A DNA stretch of 38,868 bases from Minisyncoccia bacterium (GTDB taxonomy: Bacteria > Patescibacteriota > Minisyncoccia > UBA6257 > GWB1-50-10), in assembly GCA_049997835.1 (NCBI GenBank), contig JBEKSI010000002.1, forward strand, positions 1 through 38,868. The letters run 5' to 3'. Position numbers and translations under genes: made by a program. The notes beneath the pieces are model-generated. The model worked only from the letters and a program-made list of their open reading frames with translations. It was not told the origin of the DNA and did not search any database. Shown piece after piece: positions 1 through 38,868 of the stretch. Every line of letters begins with the position of its first letter. The first letter of the stretch is position 1.

Positions 1-1
1 G

Positions 2-1372
2 ACGAGCATTTACTTCACCATCTACGGGCGAAACCAGGAAGAACTTTCCCGCATGGAAAATGAGCTTGTGAATCTACTGGAAAGCAAATTGGTTTACGTG
101 AAACCGGCGCTTTTCAAACAAAAAGAGGGTTTAACTTCCGTTTTCCCGCTTGGCAAGGATGAATTGGAAATCAGAACGCCGCTCAATACCGGTCCGGCTT
201 CGTCCATTTTTCCTTTTGTCTCGCCAGACCTGACTTCGGAAAACGGGATTATGTACGGAGTGAACATGCACAATAATAGTTTAGTGATTTTCGACCGGTT
301 CTCCCTGGAAAACGCGAATATGGTCGTTTTTGCCAAGGCGGGCTCCGGAAAATCCTATGCCACCAAGCTCCAAATCCTGCGTTCCCTAATGGTGGGCACG
401 GATATCATAGTTATTGACCCGGAAAACGAGTACCAAAATCTCGCGAACGCGATAGGCGGCAGTTATTTCAAAATATCTCTCACCTCCCAGAGTCACATCA
501 ATCCTTTTGATATACCGATTATCCCAGAAGGCGAGGAGCCAGCTGACGTTTTCAAATCCCACATTTTAAATCTGACCGGGCTCATAAAGCTAATGCTCGG
601 TGAAATCAAACCGGAGGAAGAATCTCTTCTGGATAGAGCCATTACTGAGACCTACGCCTCACGCGACATCACGGCCGAAAATTTCGGTTCCATAAAAGAA
701 TTGGCCCCGCCGCTTCTGGAGGATCTCCAGATCATCCTTCAGAACACCGAGGGTGGCCGGACGCTCGCCCAACGGCTGGATAAATTCACCCACGGTTCCT
801 ACGCCGGCTTCACGAACGCGCCCACGAACGTTGATATTAAGAACCGCCTGATTGTTTTTTCCATCCGCGATCTGGAGGAAGAACTTCGGCCCATCGCGAT
901 GTATATCGTCTTGAACTTTATTTGGAATCTCATACGATCGGAATTAAAACAAAGAATGATGGTGATAGATGAAGCCTGGTGGATGATGAAATACAAAGAC
1001 AGCGCCTCCTTCCTGTTTGGTTTGGTCAAGCGCTGCCGCAAATACTATCTGGGTGTCACAACCATCACCCAAGACGTGGACGATTTCTTAAAATCCGAGT
1101 ATGGTCGGCCGATTATCTCGAACTCCTCCATTCAACTGCTTTTGAAACAATCCCCCACGAGCATTGGGGCAGTCGCGGCCGCTTTTGATCTGACGGAGGG
1201 CGAGAAAACATTTCTACTTGAGGCCGGGGTGGGTGAGGGACTTTTCTTCGCCGGACTGAAACATATCGCAATGCGGGTTATCGCTTCCTACACCGAGGAC
1301 CAAATTATCACCACAAACCCCGAACAAATGCTTGAGATAAAGGGGCTCAAAGAAAATGAACAGCGAATATAA
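2..1372 (+). CDS. VirB4/TrbE-like type IV secretion ATPase, C-terminal part (5' end runs off the window)
   Basis: The frame is open from nt 2, with no stop before the first Met at 53, so the gene is truncated by the window edge. Walker A 'AKAGSGKSYATK'. Walker B 'MMVIDEAWWMM', the hhhhDEAW signature typical of VirB4/TraC/TrbE. 'TTITQD' lies downstream. Confidence 0.75.
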   Translation, partial: TSIYFTIYGRNQEELSRMENELVNLLESKLVYVKPALFKQKEGLTSVFPLGKDELEIRTPLNTGPASSIFPFVSPDLTSENGIMYGVNMHNNSLVIFDRFSLENANMVVFAKAGSGKSYATKLQILRSLMVGTDIIVIDPENEYQNLANAIGGSYFKISLTSQSHINPFDIPIIPEGEEPADVFKSHILNLTGLIKLMLGEIKPEEESLLDRAITETYASRDITAENFGSIKELAPPLLEDLQIILQNTEGGRTLAQRLDKFTHGSYAGFTNAPTNVDIKNRLIVFSIRDLEEELRPIAMYIVLNFIWNLIRSELKQRMMVIDEAWWMMKYKDSASFLFGLVKRCRKYYLGVTTITQDVDDFLKSEYGRPIISNSSIQLLLKQSPTSIGAVAAAFDLTEGEKTFLLEAGVGEGLFFAGLKHIAMRVIASYTEDQIITTNPEQMLEIKGLKENEQRI

Positions 1373-1691
1373 AAAAATAAACGAGGCGGAGGTTATTTTA
1401 GGCGTGTGTATGGCTTTTTTGGTCTATATCTTATGTTTTATTTTTGATCTTTTTGCCATTGGAGTAGTCGTTTCTCCGGTCATCCAGAGTTTTTTCACCT
1501 TCGGGATGTGGTTTTTCTTCAAAAATCACGGGGATCCGGATGCAAATAAACTCAATGGCAATATCGCCCAGTATTTCGGCAATTTAATACCCTTCATCCC
1601 CGCAATAGTCCTTTCTTTCGCTATTAAGGTTTTTATCCATAATCACCAGCAACTCGGGGGTATGGCGGCAGGCATAGCGCAAAAGTTATAA
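1356..1691 (+). CDS. Small polytopic membrane protein (about 3 hydrophobic helices), unknown family
   Basis: 111-aa ORF overlapping the ATPase stop by 17 nt. Hydrophobic segments 'VILGVCMAFLVYILCFIFDLFAIGVVV', 'FFTFGMWFFF' and 'LIPFIPAIVLSFAIKVF'. Its position resembles VirB3/TrbD-type small partners, but I see no recognisable motif. Confidence 0.5.
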   Translation: MNSEYKKINEAEVILGVCMAFLVYILCFIFDLFAIGVVVSPVIQSFFTFGMWFFFKNHGDPDANKLNGNIAQYFGNLIPFIPAIVLSFAIKVFIHNHQQLGGMAAGIAQKL

Positions 1692-1700
1692 TTCATACAA

Positions 1701-2381
1701 ATGAGATCCCAAACCCAAAAAATCTTTTTAACCGCAGGTTTATTTTTCGCGGCTACTTTCTCAGTGATGGGCCAAACGCAAAATACCCAGGTGATAATCA
1801 CTTGGCGCGCGAACAGTTACTTCCCGGCCGATTACGCCGGCAAGGCCTCTGCCGCGCCCGGGGCAGCGCTCACAGCCTCAGCTGAACTGATTTCGGCCGG
1901 CAAATTACAGGATATCGTGAACGCCAACATAAACTGGTCTTTGAATGGAAATTTGATAGATGGCGGCACCGGATTAAAAACGGTTTCTTTCACTGCCGCC
2001 GCCCAAAACCAGGGTTATGAGATCTTAAATGTATCCATAAACACCTCAAAAGGCGTTCTGGAGAATTCAACAAGGATTCCAGTCAGCAAGCCCGAGGTCG
2101 TTTTAAGTTTTCCTTACCCCCAAAAATCTGCGAAGGCCGGCGGCCAGATCACCGTCTCAGCCATTCCTTTCTTTTTCAACGTTCTTTCGTTCGACGATCT
2201 GAAATTTGACTGGCGGATAAATAACGAAAAGGTCACGGTGGATGGGAATAAAATCACCGCGAACATAGGCACACCACAGTCGGATTTTCAGAACTCAGTT
2301 CAGATCCTCGCAACTGTCCAGAACTCCAAAAACCTTCTTGAGTTCGCAAGAGGGACGCTTATCTTGCCTATAACTCAATGA
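1701..2381 (+). CDS. Secreted protein of unknown function (N-terminal signal peptide)
   Basis: 226 aa. Signal-like N-terminus 'KIFLTAGLFFAATFSVMGQ'. Beta-rich composition. Its TGA stop overlaps the next ATG (ATGA). Confidence 0.55.
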   Translation: MRSQTQKIFLTAGLFFAATFSVMGQTQNTQVIITWRANSYFPADYAGKASAAPGAALTASAELISAGKLQDIVNANINWSLNGNLIDGGTGLKTVSFTAAAQNQGYEILNVSINTSKGVLENSTRIPVSKPEVVLSFPYPQKSAKAGGQITVSAIPFFFNVLSFDDLKFDWRINNEKVTVDGNKITANIGTPQSDFQNSVQILATVQNSKNLLEFARGTLILPITQ

Positions 2382-3601
2382 GGAGAATTTTTTCATTAAA
2401 ATATCTTCTTATTTTTATGATCTTCTTGGGATTGGTTGTTTTCTTTTCGGGGGGCCGACCCGTCTCTGCCGAAGATATTGTAAACGTGGACTTTCCGTGT
2501 CCTTCCGGAAACTGCCAGCAACCAACGGATATTCCTTCTTATTTGAACACCGTATATAAATTCGCCGTGGGCATTTCCGGCCTTCTCGCGCTGGGGATGA
2601 TAGTTGCGGGTGGGGTTTATTACACCGTTTCGGCGGGGAACAGCGGGCGGCAGGGCGAGGCAAAAAGCATGATAACTTCGGCCATCTGGGGCTTGGTTCT
2701 TCTTTTTGCGTCTTACTTGATACTCAACACCGTGAATCCGCAGATAACCAAACTGGGGTTAGACCTAAGTGGCGCTACGCCAATCTCCTCAACATCAGCA
2801 ACTAGCTCTGTAATTAATTCTACTATTTGTCCGGATTTCTCCACGATGCCAACCTTCCCGAATAATTATCAAAAACTCACAACGCCGGATTCCAATTGCG
2901 GTTATAGAAAAATAGTAACACCCTCCCAACTTTCCGTCGGAACGCCAAGCCAATATTATGAGGAAACGGTTACAATCCCACCCAACTCAACAATTTGGCA
3001 ATACCCTTATTTCATAGAATCCGACGGGTCCTCAACTGCAAAATGCTTGATCTTTGCCTACAAAGAATCTGATTCAAGCTCAACTACTTTTATAACGCTT
3101 AGAGATTCCATCAGTAAGTGTACCATGCAAACACAATCAATCGGCGCTAGCGCAAATCCAACTTTGGCTCCAACTTGCAATCCCAGCGACCCGCTCCCCG
3201 CAAACACTCTTACCAATGAGGATGCTGTCCAGAATCTGAATGGCTTTGGCATAAGCGTTACCTCATCCGGTAACTGTAGTGACCGATGCTCCTCAAATTG
3301 TACCAGTCTCTGGGGGATACCGACTAGAGTTATAAATACTCATCTAAAATACATATCTGATCATTGTGGGAGTAATTGCACTGTCATCGTTACTGGCGGC
3401 ACGGAGGTCGGGCACCAAAGCCATGGGCCAGGTAAACCTGTCGTGGACCTATTCTTTAATCCGGCTCTTGCTGAATATTTGAAAAATTCATATAAATCAA
3501 ATATTGACGCTCTTTGCACCACCCCCCAAGACCAACAATATCGGATTAATTGTAATTACGATGAAACAGTGAGACATCTTCATGTCCAATTCGGATTATA
3601 A
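2378..3601 (+). CDS. T4SS pilin-like (TrbC/VirB2-like) N-terminal module fused to a Cys-rich C-terminal domain with a Zn-peptidase (LAS/M15-like) motif pair
   Basis: Signal/TM, then two hydrophobic helices separated by a short polar loop: 'FAVGISGLLALGMIVAGGVYYTVSAGNSGRQGEAKSMITSAIWGLVLLFASYLILNTVNP'. This is the layout of CPR 'T4SS pilin' family proteins. The C-terminal ~280 aa contain about 16 Cys. 'VTGGTEVGHQSHGPGKPVVDL' gives H-x7-D and the terminal 'RHLHVQF' gives H-x-H. Confidence 0.6.
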   Translation: MRRIFSLKYLLIFMIFLGLVVFFSGGRPVSAEDIVNVDFPCPSGNCQQPTDIPSYLNTVYKFAVGISGLLALGMIVAGGVYYTVSAGNSGRQGEAKSMITSAIWGLVLLFASYLILNTVNPQITKLGLDLSGATPISSTSATSSVINSTICPDFSTMPTFPNNYQKLTTPDSNCGYRKIVTPSQLSVGTPSQYYEETVTIPPNSTIWQYPYFIESDGSSTAKCLIFAYKESDSSSTTFITLRDSISKCTMQTQSIGASANPTLAPTCNPSDPLPANTLTNEDAVQNLNGFGISVTSSGNCSDRCSSNCTSLWGIPTRVINTHLKYISDHCGSNCTVIVTGGTEVGHQSHGPGKPVVDLFFNPALAEYLKNSYKSNIDALCTTPQDQQYRINCNYDETVRHLHVQFGL

Positions 3602-3604
3602 ACC

Positions 3605-4759
3605 ATGAAACCGATCATAAAAATAAGTTTAATCACTCTGATAATAATCGTCATCGGGTTGATTATTTATTTCGTTTGGTCGGCTCTCGCGCCGGCGCCG
3701 GAAAACCCGGCTCCGGGTAGTGCGGGGAATCTTCCTACCGCCTCGAGCACAAGTAGTTCCACAAGCGAGCAAAACCAGACCAGCCAGCCGGAGCAGCAAA
3801 ACGGGAGTGCCGTTCCGACCTTGGAAAAAATTTCCGAAAATCCCGTCTTTGATTTTTGGGTAGACTCGCAAACCCAAGAAGTTTATTATCTGGATCCCGA
3901 CGGCCGGATTTTCTCCGCTAAAAAGGGGCAGGACATTCAGATCACCCAGCAAAAACTGAACGCCCCGAATTTCATAAAAGTTTCACCAAATGGCCAGCGC
4001 GTGCTTATGGCCTTCGGCGCCCCCCGCTCGCCCCAGTGGGGCATATTTGACGTTATTGACGGCGCCTGGCGCCCGCTGCCGGGAGACATACAAAACGCCG
4101 CCTGGGGGACGGATAGCGGTAATCTTATCGCTTTCGTGAAGAACGGCGGCAGCATAAATCTGTCAAATATCAATATCTCTCAAAACCAACCGAGTTATAA
4201 GATTATCGCGAAGGATATGCGTTTTGAAGACGTAAAAATGGACTTTATCCCTCCTGATAACATGATTATCCAGGAAAATCCTTCGGGGGATTACGCGGGG
4301 CGGGCCTGGAATCTGAATTTGAAAAATCTTTCAATTTATCAGCTTTTCTCCCCACAAGGCGGGCTCACCATGAAACTTTCTACGGATAAGAACATCTTGT
4401 TTGTTTTTTCGGCGGACGGCGGCTTCAGAATTTTAAACTCCGCCAATCTGAATTTGACCACGCCTCTGCCTTTTTCCACCCTGCCATCTAAATGTTCTCC
4501 CGACTCATTTCTTATTTATTGTTTTATGCCGACAGACGACGGGTTTAAAAATTCCGTGCTGCCGGACGATTACATTAAACAGGGAATATACACTTCCGAT
4601 ATCCTATATAGGATAAACCCGGGGACAGACGAGGTTCTTTTAATCCCCCTGCCGAAAAACGCCGGGACTATTGACGCCCAAAATCCCGTCGCTTCAAACG
4701 GCGCGCTCTATTTCATAAACAGGTACGATAAATCTCTCTACTCGCTTAGCTTGGAATGA
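3605..4759 (+). CDS. N-terminally anchored extracytoplasmic protein with TolB/PD40-like beta-propeller repeats
   Basis: TM 'ISLITLIIIVIGLIIYFVWSAL', then an S/T/Q-rich linker. Repeat-like strings 'DPDGRIFSA', 'VSPNGQRVLMAF' and 'DSGNLIAFVKNG' resemble PD40 blades. Confidence 0.5.
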   Translation: MKPIIKISLITLIIIVIGLIIYFVWSALAPAPENPAPGSAGNLPTASSTSSSTSEQNQTSQPEQQNGSAVPTLEKISENPVFDFWVDSQTQEVYYLDPDGRIFSAKKGQDIQITQQKLNAPNFIKVSPNGQRVLMAFGAPRSPQWGIFDVIDGAWRPLPGDIQNAAWGTDSGNLIAFVKNGGSINLSNINISQNQPSYKIIAKDMRFEDVKMDFIPPDNMIIQENPSGDYAGRAWNLNLKNLSIYQLFSPQGGLTMKLSTDKNILFVFSADGGFRILNSANLNLTTPLPFSTLPSKCSPDSFLIYCFMPTDDGFKNSVLPDDYIKQGIYTSDILYRINPGTDEVLLIPLPKNAGTIDAQNPVASNGALYFINRYDKSLYSLSLE

Positions 4760-5174
4760 GTTGGATGACGATATGTCGGTCTTTCCCAAGACCGACACTT
4801 TCCGTTTTTAAATCCGGATGGGTAGATATTTCCACGTGGACCAGCCGGCGTTCGTAGGCATTCATCGCCGGGAGGGATACTTCACTTTTTGTGACCATTG
4901 CTTTCTTGGCCGCGGCCTTGGCAAGTTCTATGATCAATCTTTCCCGTTCACGGCGGTAATAATTTATATCAACAATATACAAGGGGAGATTTTCTTTGTG
5001 GGTTATTAAATTAATTAGGTGTTCTACCGCCGGCAAAACCACCGCCATATTAGAGCGGATAAGTTCGTTATCAATCATAATAAGCACTTTTTTGTGCTCA
5101 TCATCCACGGTTATCTCCGCTCCCTCAAAACCCATTAAACTGAATAGTTTTTGAACGCTTTCCTTTAAATTCAT
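4746..5174 (-). CDS. jag: Jag/SpoIIIJ-associated RNA-binding protein (KH + R3H domains)
   Basis: R3H-type C-terminus 'MNAYERRLVHVEISTHPDLKTESVGLGKDRHIVI'. Conserved position downstream of yidC. Confidence 0.8.
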   Translation of the reverse strand: MNLKESVQKLFSLMGFEGAEITVDDEHKKVLIMIDNELIRSNMAVVLPAVEHLINLITHKENLPLYIVDINYYRRERERLIIELAKAAAKKAMVTKSEVSLPAMNAYERRLVHVEISTHPDLKTESVGLGKDRHIVIQLIPS

Positions 5175-5260
5175 GACTGTGGAAGATTTTATACCGATTG
5201 CGATTTTTTTTCAACCCGGTACCGCGATATTTTAAAGAATGGTGGGCTTTTATTATCACG

Positions 5261-5288
5261 CACAAAACCAACTCAAATAGTTGAGTTG
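5261..5288 (-). terminator. Hairpin plus U-tract after yidC
   Basis: Minus-strand RNA reads CAACUCAA-CUAU-UUGAGUUG (8-bp stem) followed by GUUUUGUG. Confidence 0.4.
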
Positions 5289-5309
5289 CTGGCCCTGCTG
5301 TAACCAGAT

Positions 5310-5999
5310 TTAATTCACTGACTCGGTTGCTTCCGGTATGTTTATTTTTTTGTTTATAAAAAACTGCTGAATGATGGAAAAGAGATTGGAAACCGTCCAA
5401 TAGAGACCGATTGCCGACGGAAGATTGAAAAGTACGATAAGCGTGATAAGCGGCCCGATATACATCATCATTTTTTGGTTCGCGGCCATCGAATCCCGGG
5501 GCCCGTTATTAAGCTTCGGGGCGAGCGTCATTTTGGTCTGAAAATATTGGAGAAGCGCCGCGGCTATCGTCAACGTCAAACTCTTTTCATTTAATTGTAT
5601 CAACCCAAAAAAGCTTAGGGTTGGGAAAACCGCTACGGTGATTTCTTTGGAAAAAATTCTGAAAAGGGCGAAGAATATCGGGAGTTGAACCAGTAAAAAC
5701 AAAATACTGGAGAATGGATTAATGCGATGCTCTTTATAAAGCGCCATTAATTCTCTGGCCTGTTTTTCTTTGTCGTCTTTATGATCTAGTTGAATCTTCT
5801 TTATGTGCGGTTGAATTTTCTGGATTATTGTCTGGTCTTTGGCTCCTTTATAGAATACCGGGAGTAAGATAAGCCGGATTAAAACCGTCAGTATGACGAT
5901 GGATAAACCCAGATCATGGAAAGAGAGGTTTTGATAATAAATGAATTTTAAAACCTCGAAAATCGGATTATATATGTAAGAATCAAAAAGTGCTCCCAT
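5310..5999 (-). CDS. yidC: Membrane protein insertase YidC (short, monoderm type)
   Basis: 'GLSIVILTVLIRLILLPV' and 'MALYKEHRINPFSS' are typical YidC/Oxa1 core motifs. Synteny rpmH-rnpA-yidC-jag. Confidence 0.9.
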   Translation of the reverse strand: MGALFDSYIYNPIFEVLKFIYYQNLSFHDLGLSIVILTVLIRLILLPVFYKGAKDQTIIQKIQPHIKKIQLDHKDDKEKQARELMALYKEHRINPFSSILFLLVQLPIFFALFRIFSKEITVAVFPTLSFFGLIQLNEKSLTLTIAAALLQYFQTKMTLAPKLNNGPRDSMAANQKMMMYIGPLITLIVLFNLPSAIGLYWTVSNLFSIIQQFFINKKINIPEATESVN

Positions 6000-6310
6000 T
6001 ATTTTAAGGAAACTGATTTTTTAAGTATTTCTTCCTTTATTTCATCAAATGTTTTTCGCGAAACTGGCGGTTTTACTATAACCAGAAACTCTGTCTTTTT
6101 TTCTTCCGAGATTTTCCTGAGAACGGCGCGCACCCTTCTTTTAAGAAGGTTACGCTCTGTGGCTCTTTTTAGCGAGTTTTTCCCGATTGAAACCAAAACG
6201 GAACTTTTGCCGCGTTCCAAGGGCCTGGTTTTTATTATAAAACTCACTAAATTAGACCGAGAGTTTCTTTCTGCCCTTTTGGCGGCGGCGACGCAAAGCG
6301 CTCCGGCCAC
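5999..6310 (-). CDS. rnpA: RNase P protein component
   Basis: '[18 protein letters not shown]' RnpA motif and synteny. The first ~21 codons of the track ORF overlap rpmH. An in-frame GTG at 6247, 5 nt after the rpmH stop, is a more plausible start. Confidence 0.8.
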
Positions 6311-6392
6311 CCGGCGATCGGCTGCGTTTTAAGAAACCGTGAGTCCTGCTGCGTTTTCTTTTCTTCGGCTGATAGGTTCTTTTCGTACTCAT
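6252..6392 (-). CDS. rpmH: 50S ribosomal protein L34
   Basis: '[23 protein letters not shown]' is the L34 signature. The true ATG is at 6392, and the track ORF start at 6479 is an upstream extension. Confidence 0.95.
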
Positions 6393-6398
6393 AAGAAA

Positions 6399-6428
6399 AT
6401 TATAGTGCGGGAGGGGAAAAACCGTCAA
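6399..6428 (-). promoter_or_regulatory. Sigma70-like promoter of rpmH, placed for a leaderless transcript
   Basis: Minus strand reads TTGACG-18 nt-TATAAT-tttctt-ATG. Only 6 nt separate the -10 from the start codon. Confidence 0.45.
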
Positions 6429-6542
6429 CAGGTAATACACAACTAATCCACTTTCCCGTCTTTGTAGCGATATTGGCATTTTTTTAAAATGTCCCTATTA
6501 TTAAGCGGGGATAAGATAATCGCGCCGCAGATAAATAAAAAA

Positions 6543-7907
6543 ATGGATACTAATCAACTTTGGCAGGCAGTACTCGGGGATGTTGAACTCCAAATTTCCC
6601 GTCCAAATTTTTTAACGTGGCTCAAGAACAGCCAATTATTGGATAAGAACGAAAAAGAAGGTTTGGTTTTGGTCGGCTTGCCGAACAACTTCGCCAAAGA
6701 GTGGGTGAAGAGTCGCTATCATAAAATTATTTTAAGCTCTTTAAGGAACTTGGACGGCTCAATTAAAAACATTGATTACACCGTTTCAAACCAAAACTCC
6801 GTTATTGCTCCCCTTAAAAAACATAAAACCGTTCAGGAAATAAAATTGCAATCTTCCCTCATAGAACTCCGGATAGATCCTAAAACAAATCTGAATCCGA
6901 AATATCTTTTCAATTCTTTTATTGTCGGCTCATCCAACGAACTTGCTTACGCCGCCGCCCAAGCGGTTGTAAAAGACGTCGGGAATAAATACAATCCGTT
7001 TTTTGTCTATGGCGGCGTTGGTCTGGGGAAAACCCACCTTATCCAGGCATTGGGGAACGAGATAACGAATGTTTATAAAAACTCCGTGAATGTTCTTTAT
7101 GTTTCCTCGGAAAAATTCATTAATGACGTGGTCTGGGCCGTGAGAAATAAAAGAATGGAGGATGTGAAAAAAAAATACAGAGATATCGATGTTTTGATAG
7201 TGGACGATATCCAATTCATCGGCGGTAAACCGACCACCGAACAAGAATTCTTCTACACGTTCAATACTCTTTATGAAAACAACAAACAGGTCATAATTTC
7301 ATCCGATCGGCCGCCTTCCGCCATACCTACTCTTGAAGAAAGGTTACGTTCTAGATTTGAGGGGGGAATGATAGTGGATATTTCTTACCCTGATTATGAG
7401 ATGCGCCTGGCGATACTTAAGATGAAGGCTCAAAAAAGCGGGGTTTTTGTGGAGGAATCGATCTTGGAACAAATCGCCGCCCAGGTACAAAAAAACATCC
7501 GGGAGTTGGAGGGGGTATTGAATAAGGTTGTTTTTTACGAACAGTACAAGAATGAGAAAATCACCAATAAAAAACTTGAGGAGATAATCAACGAAGCGGT
7601 TCGGGTGCTCCCGAGAAATATCACCGCGAATGATATTGTGAGAGTGGTGGCTGATTTTTTTGAAGTGCCGGCGCAAGACATCACCAACCGGGGAAGAAAA
7701 CAGGGTGTGGTGGAACCCCGACAGATCGTTATGTATTTAATGCGGGATGTTTTGAAGCTTTCCTATCCTCATATCGGGGAAAAAGTCGGTAAAAGGGATC
7801 ACACCACCGCAATCCACGCCTGCGAGAAGATAAAAAAAGAGATTAATCAAAACCCGGGGTTGAATCAGAAAATAATATTAATAAAAGAGAAATTGTATAG
7901 GGTGTAG
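6543..7907 (+). CDS. dnaA: Chromosomal replication initiator DnaA
   Basis: 'MDTNQLWQAVL' N-terminus, Walker A 'GGVGLGKTHL', Walker B 'LIVDDIQF', and the C-terminal DNA-binding signature 'KRDHTTAIHA'. The track start at 6489 is probably an extension. Confidence 0.95.
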   Translation: MDTNQLWQAVLGDVELQISRPNFLTWLKNSQLLDKNEKEGLVLVGLPNNFAKEWVKSRYHKIILSSLRNLDGSIKNIDYTVSNQNSVIAPLKKHKTVQEIKLQSSLIELRIDPKTNLNPKYLFNSFIVGSSNELAYAAAQAVVKDVGNKYNPFFVYGGVGLGKTHLIQALGNEITNVYKNSVNVLYVSSEKFINDVVWAVRNKRMEDVKKKYRDIDVLIVDDIQFIGGKPTTEQEFFYTFNTLYENNKQVIISSDRPPSAIPTLEERLRSRFEGGMIVDISYPDYEMRLAILKMKAQKSGVFVEESILEQIAAQVQKNIRELEGVLNKVVFYEQYKNEKITNKKLEEIINEAVRVLPRNITANDIVRVVADFFEVPAQDITNRGRKQGVVEPRQIVMYLMRDVLKLSYPHIGEKVGKRDHTTAIHACEKIKKEINQNPGLNQKIILIKEKLYRV

Positions 7908-8094
7908 AATACTTGTGGATATTATGTTGATTTTTTGGATGAATTTTTGGGATATTTTTTAAAACTCATAATTTAGCCGGTAAAAGATTTAAATTATCAA
8001 CAACTCTTCCCACCCCACAAAACATAAAATACCTTTTAATTAAAACAAAAAACGTGATTTAATAGACTTATACACACCTCCTACCACTACTACT
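7908..8094. other. Candidate oriC: AT-rich dnaA-dnaN spacer with DnaA-box-like 9-mers
   Basis: TGTGGATAT at 7914-7922 (reverse complement ATATCCACA, 8/9 to TTATCCACA). TTATACACA at 8068-8076 (8/9). Weaker TTTGGATGA and TTGGGATAT copies lie in the tandem 'ttttTGGATGAattttTGGGATAtttttt'. Confidence 0.45.
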
Positions 8095-9201
8095 ATGAAA
8101 CTAATAATACTAAGAACTAACTTAATAGATGGGTTGAACTCCATGGAATGCGCGATTAGTGAGAGTTTGAATCTACCCATCTTAAAAAATATTCTAATTA
8201 AAACTAATGGGGATGGTATTGTTTTTACCTCTACCAACCTTGAATTGGCGGTAGAATGCGTTATTTCCGGCAAGGTTATAGAAAAGGGTGAAATAACAAT
8301 CCCATTTTCCATATTTAATTCCATAATTAAAAACCTTAATTCTGAAAGGATTAGTTTAGAGGAAAAAAACAAAAAAGTGGTAATAAGCACGGATAATTAT
8401 GAGGCGGTTATTCAAGGACAGGATTCGAAAGAATTCCCAATAATTCCCCCCATCGCGAATAAAAACAAAAAACTCAAAATAAACACCAATGATTTTAAAG
8501 AAGCCCTGGGAAGCGTGATAATCGCCGCCCAATATTCCGACATTAGGCCCGAGATAAGTGGAGTTTTTTTAAATCACCTAGATAACACTTTTACTCTCGT
8601 CGCGACGGACAGCTTCCGTTTATCCGAAAGAAAAATAGACGCTAAACTTATTCAAACCGACTTAGATGATTTTTCCGCGATAATACCCCTCAAAACCGCT
8701 TCGGAATTAATGAGGTTTTTCGGTAAAGACGAGGTTTTAGAGATTTCCATTGACCCAAATCAAATCTTATTCAACACTAAAAACAAAAAAATAATTTCCC
8801 GGCTTATAGACGGAAACTTCCCAGATTATAAAGCAGTGGTGCCAAAACAAACAAAGAACGAAGCGGTGGTTGATAAGAACGAATTGATTAACGCCCTGAA
8901 ATTAGCCAGCGCTTTTGTTGGTCGGACGAACGATATAACTCTCAAGATTGGGGATGGGAAAAAAACCATGGAAGTTTATTCCGTAGACAGTTCTTTAGGG
9001 GAGAATTGTTATAAAATACCCATTAAATTGAAGGGTGAAAAATTCTCTCTGGTTTTTAATTGGAAATATTTATTAGACGGCCTGAAGATTTACAAGGGTC
9101 AGGAGGTAATCTTGGGAGTTAATTCGCCGGACCGGCCGGTAGTGATAAAAACACTAACCGAACCACTGTTGGTCTACGTTGCGATGCCCATCAAGAGTTA
9201 G
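8095..9201 (+). CDS. dnaN: DNA polymerase III beta sliding clamp
   Basis: 368 aa immediately after dnaA. 'LVATDSFRLSERK' and 'LIDGNFPDYKAVVP' are typical clamp motifs. Confidence 0.9.
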   Translation: MKLIILRTNLIDGLNSMECAISESLNLPILKNILIKTNGDGIVFTSTNLELAVECVISGKVIEKGEITIPFSIFNSIIKNLNSERISLEEKNKKVVISTDNYEAVIQGQDSKEFPIIPPIANKNKKLKINTNDFKEALGSVIIAAQYSDIRPEISGVFLNHLDNTFTLVATDSFRLSERKIDAKLIQTDLDDFSAIIPLKTASELMRFFGKDEVLEISIDPNQILFNTKNKKIISRLIDGNFPDYKAVVPKQTKNEAVVDKNELINALKLASAFVGRTNDITLKIGDGKKTMEVYSVDSSLGENCYKIPIKLKGEKFSLVFNWKYLLDGLKIYKGQEVILGVNSPDRPVVIKTLTEPLLVYVAMPIKS

Positions 9202-11396
9202 TGTAGGAACCAATTTAAGATTCCCGTTTCCCAATTTATGAACTGCGAGTCGTCGGCGGGATTTTGAGGGAAATCTCCCAAGGGGTTATTTTTATCCACG
9301 TAGTACAGAATGGAATGAACCTGGCTTTTTTGGTTTATCCCAACGGGGGTATAAATGTACTGCCCGTTTAACATGGGTTTATTTGAAATGTTAACTGTAT
9401 CCGGATTGGAAAAACTTTCGGGTGAGTAATTGTTTATCACTTGTTTTAAAAAATCGCTCCAAATCGGCACGGCGGCCAGAATACTTGTTCCCTTTCTTAT
9501 CATGGGGGTATTGTCATTGTTCCCGGCCCAAACGCCGACAGTGATGAAAGGGGTGTATCCCATCGCCCACGCGTCCCGATAGTCGTTAGTTGTTCCGGTT
9601 TTAAGCGCCACATCGTAGCCGGGGAAAACCGTGATCCCCAAACTATTTTGAAATAATCCGGAGCGCAGATCTTTATCCGAAAGTATTTTATTTATCATTT
9701 GAGGGTATTGAGGATCAATGACCTTGGTTGAATCATCATGATACGTTTCAAGAACATTTCCCTTACTGTCGCTTATTTCAAGAATGCTGGTTTGATTGTG
9801 GCGCACGCCCTCTTGGGCGAAGGTGGAGAAAGCGTTGACTAAATCCACCAACTTAACCTCGCCGCCGCCCAAAACCAAAGACAAACCGTATCTCCACGGA
9901 TCGTTCAGGGTGGTGATTCCGAAACCGTGGGCGTTATTAAGAAAAGCTTTCAACCCCACTAAATATAACGTCTTTACTGCGGGAATATTTATTGATTGAG
10001 CGAGAGCTTGGTCCATTTGAACCGGCCCCTGGAACGGTTCAAAATCCTGGGGGTGGAAACATTCGCTGGAGCTTGATTCCTGGTTGTTGAAATCAAACGT
10101 GGCCGGGCAGTTGGGATCGTTTGAAACGAATTCCGTGGGCACGTCAAACAAGATCGTCTGAGTCGGGTAGCCCAATTGGAAAGCCGTCATATAAGCGAAG
10201 GGTTTGAGCGCCGAGCCCGGCTGGCGAAGGCCCTGGATGGCAACGTTAAAATTCCCCCCTATATCCGTATCAAAATAATTTCTAGAGCCCACAAGGGCCA
10301 GAATCTGGCCTGTTTTAGGGTCTTGAGCCACCAAGCTGGCGTTTTTCCCGTCATAAAGCTCCTCGTTTCTCTTGGCGCCGCTCTCCACCGCCTTTTCCGC
10401 GATTTGCTGCATACCCCAATCCAAAGAAGTTGTGACCCTTAACCCCCCGTTTAAAACCTCATCCTCGCCGTATTTATTAATAAGGTAATCCTTCACCATC
10501 AACGAAAAGTGCGGGGCCTTGATTATCCCCAATGAAGGCGGGGCAAAAACCAACTTTTCTTTTTTGGATTTATCGGATTGTTCTTTGGAAATATAACCCA
10601 ACTCAAACATCTTATCCAAAATATAATCTTTCCGAGTTGTTAGGTCGTCAGTATGGCTGCCCCAGGGAGAATAATAACTAGGTGCCTTGGGAAGTCCCGC
10701 AAGAAGGGCCGACTCGGCCAGATCCAAATCCTTTGCGGATTTGTTGAAAAACGTCTGACTTGCCGCTTCAACGCCGTAGGCGTTTGAACCATAAGGAACT
10801 TGATTGAGGTAAAGGCTCAAGATCTCATCCTTGGAATATTTAGATTCAAGCTCAATCGCTAGAACCAATTCCTTTATTTTCCGGGTGATGGTCTTTTCCG
10901 GCGAAAGAAAAACATTTTTTGCCAGTTGCTGGGTGATTGTTGAACCGCCTTGGGAAAAACTCAGTGTTTTAATGTCAACCCATAGGGCCCTTAGAATGCC
11001 CTGCCAATCAAAAGCCGGCCGGGTATAAAAATTGGCATCCTCGGCTGATATGGTGGCACGTCTGAGATTTTCGGGGATATCACTGAAAGGAACAACCGTC
11101 CTTTTTTCCTCGCCATGGATCTCATAAAGGAGTGTTTTCCCGGTCCGGTCGTATATTTTTGTGGATTGGCTGGCTTCGTGAGTTTCAAACTGGTCGGGTG
11201 AAGGGAGATTTTTTATGAGAACGACGGTGTAAATAACACCCAAACTTAAGAAACTTAAACTGATAATGGAGCCGGATAAAAGAGCGGAGATAAAAAAACG
11301 TTTTCTTTTTTTAGACTTTCTAATCACTTTGTTAATTCTATATTTTGATTTATCAGTAATCAAACCCCAACCCTGCGTATTTGTAGCACTAAACAA
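9198..11396 (-). CDS. Class A penicillin-binding protein (bifunctional glycosyltransferase/transpeptidase)
   Basis: GT51 motifs 'EDANFYTRPAFDW', 'GGSTITQQLAKN' and 'RKIKELVLAIELE'. Transpeptidase motifs SxxK 'SALKPF', SxN 'SIN' and 'KTGTT'. N-terminal TM anchor. Confidence 0.9.
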   Translation of the reverse strand: MFSATNTQGWGLITDKSKYRINKVIRKSKKRKRFFISALLSGSIISLSFLSLGVIYTVVLIKNLPSPDQFETHEASQSTKIYDRTGKTLLYEIHGEEKRTVVPFSDIPENLRRATISAEDANFYTRPAFDWQGILRALWVDIKTLSFSQGGSTITQQLAKNVFLSPEKTITRKIKELVLAIELESKYSKDEILSLYLNQVPYGSNAYGVEAASQTFFNKSAKDLDLAESALLAGLPKAPSYYSPWGSHTDDLTTRKDYILDKMFELGYISKEQSDKSKKEKLVFAPPSLGIIKAPHFSLMVKDYLINKYGEDEVLNGGLRVTTSLDWGMQQIAEKAVESGAKRNEELYDGKNASLVAQDPKTGQILALVGSRNYFDTDIGGNFNVAIQGLRQPGSALKPFAYMTAFQLGYPTQTILFDVPTEFVSNDPNCPATFDFNNQESSSSECFHPQDFEPFQGPVQMDQALAQSINIPAVKTLYLVGLKAFLNNAHGFGITTLNDPWRYGLSLVLGGGEVKLVDLVNAFSTFAQEGVRHNQTSILEISDSKGNVLETYHDDSTKVIDPQYPQMINKILSDKDLRSGLFQNSLGITVFPGYDVALKTGTTNDYRDAWAMGYTPFITVGVWAGNNDNTPMIRKGTSILAAVPIWSDFLKQVINNYSPESFSNPDTVNISNKPMLNGQYIYTPVGINQKSQVHSILYYVDKNNPLGDFPQNPADDSQFINWETGILNWFLH

Positions 11397-11444
11397 ACAA
11401 AAAACCCACCGACAAAAGCCAGCGAGTTTCCTGTTTTAAAAACC

Positions 11445-11663
11445 TTAGAAATCTTCTTCGCCCGGATTCTCTATCATTTCCTCGTCCAAATCAAAACCGT
11501 CCCCACTGACCTTATGACCCGGTTTGCCGCCCGATCCTTCCTCACCGGCAACATCATCCTCGAGCGGTAAGACGGGGTTAAAACTCACCCCCTCCCCCTC
11601 TTCTTCTATTACGTCCTCATCACTCAAATTCAATATAAGCGGCTTTAGTTCTGTTATGACCAT
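11445..11663 (-). CDS. Small, highly acidic hypothetical protein (72 aa)
   Basis: ORF only. D/E-rich ('SDEDVIEEEGEG', 'DLDEEMIENPGEEDF'). Co-directional between ruvC and the PBP gene. No recognisable family and a weak RBS. Confidence 0.3.
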   Translation of the reverse strand: MVITELKPLILNLSDEDVIEEEGEGVSFNPVLPLEDDVAGEEGSGGKPGHKVSGDGFDLDEEMIENPGEEDF

Positions 11664-11740
11664 TATTCTTTTTCAAACAAACGACCTTTCTTTTAATGAT
11701 TGGGGATAGTATAGAGGACGATTTAGAAAAGTCAATCCCG

Positions 11741-12214
11741 CTAAATGTTGTTTTGTCTGCTGGAAGCCGCGATGGCTATGGCCAGCGCATCGGTCGCATC
11801 GTCAATAATTTTCCGGGTGTCCATATTTAAAAACAACCCAACCATTTTTGCGACCGATTTTTTATCCGCCCGGCCGTCCCCGGTTGCCGCGAGTTTAATG
11901 GAAGATGGAGAGAACTCAATAAGTTTTATTTTGTTGGCGGCGATTATTTTAGATATCACGCCCCGCGCCTCGGCCACAAAAATGCCGGTTTTTTTGTTTT
12001 TGGTGATAAAAATTTTTTCTAAACCAACCACATCCGGATGGAATTCACCAATGATCGCCTCAAGTCCTTTTTCAAGCGCAAGAAGCCGTTCGCCGTGGCC
12101 GCCAGCCGGAATCTTAATAAGGCCACTTTTCAGATGAGTTAATTTAGAACCCTCCTTTTTTATGAGTCCATATCCCGCCCTGACGTTTCCGGGATCTATG
12201 CCTAAAACAATCAT
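11741..12214 (-). CDS. ruvC: Holliday junction resolvase RuvC
   Basis: 'MIVLGIDPG' and 'DATDALAIAIA' RuvC catalytic motifs. 4-nt overlap with the upstream kinase gene. Confidence 0.9.
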   Translation of the reverse strand: MIVLGIDPGNVRAGYGLIKKEGSKLTHLKSGLIKIPAGGHGERLLALEKGLEAIIGEFHPDVVGLEKIFITKNKKTGIFVAEARGVISKIIAANKIKLIEFSPSSIKLAATGDGRADKKSVAKMVGLFLNMDTRKIIDDATDALAIAIAASSRQNNI

Positions 12215-13545
12215 TTTGCGGGGAGAGTTATGGAAAATACCGTGCCGCGTCCTATTTGGGAATCAATGCTGATTTTCCCGCCATGGCGCTCAATAATATT
12301 TTTCGTTATAAAAAGTCCCAAACCGCTTCCGTTGGGTTCCATCTGAACCACGTTGGTCCCTCGGTAAAATTTCTGGAACATTTTTCCTAAATCCTCTTTC
12401 GGGATGCCCACGCCGGTGTCTCGAATCTCAATTCTCACAGAATCGGGATTCGAATCCGGTCCGGCCACAATATCCACATTCCCGTTTTTTACGTTGTATT
12501 TTATTCCGTTGTCCAGAAGATTCGAGAAGGCCATACCCAGAAGTTGTTTGTCTATTTTTATGGAGTATTTTTTCGCGCTTGGAGAAAAGACCATTTTTAT
12601 TCCATACTCTTTCGCTATCGGTTCGGCTTGTTTTACTATGGCGCCCAAAAAATCATTAACATCCGTTTCTTCAAAATCAAATCCAAACCGACCCTCCTCG
12701 ATTCTCGCGGCGTTCAAGAGGTCGTTCACGATCTTCAACGACCGCTCCGTAAGCTGCCATCCTTCTTTGGCTAAGCCCTCCACGTCTTTCAAGTTAGGAT
12801 TCTTATCCCCCAGAATTTTGTTTAAGCTCTCAAAAGACCAGTTTAGGGCCGTGAGCGGCGTCCGGAGCTGGTGGGCGGCGACGGAAATAAATTCCGTTTT
12901 GGATTCAACAATGTTTTTTTCCCTCGTCATGTCGGTGATAATCTTCAAAAAACCCACTACTTCGTTTTTTTCGTTGATAATCCTGTTTAAAGCCGTCCGG
13001 ATTTCTCGGTGCGGCTCTTCGAGCGTCAGATCAATGATCTGCGGCCAGCCGCTCGCGGAAATCGTGTTCATTAACGGCGCGAGAGAAGGAAAAATAATTT
13101 CAATAAGCGTTTTTAACCGGGGATTTTTTATCATTCCCGGCTCCAGGCGTTCCCTGAGAACTTCCCCTGCGTTTAATCCGAAAATTTCTTCCGCGGGTTT
13201 GTTTAAACTCAGGATTCTGAAATTAGTATCGTAGACGACCACCCCGTCCCGGATGTTTTGTATCACCGTTTCCAACTCCAGATTTTTCACCTGATTTTCA
13301 ATGGAGGAGCGTATGGTTTTCACGTATCCCAAGATTGCTATGGCGGTGGCGGCGGAAAAAATCACCAAATTGATTACGGCAACCGAAGGCGGCAGAAAGA
13401 ACAGATTAACGATTAAGATTATCAGCGCCAGTCCGAAAACGGCGATCATTTTCAAAAAACTCTCTTTTTGGGCGGAGTTTCTAATGTCTTTTAATATTCT
13501 CAACAGATTATTCATTTTTGTGTTTATATTCCCGAAGGTCTCCAA
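12211..13545 (-). CDS. Sensor histidine kinase (2 TM + PAS-like + HisKA + HATPase_c)
   Basis: H-box 'SVAAHQLRTPLT', N-box 'LLDNGIKY', G-boxes 'DTGVGIP' and 'GSGLGL'. An alternative ATG at 13515 would reduce the overlap with polA to 8 nt (ATGAATAA). Confidence 0.85.
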   Translation of the reverse strand: METFGNINTKMNNLLRILKDIRNSAQKESFLKMIAVFGLALIILIVNLFFLPPSVAVINLVIFSAATAIAILGYVKTIRSSIENQVKNLELETVIQNIRDGVVVYDTNFRILSLNKPAEEIFGLNAGEVLRERLEPGMIKNPRLKTLIEIIFPSLAPLMNTISASGWPQIIDLTLEEPHREIRTALNRIINEKNEVVGFLKIITDMTREKNIVESKTEFISVAAHQLRTPLTALNWSFESLNKILGDKNPNLKDVEGLAKEGWQLTERSLKIVNDLLNAARIEEGRFGFDFEETDVNDFLGAIVKQAEPIAKEYGIKMVFSPSAKKYSIKIDKQLLGMAFSNLLDNGIKYNVKNGNVDIVAGPDSNPDSVRIEIRDTGVGIPKEDLGKMFQKFYRGTNVVQMEPNGSGLGLFITKNIIERHGGKISIDSQIGRGTVFSITLPAK

Positions 13546-15958
13546 GATTCTTCCCGTACCTCACATCTACCTTAAGTGGGGCGGCGAGGGGATAAATATC
13601 TTCCATAATATCTTTTATGAGAGGCACCGCTTTACTTAGAATATCATCGCGGATTTCGAAGAGCAATTCATCGTGAACGGTTAGAACCATTTTAATTTCA
13701 TCCCCAAACCATCCTTTTTCTTTCATAAGGGCGAAAGATTTTATCATTGCCATTTTAATGACGTCCGCCCCCAAACTTTGAAGAGGCATATTGACCGCCG
13801 CTCTTTCTATTTCTCCCATGATTTTGGGGTGGCGGGCGTCGGTCCAGAACCAGCGCCGCCGGCCGTTCAGATTTTCCACGTAACCGCGCGCAGCCGCCTG
13901 GGCTTTTACTTCATCCTGCCATTTTTTCACCTTGGGGAATTCCCGGTAATAGTCGCTGATGAATTTTTTCCCCTCCTCTAAACTTACGCCTGCTGATTGG
14001 GCAAAGGCCCGCGGCCCCATACCGTAAACCACGCCGAAATTAAGGGTTTTACCGAGGCGCCGGGCGTTGCGAGAAACTTCGGTAGAAGGGATTTTAAGAA
14101 TTCGCGAGGCGGTCAGTGTATGAATATCCTGATTTTTTTCAAAAGCCGCTATCAGATTTTCGTCGCCCGACATATGGGCCAAAAGACGCAATTCAAGCTG
14201 GGCATAATCAAAAGAGAAGAAGGAGCAACCCTTAGGGACGATGAATGCCTCCCGAAGCTCTTTGGCCCACTCGGATTCTTGGGGAATGTTCTGGAGATTC
14301 GGTTTTTCGGAAGCCAGCCGCCCGGTTGCCGTCCCGGTTTGAATGAAATTCGTCCGGATCCTTCCATCCTGACCGCAGAGTTTTAGAAGTGGTTCCACGT
14401 AGGTGGATTTTATTTTGAATGTTTCCCGGTAAGTGAGGATATCGGTAACCACCGGATGTTCGTCTTTAATGGATAAAAGAACCTCTTCCGAAGTTGAGCG
14501 CAGACCTGTGCCGGTCTTTTTTATCTTTTCGGATTTTATCTTCAGTTTTTCAAAAAGCGCTTCGGCGACTTGGCGGGAAGAGTTTATGTTAAAATCTCCG
14601 CCAGCGGCAGCATAAATTCTTTTTGTGAGAGCATTAAGCTTATCCTCCATTTTCCGGAGCAGATTTTTCAGTTTATTTTTTTCCAGCCCCACTCCCCAAA
14701 CCTCCATCCAGGCGAGTGTTTCAATAAGCGGCATCTCTATTTCATAGAAAACTCTTTCTAATCCCTCCTGCTTCATTTTTTTCTCCAAAATCAAAGACAA
14801 TTCGCTTAAAACAACTCCGTTATTCGTTTTTCCCGCCGATCTTCCCAAGAATTTATTCAATATCGCTTCCGGCGAGATTTCTGTTTCATCGGGGTTCAAA
14901 AGCCAACCCGCGATGAGCAGATCAAAGATATCCTTCGGGATTTTTTTGTTTTCTCCGATAAATTTCTTGAAAATGGGTTTCCAGTCCCAAGCCACTTGAA
15001 AACGCCCATTTTTTTCTCCCAGGGTTATTTCCGGTTCGGGGAGAGGGAAGAGTTTTTCCTGAAATTGCGCCGGCTCCTTCGTTTCTTTTGGTTTTTTGAT
15101 TCCTTCCATCCGGCGGATCAAACTCTCAAATCCGAATTTTTCAAAGTACGCGGACAGCTTTTCTTTTTCCAGCCCCGGGAATTTTATTTCTTCCGAAGAA
15201 ACTTCTATCGGAACGTCCCTGTTTATGGTGGCGAGCTCCTTAGAAAACAACGCTTCCTTTTTAAAAGGAAGAACTTTCTTCCCGGCCGGGTCGCTCTCCG
15301 GCATGTTTTCAAAAAGTTTTTCCAAGGAGCCGTATTTTGAAATGAATGTCTCGGCGGTTTTTGGGCCGATACCCCTTACTCCGGGAATGTTATCTGAGGC
15401 GTCGCCCACCAGGCCCTTATAGTCCGTCATTTGCGCCGGCTTAAGGCCGTATCTGTCAAAAACACCTCGCTCATCATAGATTAGGGTCTCGCTCACACCC
15501 CTTTTAAACGTCTCAACGACAATTTTTTCTCCCTTAATCAGCTGTAGCGAATCCAAGTCGCCGGTGAGAATTACGATTTTTAAATTCTTATCCCCACCAA
15601 ATTTTTTTACGAAAGTGCCAATAATATCATCCGCTTCAAAACCGGGTTTTTCAAAATAATTTATGCCGAACTCGCGGAACAAGTTATGAGCTTCAATGAT
15701 CTGACTCACGAGTTCATCCGGCGCTTTAGGGCGGTGCGCTTTATAGGCCTCGTACATTTCTTTCCGGAATGTCGGCTCGGGTCGGTCAAAGGCCGCGACG
15801 GCGTAATCCGGCTTATGCTCGCTTAAAATCCTGAGAAGCGCCCCGGCTAGACCGTAAAGCGCGCCCGTGGGCACGCCGCCCTTTCCCGTGAGCGGAGGGA
15901 GCGCGTGGAAAGAACGATGGATCAACGAATTAGCGTCTATAAGAAGAAGTTTTTTCAT
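13508..15958 (-). CDS. polA: DNA polymerase I (5'-3' exonuclease + short linker + family A polymerase)
   Basis: N-terminal 'LLLIDANSLIHRSFHA'. Motif A 'DYAQLELRLLAH', motif B 'RRLGKTLNFGVVYGMG', motif C 'TVHDELLFE'. Confidence 0.95.
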   Translation of the reverse strand: MKKLLLIDANSLIHRSFHALPPLTGKGGVPTGALYGLAGALLRILSEHKPDYAVAAFDRPEPTFRKEMYEAYKAHRPKAPDELVSQIIEAHNLFREFGINYFEKPGFEADDIIGTFVKKFGGDKNLKIVILTGDLDSLQLIKGEKIVVETFKRGVSETLIYDERGVFDRYGLKPAQMTDYKGLVGDASDNIPGVRGIGPKTAETFISKYGSLEKLFENMPESDPAGKKVLPFKKEALFSKELATINRDVPIEVSSEEIKFPGLEKEKLSAYFEKFGFESLIRRMEGIKKPKETKEPAQFQEKLFPLPEPEITLGEKNGRFQVAWDWKPIFKKFIGENKKIPKDIFDLLIAGWLLNPDETEISPEAILNKFLGRSAGKTNNGVVLSELSLILEKKMKQEGLERVFYEIEMPLIETLAWMEVWGVGLEKNKLKNLLRKMEDKLNALTKRIYAAAGGDFNINSSRQVAEALFEKLKIKSEKIKKTGTGLRSTSEEVLLSIKDEHPVVTDILTYRETFKIKSTYVEPLLKLCGQDGRIRTNFIQTGTATGRLASEKPNLQNIPQESEWAKELREAFIVPKGCSFFSFDYAQLELRLLAHMSGDENLIAAFEKNQDIHTLTASRILKIPSTEVSRNARRLGKTLNFGVVYGMGPRAFAQSAGVSLEEGKKFISDYYREFPKVKKWQDEVKAQAAARGYVENLNGRRRWFWTDARHPKIMGEIERAAVNMPLQSLGADVIKMAMIKSFALMKEKGWFGDEIKMVLTVHDELLFEIRDDILSKAVPLIKDIMEDIYPLAAPLKVDVRYGKNLGDLREYKHKNE

Positions 15959-16242
15959 CCCGTTAGAGATAGGAAACGCTTTAACCTATTTTTTAAATAG
16001 CGCTTACCCACACCCGACTTTAAATATTTTTCTCTCAACCTCGAGTCTTCTTCGTTCAAACAAGCTTCATAATATATTAAATCCCATGGAGTATTGTTTC
16101 TTGTCCAAGTCGATTTCTTTGGATTGTGTTGGTTAAAGCGTTTCCGTAGATCATTAGTGCTACCGGTATACCACCTATTGCTTTTCCTGCTTCTAATTAC
16201 ATAAGTGTAAAACATAAGTTTCTTATCTCTAACGGGATTCAT
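15955..16242 (-). CDS. Stand-alone GIY-YIG nuclease-domain protein
   Basis: 'FYTYVIRSRKSNRWYTGSTNDLRKRFNQHN' contains the GIY...YTG and R..H.N elements of the GIY-YIG fold. It overlaps tsaE by 14 nt and polA by 4 nt. Confidence 0.75.
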   Translation of the reverse strand: MNPVRDKKLMFYTYVIRSRKSNRWYTGSTNDLRKRFNQHNPKKSTWTRNNTPWDLIYYEACLNEEDSRLREKYLKSGVGKRYLKNRLKRFLSLTG

Positions 16243-16696
16243 TTTTGAATTCCAATATCCTTTCGTTTTCTTTTGACCCGTGTTTTAACGAAAGCCAGAT
16301 AGTATTTTTCAACAGAACCTTTTTTATTTTTTCCGGCCACTCTATGACTATTATACCTCCCGGTAAAGTCATGATTTTTTTAAATTCCAGCGGATTAAGC
16401 TCGGAAATTTTTTCGATGCGGTATGCATCCATGTGATAAAAAAACTCATGATCATTGACCGTTAATTTGTGGCGCGGGATTTTATATTTTCTGAAGATCA
16501 CGAATGTCGGGCTGGTAATTTTGTTTTTTATCCCCAATCCCTCCGCGAAACCCTGAATAAAAGTCGTCTTGCCGGCACCGAGCTCTCCTTTTAATCCAAT
16601 AACAACGGAATCATCATTCTTTGTTTTCAATATTTCTTTTGCGAGAAGTACCCCCAGTTTCTTTGTTTTAGAAGGAGAATCGCTTAGGATTTTCAT
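16229..16696 (-). CDS. tsaE: tRNA t6A37 biosynthesis ATPase TsaE
   Basis: P-loop 'LKGELGAGKTTFIQG', then 'SPTF', then 'HMDAYR', the TsaE/YjeE signature order. Confidence 0.85.
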   Translation of the reverse strand: MKILSDSPSKTKKLGVLLAKEILKTKNDDSVVIGLKGELGAGKTTFIQGFAEGLGIKNKITSPTFVIFRKYKIPRHKLTVNDHEFFYHMDAYRIEKISELNPLEFKKIMTLPGGIIVIEWPEKIKKVLLKNTIWLSLKHGSKENERILEFKNESR

Positions 16697-16697
16697 T

Positions 16698-17699
16698 TCA
16701 AATTAGTTTCTTGTCGCGGGGAATCTTCAAGTGTTCGTAGGCGAGCGGGGTCGCGACGCGGCCCAAAGGAGAGCGGTGAAGAAGCCCCAGTTTCATGAGA
16801 AACGGCTCAAAAACCCCCTCAATCGTTTCCATCTCCTCGTTCAAGGCCGCGGCAAGCGTCTTTAAGCCTACCGGTCCGCCGTTGAATTTCTTAATTATTA
16901 TCCTCAGAAGTTCCCGGTCGGTTTCTTCAAGTCCTAAGGCGTCAATATCCAACATTTCCAAGGTTTTTTGGACCGTTTCATCGTTGATTCCGGGTTGTTT
17001 GTAGACCTGTGCGTAATCGCGGGCGCGCTTCAAAAGGCGATTGGCCGTTCTTGGGGTGAAGCGCGAGGCCAGGGCGAGTTTTGCGACCGCCTCCTTCGTA
17101 ATCTTCACGCCCAGTATTTGCGCCGACCGCTCAATGATTTTTTCAATATCCTCCGGTTGATAGTAATCCAGGCGGAAGGTGGCGCCGAAGCGGGAACGAA
17201 GCGGGGCGGAAAGGGGATTGATGCGCGTAGTCGCGCCGATGACCGTAAACGGCGGCAAGTCCAAACTGAACGTTTTAGCCGAGGGGCCCTTGCCCACTAT
17301 TAGATGGAGTTTCCGGCTTTCAAGCGCGGGGTAAAGAATTTCTTCCACGAGTTTGTTGATGCGATGGATTTCGTCAATGAAAAGTATTTCATGGGGCTCA
17401 ACGTTGCTTAAAATGGCGGCAATGTCGCCGGCTTTCTCAAGCGCCGGGCCGGAGGTGGAACGGACATTCGTATTCATTTCTTTCCCCACAATGTAAGCGA
17501 GGGTCGTCTTCCCCAAACCCGCCTGGCCGTAAAAAAGAATATGGTCGCAAACCTCGTTTCGTCCCTTTGCCGCGTCAATAATTAGCTTAAGATTCGTTTT
17601 TACTTTTTCCTGGCCGATATAATCTTTCCAGGAATTGGGACGCAGAAGTGTTTCCAAACTCTGCTCGTCTTTGATGATTTTATTGTTCTGTTTTTTCAT
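16698..17699 (-). CDS. ruvB: Holliday junction branch migration helicase RuvB
   Basis: 'LFYGQAGLGKTTLA', 'LFIDEIHR' and 'GATTR' sensor motifs, plus the RuvB C-terminal winged helix. Confidence 0.95.
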   Translation of the reverse strand: MKKQNNKIIKDEQSLETLLRPNSWKDYIGQEKVKTNLKLIIDAAKGRNEVCDHILFYGQAGLGKTTLAYIVGKEMNTNVRSTSGPALEKAGDIAAILSNVEPHEILFIDEIHRINKLVEEILYPALESRKLHLIVGKGPSAKTFSLDLPPFTVIGATTRINPLSAPLRSRFGATFRLDYYQPEDIEKIIERSAQILGVKITKEAVAKLALASRFTPRTANRLLKRARDYAQVYKQPGINDETVQKTLEMLDIDALGLEETDRELLRIIIKKFNGGPVGLKTLAAALNEEMETIEGVFEPFLMKLGLLHRSPLGRVATPLAYEHLKIPRDKKLI

Positions 17700-17819
17700 A
17701 AATCCGTATTTTCCTTAATTTTACTACTTAAAACCGCCTATTCCTAGGTTGAATTTACCCTGTATTGGAGAGCTGTACACAGTATTGACACTTAAGGGGG
17801 TTTGTGCTAACATCCAAGC

Positions 17820-17960
17820 AATCCTAATTAAGGACCTGTGGGCAATGAGATTTTTCCCAGCCACGGATTACTTGGTTTCGGCTGGGTAACTCCTCGGAAA
17901 GATCTTAAACGCCTTTGCAACTGGCAACCTGCCCACAGATCTTTGTTTGGGATTTTTTTT
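17820..17960 (+). ncRNA. Candidate structured small RNA of unknown class (strand tentative)
   Basis: Upstream TTGACA (17785-90), 17 nt, then TGcTAACAT (extended -10, 17805-13). Long-range helix 17830-17844 / 17930-17944: 9 perfect bp CTGTGGGCA/TGCCCACAG, extendable to 15 with one mismatch. Inner hairpin CCCAGCC (17856-62) / GGCTGGG (17880-86). T8 run at 17953-60. No ORF. Confidence 0.3.
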
Positions 17961-19629
17961 ATTTCCCCCAAAAGATTTCTCCGGTCAGCCGTTCCACCTC
18001 TTCCAAGCTCGTAATGCCTAAGAGCGCTTTTAACACCCCGTCCTCCTGCATTGTAACCATCCCCTGTTCTTCCGCCAGTTTTTTTAATTCTATCTCCGTC
18101 GGGTTTTTATAGATTTCAGTTTCCATTTTTTCGTCCACCCGAAGCAGTTCAAAAATAGAGACGCGTCCCTTGTATCCTAAGTGGCCGCACTTATTGCAAC
18201 CCGCCGGCTTATAGATCTGGTATTTCAAATAATCTTTTTTACTGACTCTTGCGGGAAGAGCGGAAAGGAATTTCTCAATCTTTTCTTTGAAGCCCGAATC
18301 AATCTCCACTTTTATTTTGCATTCCGGGCAGAGCCGGCGCACCAATCTTTGGGCGATTATTAAACTTAAGGAGGGCCCCAGAACATTCGTCTGGATGCCC
18401 AAATCCAGAAGCCGGGGGATGGCGCCCACCGCGTCATTTGTGTGAAGCGTGGAGAAAACCAGATGGCCGGTGAGCGAGGCGTTCAAAGCAATCTCCGCCG
18501 TTTCTTTGTCGCGAATCTCGCCGACGAGAATCACGTTCGGGTCCTGCCTTAAAATTGAGCGCAAACCGGAGGCAAACGTGTAGCCGGCGCTCTGGTCCAC
18601 TTGGGTTTGGGAAATGCCGGCCAGGTGATATTCAATCGGGTCTTCCACGGTTATGATTTTTATCTCCGGCCGGGAAACTTTTCTTAAGAACGCGTAAAGA
18701 GTCGTCGTCTTGCCGGAACCAGTGGGGCCGGTGTTCAAAATCAGTCCGTTGGGTTTTCTGATCTCCGTCTCGGTGATGGCAAGATCATCTTCGCGCCAAC
18801 CCAAATCCTCCAAATTAGTTTTTAAGGAAATAGGATCTAGGATCCTTAAAACTGTCGTCTCGCCGTATTCCGATGGAATAATGGATGTTCTGATCTCGAT
18901 TAGACGATCCTTAAGAGAAATCGTGAAACGCCCGTCTTGCGGTCTATCCTGAATGTTTAATTTTAAATTAGAGAGAAGTTTGATGCGCGTGATTATGGAT
19001 TTGTAAATCAAGAGATTAAGTTCGGAGTAAGCGACATGAAGAAGACCGTCTACGCGCAGGCGCAGGACGCCAAACCTTTCGTTCGGTTCCAAGTGGATGT
19101 CGGAAGCCCGCAGAGCCATCGCGCCGCTTAAAATTATTTCTAAAACTTGGGAAGTGTAGGGGCTTTGAAAGTTTTTAATATCATTGGTTAAATCGTTCAG
19201 GTCTTTTACTTTTCCTTGCGCCTCAATTATTTTTTCTTCATCAATATCTACCCGACCGCTGATCTCCTTCTGAACCGAGACATATTGGTAATAATCCCAG
19301 GCGTGTTTTAACCCCGTAAGCGAGACGATGGCCACCTTCACGGCGAACTTTTCTTTCAGGGCGTCAATGATTTTTTTTGCCTTTTCTTCGTTCGGGTCAA
19401 AGGCGGCGACCACCAGGATTTTTCTCACGAGCTGGATGGGGACGAGGAGGGCCGCTTTGGCATCTTCTTCCGGGACGAGTTCCATCGCTTTGATTTCAGT
19501 GGGGGTTTTAGTGGAAATCAAGTCAAGGTAATCCAGGCCGTATTTTTTGGCCCGGCGCTTGGCGTCTTTCTCCTCGGCTTCCCGGTTCTGTTTCTGAAGT
19601 TGGTCGTCCAGACTTTTAGGTGGGAACAT
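17959..19629 (-). CDS. PilB/GspE-family secretion ATPase (type IV pilus/T2SS assembly ATPase)
   Basis: Walker A 'NTGPTGSGKTTTLY', Asp box 'ITVEDPIEY', Walker B 'LVGEIRD', His box 'TGHLVFSTLHTND', tetracysteine 'CPEC...CNKC'. The track start at 19665 is a TTG. The ATG at 19629 ('MFPPKSL') sits 7 nt after a -10 box. Confidence 0.85.
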   Translation of the reverse strand: MFPPKSLDDQLQKQNREAEEKDAKRRAKKYGLDYLDLISTKTPTEIKAMELVPEEDAKAALLVPIQLVRKILVVAAFDPNEEKAKKIIDALKEKFAVKVAIVSLTGLKHAWDYYQYVSVQKEISGRVDIDEEKIIEAQGKVKDLNDLTNDIKNFQSPYTSQVLEIILSGAMALRASDIHLEPNERFGVLRLRVDGLLHVAYSELNLLIYKSIITRIKLLSNLKLNIQDRPQDGRFTISLKDRLIEIRTSIIPSEYGETTVLRILDPISLKTNLEDLGWREDDLAITETEIRKPNGLILNTGPTGSGKTTTLYAFLRKVSRPEIKIITVEDPIEYHLAGISQTQVDQSAGYTFASGLRSILRQDPNVILVGEIRDKETAEIALNASLTGHLVFSTLHTNDAVGAIPRLLDLGIQTNVLGPSLSLIIAQRLVRRLCPECKIKVEIDSGFKEKIEKFLSALPARVSKKDYLKYQIYKPAGCNKCGHLGYKGRVSIFELLRVDEKMETEIYKNPTEIELKKLAEEQGMVTMQEDGVLKALLGITSLEEVERLTGEIFWGK

Positions 19630-19636
19630 TAATAGT

Positions 19637-19665
19637 ATTTTAGAAGTTTTTCGGCGGCCTAACAA
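19637..19665 (-). promoter_or_regulatory. Sigma70-like promoter placed for a leaderless pilB-like mRNA
   Basis: Minus strand reads TTGTTA-17 nt-TAAAAT-actatta-ATG(19629). Confidence 0.4.
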
Positions 19666-19682
19666 GTAAATAAGGGTCTATA

Positions 19683-19711
19683 TTGACTTTTAACTATTTT
19701 AGTAGTATAAT
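19683..19711 (+). promoter_or_regulatory. Sigma70-like promoter of the lipoprotein gene
   Basis: TTGACT (19683-88), 17 nt, TATAAT (19706-11). GAGGA Shine-Dalgarno 8 nt before the ATG at 19763. Confidence 0.5.
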
Positions 19712-19762
19712 TCCAAGCAGAAAGTTTAAATAATCAGAAACCAACATTATGAGGAATTAGTT

Positions 19763-20173
19763 ATGAAAACCACCGTGTTTTTATTCACCGTCCTAATTTC
19801 CATTTTATTCGCCGGATGTTGCGCTTCTTACACGATATCGAGCGATGAGCTTGTGAAAACCGGCAAGAAAGTTGTTAAGGAATGGAAGTTTGAATATAAT
19901 GCCGCCCAGATTAACGTCATTAATCCCTACCAGCAAGTATGCACTGTTATAATAGGGAACGAATCAATTGATATTGGATATAGAGAAAGAGCCTTTAGGA
20001 CATACGATGTTAATTTGATACTAGACGGTTCGTATATCAAAATCCCAGTTTCTGTTATATCCGGAAACATGAGGGTTGCCACAAGGGACTTTTACATACG
20101 ACCCAGAAATACAGGGGTTACAACTTGGGTAATCCAAATATACGGCAATCAAATTTCTCTAGTGGGAAGCTAG
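19763..20173 (+). CDS. Small lipoprotein of unknown function
   Basis: Signal peptide with lipobox 'ILFAGC'. 136 aa. Own promoter, SD and terminator. Confidence 0.6.
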   Translation: MKTTVFLFTVLISILFAGCCASYTISSDELVKTGKKVVKEWKFEYNAAQINVINPYQQVCTVIIGNESIDIGYRERAFRTYDVNLILDGSYIKIPVSVISGNMRVATRDFYIRPRNTGVTTWVIQIYGNQISLVGS

Positions 20174-20185
20174 TTTTATAGAAAA

Positions 20186-20227
20186 GCCGCGTCCAAACGA
20201 AAGTTTGGCCGCGGTGATTTTTTTACT
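20186..20227 (+). terminator. Rho-independent terminator
   Basis: GCCGCGTCCAAAC-GAAA-GTTTGGCCGCGGT stem-loop (one internal mismatch) followed by GATTTTTTT. Confidence 0.6.
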
Positions 20228-20238
20228 ACAATAGAGAA

Positions 20239-21153
20239 ATGCCCGAACTTCCCGAAGTGCACACAACCGCAACTTTTCTGGATAAGAAGGTTCGCGGCAA
20301 AACCATCAAAGATCTATGGACTGATTGGCCTAAGTATTTTCGCGCGCCCAAGGGAGAGAAAAATTTCAAAAAAATGATTCTAAGCCGGAAGATTTTATCC
20401 ATTGGGAGAATCGGCAAGAACATTCTCTTCCGCCTTTCGGGCGGCTACGTTATGCTCGCGCATCAGAAGATGACCGGGCATTTTTTAGTTGGTAAGTGGA
20501 GAAGGAACGAAACGGATAAAAATACGGAAGAGGTTTGGCTGGGCCAAAAATGGGTGCCGGCGGAGGGCCGCGGGCCGCTCGGGGATGATCGCAACCGCTT
20601 CATTCGCCTGATTTTTTTCTTGAGCGGCGGAGAGATGCTCGCGCTGTCGGATTTGAGGCGCTTCGCGAAACTCGTGCTGGGTAAAGAAAAAGAAATTATG
20701 GAGTTGGAAGAAATTAGAGGATTGGGCCCAGAACCGATTGACCCGAAATTTACGTTTGAAAAATTTACGGAGCTGTTCAAAAAAAAGTCGGGGAAGATAA
20801 AACAGGTTCTTTTGGACCAGACGTTCTTGAGCGGCATTGGGAATATTTATGCCGACGAGTCGCTCTGGCGGGCGAAAATAAATCCTCTCCGCTTGGCGGG
20901 AAGCTTGACCCGCAAGGAGCTGAGAACCCTCTATAAATCAATAAGAATGGTTTTGAGGATGGCTATAAAACTCAAGGGTTCTTCGGTGGATGACTACCGC
21001 GACCCATCCGGCCGCCCGGGGTTGTATCAGAAAATCCATCAGGTTTATCATAGGGAAGGCGAGGCCTGCCGGCGCTGCGGGGCGAGGATTGTGAGGATAA
21101 AAATTGGCCAGCGCTCGGCGCATTTCTGCCCCGTCTGCCAAAAACAAAAATGA
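20239..21153 (+). CDS. mutM: Formamidopyrimidine-DNA glycosylase (Fpg/MutM)
   Basis: 'MPELPEV' catalytic N-terminus, H2TH region 'LLDQTFLSGIGNIYADE', and zinc finger 'CRRCG...FCPVCQ'. Confidence 0.9.
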   Translation: MPELPEVHTTATFLDKKVRGKTIKDLWTDWPKYFRAPKGEKNFKKMILSRKILSIGRIGKNILFRLSGGYVMLAHQKMTGHFLVGKWRRNETDKNTEEVWLGQKWVPAEGRGPLGDDRNRFIRLIFFLSGGEMLALSDLRRFAKLVLGKEKEIMELEEIRGLGPEPIDPKFTFEKFTELFKKKSGKIKQVLLDQTFLSGIGNIYADESLWRAKINPLRLAGSLTRKELRTLYKSIRMVLRMAIKLKGSSVDDYRDPSGRPGLYQKIHQVYHREGEACRRCGARIVRIKIGQRSAHFCPVCQKQK

Positions 21154-21968
21154 TCTATTTTCTCTACGGCCCGGATTCATACCAGCGGAACGAAAAACTC
21201 AACTCGGCGATTGCCGAGTATCGGAAGAAGTATCCGGAATCGGATATGGCGTCTTTTGATCTGAGAGAAGAGCCGGATAATTGGGTTAAGGCCAAGGATT
21301 TCTTGAATCAGCCGTCAATGTTTGTTGATTCCAAGGTGCTAATCATAAAGGAGAGCGGCGCGGTCCCGGCGGCTGGCGGAGAAAAGGATTGGATAAAAAC
21401 CCTCAAGTCCGGTTTGGAATTGCCGCGAACCTTCATATTCATATCTGATGCTTCAAAACCGCTGAAGGCCTTTGAATTTCTGACCCAGTCGCCGTCGCGG
21501 GACCAGTTTTTTGGCGAGCTTGAGGAGCGGGAACTGGAAAGTTTCGTGAAAGCGGAGGCGACGGTAAAAAAAATAACCTTTGAAAGAAACTCCCTGGATT
21601 TTTTCCTTGGATACCTTTCCGCCGCGCGGGAACGGAGTTGGATCGCGGTAAACGAGTTGGAAAAAATCCGCCTGATGAACCCGCCCCAGCCGGTCAATCT
21701 CGCCGACCTCAAGAAGATAATCATCTCGGGGTTCAAAGACGAGGTCTTTGACGTAGCTCGGAGCATTATGTGGTCCCGGACGTGGATGGAAAAACTGAAG
21801 CTTCTGGAACGGCTTTTTATCCAGAAAAAAGAGCCGGCCTACGTTTTCAATTCGCTGGCCGTTCTCGCGAAGGGGGATGAGCTTATAAAACTGGCGGATT
21901 ACGACGTGAGCGTAAAGAGCGGCAATCTGGAATATGAGGAAGCGCTTCTGGATTTTATCCTGCCTTGA
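21150..21968 (+). CDS. holA: DNA polymerase III delta subunit-like (HolA)
   Basis: 'MIYFLYGPDSYQRNEKL' matches the usual HolA N-terminus. The size is short (272 aa). 4-nt overlap with mutM. Assignment rests on N-terminal similarity only. Confidence 0.55.
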   Translation: MIYFLYGPDSYQRNEKLNSAIAEYRKKYPESDMASFDLREEPDNWVKAKDFLNQPSMFVDSKVLIIKESGAVPAAGGEKDWIKTLKSGLELPRTFIFISDASKPLKAFEFLTQSPSRDQFFGELEERELESFVKAEATVKKITFERNSLDFFLGYLSAARERSWIAVNELEKIRLMNPPQPVNLADLKKIIISGFKDEVFDVARSIMWSRTWMEKLKLLERLFIQKKEPAYVFNSLAVLAKGDELIKLADYDVSVKSGNLEYEEALLDFILP

Positions 21969-21986
21969 TCGGTTCTTAATAAGAAG

Positions 21987-22018
21987 ATGGGGTGCTATAA
22001 TTAATTATAGCACCCCAT
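21987..22018. terminator. Perfect 32-nt palindrome acting as a bidirectional terminator between convergent holA and rpsT
   Basis: ATGGGGTGCTATAATTAATTATAGCACCCCAT equals its own reverse complement. A T-rich tract follows on the plus strand (tctttcttctttt). Confidence 0.6.
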
Positions 22019-22048
22019 TCTTTCTTCTTTTCTTAAACTATTTTTGTT

Positions 22049-22309
22049 TTATTTCTTCGGGAATTTCTTAGAGAGCCGGGATTTCAGGCGGTCTGCCTTA
22101 CCCCTTTTTATGAAGCCCACCTTCTTCATTTTATCCAGGGTTTTGTAGACCTCCGGGAGGAATTTCCTCGCTTCCTCGGTCTGGCCGGCGGCCACGAGTT
22201 TGCGGAATTTTTTCAGGGTTTCGTTCAGTTTTTTCTTGCGCGCGACGTTCATCTCCTTCCGGCGGACGTTCTGTCTTAACGCTTTTTTAGCTGATTTCGT
22301 TATAGGCAT
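22049..22309 (-). CDS. rpsT: 30S ribosomal protein S20
   Basis: 'MPITKSAKKALRQNVRRKEMN' S20 signature. 86 aa and basic. Confidence 0.95.
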   Translation of the reverse strand: MPITKSAKKALRQNVRRKEMNVARKKKLNETLKKFRKLVAAGQTEEARKFLPEVYKTLDKMKKVGFIKRGKADRLKSRLSKKFPKK

Positions 22310-22321
22310 TTAAGTGGTTTC

Positions 22322-22350
22322 ATATTATATTTTCCGGTCTCCTTTGTCAA
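22322..22350 (-). promoter_or_regulatory. Sigma70-like promoter of rpsT
   Basis: Minus strand reads TTGACA-17 nt-TAATAT, then 12 nt to the ATG. Confidence 0.5.
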
Positions 22351-22401
22351 AGGGTTATTTTTGTGTCTGGTGGGATACAAGATTATAATTAGACTAATTA
22401 A

Positions 22402-22983
22402 ATGATTCATACATTAAGCGGGAAGCTCGCGGAAAAGAACGACGGCTATCTGGTGGTAGAAGTGGGCGGCATCGGTTTCAAGGTGGTGACGAATACCCGG
22501 ACGGCGGCGAGCGCTTCCGCGGGCGAAGCGGCCAAGCTCTTTACTCACCTTTATGTCCGCGAGGATAAGATAGAACTCTACGGATTTATGGATGAGGGTT
22601 CGTTAAAACTCTTTGAGCTTCTGATTTCCGTCTCGGGCATCGGGCCGAAAAGCGCGCTCGCAATCCTGGATATCGATTCCTCTGAAAACATCATTGCCGC
22701 TATTGCGGGGAAGCGCCCGGATATTCTGACGCGCGCTTCGGGCGTCGGCCAGAAGACCGCCGAACGGGTGGTGCTGGAACTTCAGAGCAGAATAAAAATT
22801 CCGAGTGGAACAAAACGGCTTACCGAAGCGATGGACGTGAATCAGGAGGTGGAAGAAGCGCTCGTCGGACTCGGCTACGGCCGCGCTGCGGCCCGTCAGG
22901 CGATTTCAAAAATCGGTCCGGAATTCAAAGCCCTTGAGGAACGCCTGAAACAGACGTTAAAAAATCTCGGCCGGCGCAGTTAA
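22402..22983 (+). CDS. ruvA: Holliday junction DNA helicase subunit RuvA
   Basis: OB-fold N-terminus 'VEVGGIGFKV'. Two HhH motifs, 'VSGIGPKSALAIL' and 'ASGVGQKTAERVVLEL'. Confidence 0.9.
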   Translation: MIHTLSGKLAEKNDGYLVVEVGGIGFKVVTNTRTAASASAGEAAKLFTHLYVREDKIELYGFMDEGSLKLFELLISVSGIGPKSALAILDIDSSENIIAAIAGKRPDILTRASGVGQKTAERVVLELQSRIKIPSGTKRLTEAMDVNQEVEEALVGLGYGRAAARQAISKIGPEFKALEERLKQTLKNLGRRS

Positions 22984-24258
22984 ATGTCATTCATTTTCTC
23001 CATATATCACTGGATTCTGGCCTGGGTGGGCAGTATTGTCTGTGGGCATCCCAGCCGGGGAATTTTTGTTATCGGTGTGACGGGCACAAAGGGCAAATCC
23101 ACTACCCTAGAGTTCTTAAATGCGATTCTTGAGGTGGCCGGCAAAAAAACCGCGCTTTCATCAACTGTCCGCCAGAAAATCCTAAATAAGACGGGGAGAA
23201 ATATGTCCGGCAACTCAATGCCCGGTAGGTTTTTTCTCCAGAGATTCTTAAAGAAAGCCGCCAAAGCCGGCGCGGATTACGCTCTACTTGAGGTGACATC
23301 GCAGGGCGTGGTTCAGCACCGCCACGAATTTATAGACTGGGATGCGGCATTTTTTACCAACCTTGCCCCCGAGCACATTGAATCCCATGGGAGTTTTGAA
23401 AATTATCGCTCGGCGAAAACTTCCTTTTTTAATTATTTGAGTAAATCCAAGAAGAAAGGAAAATTCTTCTTCGTGAATAAAAACGACCCGAGCGCGGATT
23501 ATTTCATCAAAGCGGCGGAGAAAGTATCCAGCGGGAAAGTTTTCCCGTATTCAAAAGAGAATTTTATAAAAATATGTTTAAAAAACGGTTTAGATATTTC
23601 TTCCCGGGAAAAAAGAGCGGCGGTAAACAGCTGGCTTTGGAGTGAATTCAATCTGGATAACGCCGCGGCGGGCCTCGCGTTCGCCGAATCGCAGAATATC
23701 TCCTGGCCGATTTTTAAAGAAGCTCTCGTGGGTTTTAAGGGGCTCATCGGCCGGATGGAGTTCATCCAAAAGGAACCCTTTGCAGTTGTAGTGGATGGCG
23801 CGCATACGCCCGATTCTTTGGAGAAGGCGTATCAGAATACGCGGCCTGAAATTATCTTCGGTAAATCTGGCGGGCGGCTGATTTGCGTTCTTGGCTCCGC
23901 CGGGGGCGGGCGCGACAAATGGAAGCGGCCGGCAATGGGGAAAATTGCGGCCGAATACTGCGATGTCGCGATACTGACGGATGAAGACCCCTATAATGAA
24001 AACCCGAATGAAATTTTAGACCAAGTTGAAAACGGTTTTAAAGACGCCAAAGAACGCCGGGTCAGACCCGAAAATGTTTTTAAAATTCTGGACCGTCGCG
24101 AGGCGATCAAAAAAGCCGTGAGTTTAGCCGGGCCGGGCGATACGGTTATCGCAACCGGGAAAGGCAGCGAAATGTCCATTCATGTTGCCGGCGGGAAAAC
24201 CATCCCTTGGGATGAAAAGGAAATAATGAAAGAAATTTTAGAATCTTTTAAAGTATAA
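22984..24258 (+). CDS. murE: Mur ligase, MurE-like (UDP-MurNAc-L-Ala-D-Glu:diamino acid ligase), lacking the usual N-terminal domain
   Basis: 'VIGVTGTKGKSTT' P-loop, 'LLEVTSQG', 'FTNLAPEHIESHGSFENYRSAK', 'DGAHTPDSL', 'GSAGGGRDKWKRPAMG', 'LTDEDPYNENP'. Confidence 0.7.
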   Translation: MSFIFSIYHWILAWVGSIVCGHPSRGIFVIGVTGTKGKSTTLEFLNAILEVAGKKTALSSTVRQKILNKTGRNMSGNSMPGRFFLQRFLKKAAKAGADYALLEVTSQGVVQHRHEFIDWDAAFFTNLAPEHIESHGSFENYRSAKTSFFNYLSKSKKKGKFFFVNKNDPSADYFIKAAEKVSSGKVFPYSKENFIKICLKNGLDISSREKRAAVNSWLWSEFNLDNAAAGLAFAESQNISWPIFKEALVGFKGLIGRMEFIQKEPFAVVVDGAHTPDSLEKAYQNTRPEIIFGKSGGRLICVLGSAGGGRDKWKRPAMGKIAAEYCDVAILTDEDPYNENPNEILDQVENGFKDAKERRVRPENVFKILDRREAIKKAVSLAGPGDTVIATGKGSEMSIHVAGGKTIPWDEKEIMKEILESFKV

Positions 24259-24265
24259 TTAACAC

Positions 24266-25633
24266 ATGCGATTAACTTTTTGCGGCGGGGCGGGAACGGT
24301 AACGGGCTCAAACTATCTTCTTGAAAGTGGCGGGATAAAAATCCTGATTGACTGCGGGTTAAATCAGGGAGACAGCTTCTGCGAGGATTATAATTTCCAG
24401 CCGTTTCCTTACAAACCCGAGGAAATCTCCGCTGTTTTTGTGACCCACGCCCATATTGATCATATCGGCCGCCTGCCTCAGCTCGTGAAAGCCGGTTTTA
24501 AAGGAACGATCTATTCCACTCCGCCGACCAAGGATTTCGCCGAACTCCTGCTTCTGGATTCCGAGCACATTCTCAAGGAAGAATCGGACAAAAGAAAAAA
24601 GCCGCCTCTTTACGAAACAGCCGACATTATAAAGACGATGGGCTTTTGGCAGAAGAGGAGATATCACGAAAAGATTTCCATTGGTCCGGCGGAGAGTGGC
24701 TTCATTGTTGATTTTTTTGATGCCGGGCATATTCTGGGTTCGGCTTCAATCGTAATTTCCGCCGGGGGCAAGAAAATAGTTTTCTCGGGCGACCTCGGAA
24801 ATATCCCCTCGCCGTTCATAAAACCGACCGAGTTTATAAAAGACGCGGATTACGCTTTGGTTGAATCCGCTTATGGCGACAGGGTGCATGAATTTTTGGA
24901 TAAGCGGAAAGAAATGGTGGAAGACGCGATTGAAGAAACGGTGAGGGCCGGCGGCGTCCTAATGATTCCCGCCTTCGCGATGGAACGGACGCAGGAGATG
25001 GTCTTTGAAATGAATGAATTGGTGGAAAACGGGCGCATTCCGAAAATTCCCGTTTTTATAGACAGCCCGCTCGCGATAAAACTTACGGCCGTTTATCAGA
25101 AATATTCCGAAGATCCGGAGTACTTCAGCTCCGAGGCCATTAAGCTCGTGAAGAGCGGCGATGCAATCTTCAATTTCCCGGGTTTGAGGATGACGCTCAC
25201 GACGGAGCAATCAAAGGAAATAAACGACGTGCCGGCGCCCAAGGTGATTATTGCCGGCGCGGGGATGTCCAACGGCGGGCGAATCCTGCATCACGAGATC
25301 CGCTATCTGCCGGATCCGAAAAGCGCGCTTCTCATCGTGGGATATCAGGCCGTGGGTTCGCTCGGCCGGAGAATTCTTGAAGGCGCCAAATTCGTGAAAA
25401 TTTTCGGCGAAGAGATCCCGGTAAACTGCAAACTAAAACAGGTAAGCGGATACTCGGCCCACGCCGACCAGCCCCAACTTTTGAAATGGGTTGAAATGAT
25501 GAAGGGAAGCGTGAAAAAGGTCTTCGTCGTTCAGGGAGACCCGGAGGCGCTTACGGCGCTTTCCCAGAAGATCAAGGATGAGCTTGCCGTCTCTTCTGAT
25601 GTGCCGACTCACGGCGCGTCTGTGGTATTATAA
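24266..25633 (+). CDS. MBL-fold beta-CASP family hydrolase (RNA-processing nuclease type)
   Basis: 'VTHAHIDHIGRLP' (HxHxDH) with later 'DAGHILGS', 'ESAYGD' and 'SGYSAHAD' beta-CASP motifs. Confidence 0.8.
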   Translation: MRLTFCGGAGTVTGSNYLLESGGIKILIDCGLNQGDSFCEDYNFQPFPYKPEEISAVFVTHAHIDHIGRLPQLVKAGFKGTIYSTPPTKDFAELLLLDSEHILKEESDKRKKPPLYETADIIKTMGFWQKRRYHEKISIGPAESGFIVDFFDAGHILGSASIVISAGGKKIVFSGDLGNIPSPFIKPTEFIKDADYALVESAYGDRVHEFLDKRKEMVEDAIEETVRAGGVLMIPAFAMERTQEMVFEMNELVENGRIPKIPVFIDSPLAIKLTAVYQKYSEDPEYFSSEAIKLVKSGDAIFNFPGLRMTLTTEQSKEINDVPAPKVIIAGAGMSNGGRILHHEIRYLPDPKSALLIVGYQAVGSLGRRILEGAKFVKIFGEEIPVNCKLKQVSGYSAHADQPQLLKWVEMMKGSVKKVFVVQGDPEALTALSQKIKDELAVSSDVPTHGASVVL

Positions 25634-25637
25634 AAAT

Positions 25638-26267
25638 ATGCTTAAAGCCAAAAAATCTCCGGTAATTGAAACTAAAAATCACAATCATACTCATCATCTG
25701 AAGTATAAAATTTGCATCTCCGGCGCGGCTGAAACCGGCCATTGTTCCAAAGACGCGCTCGAGAAAGCCGAGGCGATGGGCCGGGAGATCGCGAAGCGGG
25801 GGCTCGTGCTTATGACCGGCGCAACCATCGGCATTCCTTATTGGGCGGCGAAGGGCGCCAAAGAGGCCGGTGGCATGGTTATCGGTTTGTCGCCCGCCTC
25901 TTCCAAATTGGCTCACATAAAAACCTATCATCTTCCGACTGATTATCACGATCTTATCATCTACACCGGCTTTGATTATTCCGGCCGGAACCTACTTCTT
26001 ACCCGCTCGGCTGACGCCGTCGTGACGATTTGCGGTCGAGTGGGATCATTAAATGAATTCACTGTCGCCTTTGAAGACCAGAAGCCCAACGGCGTTCTTG
26101 AGGGCTCGGGCGGTATTGCGGACATGCTACGCGACATTCTTGAAAAATCCCATCGCGGCTGGGGGAAGACGATTTTTTCCCGCGACCCGGCGGATTTACT
26201 AGATAAACTTCTGGATTTAATAGAAGCCGAAGACGAAAAAAACGGCATTAAAGGTCGGATAATATAA
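25638..26267 (+). CDS. LOG/TIGR00725-like Rossmann-fold protein
   Basis: 'ICISGAAETG', 'LMTGATIGIPYWAAKGAKEAGG' and 'ICGRVGSLNEFTVAF' match the LOG-family PGGxGTxxE-like layout. The ATG at 25638 avoids overlap with the MBL gene, and the track start at 25578 is an extension. Confidence 0.6.
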   Translation: MLKAKKSPVIETKNHNHTHHLKYKICISGAAETGHCSKDALEKAEAMGREIAKRGLVLMTGATIGIPYWAAKGAKEAGGMVIGLSPASSKLAHIKTYHLPTDYHDLIIYTGFDYSGRNLLLTRSADAVVTICGRVGSLNEFTVAFEDQKPNGVLEGSGGIADMLRDILEKSHRGWGKTIFSRDPADLLDKLLDLIEAEDEKNGIKGRII

Positions 26268-26277
26268 AAATATAAAC

Positions 26278-26592
26278 ATGGGATTCTTTTCATTTCTTTT
26301 CGGGTCAAAAAACTCTTCCGCAAACAAAGTTGAGAGGCCGAGGCCGGTTTCAAAGCAGATAGGGGAAGTGACTCATTTTTACGGCGGCATCAGCGTGGCA
26401 ATCGCCAAGTTTAAGGAGCCGGTAAAGGTGGGTGAGACCGTCCGCTTCTTCGGGGCGACCACCGATTTTACCGAAAAAATCGGTTCAATGCAGTATGACC
26501 ACAAGGATATCGGCGAAGCCAAAAAAGGGCAGGAGGTTGGCATCAAAGTAGTTGGCAAAGTGCGCGAGGGCGACGAAATATTTCGTGCATGA
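26278..26592 (+). CDS. Small EF-Tu-domain-2-like beta-barrel protein (elongation-factor-like)
   Basis: 'GEVTHFYGGISVAIAKF...VGETVRFFG...GQEVGIKVVGKVREGDEIF' resembles translation-factor domain II barrels. Confidence 0.45.
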   Translation: MGFFSFLFGSKNSSANKVERPRPVSKQIGEVTHFYGGISVAIAKFKEPVKVGETVRFFGATTDFTEKIGSMQYDHKDIGEAKKGQEVGIKVVGKVREGDEIFRA

Positions 26593-27689
26593 ACAAGAAA
26601 TTCTTTTTAGCCGTCGGGCTTCTGGCCGGAACAATTTTAGGCGCGGGGATTTTCTCCTTGCCTTACGTTGTTGGTTGGTTGGGGGTTCCGCTCGGTTTTT
26701 CTTATCTGGCGCTTTTTGCGCTGGTTTATTTTTCAATCCATTTGATGTATGCCCGGCTTATTTTAAAAGTAGGACCGGGGCATAACTTTTTAAGCCTTAC
26801 CGAAGAATTTTTGCCCGGGAAATTAAAATTCCTTTCGGACATAGCGATACTGGGGGAGCTGGTTTTAACGCTCACGATTTATTTGATTCTCGCTCCGGTT
26901 TTTATAAGAACAATTTTTAACATAAACGCTCCGACGGCGCTTTTATTTTTTTGGGCGGTTGGCACCGCTTTTATTTTCGTGAAGTTGAAATGGCTGGGAC
27001 TCGTCGAAATTTTGGGAGTTTTGAGCATACTTGCTCTGGTTTTAATAATTTTCTTCCCAGTTGCCTCAAATTTATCCGGGCTCCCGCTATCGCCGCGATC
27101 TTCCGGTTGGATGTTTTGGCTTCTGCCTTTCGGCCCGCTTCTCTTCGCCTTCTCCGGCCGACCGGCGGTTAGTAAGATGATTGAGGTGTATCGCTCGGCA
27201 GATAGTGATTTTTCCATCAATAAAGCCATATTTTTAGGTACATTCCTGCCTGCTTTGCTTTATGCCGGCTTTGTGGCCGCGGTCTTGGTTTTAAATCCCG
27301 CGGTTGGTCCGGATATGTTCGGCGCCCTTAACTTCCCGCCATTTCTCCTGGGGATATTGGGATTTTTGGGTCTTGTCTCCATCTGGACATCATATTTTAT
27401 GATAGGGCTTAATTTGAAGGAGATTTTAAGACAGGACTTGAGATGGAATAAATTTCTCTCGGGCATAACCGTGATTTTTCTTCCGTTAATTTTTTATGTA
27501 TTAGGTTTTCAGAATTTTTTGGAGACGATAGGCATCGTCGGAGGCGTATTTCTCGCGCTTGAAGGAATATTCATTACCGCGATGTGGCGGAAGGTCTTTA
27601 GGGAAAATAAATTGCGGGTGGCTTCCTTAATTCTCTATCTTATATTTTTTGCGGCTATCGCCTATGAAGTTGTGAAATATGTTTCATGA
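26589..27689 (+). CDS. Amino acid permease-like polytopic membrane transporter
   Basis: About 10-11 hydrophobic helices. N-terminal 'GTILGAGIFSLPYVV' resembles amino-acid transporter helix 1. ATGA overlaps at both ends. Confidence 0.55.
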   Translation: MNKKFFLAVGLLAGTILGAGIFSLPYVVGWLGVPLGFSYLALFALVYFSIHLMYARLILKVGPGHNFLSLTEEFLPGKLKFLSDIAILGELVLTLTIYLILAPVFIRTIFNINAPTALLFFWAVGTAFIFVKLKWLGLVEILGVLSILALVLIIFFPVASNLSGLPLSPRSSGWMFWLLPFGPLLFAFSGRPAVSKMIEVYRSADSDFSINKAIFLGTFLPALLYAGFVAAVLVLNPAVGPDMFGALNFPPFLLGILGFLGLVSIWTSYFMIGLNLKEILRQDLRWNKFLSGITVIFLPLIFYVLGFQNFLETIGIVGGVFLALEGIFITAMWRKVFRENKLRVASLILYLIFFAAIAYEVVKYVS

Positions 27690-29017
27690 AATTTTCTCGG
27701 GATAATTTAATTCGTAACAGTATCCTGCTTTTTGTGTTTTCCATACCCTTTGGGATGAAAAAATTCCTTTTTGATTTCCCGACACCGTTTAAGAACTTTT
27801 ACACGTCCGAATATACTTCGGCGTTTCTTTACGAGAGCGATATTTTATTTTTGCTCTTTTTTCTTCTACTCTTTTTCAGCAGGCCGCTTTCCTGGTGGAG
27901 GGAGAAACTGAGTAAGTTTAAAATGCCGCTTTTGTTTCTCGCACTATTTTTAATATTTTCCGCCTTTTCTTTGATTTTTGCCGGTTATTCTTTCTTCGGT
28001 ATTTATTCCTTCGGGCGTCTCGCGCTCGGCATTCTTTCCGCCCTCGCGATTGGCGCGGCGCTTCGGGATAATATCGTGCGCTTCAAGGAAATCGCGGTTG
28101 TAATTTCCGTTGCGGCGGTTCTGGAATCTGTTATCGGCTTTCTCCAATTTGCTCTTCAGAAAAGCGCCGGATTATGGTTTCTGGGCGAGACGGTTTTTAA
28201 TTCCGACACGCCGGGCATCGCGAGGATAGTTGTAAACGGCCTTAAACTCGCCCGCGCTTACGGCACGATGCCCCATGCGAACATTCTCGCGGGTTTTTTG
28301 GTTTTAGGCCTCCTTTCTCTTTTCTACCTCCTTATCAAAGAAGAAAAATCCTCATTAAGGATTATTCAATCAACCGGAATTTTTGTCGTCCTCGCCGGGC
28401 TTCTCGTCACTTTTTCCCGCTCCGGCTGGATTACGGCCGCCCTCGCCGCGCTTGTTTTTATCATCTGGGAATTGTTTGCCGACAAGGAACGCCGAAGGAA
28501 AATAATTTACTTAATGTCATTATTAGTCGTTGTTAGTTGTTCGTTGTTAATTGTTCTAAGTTGGGTGATTTTCCCCCGCGCCAATTTTTCCGCCAGTGAA
28601 GCGCCGGTTGCCGATCGCTGGAGTTATAACAAACTGGGCCTGGAACTTATTATTTCTCATCCATTGGGCGTAGGTATCGGGAACGAACTTTTTTATGCCT
28701 ACCACAACGGTTTCTTTGAAAAATACGACGTGAATTCCCTGGGTCAGTGGCAGCCGATACATAATCTGTATTTGATGATAGGAACGGAGACGGGAATTTT
28801 GGGACTCGTGAGTTTTATTGTGTTTATAACTCTACTTTTATTAGGAGTGTTCAGAGTTTTTAGTTCAGAGTTTTTAGTTCCTTGTATAATGCTATTCGCA
28901 TTATTAGCGTTCGGTCTCTTTGACCATTTCCTTTGGGATTTGCAGTTGGGAAGATTGATGTTGTGGGTAACGATAGGAATTTTACTAGGCATGGCACAAG
29001 ACAAAAATCCGGCATAA
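27686..29017 (+). CDS. O-antigen ligase / Wzy-like polymerase family membrane protein
   Basis: Polytopic. 'LLVTFSRSGWITAAL', then a loop with 'HPLGVGIGN' and 'IHNLYLMIGTETGILGL', typical of the Wzy_C/O-antigen ligase domain. Confidence 0.7.
   Translation: MKFSRDNLIRNSILLFVFSIPFGMKKFLFDFPTPFKNFYTSEYTSAFLYESDILFLLFFLLLFFSRPLSWWREKLSKFKMPLLFLALFLIFSAFSLIFAGYSFFGIYSFGRLALGILSALAIGAALRDNIVRFKEIAVVISVAAVLESVIGFLQFALQKSAGLWFLGETVFNSDTPGIARIVVNGLKLARAYGTMPHANILAGFLVLGLLSLFYLLIKEEKSSLRIIQSTGIFVVLAGLLVTFSRSGWITAALAALVFIIWELFADKERRRKIIYLMSLLVVVSCSLLIVLSWVIFPRANFSASEAPVADRWSYNKLGLELIISHPLGVGIGNELFYAYHNGFFEKYDVNSLGQWQPIHNLYLMIGTETGILGLVSFIVFITLLLLGVFRVFSSEFLVPCIMLFALLAFGLFDHFLWDLQLGRLMLWVTIGILLGMAQDKNPA
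28849..28880 (+). repeat. 14-nt direct tandem repeat (about 2.3 copies) inside the ligase-like CDS
   Basis: TTCAGAGTTTTTAG at 28850-28863 and again at 28864-28877, followed by the partial copy TTC. Translated in frame as FRVFSSEFLVP. Confidence 0.9.
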
Positions 29018-29031
29018 AGCCGGATTTTTTT
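29003..29031. terminator. Bidirectional hairpin terminator
   Basis: AAAAATCCGGC-ATAAA-GCCGGATTTTTTT. The ligase-like gene's TAA stop (29015-17) lies in the loop. It also sits just downstream of the minus-strand tRNA. Confidence 0.7.
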
Positions 29032-29036
29032 GTTTG

Positions 29037-29108
29037 TGCCCTCGAGAAGAATCGAACTTCTATCTTCTCCTTCGGAGGGAGATGTCCTATCCATTGAACT
29101 ACGAGGGC
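29037..29108 (-). tRNA. tRNA-Arg (anticodon CCG)
   Basis: Hand-folded cloverleaf from the reverse complement: GCCCTCG TA GTTC AATGGATA GGAC A TCTCC CT-CCG-AA GGAGA AGAT AGAAG TTCGATT CTTCT CGAGGGC A. Acceptor stem 7 bp. T-loop TTCGATT. No encoded CCA. Confidence 0.85.
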
Positions 29109-29178
29109 GTCGTAGAATTAATACCAGCTTTTACTGAGAGAGGCAAGAAGCGTATCAAGAAAAAGAAGTAAAATTTCT

Positions 29179-29583
29179 CTAGCTCCTAAAATCAACCTGG
29201 AATCGATACATACCCATCCCGCATGTCCCCAGAAGAGTGCTAAGTTGCGGAGTGCCGATATCAATGTCGGTATTCCCGGACGAGGGAAGAACTTTCGATA
29301 TGTTCAGACTCGGGATGCGAATGGATGACGAACAATCGAATGTTCCGTTTGTACGGAATCGCAATACGGTGGGAACTCCCGCCTTGGCGATGCTCTCTCC
29401 CGGCCGGTAGCCGCCCTTGGCAGCTATTTCTATGATCTGTTTTCCGTCGGCAATACTCACGTTATCGACGGGGGCGCTTACGCCGCTTTGCGGACTCGGA
29501 TTCCTGCCTTGCGTAAACAGAACAGCTCCACCGACAATGACGGCGGAAATAAGTATTGATATGGGTAAAATTTTGGAACTCAT
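29179..29583 (-). CDS. Membrane-anchored cupredoxin-like domain protein
   Basis: N-terminal TM, then a ~100-aa beta domain ending 'LLGTCGMGMYRFQVDF' (Cys/Met-rich metal-site-like string). Last gene of the cop operon. Confidence 0.55.
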   Translation of the reverse strand: MSSKILPISILISAVIVGGAVLFTQGRNPSPQSGVSAPVDNVSIADGKQIIEIAAKGGYRPGESIAKAGVPTVLRFRTNGTFDCSSSIRIPSLNISKVLPSSGNTDIDIGTPQLSTLLGTCGMGMYRFQVDFRS

Positions 29584-29595
29584 AAGCGTATTGTA

Positions 29596-30630
29596 CTAGA
29601 AGTTGAAGACCGGCGGTATGGCCCCTATAACGACCAAACTGTTTATTAGATTGAAGAGCGCGAACATGATTACGATGAGCCCCGCGGTTTTAAAGAAGAT
29701 GCCGGCCTTTGAACTGTTCTTAATACTGAACGAGCTGAAACTTATGAGCGCGAGAACAGGCAGAGTTCCCAAGGCAAATGCGAGCATAGTGAACCCTCCC
29801 GTGAAAAAACTTCCCGTAGAAAGCGTGTAGATTTGCATTGATTGCGTAAAGCCGCACGGCAGGAAGAAGGTTGCCACGCCGACGAAGAGCGGCGTAAGCG
29901 TGTGGTTGAATTTTGATATGCCTAAGGCGTGTTTGGAAAGAAACTTCGGCATCGCCGGCTGGAGTTTCTTTGTCCAATGAAAAACATCCAAAAGATTGAT
30001 GCCTAAAATGAGCATAACAATGCCGATAGCGAGGCCTAAAATGAATGTCATCGTGGTGTTCAAGGCGAAAGCGGAACCGATTGCCCCGATAACCCCGCCT
30101 AAAATAAAGAACGAAGTTATGCGTCCCCCGTGAAACAAAAGCTGCGGCCTTACTTTATCTCCCTCTCTTGCGAATGTGGCCGACATAGAGAGAAGTAAGC
30201 CGCCCACGACTGCCATGCAGGTTGAAAGTGATGCGACGATGCCGACAAGAAACGCGGTCCCGTACGAGACCGAACCGGCATTTATAAGATTCACGAGCCC
30301 TAATTTTTGCAGGGTGAAAAATAATACGGCAAACGCGAGGGCGGTGGGAACGGCAATTTTAAATTCCGACCAGTTCGCCGTCGTTATTCTCTTTTCAACA
30401 GAAAGGTTGTAGCCGTGTTTTAAAAGTACCCCTGAGAGCTCCTCGGCAAGCGCTTCCGGGAGTTTATCTCCGAAATCTCCCGTTATCTCAACCGAATGAT
30501 GCTTTAAACTTGATTTTACTTTTGTGACGAAAGGGATGTCCTGAAGCTCGCTTTCCGTCATGAGCTCGCAGGCCTTGCAATGCATCCCGTTTACGTGAAA
30601 TATGAAGGTTTTTTGCGTTTGGGGTTCCAT
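29596..30630 (-). CDS. HMA (heavy-metal-associated) domain fused to a TauE/SafE- or DsbD_2-like polytopic membrane domain
   Basis: 'FIFHVNGMHCKACE' HMA CxxC motif, then about 6-8 TM helices. The ATG at 30630 lies 4 nt after the copA stop, and the track start at 30711 overlaps copA. Confidence 0.65.
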   Translation of the reverse strand: MEPQTQKTFIFHVNGMHCKACELMTESELQDIPFVTKVKSSLKHHSVEITGDFGDKLPEALAEELSGVLLKHGYNLSVEKRITTANWSEFKIAVPTALAFAVLFFTLQKLGLVNLINAGSVSYGTAFLVGIVASLSTCMAVVGGLLLSMSATFAREGDKVRPQLLFHGGRITSFFILGGVIGAIGSAFALNTTMTFILGLAIGIVMLILGINLLDVFHWTKKLQPAMPKFLSKHALGISKFNHTLTPLFVGVATFFLPCGFTQSMQIYTLSTGSFFTGGFTMLAFALGTLPVLALISFSSFSIKNSSKAGIFFKTAGLIVIMFALFNLINSLVVIGAIPPVFNF

Positions 30631-30634
30631 ATGA

Positions 30635-32938
30635 TTATAGTTTTTTGGTTTTAAGGCGAAGCGAGTTGCCGACAACCGACACGCTTGAAAAGGCCATCGC
30701 GAGGCCCGCAAAAATGGGATTCAGCAACCAGCCAAAGATCGGATAAAATAGTCCTCCGGCAAGCGGGATGCCCACGATGTTGTAGATGAATGCCCAGAAA
30801 AGATTTTGCTTGATGCCGCGCATTGTTATTTTTGAAAGTTTGATGGCTTTGACGAGCTTAGAAATATCTCCGTGGAGAAGCGTGATGCCAGCGCTTTCTA
30901 TCGCCACGTCGGTTCCCGTCGCCATCGCGATGCCGATGTCGGCCTGGGCGAGAGCGGGAGCATCGTTCACTCCGTCGCCAGCCATGGCAACGATCTTGCC
31001 TTGCGACTGAAGTTCTTTGATTTTATTTAATTTATCTTCCGGCATTGCTTCCGCCACCACCTCGTCAATGCCAACTTGCTCTGCAATGTACCGCGCCGTA
31101 TTTTTATCGTCGCCCGTAAGCATCACAATTTTTATTCCCAGTTTATGAAGATTTTTTACCGCTTCTATCGCTTCCGGCTTTATGGCGTCGGCCACCATCG
31201 CGACACCCAACACCTTTTCTTTGGTCGCGAGAATAACCGGGGTCTTGCCCTCCAGGGTTTCTTTTTCAAGCGCGCGGGTATCGAACGATAAATTGAGCTC
31301 TCGGATGAGTTTCATGTTGCCGGCGTGGTATTCCGTATTTTCTATCGTTCCTTTGAGTCCTTGGCCTTTTATGGCGTTGAAGCTGCTTACAGAAAGAAGC
31401 GAAATATTTTTTTCGTTTGCATATGAAACTATCGCGTGGGCGATCGGGTGCTCCGATTTTTTCTCAAGCGATGCCAGCAACGAAACAAGTTCGTTGTCGC
31501 TCTTTTTGGAAAAATTCTGAATGGATACCAATTCGGGTTTTCCTTTGGTGATCGTGCCGGTCTTGTCCACCACAATAACGTTTACTTTATGGAGTTTTTC
31601 CAATGTCCCCGCGTCTTTAATAAGGATGCCTTCCTTTGCGCCCTTGCCGACTCCGACGATGATGGCCGTGGGAGTTGCGAGCCCCAGGGCGCACGGGCAG
31701 GCGATTACGAGAATGCCGACGAAAGATACCAGGCCGTACGAAAACGCCTGGGAGAAGCCAAGGTACCCCGTTCCGATGGCGAGCCACAGACCAAGCGCAA
31801 TGAATGAAAGCGCCAGAACAACGGGAACAAAAACGCCCGAAATCTTGTCCGCCAACGCCTGAATGGGCGCCCGGCTTCCCTGCGCTTCCTCCACCATTTT
31901 GATAATGCCCGCGAGAAGCGTCTCTGAGCCGACCTTCGTCGCTTTGAAAGTAAACGAGCCGGTTGTGTTGATGGTCCCGGCAACCACCGTATCCCCAATA
32001 TTCTTTTCTACGGGAATGGGTTCGCCGGAAACCATGGCTTCGTCTACGTACGACGAGCCCTCGGTGAGCACGCCATCAACGGGAATTTTGCCTGCGGGTT
32101 TTACAATGATTAAATCTCCGTGAACCACCTGACCAACGGGTATTTCCGTTTCTTTTCCGCCGCGAAGAACCAGGGCGGTTTTCGCCTGAAGATTAAGGAG
32201 TTTCTCTATGGCATCGCCGGTTTTTATTTTTGAACGCGCTTCAAGATATTTGCCGAGAGTGATAAAAGCGATGACGATGATAGTAACGTCAAAGTAGGTT
32301 TGTTCTACATTAACGAACGGCCTTAAAGTTTCCGCAAAGGCGGTAACTACAAAGCTATAGAGATACGCGGCGGATGTGCCGATACCGATGAGCGTGTCCA
32401 TATTGGCTTTGCCGTAGCGCAGGAAACGATAAAAGCCGAGCAGGTAGGGTTTGCCTACCACAAAAAGGGTGTAGGTGGCCATTAATGGCAAGAGATAGCG
32501 GAAGAAATTGCTCCAAACGTAGGGGATGGCGGGAACCGCGCCCAATTGCGCCGAAATATCCCAGCCAATCACAAAGATACTGATCAGCGTAAGCGGAATG
32601 ACAGACATTATTTTTTTCTTCATGTCAGCAAGCTCCGCGAGCTTCTCCTGTTTGGATTGATTGAGTCCGAGGTGCGCGGCGTGCTCGCTGGGGGACATGT
32701 TCATTTCTTCCGCGCTGAGTGAGGTAGGGATAATAAGCGAGTAGCCCAAGGGTTCTATTTTTTTGGAAAGATGATGCGGACTCGTTTTAGCTTCGTCAAA
32801 AGTAATTTTTGCGGCTTCGGTTCCGTAGTTTGTTTCCACAGATTGAACACCCTCTGTTTTCTTGAGGGTCTTTTCAATGATGCCGGCGCACGAAGCGCAG
32901 TGCATCCCCCTTATTTTATAGGTTTCCGTCCGGTTCAT
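30635..32938 (-). CDS. copA: Copper-translocating P1B-type ATPase
   Basis: HMA 'GMHCASCA', TM6 'ACPCALGLATP', phosphorylation site 'DKTGTIT', 'MLTGD', 'GDGVNDAPAL'. Confidence 0.95.
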   Translation of the reverse strand: MNRTETYKIRGMHCASCAGIIEKTLKKTEGVQSVETNYGTEAAKITFDEAKTSPHHLSKKIEPLGYSLIIPTSLSAEEMNMSPSEHAAHLGLNQSKQEKLAELADMKKKIMSVIPLTLISIFVIGWDISAQLGAVPAIPYVWSNFFRYLLPLMATYTLFVVGKPYLLGFYRFLRYGKANMDTLIGIGTSAAYLYSFVVTAFAETLRPFVNVEQTYFDVTIIVIAFITLGKYLEARSKIKTGDAIEKLLNLQAKTALVLRGGKETEIPVGQVVHGDLIIVKPAGKIPVDGVLTEGSSYVDEAMVSGEPIPVEKNIGDTVVAGTINTTGSFTFKATKVGSETLLAGIIKMVEEAQGSRAPIQALADKISGVFVPVVLALSFIALGLWLAIGTGYLGFSQAFSYGLVSFVGILVIACPCALGLATPTAIIVGVGKGAKEGILIKDAGTLEKLHKVNVIVVDKTGTITKGKPELVSIQNFSKKSDNELVSLLASLEKKSEHPIAHAIVSYANEKNISLLSVSSFNAIKGQGLKGTIENTEYHAGNMKLIRELNLSFDTRALEKETLEGKTPVILATKEKVLGVAMVADAIKPEAIEAVKNLHKLGIKIVMLTGDDKNTARYIAEQVGIDEVVAEAMPEDKLNKIKELQSQGKIVAMAGDGVNDAPALAQADIGIAMATGTDVAIESAGITLLHGDISKLVKAIKLSKITMRGIKQNLFWAFIYNIVGIPLAGGLFYPIFGWLLNPIFAGLAMAFSSVSVVGNSLRLKTKKL

Positions 32939-32942
32939 GATT

Positions 32943-33203
32943 CTATTTGCGCTTGAGTCGATATACTTTGAGTATTTCTTCTCTCGCTTTAGCTCCCTTA
33001 CCTTTTTTTATTTGGTCAATAGCGCAGGTGCTCAAATGATTTTCCATTACCATATCCTCAATACCCGAAAGAGCCTGCTTTACGGCGGATGTTTGCGTGA
33101 TGACGTCAATGCAGTAAATATTCTTTTCAACCATTTCCCGCAATCCCCGGACCTGCCCCTCGATTATCTTGAGCCGGCGAATGACTTTCTGTTTGTGGTT
33201 CAT
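32943..33203 (-). CDS. csoR: CsoR-family copper-sensing transcriptional repressor
   Basis: 'RLKIIEGQVRGLREMV' plus the Cys...His-x3-Cys ligand pattern ('IYCIDV', 'HLSTC') of Cu(I)-type CsoR. Confidence 0.85.
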   Translation of the reverse strand: MNHKQKVIRRLKIIEGQVRGLREMVEKNIYCIDVITQTSAVKQALSGIEDMVMENHLSTCAIDQIKKGKGAKAREEILKVYRLKRK

Positions 33204-33218
33204 GTTTATAACGGTTTC

Positions 33219-33246
33219 AGTATATACCCCCTGGGGGTATTGTCAA
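33219..33246 (-). promoter_or_regulatory. cop operon promoter with the CsoR-type operator in the spacer
   Basis: Minus strand reads TTGACA-16 nt-TATACT. The spacer is the palindrome ATACCCCC-T-GGGGGTAT (33224-33240). It overlaps a second palindrome, GTATTG-T-CAATAC (33236-33248). Confidence 0.6.
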
Positions 33247-33298
33247 TACTGACCATGGGGATAAGAACAAATATGGAAGATGTATAATATAAAGAGAC

Positions 33299-33550
33299 AT
33301 GAACAAAAAACTTCTTATAGCGCTCGTGGTCGCGGTGGTTCTTCTCGCGGCGGGGTACTGGTATTGGGGAAATACCCGGGTAGCTCCCACTCCTGAGCAG
33401 GCAAATCTCAATCAGGTTGGGGACAGCGTGGAGGCGATCAACCAGAGCGTAACGCAGGGCGTTATGCCCTCGCTTGCCGTTCCGGACACGAACCCCGTCA
33501 CCAAAACCAATCCCTTCTCCGAGTTGAAAACCAATCCATTCGGCCAATGA
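33299..33550 (+). CDS. Small N-terminally anchored protein with C-terminal TNP(V/F) repeats
   Basis: TM 'LLIALVVAVVLLAAGYWYW'. C-terminus 'DTNPVTKTNPFSELKTNPFGQ'. ATGA overlap with the next gene. Confidence 0.5.
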   Translation: MNKKLLIALVVAVVLLAAGYWYWGNTRVAPTPEQANLNQVGDSVEAINQSVTQGVMPSLAVPDTNPVTKTNPFSELKTNPFGQ

Positions 33551-35367
33551 AAACAAAACATCTTTTAAGTGTTCTTATCCTCGGCGTCGGCATCGTTTCT
33601 TCGTTCCTGATAATGAGCAACGCGGCCCTGGCTCAAACGACGGCCGCGCCGGCGGTTAATCCAATAGCGAACATTCAATACCCCGTTTCTGAACTTGGCA
33701 ATTGCGGGAGCGAAACGGAGTGTAAAACGTACTGCGACAATTCCGCGCACTTGGATGCCTGTCTTTCGTTCGCCGAATCGCACAACCTGATGTCGGCCGG
33801 CGAGATCCAAGCGGCCAAAAAATTCGTGGCGGTGGGCAAGGGTCCTGGCGGATGCGCCACGAAGGAAAGTTGCAACCAGTATTGCGACGATGCGTCGCAT
33901 ATCGATGAATGCGTCGCTTTCGCGGAGAAAAATAATCTAATGTCCCAGAGCCAGCTCACGGAAGCCAAACAAGTGCAGGCGGCCATCAAAAAAGGCGCAA
34001 AGCTTCCGGCCTGCAACGGCAAGGATGCTTGCGACAAGTATTGTAATGATGTGGCACACGTCGAAGAATGTATGGCGTTTGCGAAAGCCGCCGGTTTCAT
34101 GACTCCCGAGGAGATACAAAATTCGGATAAGGTACTTGCGGCCGTAAAGAAAGGAGTAAAACCTCCGGCCTGCAAGGGCAGTGAATGCGACAAGTATTGC
34201 AGCGATCCGGCGCACGCGGAAGAATGCATTGCGTTTTCCGAAGCCGCCGGTTTTATGACTCCGCAGGAAGCCACCATGGCGCGGAAAACGGGTGGCAAGG
34301 GTCCTGGCGGATGCGTGGGTAAAGAACAGTGCGATGCGTTTTGCAATAACCCGGATAATCAGGAAACCTGTTTCAATTTCGGGCGAGATAACGGGATGAT
34401 CCCTCCGGAGCAGCTTCAAAAAATAGATGAAGGGAAAAAGCAATTCACCGATTCATTAAAACAAGCTCCAGTTAAAGTAATAGATTGCATATCAGGCGTG
34501 GTGGGAGCGGATCGTTTGGAAAAATTCAAGAGCGGCACCTTAGTGCCTCCGAAGGATATTGGAAATAAGGTTGGCGAATGTTTTCGTCAGGGAATGCCTC
34601 CCGGTGGTCCCGGAGAAGGCGGTAATATTCCGCCGGCGGGTCAAGGTTCCGGCGATGCGAAGCCATCATTCCAACCCGGGCCGGGAACCACGAACCCCGG
34701 CGGGCAGATGATGCCGCAGCAGGCGGGCCCCGGCGGATGCAAAACACCGGAGGAGTGCCAATCGTTCTGTGCGTCCAATCCCGATGTTTGTAAAAATTTC
34801 AGACCGAGCGGGGAACCCGGAAACCAACCGAGCGTAAAAATAGAAAGAGCGCCCGGCCAATCCGGAGGCAATCCGCCAACTGGCGGGATGATGCCGTCCC
34901 AACCGTGTGAAGGCGATAATTGCAAACAGCTTGCCCCAGGAGGGCAGCCTGGGCAGATTCAGGGAGGAACGCAGGGAGAACTTCAAAATTTCGTTGAAGG
35001 AGAAGCAAGAAAGATGATGCAAAGAATCCAGCCCGGGACACAGATACAACAGAAGCAAGGCCCCTCAACGAACTCGGGGCAAGCTCCTTCAATGGGATTA
35101 GGAGGACAAGGCCAGGCGTGCGCGCCGGGTACACAGTGCGGCCCGGGGTTCAATAATACGCCCGGACAAGCGCCCGCCGCCACTCAGCCGGGGACGTTTA
35201 TCCAAACCCAGCCCGGGAATATGATTCCGCAGGGAAATATAATACCGCAGGGAAATATGATGCCGCCATCCGGAGGCGCTCCGCCGCCGGCAAATGGTTC
35301 CGCGCCGCCGCCACCGCCAGCCGGAGGCTCGCTTCTTGAAGCCGTACAATCATTTTTTGGTTTGTAA
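33547..35367 (+). CDS. Secreted repeat protein: six Cys4 modules followed by a P/G/Q-rich low-complexity tail
   Basis: Signal peptide 'LLSVLILGVGIVSSFLIMSNAALA'. Modules follow C-x(4,5)-C-x3-C-x(6,8)-C. I recognise no known family. Confidence 0.75.
   Translation: MKTKHLLSVLILGVGIVSSFLIMSNAALAQTTAAPAVNPIANIQYPVSELGNCGSETECKTYCDNSAHLDACLSFAESHNLMSAGEIQAAKKFVAVGKGPGGCATKESCNQYCDDASHIDECVAFAEKNNLMSQSQLTEAKQVQAAIKKGAKLPACNGKDACDKYCNDVAHVEECMAFAKAAGFMTPEEIQNSDKVLAAVKKGVKPPACKGSECDKYCSDPAHAEECIAFSEAAGFMTPQEATMARKTGGKGPGGCVGKEQCDAFCNNPDNQETCFNFGRDNGMIPPEQLQKIDEGKKQFTDSLKQAPVKVIDCISGVVGADRLEKFKSGTLVPPKDIGNKVGECFRQGMPPGGPGEGGNIPPAGQGSGDAKPSFQPGPGTTNPGGQMMPQQAGPGGCKTPEECQSFCASNPDVCKNFRPSGEPGNQPSVKIERAPGQSGGNPPTGGMMPSQPCEGDNCKQLAPGGQPGQIQGGTQGELQNFVEGEARKMMQRIQPGTQIQQKQGPSTNSGQAPSMGLGGQGQACAPGTQCGPGFNNTPGQAPAATQPGTFIQTQPGNMIPQGNIIPQGNMMPPSGGAPPPANGSAPPPPPAGGSLLEAVQSFFGL
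33703..34440 (+). repeat. Five tandem ~50-aa Cys4 modules (a sixth, degenerate one lies at about 34726-34800)
   Basis: CGSETECKTYCDNSAHLDAC, CATKESCNQYCDDASHIDEC, CNGKDACDKYCNDVAHVEEC, CKGSECDKYCSDPAHAEEC and CVGKEQCDAFCNNPDNQETC. The first four are each followed by a [LVMI][SA]F[AS][EK]x[HNA][NG][LF]M[ST]-type string ('LSFAESHNLMS', 'VAFAEKNNLMS', 'MAFAKAAGFMT', 'IAFSEAAGFMT'); the fifth is degenerate ('FNFGRDNGMI'). The 22-nt string GGCAAGGGTCCTGGCGGATGCG occurs twice (about 33835 and 34295). Confidence 0.85.
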
Positions 35368-35390
35368 AAAAGAATTCCAGAAACTAAAAC

Positions 35391-35417
35391 CACTCAATAT
35401 TCATTGGGTGTTTTTTT
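35391..35417 (+). terminator. Rho-independent terminator after the repeat-protein gene
   Basis: CACTCAAT-ATTC-ATTGGGTG (8 bp, one G-U) followed by TTTTTTT. Confidence 0.6.
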
Positions 35418-35493
35418 GACACGATAGCGCCAGCGGTGGTATGTTTGGCTTAGTTATTAACATTATTCATAATTCATAGGGCAGGAGGATGCC

Positions 35494-35991
35494 ATGGAAA
35501 AAGAAGAGCAAGTAAAAGAAGTTTCCACGGAGGAGAAGTTGATTCAAGAAGCGATTTTTGAGGTATTGGAGAACGAAAATCGCGCCCACACCAGTTGCAT
35601 AAATCCCAACAAGGAAGGCGTATTTACGCCGCTCTTAGCGGTTGATGATCATCTTTTTAACGTTACTATCCGCCAGAATAGCAAAACTATTTCAATAGAG
35701 ATGATTGATAACGAATTACTGGTTGGCGGTTTGATAAATAGAATTAAGAAAGCAAACGGCAACCCGGGCACGAAAGAAAAGGGTAAAAAGAGATGGATGT
35801 CTTTCCGGATAGACAAAAAGACCCGCTACCTCACAATCCTTGCGGAAGTATCCGTAAATCCCAAAGAAGGGAAGGGAAAGGTAGTAGAATCAATTCGGAC
35901 TAAATTCTCATTTTTTATCGTTTTGGTATCAATGTTCTACTCCGGAGTGTTTGACATGCCGGAAGACGCCGGAAAGCCCGTGAAGTTCTAA
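35494..35991 (+). CDS. Hypothetical protein (165 aa), no recognisable family
   Basis: Strong AGGAGG SD 6 nt before the ATG. Candidate promoter TTGACA-18 nt-TATGTT upstream. Terminator-like hairpin plus T-tract downstream. Confidence 0.55.
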   Translation: MEKEEQVKEVSTEEKLIQEAIFEVLENENRAHTSCINPNKEGVFTPLLAVDDHLFNVTIRQNSKTISIEMIDNELLVGGLINRIKKANGNPGTKEKGKKRWMSFRIDKKTRYLTILAEVSVNPKEGKGKVVESIRTKFSFFIVLVSMFYSGVFDMPEDAGKPVKF

Positions 35992-36071
35992 ATTCGCCTT
36001 CTGCAAAGTTCAGATAAAAAGCCGCTCGTTCTAATGAATTGAGTGGTTTTTATTTTTAGGTACTTTTACTG

Positions 36072-36095
36072 AAAACTGGACAAAATTCCAGTTTT
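36072..36095. promoter_or_regulatory. 9-bp perfect inverted repeat upstream of lexA (operator or weak A/U-rich hairpin)
   Basis: AAAACTGGA-caaaat-TCCAGTTTT. Confidence 0.3.
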
Positions 36096-36121
36096 TCATT
36101 GTTTTAGCGAGTTATCCACCA

Positions 36122-36149
36122 TTGACCAGAACATATGGTCGGGTATGAT
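36122..36149 (+). promoter_or_regulatory. Candidate lexA promoter with an SOS (Cheo-type) box in the spacer
   Basis: TTGACC-16 nt-TATGAT. The spacer holds aGAACATATGGTCg (36129-36140 core), 12/14 to CGAACATATGTTCG. An in-frame GTG follows at 36156, 6 nt after the -10. Confidence 0.4.
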
Positions 36150-36794
36150 AATACAGTGAAAAATCAAATAACTAAGCGCCAAAAGGAGCTTTTAGAGATA
36201 ATTTACGAGTATATAAAAAACACTGGTTATTCTCCGACATTTGAAGAGATGCGGGAAAAACTAGATGTATCTTCAAATCAATCAATTATTGACTTACTAA
36301 AAAAACTGAACGAGAAAGGGTTTATTAGGAAAGATGAATTAACAGCTAGAAGCTTAGCTATTCTATCTCTTGGCTATAAGATACTAGGGAAGTCCCCACT
36401 AATTCCCTTTCTTGGTGTGGCGAGTGGCGGGTCCCCAATCCATTCTTTTGAGATATCCGGAGATTGGCGGCCGATTTCAAATGATGTCGCGAGATTAAAT
36501 GAAGATGTTTTTATTTTGAAAGTTTCAGGGAATTCTATGATAAACGCAGGCATAGATGATGGTGATGCCGTTTTAGTTCAAACAAAAAAGGAATTTATTT
36601 CAGGTGAGATTGTTTATGCTCAAGTAGGTGATGGCGCGACAATAAAAAGATTCGTTTCGGATGATAAACCACCCTATATTTATTTGAAGCCGGAGAATCC
36701 TAATTATCCAGTTATCCCATTCACTGATGAAACGAATCTTAAAGGAAAGGTCGTTTCCGTTTTGAAGAATGGATTTTGGAAACCAGTTAAATAA
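36135..36794 (+). CDS. lexA: LexA-family repressor (winged-helix DNA-binding domain + S24 self-cleaving peptidase)
   Basis: 'ITKRQKELLEIIYEYIKNTGYSPTFEEMREKL' LexA DNA-binding domain. S24 catalytic 'VSGNSM' (Ser) and 'ATIKRF' (Lys). An alternative GTG start at 36156 gives the canonical 'MKxxxTxRQ' N-terminus. Confidence 0.85.
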   Translation: MVGYDNTVKNQITKRQKELLEIIYEYIKNTGYSPTFEEMREKLDVSSNQSIIDLLKKLNEKGFIRKDELTARSLAILSLGYKILGKSPLIPFLGVASGGSPIHSFEISGDWRPISNDVARLNEDVFILKVSGNSMINAGIDDGDAVLVQTKKEFISGEIVYAQVGDGATIKRFVSDDKPPYIYLKPENPNYPVIPFTDETNLKGKVVSVLKNGFWKPVK

Positions 36795-36798
36795 AGAT

Positions 36799-37170
36799 AT
36801 GGAAATAAAAAAACCAAGATCTCACACACCAACAATTCACGACAACACTGAAGAAGACTTAATCCTTGTTCCACCGAGTGTACTACAAGGGAAACTCCAT
36901 AAATTTGAGGATTATGTAAAAGGAAGGGGAAGTTTAGGAAGTGATGTAGCGGTAGCAATCGCACTTTTAATTACACTCCTCACTACTAACTTTAAAGATT
37001 TTGTGGGAGTTTCCGCAGGAGCTATAGAGGGCGCTTTTATAGCGGCACTCGTGTTTATGATTGCGAAGATCGTTTTTGATTTTATCACGAAGGTTCATAA
37101 AGCCCCGATTAAGACAAGGGAAGATGTTGTCGAGAGCCTGATTGAAAAAAGCGAGAATAAGCAAAAATAA
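36799..37170 (+). CDS. Small two-TM membrane protein, unknown function
   Basis: ATG 5 nt after the lexA stop (the track start at 36769 overlaps lexA). Hydrophobic 'VAVAIALLITLLTT' and 'AFIAALVFMIAKIVFDFI'. Its stop lies 2 nt before the methyltransferase ATG. Confidence 0.5.
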   Translation: MEIKKPRSHTPTIHDNTEEDLILVPPSVLQGKLHKFEDYVKGRGSLGSDVAVAIALLITLLTTNFKDFVGVSAGAIEGAFIAALVFMIAKIVFDFITKVHKAPIKTREDVVESLIEKSENKQK

Positions 37171-37172
37171 TC

Positions 37173-38868
37173 ATGCCCACTAAAAAACCTAGTCGTACTA
37201 AAGAAATTATCGGGAAAGTTTTTCGCGATTCCGAGCTCGCTTTTGGTTTGAAGGAATTCGAGGGGATAGACTTTGAAAAAGTCCTTGAAATTACCGAAGA
37301 AGAGAAAAACCGTTTCTATCTCAAAGATAAGAAGTCAGGAAAACCAAAATTTGTTTGGGATGAGTCTAAACAATCTGGTAAACCTGAAGAAATCGTTCGC
37401 CAGCTCTGGCTCCATAAATTAAACTCCCATTACAAATATCCGTTTGAAAGAATGGATACAGAAAAGAGTGTACATTTCGGTCATGAAATACACGCCAAAG
37501 CCGCGGATATTGTTGTTTATAAAAAAGATAAAATTACTCCCTATATAATTGTTGAAGTAAAAAGCCCCACAGAGAAAAAGGGTATAGATCAGCTAAAAAC
37601 CTATTTGAATGCCGAGGGTGCGGAAATAGGTTTTTGGTCAAATGGGACCAATCACATAATTCTTTATCGTCCGTATCCTAAAGAATTTGATGACACTTTA
37701 CCGGATTTGCCGTCTGCCGATCAAACAATAGATGACCTTTTGGAGGCGAAGAAAACATATTATGAATACACCACCACCAAGGAGAGTTTAAAAAATATCG
37801 TAGAATCAATGGAAGAATTAGTGTTAGCTAATGCTGGTGTTGATGTATTTACTGAGGTTTTCAAGCTTATCTACGCTAAACTTTATGACGAACAGGAAGC
37901 GAAACTAAACCGTGCCGATCACGAAGTTTATTTCAGAAAGTATCGTGACCCGGCGAAAACCTACTCGGTTATAAACGAACTTTTCAAGAAAGCCATTAAG
38001 AAATGGCCGGGTACGTTTTACGAACAAGAAAACATTAATCTTTCACAAGAGCATCTTTCGGTTGTTGTTGGCGAACTTGAACGCGCCCGTCTTTTCGGTT
38101 CAGACCTGTCTATTATTGATGAAGCATTTGAGTACTTAATCCCGGAAGTCGCGAAAGGGAAGAAGGGACAGTATTTCACTCCGCGCCATGTTATTGCGAT
38201 GGCCGTGAAGATGTTGGACCCGAAAAAGGATGAATATGTGATAGACCCCGCGGCTGGTTCAGGTGGTTTTTTGATTAGTGCGATGTATTGGGTGAAAGAA
38301 AAATACCTAAATGGTTCTGATGAAGCAATGAAAGAATATGCTAAAGAATGTATTTGGGGGATTGATTTTGCTGAAGAAATATCAAAAACATCCCGCGCTC
38401 TAATGCTTATTGCGGGCGATGGCCGCTCGCATATGTTTAAGTTGAATTCACTTGATCCGCGCGAATGGCAGGGTGAAGACGGCCAACTTCTAGATGCCCG
38501 CTCCAAGTTAAAAACCCTTTTGATGCAATTTGAAAACTCCGCCGATAACGCGGAAAACCAAAAAACCTTCCATTATTTCAACTTTGATATCTTACTTACC
38601 AACCCGCCCTTTGCTGGTGAAATAAAAGATCAGGGAATTCTACGCCAATATTTCTTTGGGAAAAAGAAAGGTAAATTGGTAAATAAAATTGAGCGCCACA
38701 TTCTTTTTATAGAACGCACGTTGGATATGCTCCGGCCGGGCGGGCGAATGGCGATTGTTTTGCCGCAGGGTGTTTTAAATAACACAAATATGGAAAATGT
38801 CCGGGAATATCTTTTTGATAAAGCTCGGATTTTGGCGGTAGTTGGACTTCACGGGAATACTTTCAAAC
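37173..38868 (+). CDS. N6-adenine DNA methyltransferase (HsdM/type I- or IIG-like) with an N-terminal HsdR_N-type nuclease-like domain; 3' end runs off the window
   Basis: Not in the ORF track because it has no stop. I translated it by hand from the ATG at 37173, and it is open to 38868. N-terminus 'AADIVVYKKDKITPYIIVEVKSP' (D...E-x-K). 'GQYFTPRHV', motif I 'VIDPAAGSGGFL', motif IV 'LLTNPPFAG'. Confidence 0.8.
   Translation, partial: MPTKKPSRTKEIIGKVFRDSELAFGLKEFEGIDFEKVLEITEEEKNRFYLKDKKSGKPKFVWDESKQSGKPEEIVRQLWLHKLNSHYKYPFERMDTEKSVHFGHEIHAKAADIVVYKKDKITPYIIVEVKSPTEKKGIDQLKTYLNAEGAEIGFWSNGTNHIILYRPYPKEFDDTLPDLPSADQTIDDLLEAKKTYYEYTTTKESLKNIVESMEELVLANAGVDVFTEVFKLIYAKLYDEQEAKLNRADHEVYFRKYRDPAKTYSVINELFKKAIKKWPGTFYEQENINLSQEHLSVVVGELERARLFGSDLSIIDEAFEYLIPEVAKGKKGQYFTPRHVIAMAVKMLDPKKDEYVIDPAAGSGGFLISAMYWVKEKYLNGSDEAMKEYAKECIWGIDFAEEISKTSRALMLIAGDGRSHMFKLNSLDPREWQGEDGQLLDARSKLKTLLMQFENSADNAENQKTFHYFNFDILLTNPPFAGEIKDQGILRQYFFGKKKGKLVNKIERHILFIERTLDMLRPGGRMAIVLPQGVLNNTNMENVREYLFDKARILAVVGLHGNTFK

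Follow-up and report, generated by a model that had tools for sequence, protein, structure and literature searches.

A substantial part of bacterial diversity belongs to the Patescibacteria (CPR). In the one species tested, the type IV secretion system (T4SS) encoded near the origin was essential, yet published accounts call its function "completely unknown" (PMC11665869, PMC10633639). A survey of 3,035 Patescibacteria genomes noted that VirB1 is missing from most of those with VirB2 homologs, and it concluded that pilus biogenesis may not need VirB1 (PMC12102498). We examined a T4SS locus of an ultra-small Minisyncoccia bacterium, using a stretch of 38,868 nucleotides (contig JBEKSI010000002.1, positions 1 to 38,868), referred to as the window. 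One gene of the operon encodes a pilin module joined to a large C-terminal extension, and this fusion may explain how such machines cross the cell wall when the usual wall-cutting enzyme is missing. We consider it probable, from modeled structure and gene context, that the product is a membrane-tethered, extracytoplasmic zinc peptidoglycan peptidase of the T4SS, standing in for VirB1.

The fusion gene and its operon

The features used below are given with their coordinates in the window, strand, and basis.

2..1372, plus strand: C-terminal 456 aa of a VirB4-like ATPase (CD1110 family, E 7.4e-94)
1356..1691, plus strand: membrane protein of 111 aa, overlapping the virB4 end, same operon (no family found)
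1701..2381, plus strand: secreted-type protein of 226 aa, same operon (no family found)
2378..3601, plus strand: fusion gene, 407 aa, with signal peptide, T4SS_pilin hairpin, Ser/Thr linker, middle beta domain, and predicted LAS-fold domain
2378..2470, plus strand: signal-peptide-like N-terminus, residues 1-31, ending in VSA (hydropathy and sequence; putative cleavage site)
2540..2731, plus strand: T4SS_pilin match (PF18895), residues 55-118 (Pfam search and hydropathy)
2756..2827, plus strand: Ser/Thr-rich linker past the second helix, residues 127-150 (low confidence; pLDDT <50 at model positions 12-18)
2828..3166, plus strand: middle beta-rich domain, residues about 151-263 (model and alignment)
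3167..3598, plus strand: predicted LAS-fold (MepA/hedgehog/DD-peptidase-like) domain, residues 264-407 (predicted structure and fold searches)
3395..3415, plus strand: GGTEVGH, residues 340-346, holding E343 and H346 (alignment with MepA)
3422..3448, plus strand: H349-x7-D357, proposed zinc ligands one and two (alignment and conservation)
3563..3583, plus strand: E396-x3-H400-x-H402 on the last strand, with H402 the proposed third zinc ligand (conservation and Shh/MepA comparison)
3605..4759, plus strand: N-terminally anchored protein of 384 aa, whose gene closes the operon (Patescibacteria-specific family)

The virB4 gene runs into the window from contig C38 of the same assembly. Upstream on C38 are a VirB6-like gene, PrgI, and TrsD, and the operon adjoins dnaA. 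What looks like a frame change in VirB4 near position 4640 of C38 is more plausibly the junction between two genes, TrsD and then VirB4. The fusion gene is translationally coupled in this VirB6-like, PrgI, TrsD, VirB4 operon: its ATG overlaps the stop codon of the preceding gene (ATGA), and it shares a strand with VirB4 in overlapping or adjacent reading frames. As for the 384-aa protein that closes the operon, PD40 occurs on 15-16% of members of neighboring Atlas clusters, and a homolog is encoded downstream of the LAS gene in one relative (L043).

The protein matches PF18895 with an E-value of 3.9e-9 (36.9 bits, the cut-off being 26.6; 41.4 bits in a genome-wide search), and the matched region falls inside the pilin module that an initial annotation of this DNA had placed at about nt 2528-2753. 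Hydropathy analysis delineates hydrophobic windows at residues 1-29, about 61-84, and about 99-119; a loop containing R and K connects the two hydrophobic helices of the module, and two cysteines (C41 and C46) follow the signal-peptide-like segment. At 407 aa, the product is far from the size of ordinary pilins (about 100-150 aa) and is a fusion containing a T4SS_pilin module rather than an ordinary pilin. The extension beyond residue 126 comprises 281 residues, in agreement with the roughly 280 first estimated; its cysteines number 12 (14 in the whole protein) and not the approximately 16 originally reported.

Genome-wide searches covered a 594-kb assembly that is 94.9% complete. Profiles for SLT (PF01464) and CHAP (PF05257) gave 0 matches in the whole assembly, and Pfam detected no SLT or CHAP/NlpC-P60 domain in the fusion protein, consistent with the earlier remark that a VirB1-like transglycosylase is absent from the operon. 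Because the window encodes a class A PBP with Transgly and Transpeptidase domains (9201-11396), the organism presumably makes peptidoglycan. Three M23 peptidases are encoded elsewhere in the genome, and these could serve the T4SS instead of the fusion protein. Four tandem short pilins (open frames of 84-143 aa) are located at C5:7287-8796, and the genome has only one long fused copy. Among sequencing runs, the stretch was found in a single DNA run, perhaps the one from which this DNA derives, and no RNA run containing it was listed.

Predicted fold and putative metal site of the C-terminal domain

Structure prediction assigns the C-terminal domain with high confidence to the LAS (MepA/hedgehog/DD-peptidase) fold: the model of residues 256-407 reached a pLDDT of 94.5 and a pTM of 0.87. 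In a wide fold search of the PDB with VIA-align (48,161 chains), the best match was MepA (1tzp_A; Z 8.6, barely over the level that VIA-align calls common; rmsd 2.9; 125 aligned), with ShhN at Z 7.5 and 7.2 and 1lbu at Z 5.1. Rows 1-14 consisted of MepA, ShhN, Hedgehog, VanX, LdcB, Streptomyces albus Zn DD-peptidase, VldE, VanXY, VanY, and LAS-type endolysins, all of which we take to be LAS-type entries. Of the structures concerned, 1u10 (MepA), 1r44, and 1lbu have been named as LAS enzymes (PMC4102407). Foldseek also returned MepA on top (E 0.012, prob 0.99), with 1lbu, VldE, and Shh next, although its E-values are weak throughout. The Atlas's own model gave TM 0.50-0.73 to clusters with M74, M15_3, and M15_2, and the same range included Actinomycetota "D-alanyl-D-alanine carboxypeptidase-like" clusters. 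The high-confidence model, the MepA match, and the run of LAS entries through the first 14 rows support the LAS/M15 (hedgehog/DD-peptidase) fold first suggested for the extension.

By sequence, the domain is placed in none of the Pfam M74/M15 families. At E<=0.1, Pfam found no family besides the pilin on the fusion protein, and at E<=1, it found nothing on the C-terminal domain in 11 homologs. The fusion protein had no match in NCBIfam or to PF03411 (Peptidase_M74), PF01427, PF02557, PF08291, PF13539, PF05951 (Peptidase_M15), or PF01085. Searches of PDB sequences with phmmer and two profiles returned transmembrane noise or nothing, with no LAS match. Aligning the domain family to MepA alignments with hhalign gave probabilities of only 3.8% and 5.3% against a shallow MepA profile, all relatives among the 120 listed in the MepA homolog search being at least 72% identical.

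The motifs CSDRCSSNC, CGSNC, VTGGTEVGHQSHGPGKPVVDL, and RHLHVQF start at nt 3275, 3365, 3389, and 3572, and the codons of H349, D357, H400, and H402 lie at nt 3422, 3446, 3575, and 3581, respectively, all as first described. Escherichia coli MepA (MEROPS M74, PF03411, PDB 1TZP/1U10), the best structural match, has GHASH...D (H110, H113, D120) where the fusion protein has GHQSH...D, and AHMHVRL (H209, H211) where the fusion protein has RHLHVQF, with H-x-H-V on the last strand. GGTEVGH aligns to GGHAS of MepA, and H346 therefore corresponds to MepA H110, while H349 and D357 align to MepA H113 and D120, the spacing here being longer by one residue (x7 versus x6), as had already been pointed out. 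Of the H-x(3-6)-D motif as defined elsewhere (PMC3927764, PMC6027127), the His and Asp are present, but their x7 spacing falls outside the defined range; a minority branch of the domain family (P0026-P0031 and others) has H-x6-D. The third-ligand motif on a later strand, H-x-H (or E-x-x-H), is represented by H400-L-H402, which the last strand of the model (E146-150) carries. In four structural alignments, the range ends pair H402 (model residue 147) with MepA 211, human Shh 182, 1lbu 197, and VanX 184, as deduced from the ranges; we take these positions to be the third ligand of each protein.

Conservation was assessed in an alignment of the window protein and 138 homologs (139 rows). Since rows were picked by the regular expression GGTE.GH, the invariance of G340, G341, T342, E343, G345, and H346 is circular. 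The four residues whose persistence in homologs the initial annotation had made a check on its proposal were retained: H349 in 138 of the 139 rows, D357 in 139, H400 in 134, and H402 in 127 (Asp in the other 12). The motif pair is therefore no accident of a single sequence. Three cysteines were also kept (C300 in 136/139, C308 in 137/139, and C334 in 127/139), and E396 was kept in only 83/139 (plus 11 with D). Among 35 stored proteins without the exact motif, 19 are close variants that retain the E and H, 2 match the regular expression outside the motif region, and 14 fail a loose pattern. We propose H349, D357, and H402 as putative Zn2+ ligands.

In the middle domain, the conserved residues are Y194, W207, P210, Y211, C223, and C248. 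Of 173 stored proteins (the window's own excluded), just 14 have this domain. A model of residues 127-275 built from 15 rows (pLDDT 76.4) had no fold match, with a best VIA Z of 2.8 and a best Foldseek E of 2.1; we leave its fold unassigned and do not call it new.

Relatives and known systems

The C-terminal domain has relatives in 743 clusters at E<=0.001. The fusion is less exceptional than initially suggested, as the domain stands behind a pilin module in 108/138 homologs. Other partners are two PG_binding_1 domains (P0029, P0031), SLT (P0159), and PASTA (L035, L043), and one homolog (L039) combines pilin, LAS, and SLT. Of 401 genomes sampled across the phylum, just 15 yielded the domain, which is therefore not a general solution there. 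VirB4 lies <9 kb from the domain in 7 of the 14 other genomes, in 5 of which the domain gene is downstream on the same strand; the fetched stretch held no VirB4 in the remaining 7, and 3 of those stretches are short contigs. Directly downstream of virB4 in L035, L043, and L038, the LAS domain follows non-pilin anchors (PASTA plus TM or plain TM).

MepA is an endopeptidase of D-Ala-mDAP cross-links. Both it and the fusion protein are extracytoplasmic (by prediction for the latter) and contain Cys, but MepA, which is 274 aa long and soluble in the periplasm, lacks a membrane hairpin, any secretion link, and a significant sequence relation to the C-terminal domain. The Hedgehog/DD-peptidase family (ShhN; Streptomyces albus Zn DD-peptidase 1LBU; M15A) shares the predicted fold, and the E396-x3-H-x-H spacing equals that of Shh E177, H181, and H183 (PMC6027127, PMC4102407), whereas H-X(7)-D stands here in place of the H-X(6)-D that defines the family. 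The relatives P0029 and P0031 have PG_binding_1 and then the catalytic domain, which is also the order of 1LBU.

On the pilin side, Patescibacteria VirB2-like pilins, including the essential pilin array of S. epibionticum, belong to the same Pfam family (PF18895) and have the same layout of signal peptide and two helices (PMC12102498, PMC10633639). The fusion gene also sits beside virB4 near dnaA, as in the survey (PMC12102498). However, the pilins described there and the four on C5 are short, whereas the fusion has 281 extra residues and an enzyme-like domain. In Ca. Southlakia epibionticum, SEML1_0007 has a "Hedgehog/DD-peptidase" DPAM domain at 951-1105 (Table S2 of PMC10633639), and its number falls inside the T4SS range SEML1_0006-0019 (PMC10633639); compared by annotation alone, it differs in being >1,100 residues long with no pilin annotation in its row. 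Homologs of peptidases and lysozymes that are encoded just downstream of virB4 have been described as essential (PMC12102498). We found no mention of pilin-LAS fusions in the available portions of PMC12102498, PMC12857230, and PMC10633639. Patescibacteria T4SSs are thus published and a Hedgehog/DD-peptidase domain is tabulated in another T4SS cluster; the fusion of a pilin to a predicted LAS-fold domain was not found in the literature searched.

Monoderm VirB1 analogs include PrgK of pCF10, TraG of pIP501, and CwlT (cited in PMC12102498). Like these, the fusion protein is a T4SS-operon product, predicted to be membrane-anchored and extracytoplasmic, and a predicted peptidoglycan cutter that would let the machine span the wall. 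The analogs differ in using lytic transglycosylase/muramidase and CHAP or NlpC/P60 domains, in contrast to the predicted LAS metallopeptidase fold and pilin-type anchor here. We claim the fusion protein as a putative functional analog, not a homolog, of VirB1-type hydrolases.

Possible role of the fusion protein in the T4SS

In the reading that we favor, Sec export would place the hairpin in the membrane with both ends outside, and the Cys-rich extension would therefore be extracytoplasmic and probably disulfide-bonded. H349, D357, and H402 would bind Zn2+, E396 or H400 would activate water, and H346 and E343 would line the site. Around the machine as it assembles, the peptidase would then cut the cell's own peptidoglycan at its peptide stems or its cross-links, doing the job of a VirB1, PrgK, or CwlT-type hydrolase. 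Besides the fold and the conserved residues, the PG_binding_1, SLT, and PASTA partners of the domain, the proximity of VirB4 in 7 of 14 relatives, and the lack of SLT and CHAP matches in the genome speak for this reading. The failure of sequence models to recognize the domain, the x7 spacing, the partial conservation of E396, the three M23 peptidases, the small share of sampled genomes with the domain, and the 7 relatives with no VirB4 in the fetched stretch speak against it.

The same parts could be assembled differently. The fusion might be a minor pilin that co-polymerizes with the short pilins, with its peptidase on the pilus or tip cutting the wall of a host or prey and not the cell's own, which we regard as unlikely. 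The module is a genuine T4SS_pilin match, the tandem short pilins could form a shaft for the single long fused copy, and the termini of pilins in F-type pili point outward. The T4SSs are also described as systems that may form pili and on which epibiotic growth depends (PMC12857230, PMC10633639). An appendage of 281 residues would, however, be a steric problem for a helical filament, and the non-pilin anchors ahead of the LAS domain in L035, L043, and L038 fit a tether better than a filament subunit. We hold it to be rather unlikely that the protein is a specialized minor pilin within or capping a short-pilin T4SS pilus, carrying a zinc peptidase outward that cuts first the producer's wall and then the host's. 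If this were true, wall-bound epibionts would have a physical path by which to secrete into the host or to take up material from it.

It is improbable that the extension is a pro-region, trimmed in pilin maturation so as to release a soluble peptidase and a pilin of normal size. C-terminal processing occurs in some VirB2/TrbC pilins, those of the TrbC type among them, and the low-confidence Ser/Thr-rich linker lies just past the second helix, but no cleavage motif was identified. Retention of the fusion in 108 of 138 homologs shows selection for linkage, and is silent on whether the protein is cut.

The metal site bears on a further reading, to which we give little credence, that the LAS-like domain is not an enzyme and binds peptidoglycan or a ligand on the host surface, much like catalytically silent LytM factors or Hedgehog as a ligand. 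The atypical H-D spacing and partial conservation of E396 would suit such a role, and degenerate LAS proteins are known (PMC8416486; Drosophila Hh, PMC6027127). Silent members have, however, lost ligands, Drosophila Hh having H-X6-T and H-X-Y (PMC6027127), whereas here each of the three putative metal ligands, and the second His as well, persists in 127-139 of the 139 rows.

A housekeeping wall-remodeling peptidase that uses the pilin-like hairpin as an anchor, with no secretion role, is very improbable: although 7 of 14 relatives had no VirB4 in the fetched stretch and the LAS enzymes MepA and LdcB are housekeeping, the fusion gene is translationally coupled in a T4SS operon, its anchor is a T4SS-specific module, and VirB4 is <9 kb away in 7/14 relatives versus an estimated chance of approximately 2% for a random gene in a genome of about 0.8 Mb.

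The favored reading, that of a tethered wall peptidase, touches on a wider question, namely, whether these monoderm cells build a real pilus or whether pilin-like hairpins are general scaffolds for envelope enzymes. The C-terminal domain defines an unannotated family of predicted LAS fold with clear predictions of catalytic residues. In the lineages that have it, a pilin-fused wall peptidase is a specific candidate for the wall-cutting activity that is otherwise missing.

Domain structure and predicted fold of the pilin fusion

The open reading frame at 2378-3601 (+) encodes 407 residues and is linked to the gene before it by ATGA, in which stop and start codons overlap. The sole Pfam family on it is T4SS_pilin (PF18895; residues 55 to 118, E value of 3.9e-9, 36.9 bits against a cut-off of 26.6), and NCBIfam gave only a weak match to a Mycoplasma ICE pilin-like family. 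Hydropathy shows a signal-like N terminus followed by two hydrophobic helices, which together with the Pfam match bears out the pilin module of the initial annotation. The large C-terminal extension described there measures 281 residues; the cysteine count of about 16 has to be corrected to 14 in the protein, 12 of them in the extension. Residues 127 to 275 start with a Ser/Thr-rich linker and continue as a beta-rich unit:

Window 2828-3166, + strand, residues ~151-263: middle beta domain with conserved Y, W-x2-P-Y, and two Cys

Among the 173 collected proteins besides the window's own, only 14 have this unit, and Y194, W207, P210, Y211, C223, and C248 are invariant in a 15-row alignment. Its model has a pLDDT of 76.4 (86 to 93 in the core), and a fold search with it returned no match (best VIA-align Z score of 2.8, best Foldseek E value of 2.1).

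The C-terminal domain (residues 256 to 407) was modeled with AlphaFold2 from an alignment of the window segment and 138 motif-bearing homologs (alignment A1), giving a mean pLDDT of 94.5 and a pTM of 0.87. Both fold searches of the PDB placed MepA first. Against 48,161 PDB representatives, VIA-align ranked MepA at the top (1tzp_A; Z score of 8.6, rmsd of 2.9, 125 aligned residues), followed by ShhN (7.5 and 7.2), Drosophila Hedgehog (6.7), VanX (5.7), LdcB (5.5), the Streptomyces albus Zn DD-peptidase 1lbu (5.1), and VldE (5.1). The remainder of the first 14 rows comprises VanXYg, DacB/LdcB, VanYB, endolysin LysB4, VanXYc, and the T5 L-alanoyl-D-glutamate peptidase; unrelated entries begin at rank 15, with a Z score of 4.0. 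Apart from entries named as such in the literature, we take the members of these 14 rows to be of the LAS type (lysostaphin/D-Ala-D-Ala metallopeptidase/Sonic hedgehog fold group). The entries 1lbu, 2vo9, 1r44, and 1u10 are named as LAS enzymes in PMC4102407. The best Foldseek rows were MepA 1u10 (E value of 0.012, probability of 0.99), 1lbu, VldE, and Shh, with no row at an E value of ≤0.001. The ESM Atlas's own model of the window protein matches Peptidase_M74, M15_3, and M15_2 clusters at TM scores of 0.50 to 0.73, a range that also holds Actinomycetota clusters named peptidoglycan-binding or D-alanyl-D-alanine carboxypeptidase-like.

Pfam returned nothing on this domain at an E value of ≤0.1 in the window protein or of ≤1 in 11 homologs, PDB sequence and profile searches with the domain found no LAS protein, and profile-profile comparison against 14 aligned MepA sequences reached 5.3%. 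Since membership is lacking in Pfam, PDB sequence, and MepA profile comparisons, we treat the modeled domain as an unclassified branch of the LAS fold rather than as M74 or M15.

Conserved residues and the candidate active site

A word-indexed search with residues 130 to 407 recovered 31 proteins at an E value of ≤0.001 among 1,429 candidates, the window's own included, and with residues 256 to 407 as the query, HMMER run exhaustively over 1.84 billion representatives recovered 743 at ≤0.001, 140 at ≤1e-10, and 8 at ≤1e-30. The exact motif GGTE.GH occurs in 139 of 174 collected proteins; the other 35 comprise 19 with close variants (AGTE.GH, GGAE.GH, GGSE.GH, GGVE.GH, etc.), 2 with regex matches outside the motif region, and 14 unmatched by a loose pattern. 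Because the rows of A1 were chosen by GGTE.GH, the invariance of G340, G341, T342, E343, G345, and H346 is circular, and the informative positions are those outside the motif. The motifs quoted in the initial annotation all lie where it had put them (H349 at nucleotide 3422, D357 at 3446, H400 at 3575, H402 at 3581), and the lack of conservation that it named as a refuting outcome is not seen: H349 is kept in 138/139 rows, D357 in 139/139, H400 in 134/139, and H402 in 127/139, the other 12 having Asp. Also conserved are C300 (136/139), C308 (137/139), T309 (138/139), and C334 (127/139), while E396 is kept in 83/139, with Asp in 11 more.

The majority branch, to which the window protein belongs, has GH-x2-H-G-x-G-x4-D and a terminal H-x-H. 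A minority branch (e.g., P0026 to P0031) has GH-x5-H-x2-G-x-K-x-D, i.e., the classic H-x6-D, and ends in E-x2-H-W-D, with the Asp aligned to H402 of the window protein. Proteins P0143, P0158, P0160, P0169, and P0171 and loci L033, L034, L037, L040, and L041 also belong to the minority branch.

An hhalign comparison with Escherichia coli MepA (3.8%, statistically insignificant) pairs GTEVGHQSHGPGKPVVDL with MepA RFNGGHASHQTGLD-VDI, so that H346 faces H110, H349 faces H113, and D357 faces D120 once one additional loop residue is allowed for. In the last strand, RHLHVQF of the window protein stands against AHMHVRL of MepA (H209, H211). Model residue 147 (H402) lies five residues before the alignments end at MepA 216, human Shh 187, 1lbu 202, and VanX 189, and thus opposite MepA H211, Shh H182, 1lbu H197, and VanX H184, assuming that the last five residues are gap-free; the 1lbu and VanX residues are zinc ligands. 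These three indirect lines agree on the putative active site. In Shh, H141, D148, and H183 are the zinc ligands and E177 is the catalytic base (PMC6027127), positioned by H181 (PMC4102407); the E-x3-H-x-H spacing is identical in the window protein (E396, H400, H402). The H-D spacing is x7, one residue longer than the classic x6, as initially noted, and one beyond the motif H-x(3-6)-D plus H-x-H as cited for LAS enzymes (PMC3927764, PMC6027127).

Operon, genome context, and distribution

The assembly comprises 594 kb in 52 contigs and is 94.9% complete. The window begins within a VirB4-like ATPase gene (CD1110 family, E value of 7.4e-94) whose N-terminal part forms the end of contig C38, the final residues of which overlap the window's first. 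C38:1-5069 (locus L046) joins window position 1 and carries the operon's upstream half:

C38: 657-aa polytopic protein, weak TrbL/VirB6 match (E value of 0.0046, below cut-off)
C38: 308-aa protein
C38: PrgI/VirB3-like protein (31.4 bits, cut-off 27)
C38: TrsD-like protein, then VirB4

The change of frame near C38:4640 looks less like a frameshift than like a TrsD gene with VirB4 after it. Downstream of VirB4 come a 111-aa membrane protein, a 226-aa secreted-type protein, the pilin fusion, and a 384-aa anchored protein, beyond which lie the convergent genes jag (R3H), yidC, rnpA, and rpmH, and then dnaA. The arrangement is that of the relaxase-less T4SS near the origin which PMC12102498 describes for Patescibacteria. 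The 384-aa protein (window 3605-4759) belongs to a Patescibacteria-specific family; its Atlas neighbors score 0.97 to 0.98, PD40 occurs on 15 to 16% of members of the neighboring Atlas clusters, and in locus L043 the LAS gene has a homolog downstream of it.

The genome has five PF18895 matches, namely, the pilin fusion and four tandem short pilins at C5:7287-8796 (open frames of 143, 128, 126, and 84 aa). The latter lie far from virB4, with a 438-aa membrane-anchored protein on one side and a 437-aa membrane protein on the other. The genome has one copy of the LAS domain, three M23 peptidases are encoded elsewhere, and searches of the genome for SLT and CHAP returned no matches, consistent with the earlier remark that the operon has no VirB1-like transglycosylase.

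Among the 138 homologs, T4SS_pilin was found in 108 at an E value of ≤0.001, some below the 26.6-bit cut-off, and 27 had no Pfam family, several being short fragments. Two carry a pair of PG_binding_1 repeats (P0029, P0031), one carries SLT (P0159), and two pilin-bearing homologs have weak 3D-domain matches (P0069, P0075). P0159/P0305, which combines SLT and LAS without a pilin, has a cluster member whose label gives an "archaeon" metagenome-assembled genome as its origin.

In a phylum sample of 401 genomes, including this one, a single-protein search found the LAS domain in 4; with a 12-row profile (A2) the number rose to 15, each with a single copy. Up to 19 kb was fetched around the 14 other copies. 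VirB4 lies within the stretch in seven (L032, L035, L036, L038, L039, L042, and L043), with the LAS gene downstream on the same strand in five and directly adjacent in three; three of the seven loci without VirB4 are contigs of 2.9 to 12 kb. By Pfam, eight of the 14 LAS proteins have T4SS_pilin (one weakly), two have PASTA before a membrane segment (L035, L043), one 777-aa protein has pilin, LAS, and SLT (L039), one 1,203-aa protein has MgtE_N (L036), and three have no family.

At L035:9220-10665 and L043:7600-8901, directly 3' of VirB4, what precedes LAS is not a pilin module but PASTA, an acidic stretch of low complexity, and a membrane segment; PASTA N-terminal to the membrane segment is odd for a wall-binding domain. 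The protein at L039:7972-10305 (genome G178), 3' of VirB4, has a large N-terminal region, T4SS_pilin, LAS, and a C-terminal SLT, so that a single pilin scaffold would carry two wall-cutting activities. At L036:6897-10508 (genome G324), the 1,203-aa protein heads the T4SS cluster, with LAS close to the N terminus (residues 199 to 331) and long repeats matched by MgtE_N.

Proposed role in the secretion machine

We consider it fairly probable that the fusion is a membrane-tethered zinc peptidase that cuts the producer's own wall beside the T4SS, the role of VirB1, PrgK, or CwlT-type enzymes in other systems. Sec would export the protein, and the pilin hairpin would hold it in the membrane with both ends outside, a topology suggested by the signal peptide, by the basic character of the interhelical loop, and by the abundance of Cys in the extension. 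On its flexible linker and small beta domain, the LAS domain would bind zinc via H349, D357, and H402 and hydrolyze peptide bonds of the peptidoglycan next to the assembling T4SS. The class A PBP gene in the window shows that the cell makes peptidoglycan. The peptidoglycan-binding and peptidoglycan-cutting partner domains support the cell wall as the putative substrate, and the recurrent place beside VirB4 supports a predicted role in the secretion machine.

A pilus-borne enzyme attacking the wall of a host seems rather improbable, and a pro-pilin from which the extension is cleaved off is less likely again. We give slightly less credence still to a noncatalytic binding module. A housekeeping hydrolase unconnected with secretion is very improbable. 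The initial reading of a LAS/M15-like domain, taken here as a putative LAS-type T4SS wall hydrolase on a pilin module, is supported by predicted fold, conserved residues, and context.

In PMC12102498, 1,948 assemblies are recorded as encoding VirB2-like pilins, and pilin arrays, the absence of VirB1 from most genomes with VirB2 homologs, and essential peptidase and lysozyme homologs immediately 3' of virB4 in S. epibionticum are also described; the only fusions treated in the passages covered are VirB3-VirB4. The pilin array and its essentiality are described in PMC12857230 and PMC10633639. For SEML1_0007, Table S2 of PMC10633639 gives a DPAM "Hedgehog/DD-peptidase" domain at 951-1105, and the locus number falls inside the T4SS range of that paper (SEML1_0006-0019); a supplement thus already records a domain of LAS type within a Patescibacteria T4SS cluster. 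In the passages that the literature searches covered, no pilin-LAS fusion was described.

Follow-up and report, generated by a model that had tools for sequence, protein, structure and literature searches.

Several described systems share part of the architecture of the locus considered here. The Helicobacter cysteine-rich proteins (Hcp) and other Sel1-like repeat proteins are secreted and contain alpha/alpha repeats of about 36 amino acids with one disulfide each. The likeness to the larger product of our locus lies in tandem, secreted, alpha-helical repeats which are apparently disulfide-stapled and stacked into a solenoid, but the repeats here are of approximately 53 residues with three predicted helices and four invariant cysteines, in place of the two helices and single disulfide of Hcp, and the protein has a dedicated membrane-anchored NP-repeat partner, which Hcp lacks. 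No Pfam match to Sel1 was found at E≤1, and no Foldseek match in the PDB at E<0.5. The pheromones of Euplotes raikovi (PF06360), plant alpha-hairpinins and defensin-like peptides (PF25052) likewise consist of short helices locked by 2–3 disulfides, with a CX3C pair on one helix; these are single free domains, whereas in the present family the modules form tandem arrays of 5–13 in envelope proteins of 500–1,500 residues. The copper storage proteins Csp1 and Csp3 are Cys-lined four-helix bundles, and some Csp are exported; a likeness to them would suit the metal buffer of the preliminary description considered below. They also carry cysteines on helices at i/i+4 spacing, but each is a single bundle with more than 10 core cysteines, and those that are exported use Tat, in contrast to predicted three-helix modules with four cysteines and a Sec signal. 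Csp and metallothionein family models gave no Pfam or NCBIfam match to the whole protein at E≤1.

The LPXTG/sortase wall-spanning surface proteins of Gram-positive bacteria have a similar overall layout, with a signal peptide, folded N-terminal repeats, a proline-rich spacer and a hydrophobic C-terminus often followed by K/R. An LPXTG or other known sorting motif is absent from the protein studied here and from its homologs, which instead combine a C-terminal hydrophobic stretch of about 12–20 residues with a separate, co-translated membrane protein (73/80 loci). Cohesin-dockerin pairs, which anchor scaffolds, provide a functional analogy only: a repeat array is encoded together with a partner bearing short repeated motifs, which may suggest modular docking of one on the other at the surface of the cell. 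There is no sequence or fold relation to those proteins, and motif and module numbers are uncorrelated in the present family.

The window, a stretch of 38,868 nucleotides from the Minisyncoccia bacterium contig JBEKSI010000002.1, carries a two-gene operon next to, and divergent from, a cop cassette (Table 1).

Table 1. Features of the two-gene operon and of its surroundings in the window
Feature	Position	Strand	Basis
Four-gene cop cassette (neighbouring context)	29179..33203	-	Pfam matches
Cupredoxin gene	29179-29583	-	
HMA+DsbD_2 gene	29596-30711	-	
copA	30635-32938	-	
csoR	32943-33203	-	
CsoR-type operator palindrome ATACCCCC-T-GGGGGTAT (context, outside the pair)	33224..33240	.	
Putative -10 element TGTATAAT of the two-gene operon, followed by AAAGAGA and ATG	33281..33288	+	sequence, kept in L015
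Small partner protein, 83 aa: membrane anchor, short GVMPS-motif helix, NP-repeat tail	33299..33550	+	ORF call
Predicted transmembrane anchor of small protein LLIALVVAVVLLAAGYWYW	33311..33367	+	hydropathy
NP-repeat tail of small protein PDTNPVTKTNPFSELKTNPFGQ	33482..33547	+	sequence, family alignment
Large secreted four-Cys-module protein, 606 aa	33547..35367	+	ORF call
Sec-type signal peptide MKTKHLLSVLILGVGIVSSFLIMSNAALA, next residue Q	33547..33633	+	n-, h- and c-regions and AxA motif, read by eye
Five tandem ~53-aa modules, four Cys each	33676..34446	+	Cys spacing, family alignment
Module borders	33676-33831, 33832-33990, 33991-34149, 34150-34287, 34288-34446	+	
Helical domain 3' of the modules, conserved Cys pair C314, C345	34447..34596	+	AlphaFold2 helices, family alignment
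P/G/Q/M-rich low-complexity tail	34597..35322	+	composition, DNA repeats
Mini-module GPGGC-x5-C-x3-C-x6-C-x2-F inside tail	34726..34800	+	sequence, family consensus
Short C-terminal hydrophobic/amphipathic helix GGSLLEAVQSFFGL	35323..35364	+	hydropathy, sequence
Terminator-like hairpin followed by T run, closing the two-gene operon	35391..35410	+	consensus match only

A preliminary description of this DNA had recognized in the large protein a signal peptide, five modules and a degenerate sixth one, and all of these features were recovered in their places. The signal peptide, read by eye, comprises a K-rich n-region (MKTKH), a hydrophobic core of 18–19 residues (LLSVLILGVGIVSSFLIMS; hydropathy 2.41 over 19 residues) and NAALA, with cleavage between ALA and Q. 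It contains no twin-arginine motif and is kept across the homologs in the family alignment. On these sequence features the protein is predicted to be Sec-exported and extracytoplasmic. The cysteine motifs of the modules (aa 53–72, 103–122, 156–175, 209–227 and 256–275) follow the spacing C-x5-C-x3-C-x8-C, with C-x4-C in the fourth module, and the protein possesses 30 cysteines in total.

Two details of the preliminary description stood only in part. The histidine considered invariant in four modules does occur in modules 1–4 of the window protein, module 5 having Asn, but among 731 family modules this position is H in 49% and N in 48%, while the four cysteines are invariant. A 22-nt DNA stretch is indeed common to 33830–33885 and 34289–34344, and modules 3 and 4 are linked by an 83-nt repeat of 81% identity; the recent duplication deduced from the former is contradicted by the modules themselves, which match their orthologs in distant homologs (45–67% identity) better than each other (16–37%, except M3/M4 at 57%). 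Judged from its sequence, module 4 combines ancestral modules 4 and 5 in one hybrid unit, and with the orthologous matches this indicates that the array is old and once had six modules, of which the window protein has lost one. Across the family, six orthologous modules have stayed in register.

Beyond the modules, the helices of the following domain (model residues 257–319) and their cysteine pair are retained in most homologs. The tail agrees with the earlier account of a P/G/Q-rich region with 18-nt repeats: the composition of aa 301–606 is 19% G, 15% P and 11% Q, and three such repeats lie at 35215–35268. The mini-module, a degenerate C-x5-C-x3-C-x6-C unit at aa 398–415, has the family consensus xGPGGCxxPEECxxxCxxxPxxCxxF; the variants P0143 and P0218 carry several copies of it. 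The protein terminates in ...PPPPAGGSLLEAVQSFFGL, the hydrophobic segment being of about 12 residues (mean hydropathy 1.17) and too short for a transmembrane helix; most homologs close with equivalent segments of 12–20 residues, often followed by K or R. This C-terminal helix may bind the membrane or the partner protein.

The large protein has 654 homologs with 36–65% identity, whose taxon labels, where given, are Patescibacteria or simply 'bacterium'. A module profile matches approximately 1,885 clusters at 50% identity, the labelled ones mostly from Patescibacteria, and at least 270 stretches of species-representative genomes encode a relative. The module region is 40–65% identical across candidate phyla while the tail is variable, a pattern of conserved modules that we read as that of a housekeeping rather than a fast-evolving protein. 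Some relatives fuse the array to a ConA-like lectin domain or a Kazal-like domain. That the module fits no known domain, as had been stated, was borne out: the whole protein has no Pfam or NCBIfam match at E≤1, neither its sequence nor the module profile has a match in the PDB (E of at least 0.45), and Foldseek gave nothing significant against PDB folds for the array (E of at least 0.58) or for a single module (best E at least 4.7). On sequence grounds, then, the protein is a member of a real, large and undescribed family. When 88 single modules were compared with Pfam, the only families touched repeatedly were AtDEF-like (12/88), the Euplotes pheromone E_raikovi_mat (7/88) and late nodulin (6/88), all below threshold with a best E of 0.0045; two whole homologs marginally pass the AtDEF-like cut-off (28.1 and 27.1 bits vs 25). 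The same 88 modules gave one sub-threshold match each to two metallothionein models. The commonest of the sub-threshold matches are to disulfide-rich secreted peptides, and were counted for the disulfide reading set out below.

AlphaFold2 predicts aa 31–350 as entirely helical, with three helices per module (pLDDT 91.2, pTM 0.70; a single module gives pLDDT 84). In the model Cys1 falls in the coil that leads into helix A. That helix bears Cys2 and Cys3, separated by one turn, and Cys4 is placed midway along helix B. Most probably the four cysteines pair up as two disulfides, for which the register of the hairpin in the model suggests the pairing C2–C4 and C1–C3. The number of cysteines is even in 115 of 120 homologs, which follows partly from the four-Cys module, and the cysteines outside the modules occur as close pairs, those of the tail being C454/C459 and C525/C531. 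The Kazal fold is obligately disulfide-bonded, and both the Kazal-like and ConA-like lectin domains are extracellular types. Export by Sec, invariant cysteines alongside a position that alternates between His and Asn, even counts and the Kazal and lectin fusions together argue for disulfides rather than metal sites; the disulfide-stabilized surface protein, offered in the preliminary description as the second choice, is the best fit to the evidence. At the locus of P0027, a close homolog, a gene 3 kb away from the pair specifies a membrane-anchored DsbA-like protein with a CPYC motif, and a DsbA-like gene is also found near three other loci. Against disulfides, anoxic groundwater is the habitat of many of these organisms, and free thiols could persist there.

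The small protein carries its best hydrophobic 19-residue window (mean Kyte-Doolittle 2.25) near the N-terminus, preceded by KK and lacking an AxA cleavage motif, and it is probably anchored by this helix, a topology suggested by its sequence. NP motifs occur at aa 65, 71 and 79, and the family consensus of the tail is NPLExKPDxNPxxKxNPFxxIKTNPFE. As described earlier, the gene for this anchored, repeat-tailed protein is coupled to that of the large one, the two ORFs overlapping by ATGA. In L015, a syntenic locus, the series TGTATAAT...AAAGAGA...ATG recurs at the small gene, directly after a tRNA-Arg and without a CsoR operator; TGTATAAT may act as the promoter -10 of the pair. A small gene specifying a transmembrane segment and NP repeats lies directly upstream of the large gene in 73 of 80 genome loci, with a gap of no more than 30 nt, or an overlap, in 50 of the 60 cases measured, and it also precedes the divergent lectin-bearing (P0218) and giant (P0132) variants. 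The other immediate neighbours span 141 Pfam families, of which the most frequent has five members; the small NP-repeat protein is the only conserved neighbour of the large gene.

The reading we favour, tentatively and somewhat short of an even chance, is that of a cell-surface, disulfide-stapled stalk or scaffold which works with the NP-repeat partner. The two genes would constitute a self-contained operon across Parcubacteria-type Patescibacteria, and both products would leave the cytoplasm through the Sec pathway. The 83-aa protein would stay in the membrane by its N-terminal helix, its tail presenting three to five NP[FLY] motifs to the exterior. The large protein would shed its signal peptide, each module folding as a three-helix unit and five to seven of these stacking into one rigid helical rod, followed by the proline-rich flexible spacer and the short hydrophobic C-terminal helix. 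Attachment of the rod to the membrane might come from its own tail, from docking of the NP-repeat partner onto the modules, or from both. A role as a stalk, suggested by the architecture, could serve envelope organization or attachment, and in some relatives the stalk would carry lectin or Kazal-like domains.

A bolder proposal, which we regard as rather unlikely, is that the modules are a new class of extracellular peptide-recognition repeats with the NP[FLY] motifs of the co-translated anchor as their ligands, the two forming a Patescibacteria-specific tether for the stalk. NP motifs and modules do not rise and fall together in number, and docking of one motif per module is therefore unsupported. 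If the proposal were true, the pair would represent a core envelope structure of ultra-small cells without counterpart in cultivated bacteria, some of the stalks being tipped with lectin or Kazal-like domains.

It is unlikely that the protein is a host-attachment adhesin of an episymbiotic cell, in which the rod and tail touch the host microbe directly rather than the cell's own envelope. A secreted repeat architecture with a flexible spacer would suit such a function, as would the variants with a ConA-like lectin domain, a module type typical of carbohydrate binding, and Patescibacteria of this group are reported to be attached to host cells (PMC9600506, PMC9763046). Host-specific adhesins, however, usually diversify, while here the six modules remain in register with the identity across candidate phyla given above. 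The core family, including the window protein, contains no binding domain recognizable with Pfam, and the survey of neighbouring Pfam families revealed no pilus or secretion genes as conserved neighbours.

Less likely still is the explanation advanced in the preliminary description, namely an extracytoplasmic copper or metal-thiolate buffer in which the module cysteines, with or without a Met-rich tail, bind Cu(I) or another soft metal. A related version makes the protein a redox client under copper stress, the main Cys-rich client shielded by the HMA-DsbD_2 reductant exporter of the cop cassette from copper-driven mis-oxidation. In their favour, the module protein is 7.7% Cys and the family tails contain MMP motifs, with Met at 4.75% against a background of 1.8% and the MM dipeptide enriched about 25-fold; Met-rich segments bind Cu(I) in some periplasmic copper proteins. 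The pair adjoins csoR-copA-HMA/DsbD_2-cupredoxin in the window and, in the closest relative (L166), is separated from csoR-copA by 2.1 kb. In L065 and L101 the gene that follows the pair is csoR, in L122 csoR comes one gene later, and in L042 the pair is immediately preceded by a CPC-type copA on its own strand, so that csoR/copA adjacency takes at least four arrangements (window and L166; L042; L065 and L101; L122), which suggests repeated juxtaposition with copper genes. CopA-type ATPases (CPC + HMA) occur in L042, L065 and L122, and probably in L066. Of the first 80 loci, L035 and L057 have a cupredoxin gene next to the pair, and L060 and L071 have one at a distance of up to about 2.6 kb.

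Against this stands the rest of the family. Conservation of csoR/copA near the pair in relatives, which the buffer proposal would lead one to look for, was not found: of 141 homologous loci, only 5 have a csoR or CopA-type gene within 10 kb and 136 have none, csoR itself being that close in 2 of the 80 genome loci and 2 of the 61 non-redundant metagenome loci, while cupredoxin genes are found at 0/61 loci of that second, independent set. L015 has the order Wzy_C, tRNA-Arg, pair, with no cop cassette between, and the syntenic relative L085 shows no cop-gene match. Conversely, 7 of 8 other places with the same cassette lack the pair, and cassettes in other contexts encode CsoR 76–91% and CopA up to 87% identical to those of the window. 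Given its absence from the syntenic loci and its presence elsewhere without the pair, the pair is not part of a copper operon; the cassette beside it is probably an inserted, mobile one, gained or lost beside the tRNA-Arg in relatives. The candidate His ligand is interchangeable with Asn, His makes up 0.4% of the tails, CxxC and CxC motifs are lacking, no Pfam match to the metallothionein, Csp or HMA families was obtained, and the Sec signal with the Kazal and lectin fusions points to an oxidizing folding compartment.

The operator is no better as a link. It was said to be about 60 bp from the pair, and is in fact 59 bp before the ATG of the small gene; the window contains no second match, and chance would account for 0.05. 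It sits between the -35 (33246–33241) and -10 (33224–33219) elements of the predicted minus-strand csoR promoter and ends 42 bp before the TGTATAAT element at 33281–33288, without overlapping the predicted promoter of the pair. The same type of palindrome precedes csoR in cop cassettes elsewhere, and is absent from homolog loci L001–L084 except for L082, which is the window's own contig. By this placement the operator belongs to the divergent csoR promoter and not to the pair. The copper operon is not a conserved partner of the pair, and the copper link is weak; the cop and cupredoxin adjacencies are nevertheless commoner than a rough chance expectation, which hints at a loose, facultative connection to copper or redox stress. 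For the reading of genomes the case is cautionary, the position of a Cys/His protein beside a copper operon being mostly an accident of a cop cassette adjoining a tRNA gene.

Finally, it is most improbable that the 83-aa ORF is a SecM/MifM-like leader in which ribosome stalling by the conserved last ~35 residues adjusts downstream translation: its N-terminal membrane segment, linker of about 60 residues, conserved proline-containing C-terminus and stop overlapping the downstream start would fit, and arrest leaders are known beyond the secretion machinery, upstream of metal-homeostasis and disulfide-bond genes (PMC12992588), but the ORF family has no RAPP, RGPP or RAGP-type motif, the mRNA at 33470–33600 has no significant masking structure (z = +0.42; 131/200 shuffles fold at least as well), a ribosome stalled at the ATGA overlap would presumably hide the downstream start instead of freeing it, and conservation spans the whole extracytoplasmic part including the GVLPS helix.

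Returning to the stalk or scaffold, a substantial part of bacterial diversity belongs to the Patescibacteria (CPR), roughly half of whose genes are without assigned function and whose envelope is poorly understood. As a concrete target that can be cloned, the pair could help to show how such ultra-small cells, which depend on hosts, construct or use their surface, and its appeal lies in a widespread family, strongly conserved modules, a confidently predicted fold without a PDB match and a conserved small partner. With the disulfides predicted here, it also points to a reliance of these organisms on heavily Cys-cross-linked extracellular proteins, which would bear on their redox ecology.

The pair under study consists of a small gene for an NP-repeat membrane protein and a large gene for a protein built of ~53-residue modules (M1 to M5), each with four Cys; the coordinates of these and other features are collected in the table below. 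The two ORFs had been described as coupled by an ATGA overlap, and this overlap is present with both ORFs on the plus strand. The large protein starts with a Sec-type signal peptide (MKTKH-LLSVLILGVGIVSSFLIMS-NAALA/Q; 19-residue hydropathy 2.41) lacking a twin-arginine motif. It contains 30 Cys in total, and its residues 301–606 include 19% Gly, 15% Pro and 11% Gln.

Coordinates of the pair and of other features in the window
Feature	Position	Strand	Basis or place
Small ORF, 83 aa	33299-33550	+	ORF
Large ORF, 606 aa	33547-35367	+	ORF
Five modules C-x5(4)-C-x3-C-x8-C	aa 53-275 of large protein		Cys spacing
Shorter unit C-x5-C-x3-C-x6-C	aa 398-415 of large protein		Cys spacing
Terminator-like hairpin	35391-35410		3' of large gene
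ORF, 165 aa	35494-35991	+	3' of large gene
CsoR operator palindrome	33224-33240		59 bp before small gene
cop cassette	29036-33203
csoR	32943-33203	-	PF02583, E = 8e-24
copA	30635-32938	-
HMA+DsbD_2 gene	29596-30711	-	longest ORF, TTG start, 371 aa
TraG-like P-loop ATPase	53-1372
Protein with type IV secretion pilin domain	2378-3601
Replication-origin gene set (Jag-like R3H, YidC, DnaA, DnaN)	5310-9201		adjoins 53-4759

The 165-aa ORF is equipped with a promoter-like site of its own and matches nothing in Pfam. Its sole homolog among the loci compared (40% identity) lies at 3684–4403 of L166, the locus of the window's closest relative, and is there located upstream of the pair's small gene; the ORF is a companion gene specific to the lineage.

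A search with the repeat region yielded 654 proteins, the best 120 of which have E-values below 1e-121 and 36–65% identity. Relatives with a taxon label are Patescibacteria (Jorgensen-, Nealson-, Azam-, Nomura-, Magasanikbacteria and others) or plain "bacterium", and their database names are "hypothetical" or "proline-rich domain-containing". Three homolog-bearing contigs, L046, L069 and L077, carry the record labels Gammaproteobacteria, Spirochaetia and Methylomirabilis, and are probably mis-binned, since in gene content they look like the Patescibacteria loci. The closest contigs come from the Hainich groundwater wells. At least 270 stretches encode a relative in a scan of one genome per species, and a single-module profile matched 1,885 clusters at 50% identity, with 6–13 modules per protein in the best 150 of these. 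Family members usually comprise a signal peptide, an N-cap (IQYPVxELGNC), six modules (as in 102 of 120 proteins), a helical domain bearing a Cys pair and a P/G/Q/M-rich tail, within which lies a shorter Cys unit or mini-module (GPGGCxxPEECxxxCxxxPxxCxxF), and end in a short hydrophobic helix, often with Lys or Arg as the last residue.

The preliminary description could assign the module to no known domain, and this has been borne out by sequence searches of Pfam, NCBIfam and PDB and by Foldseek. The whole protein gave nothing at E ≤ 1 in Pfam and NCBIfam, neither it nor the module profile gave a PDB sequence below E = 0.45, and 88 single modules gave only sub-threshold Pfam matches, with no domain assigned. 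No description of the family was found in the literature searched, and publications on CPR bacteria and disulfide formation added nothing. The family is absent from Pfam, NCBIfam and PDB.

Giant relatives of 900–1,555 residues also occur (P0143, P0218, P0221, P0127, P0132 and P0135; loci L083 and L084). Their arrays show 9–13 stretches matching the module profile, and are variously combined with an additional N-terminal domain, Gly-rich linkers holding several mini-modules, a lectin or Kazal-like domain, or long Cys-loop Ser/Thr-rich repeats. A ConA-like lectin domain is joined to the array in P0143, P0218 and P0221 (E about 1e-25) and a Kazal-like domain in P0135 (Pfam, E = 4.5e-7); P0132 has a similar Kazal-type Cys motif, read by eye, and other larger relatives combine the array with long Cys-loop regions. 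A role of the pair as a host-attachment adhesin is conceivable and on the whole unlikely.

The DNA repeats reported previously are present: a 22-nt run is common to 33830–33885 and 34289–34344, three 18-nt units lie at 35215–35268, and M3 and M4 share 83 nt at 81% identity. The recent internal duplication deduced from such repeats did not hold. The window modules share 45–67% identity with their orthologs in distant homologs and only 16–37% with one another, M3/M4 (57%) being the exception. The N-terminal half of window module 4 is 61–70% identical to ancestral module 4 and its C-terminal half 64–71% to ancestral module 5, with a gap visible in the alignment; the five-module form is common to the window protein, its close homolog P0027 and the L166 protein. 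Judged from these alignments, the window protein has lost one module from an old array. Since the modules are orthologous across species and one has been lost, the shared DNA is no mark of recent duplication, which is ruled out as an explanation.

Residues 31–350 were modelled with AlphaFold2 from an alignment of 121 sequences. The array model (mean pLDDT 91.2, pTM 0.70) is wholly helical. In each predicted module Cys1 lies in coil ahead of helix A, Cys2 and Cys3 are one turn apart in this 8-residue helix, Cys4 is midway along helix B (13 residues), and a third helix runs on to the next module. From the hairpin register of the model, we infer that the disulfides would pair C2 with C4 and C1 with C3. 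Foldseek against PDB gave no match for the 320-residue array (best E = 0.58, TM ≤ 0.18) or for one module (best E = 4.7).

Across 731 modules the four Cys are invariant, and the modules also present a conserved F-A-x3-G-[FL]-[MI] surface. The His previously described as invariant is not: His (49%) and Asn (48%) share the position over these modules and exchange even at orthologous positions. The Cys count is even in 115 of 120 homologs, those outside the modules forming close pairs, and His is depleted in the family tails (0.4%). The sub-threshold Pfam matches of the 88 single modules are mainly to disulfide-rich secreted peptides (AtDEF-like 12, Euplotes pheromone 7, late nodulin 6), metallothionein models having one match each. 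In the P0027 locus, a gene 3 kb away from the pair codes for a DsbA-like membrane-anchored protein containing CPYC, and DsbA-like genes are also found near three other loci. All of these features, together with the lectin and Kazal-like fusions, favour the module Cys as putative disulfides. Counting against a simple disulfide picture, the tails are Met-rich (4.75% versus 1.8% background), with the MM dipeptide about 25-fold enriched over the neighbouring-gene background. Considered as a candidate copper motif, the tail has the classical MxM and MxxM patterns at just two- to three-fold enrichment and is poor in His. The MM pairs stand in a recurrent tail motif, [EG][GQ]MMP[PQ], as at 34702–34719 and 35215–35268 of the window.

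The metal-buffering or redox role suggested in the preliminary description drew on the neighbouring copper operon. A CsoR operator some 60 bp from the pair was confirmed as the palindrome ATACCCCC-T-GGGGGTAT, which has a single match in the window (0.05 expected by chance). It sits between the predicted -35 and -10 elements of the csoR promoter and ends 42 bp ahead of the putative -10 element of the pair. Conserved linkage of the pair with csoR/copA failed the neighbourhood check: of 80 genome loci, two have csoR within 10 kb, as do two of the 61 loci of a second, non-redundant metagenome set. As a control, 30 other window genes match 0–4 of the 80 loci, and P-type ATPases match 6. True CopA-type ATPases (CPC motif and HMA) are found in L042, L065, L122 and probably L066; a cupredoxin gene stands no more than about 2.6 kb away in 4 loci of the first set of 80 and in none of the 61 of the second. 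These adjacencies exceed a rough chance expectation of ~1–2% per gene, a figure which ignores phylogeny. They differ in arrangement, csoR being directly downstream of the pair in L065 and L101 and one gene further in L122; in L042 it is copA that immediately precedes the pair, on the same strand.

Locus L015 shares with the window RuvA, Mur ligase, beta-CASP, LDcluster4 and Wzy_C at 68–87% amino-acid identity, as well as tRNA-Arg(ccg), and its small gene begins 32 bp after this tRNA with the same leader (TGTATAAT...AAAGAGA...ATG). In the window a 4.1-kb cop cassette (cupredoxin, HMA-DsbD_2, copA, csoR) stands between the tRNA and the pair. L085 shares LDcluster4, a permease and Wzy_C with the window, and has no match to any of the cop genes. 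In the reverse test, eight places with a csoR-led cop cassette were examined, CsoR being 76–91% identical to that of the window and CopA 58–87% in seven and 44% in L166; HMA-DsbD_2 and cupredoxin genes come next in most, as in the window. The pair is missing from seven of these places; in L166 (Cys protein 76% and small protein 84% identical to those of the window) it lies 2.1 kb from csoR. Five of the cassettes have the TACCCC-N3-GGGGTA operator ahead of csoR, an operator absent from the homolog loci L001–L084 except the window's own contig, L082. The adjacency of pair and cop genes therefore reflects whether or not related genomes carry a cop cassette beside tRNA-Arg, most simply by insertion in the lineage of the window, and is no conserved functional unit. 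As a general cause of copper adjacencies tRNA genes were rejected: no tRNA adjoins the cassette in the other copper-adjacent loci, so that tRNA-adjacent insertion is documented only for the window versus L015.

That the pair serves to buffer copper or another metal as a thiolate, or is a client in copper stress, is rather improbable. On what is generally known of how copper stress and disulfide isomerisation work, one might speculate that a surface protein with 30 Cys is a prime victim of copper-driven mis-oxidation, which would link it loosely to the CcdA-like reductant exporter of the cassette.

The cassette itself (also in L165 and L167–L172) is far more conserved among Paceibacteria than its flanking genes, with identities of 76–91% for CsoR and up to 87% for CopA. 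Its contexts vary: in L165, without the pair, it has Prim-Pol/AAA_25 and HTH_17 genes beside it, a setting suggestive of a mobile element, and in the window it lies by tRNA-Arg(ccg), a site empty in L015. It looks like a mobile copper-resistance cassette. The CsoR repressor seems to have been missed in the source annotation, because the public call for this contig has at its place (L082 9490–9741) an 83-aa ORF on the opposite strand. The longest HMA+DsbD_2 ORF shares 77 nt with the end of copA; the later start of the public call (344 aa) is probably the correct one.

The conserved companion of the large gene is its small partner, a homolog of the 83-aa protein being encoded directly upstream in 73 of 80 genome loci, with a gap of at most 30 nt or an overlap in 50 of 60 measured cases. 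Common to all these partners are a hydrophobic anchor at the N-terminus, a ...GVLPS... helix and a tail of the form NPLExKPDxNPxxKxNPFxxIKTNPFE; an NP-repeat protein also precedes the lectin-bearing P0218 and the 1,431-residue variant P0132. One NP motif per module is ruled out as stated, the two counts being uncorrelated over 60 pairs. That the small ORF is a translational leader is highly improbable, there being no regulatory hairpin at the gene junction and no significant mRNA structure (z = +0.42). Clustering of 1,337 neighbour ORFs revealed no other conserved neighbour, the runner-up being a CCA-adding enzyme (12 loci), and the 146 immediate neighbours of the pair fall into 141 Pfam families. 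About 25 of 80 loci (including L009, L018, L029, L036, L040, L055, L064 and L080) have tRNA genes on the flanks of the pair, tRNA-Lys(ctt) lying shortly before the small gene and tRNA-Arg(tcg) 34–65 nt past the large one; such bracketing may mark a strongly expressed or recombination-prone position.

We tentatively favour the pair as a Sec-exported, disulfide-stapled helical stalk or scaffold of the cell surface, which would work with its co-translated NP-repeat membrane partner. Extracellular repeat proteins cross-linked by Cys are a familiar kind; the module is new, as are the fold predicted for it and its obligatory NP-repeat partner.
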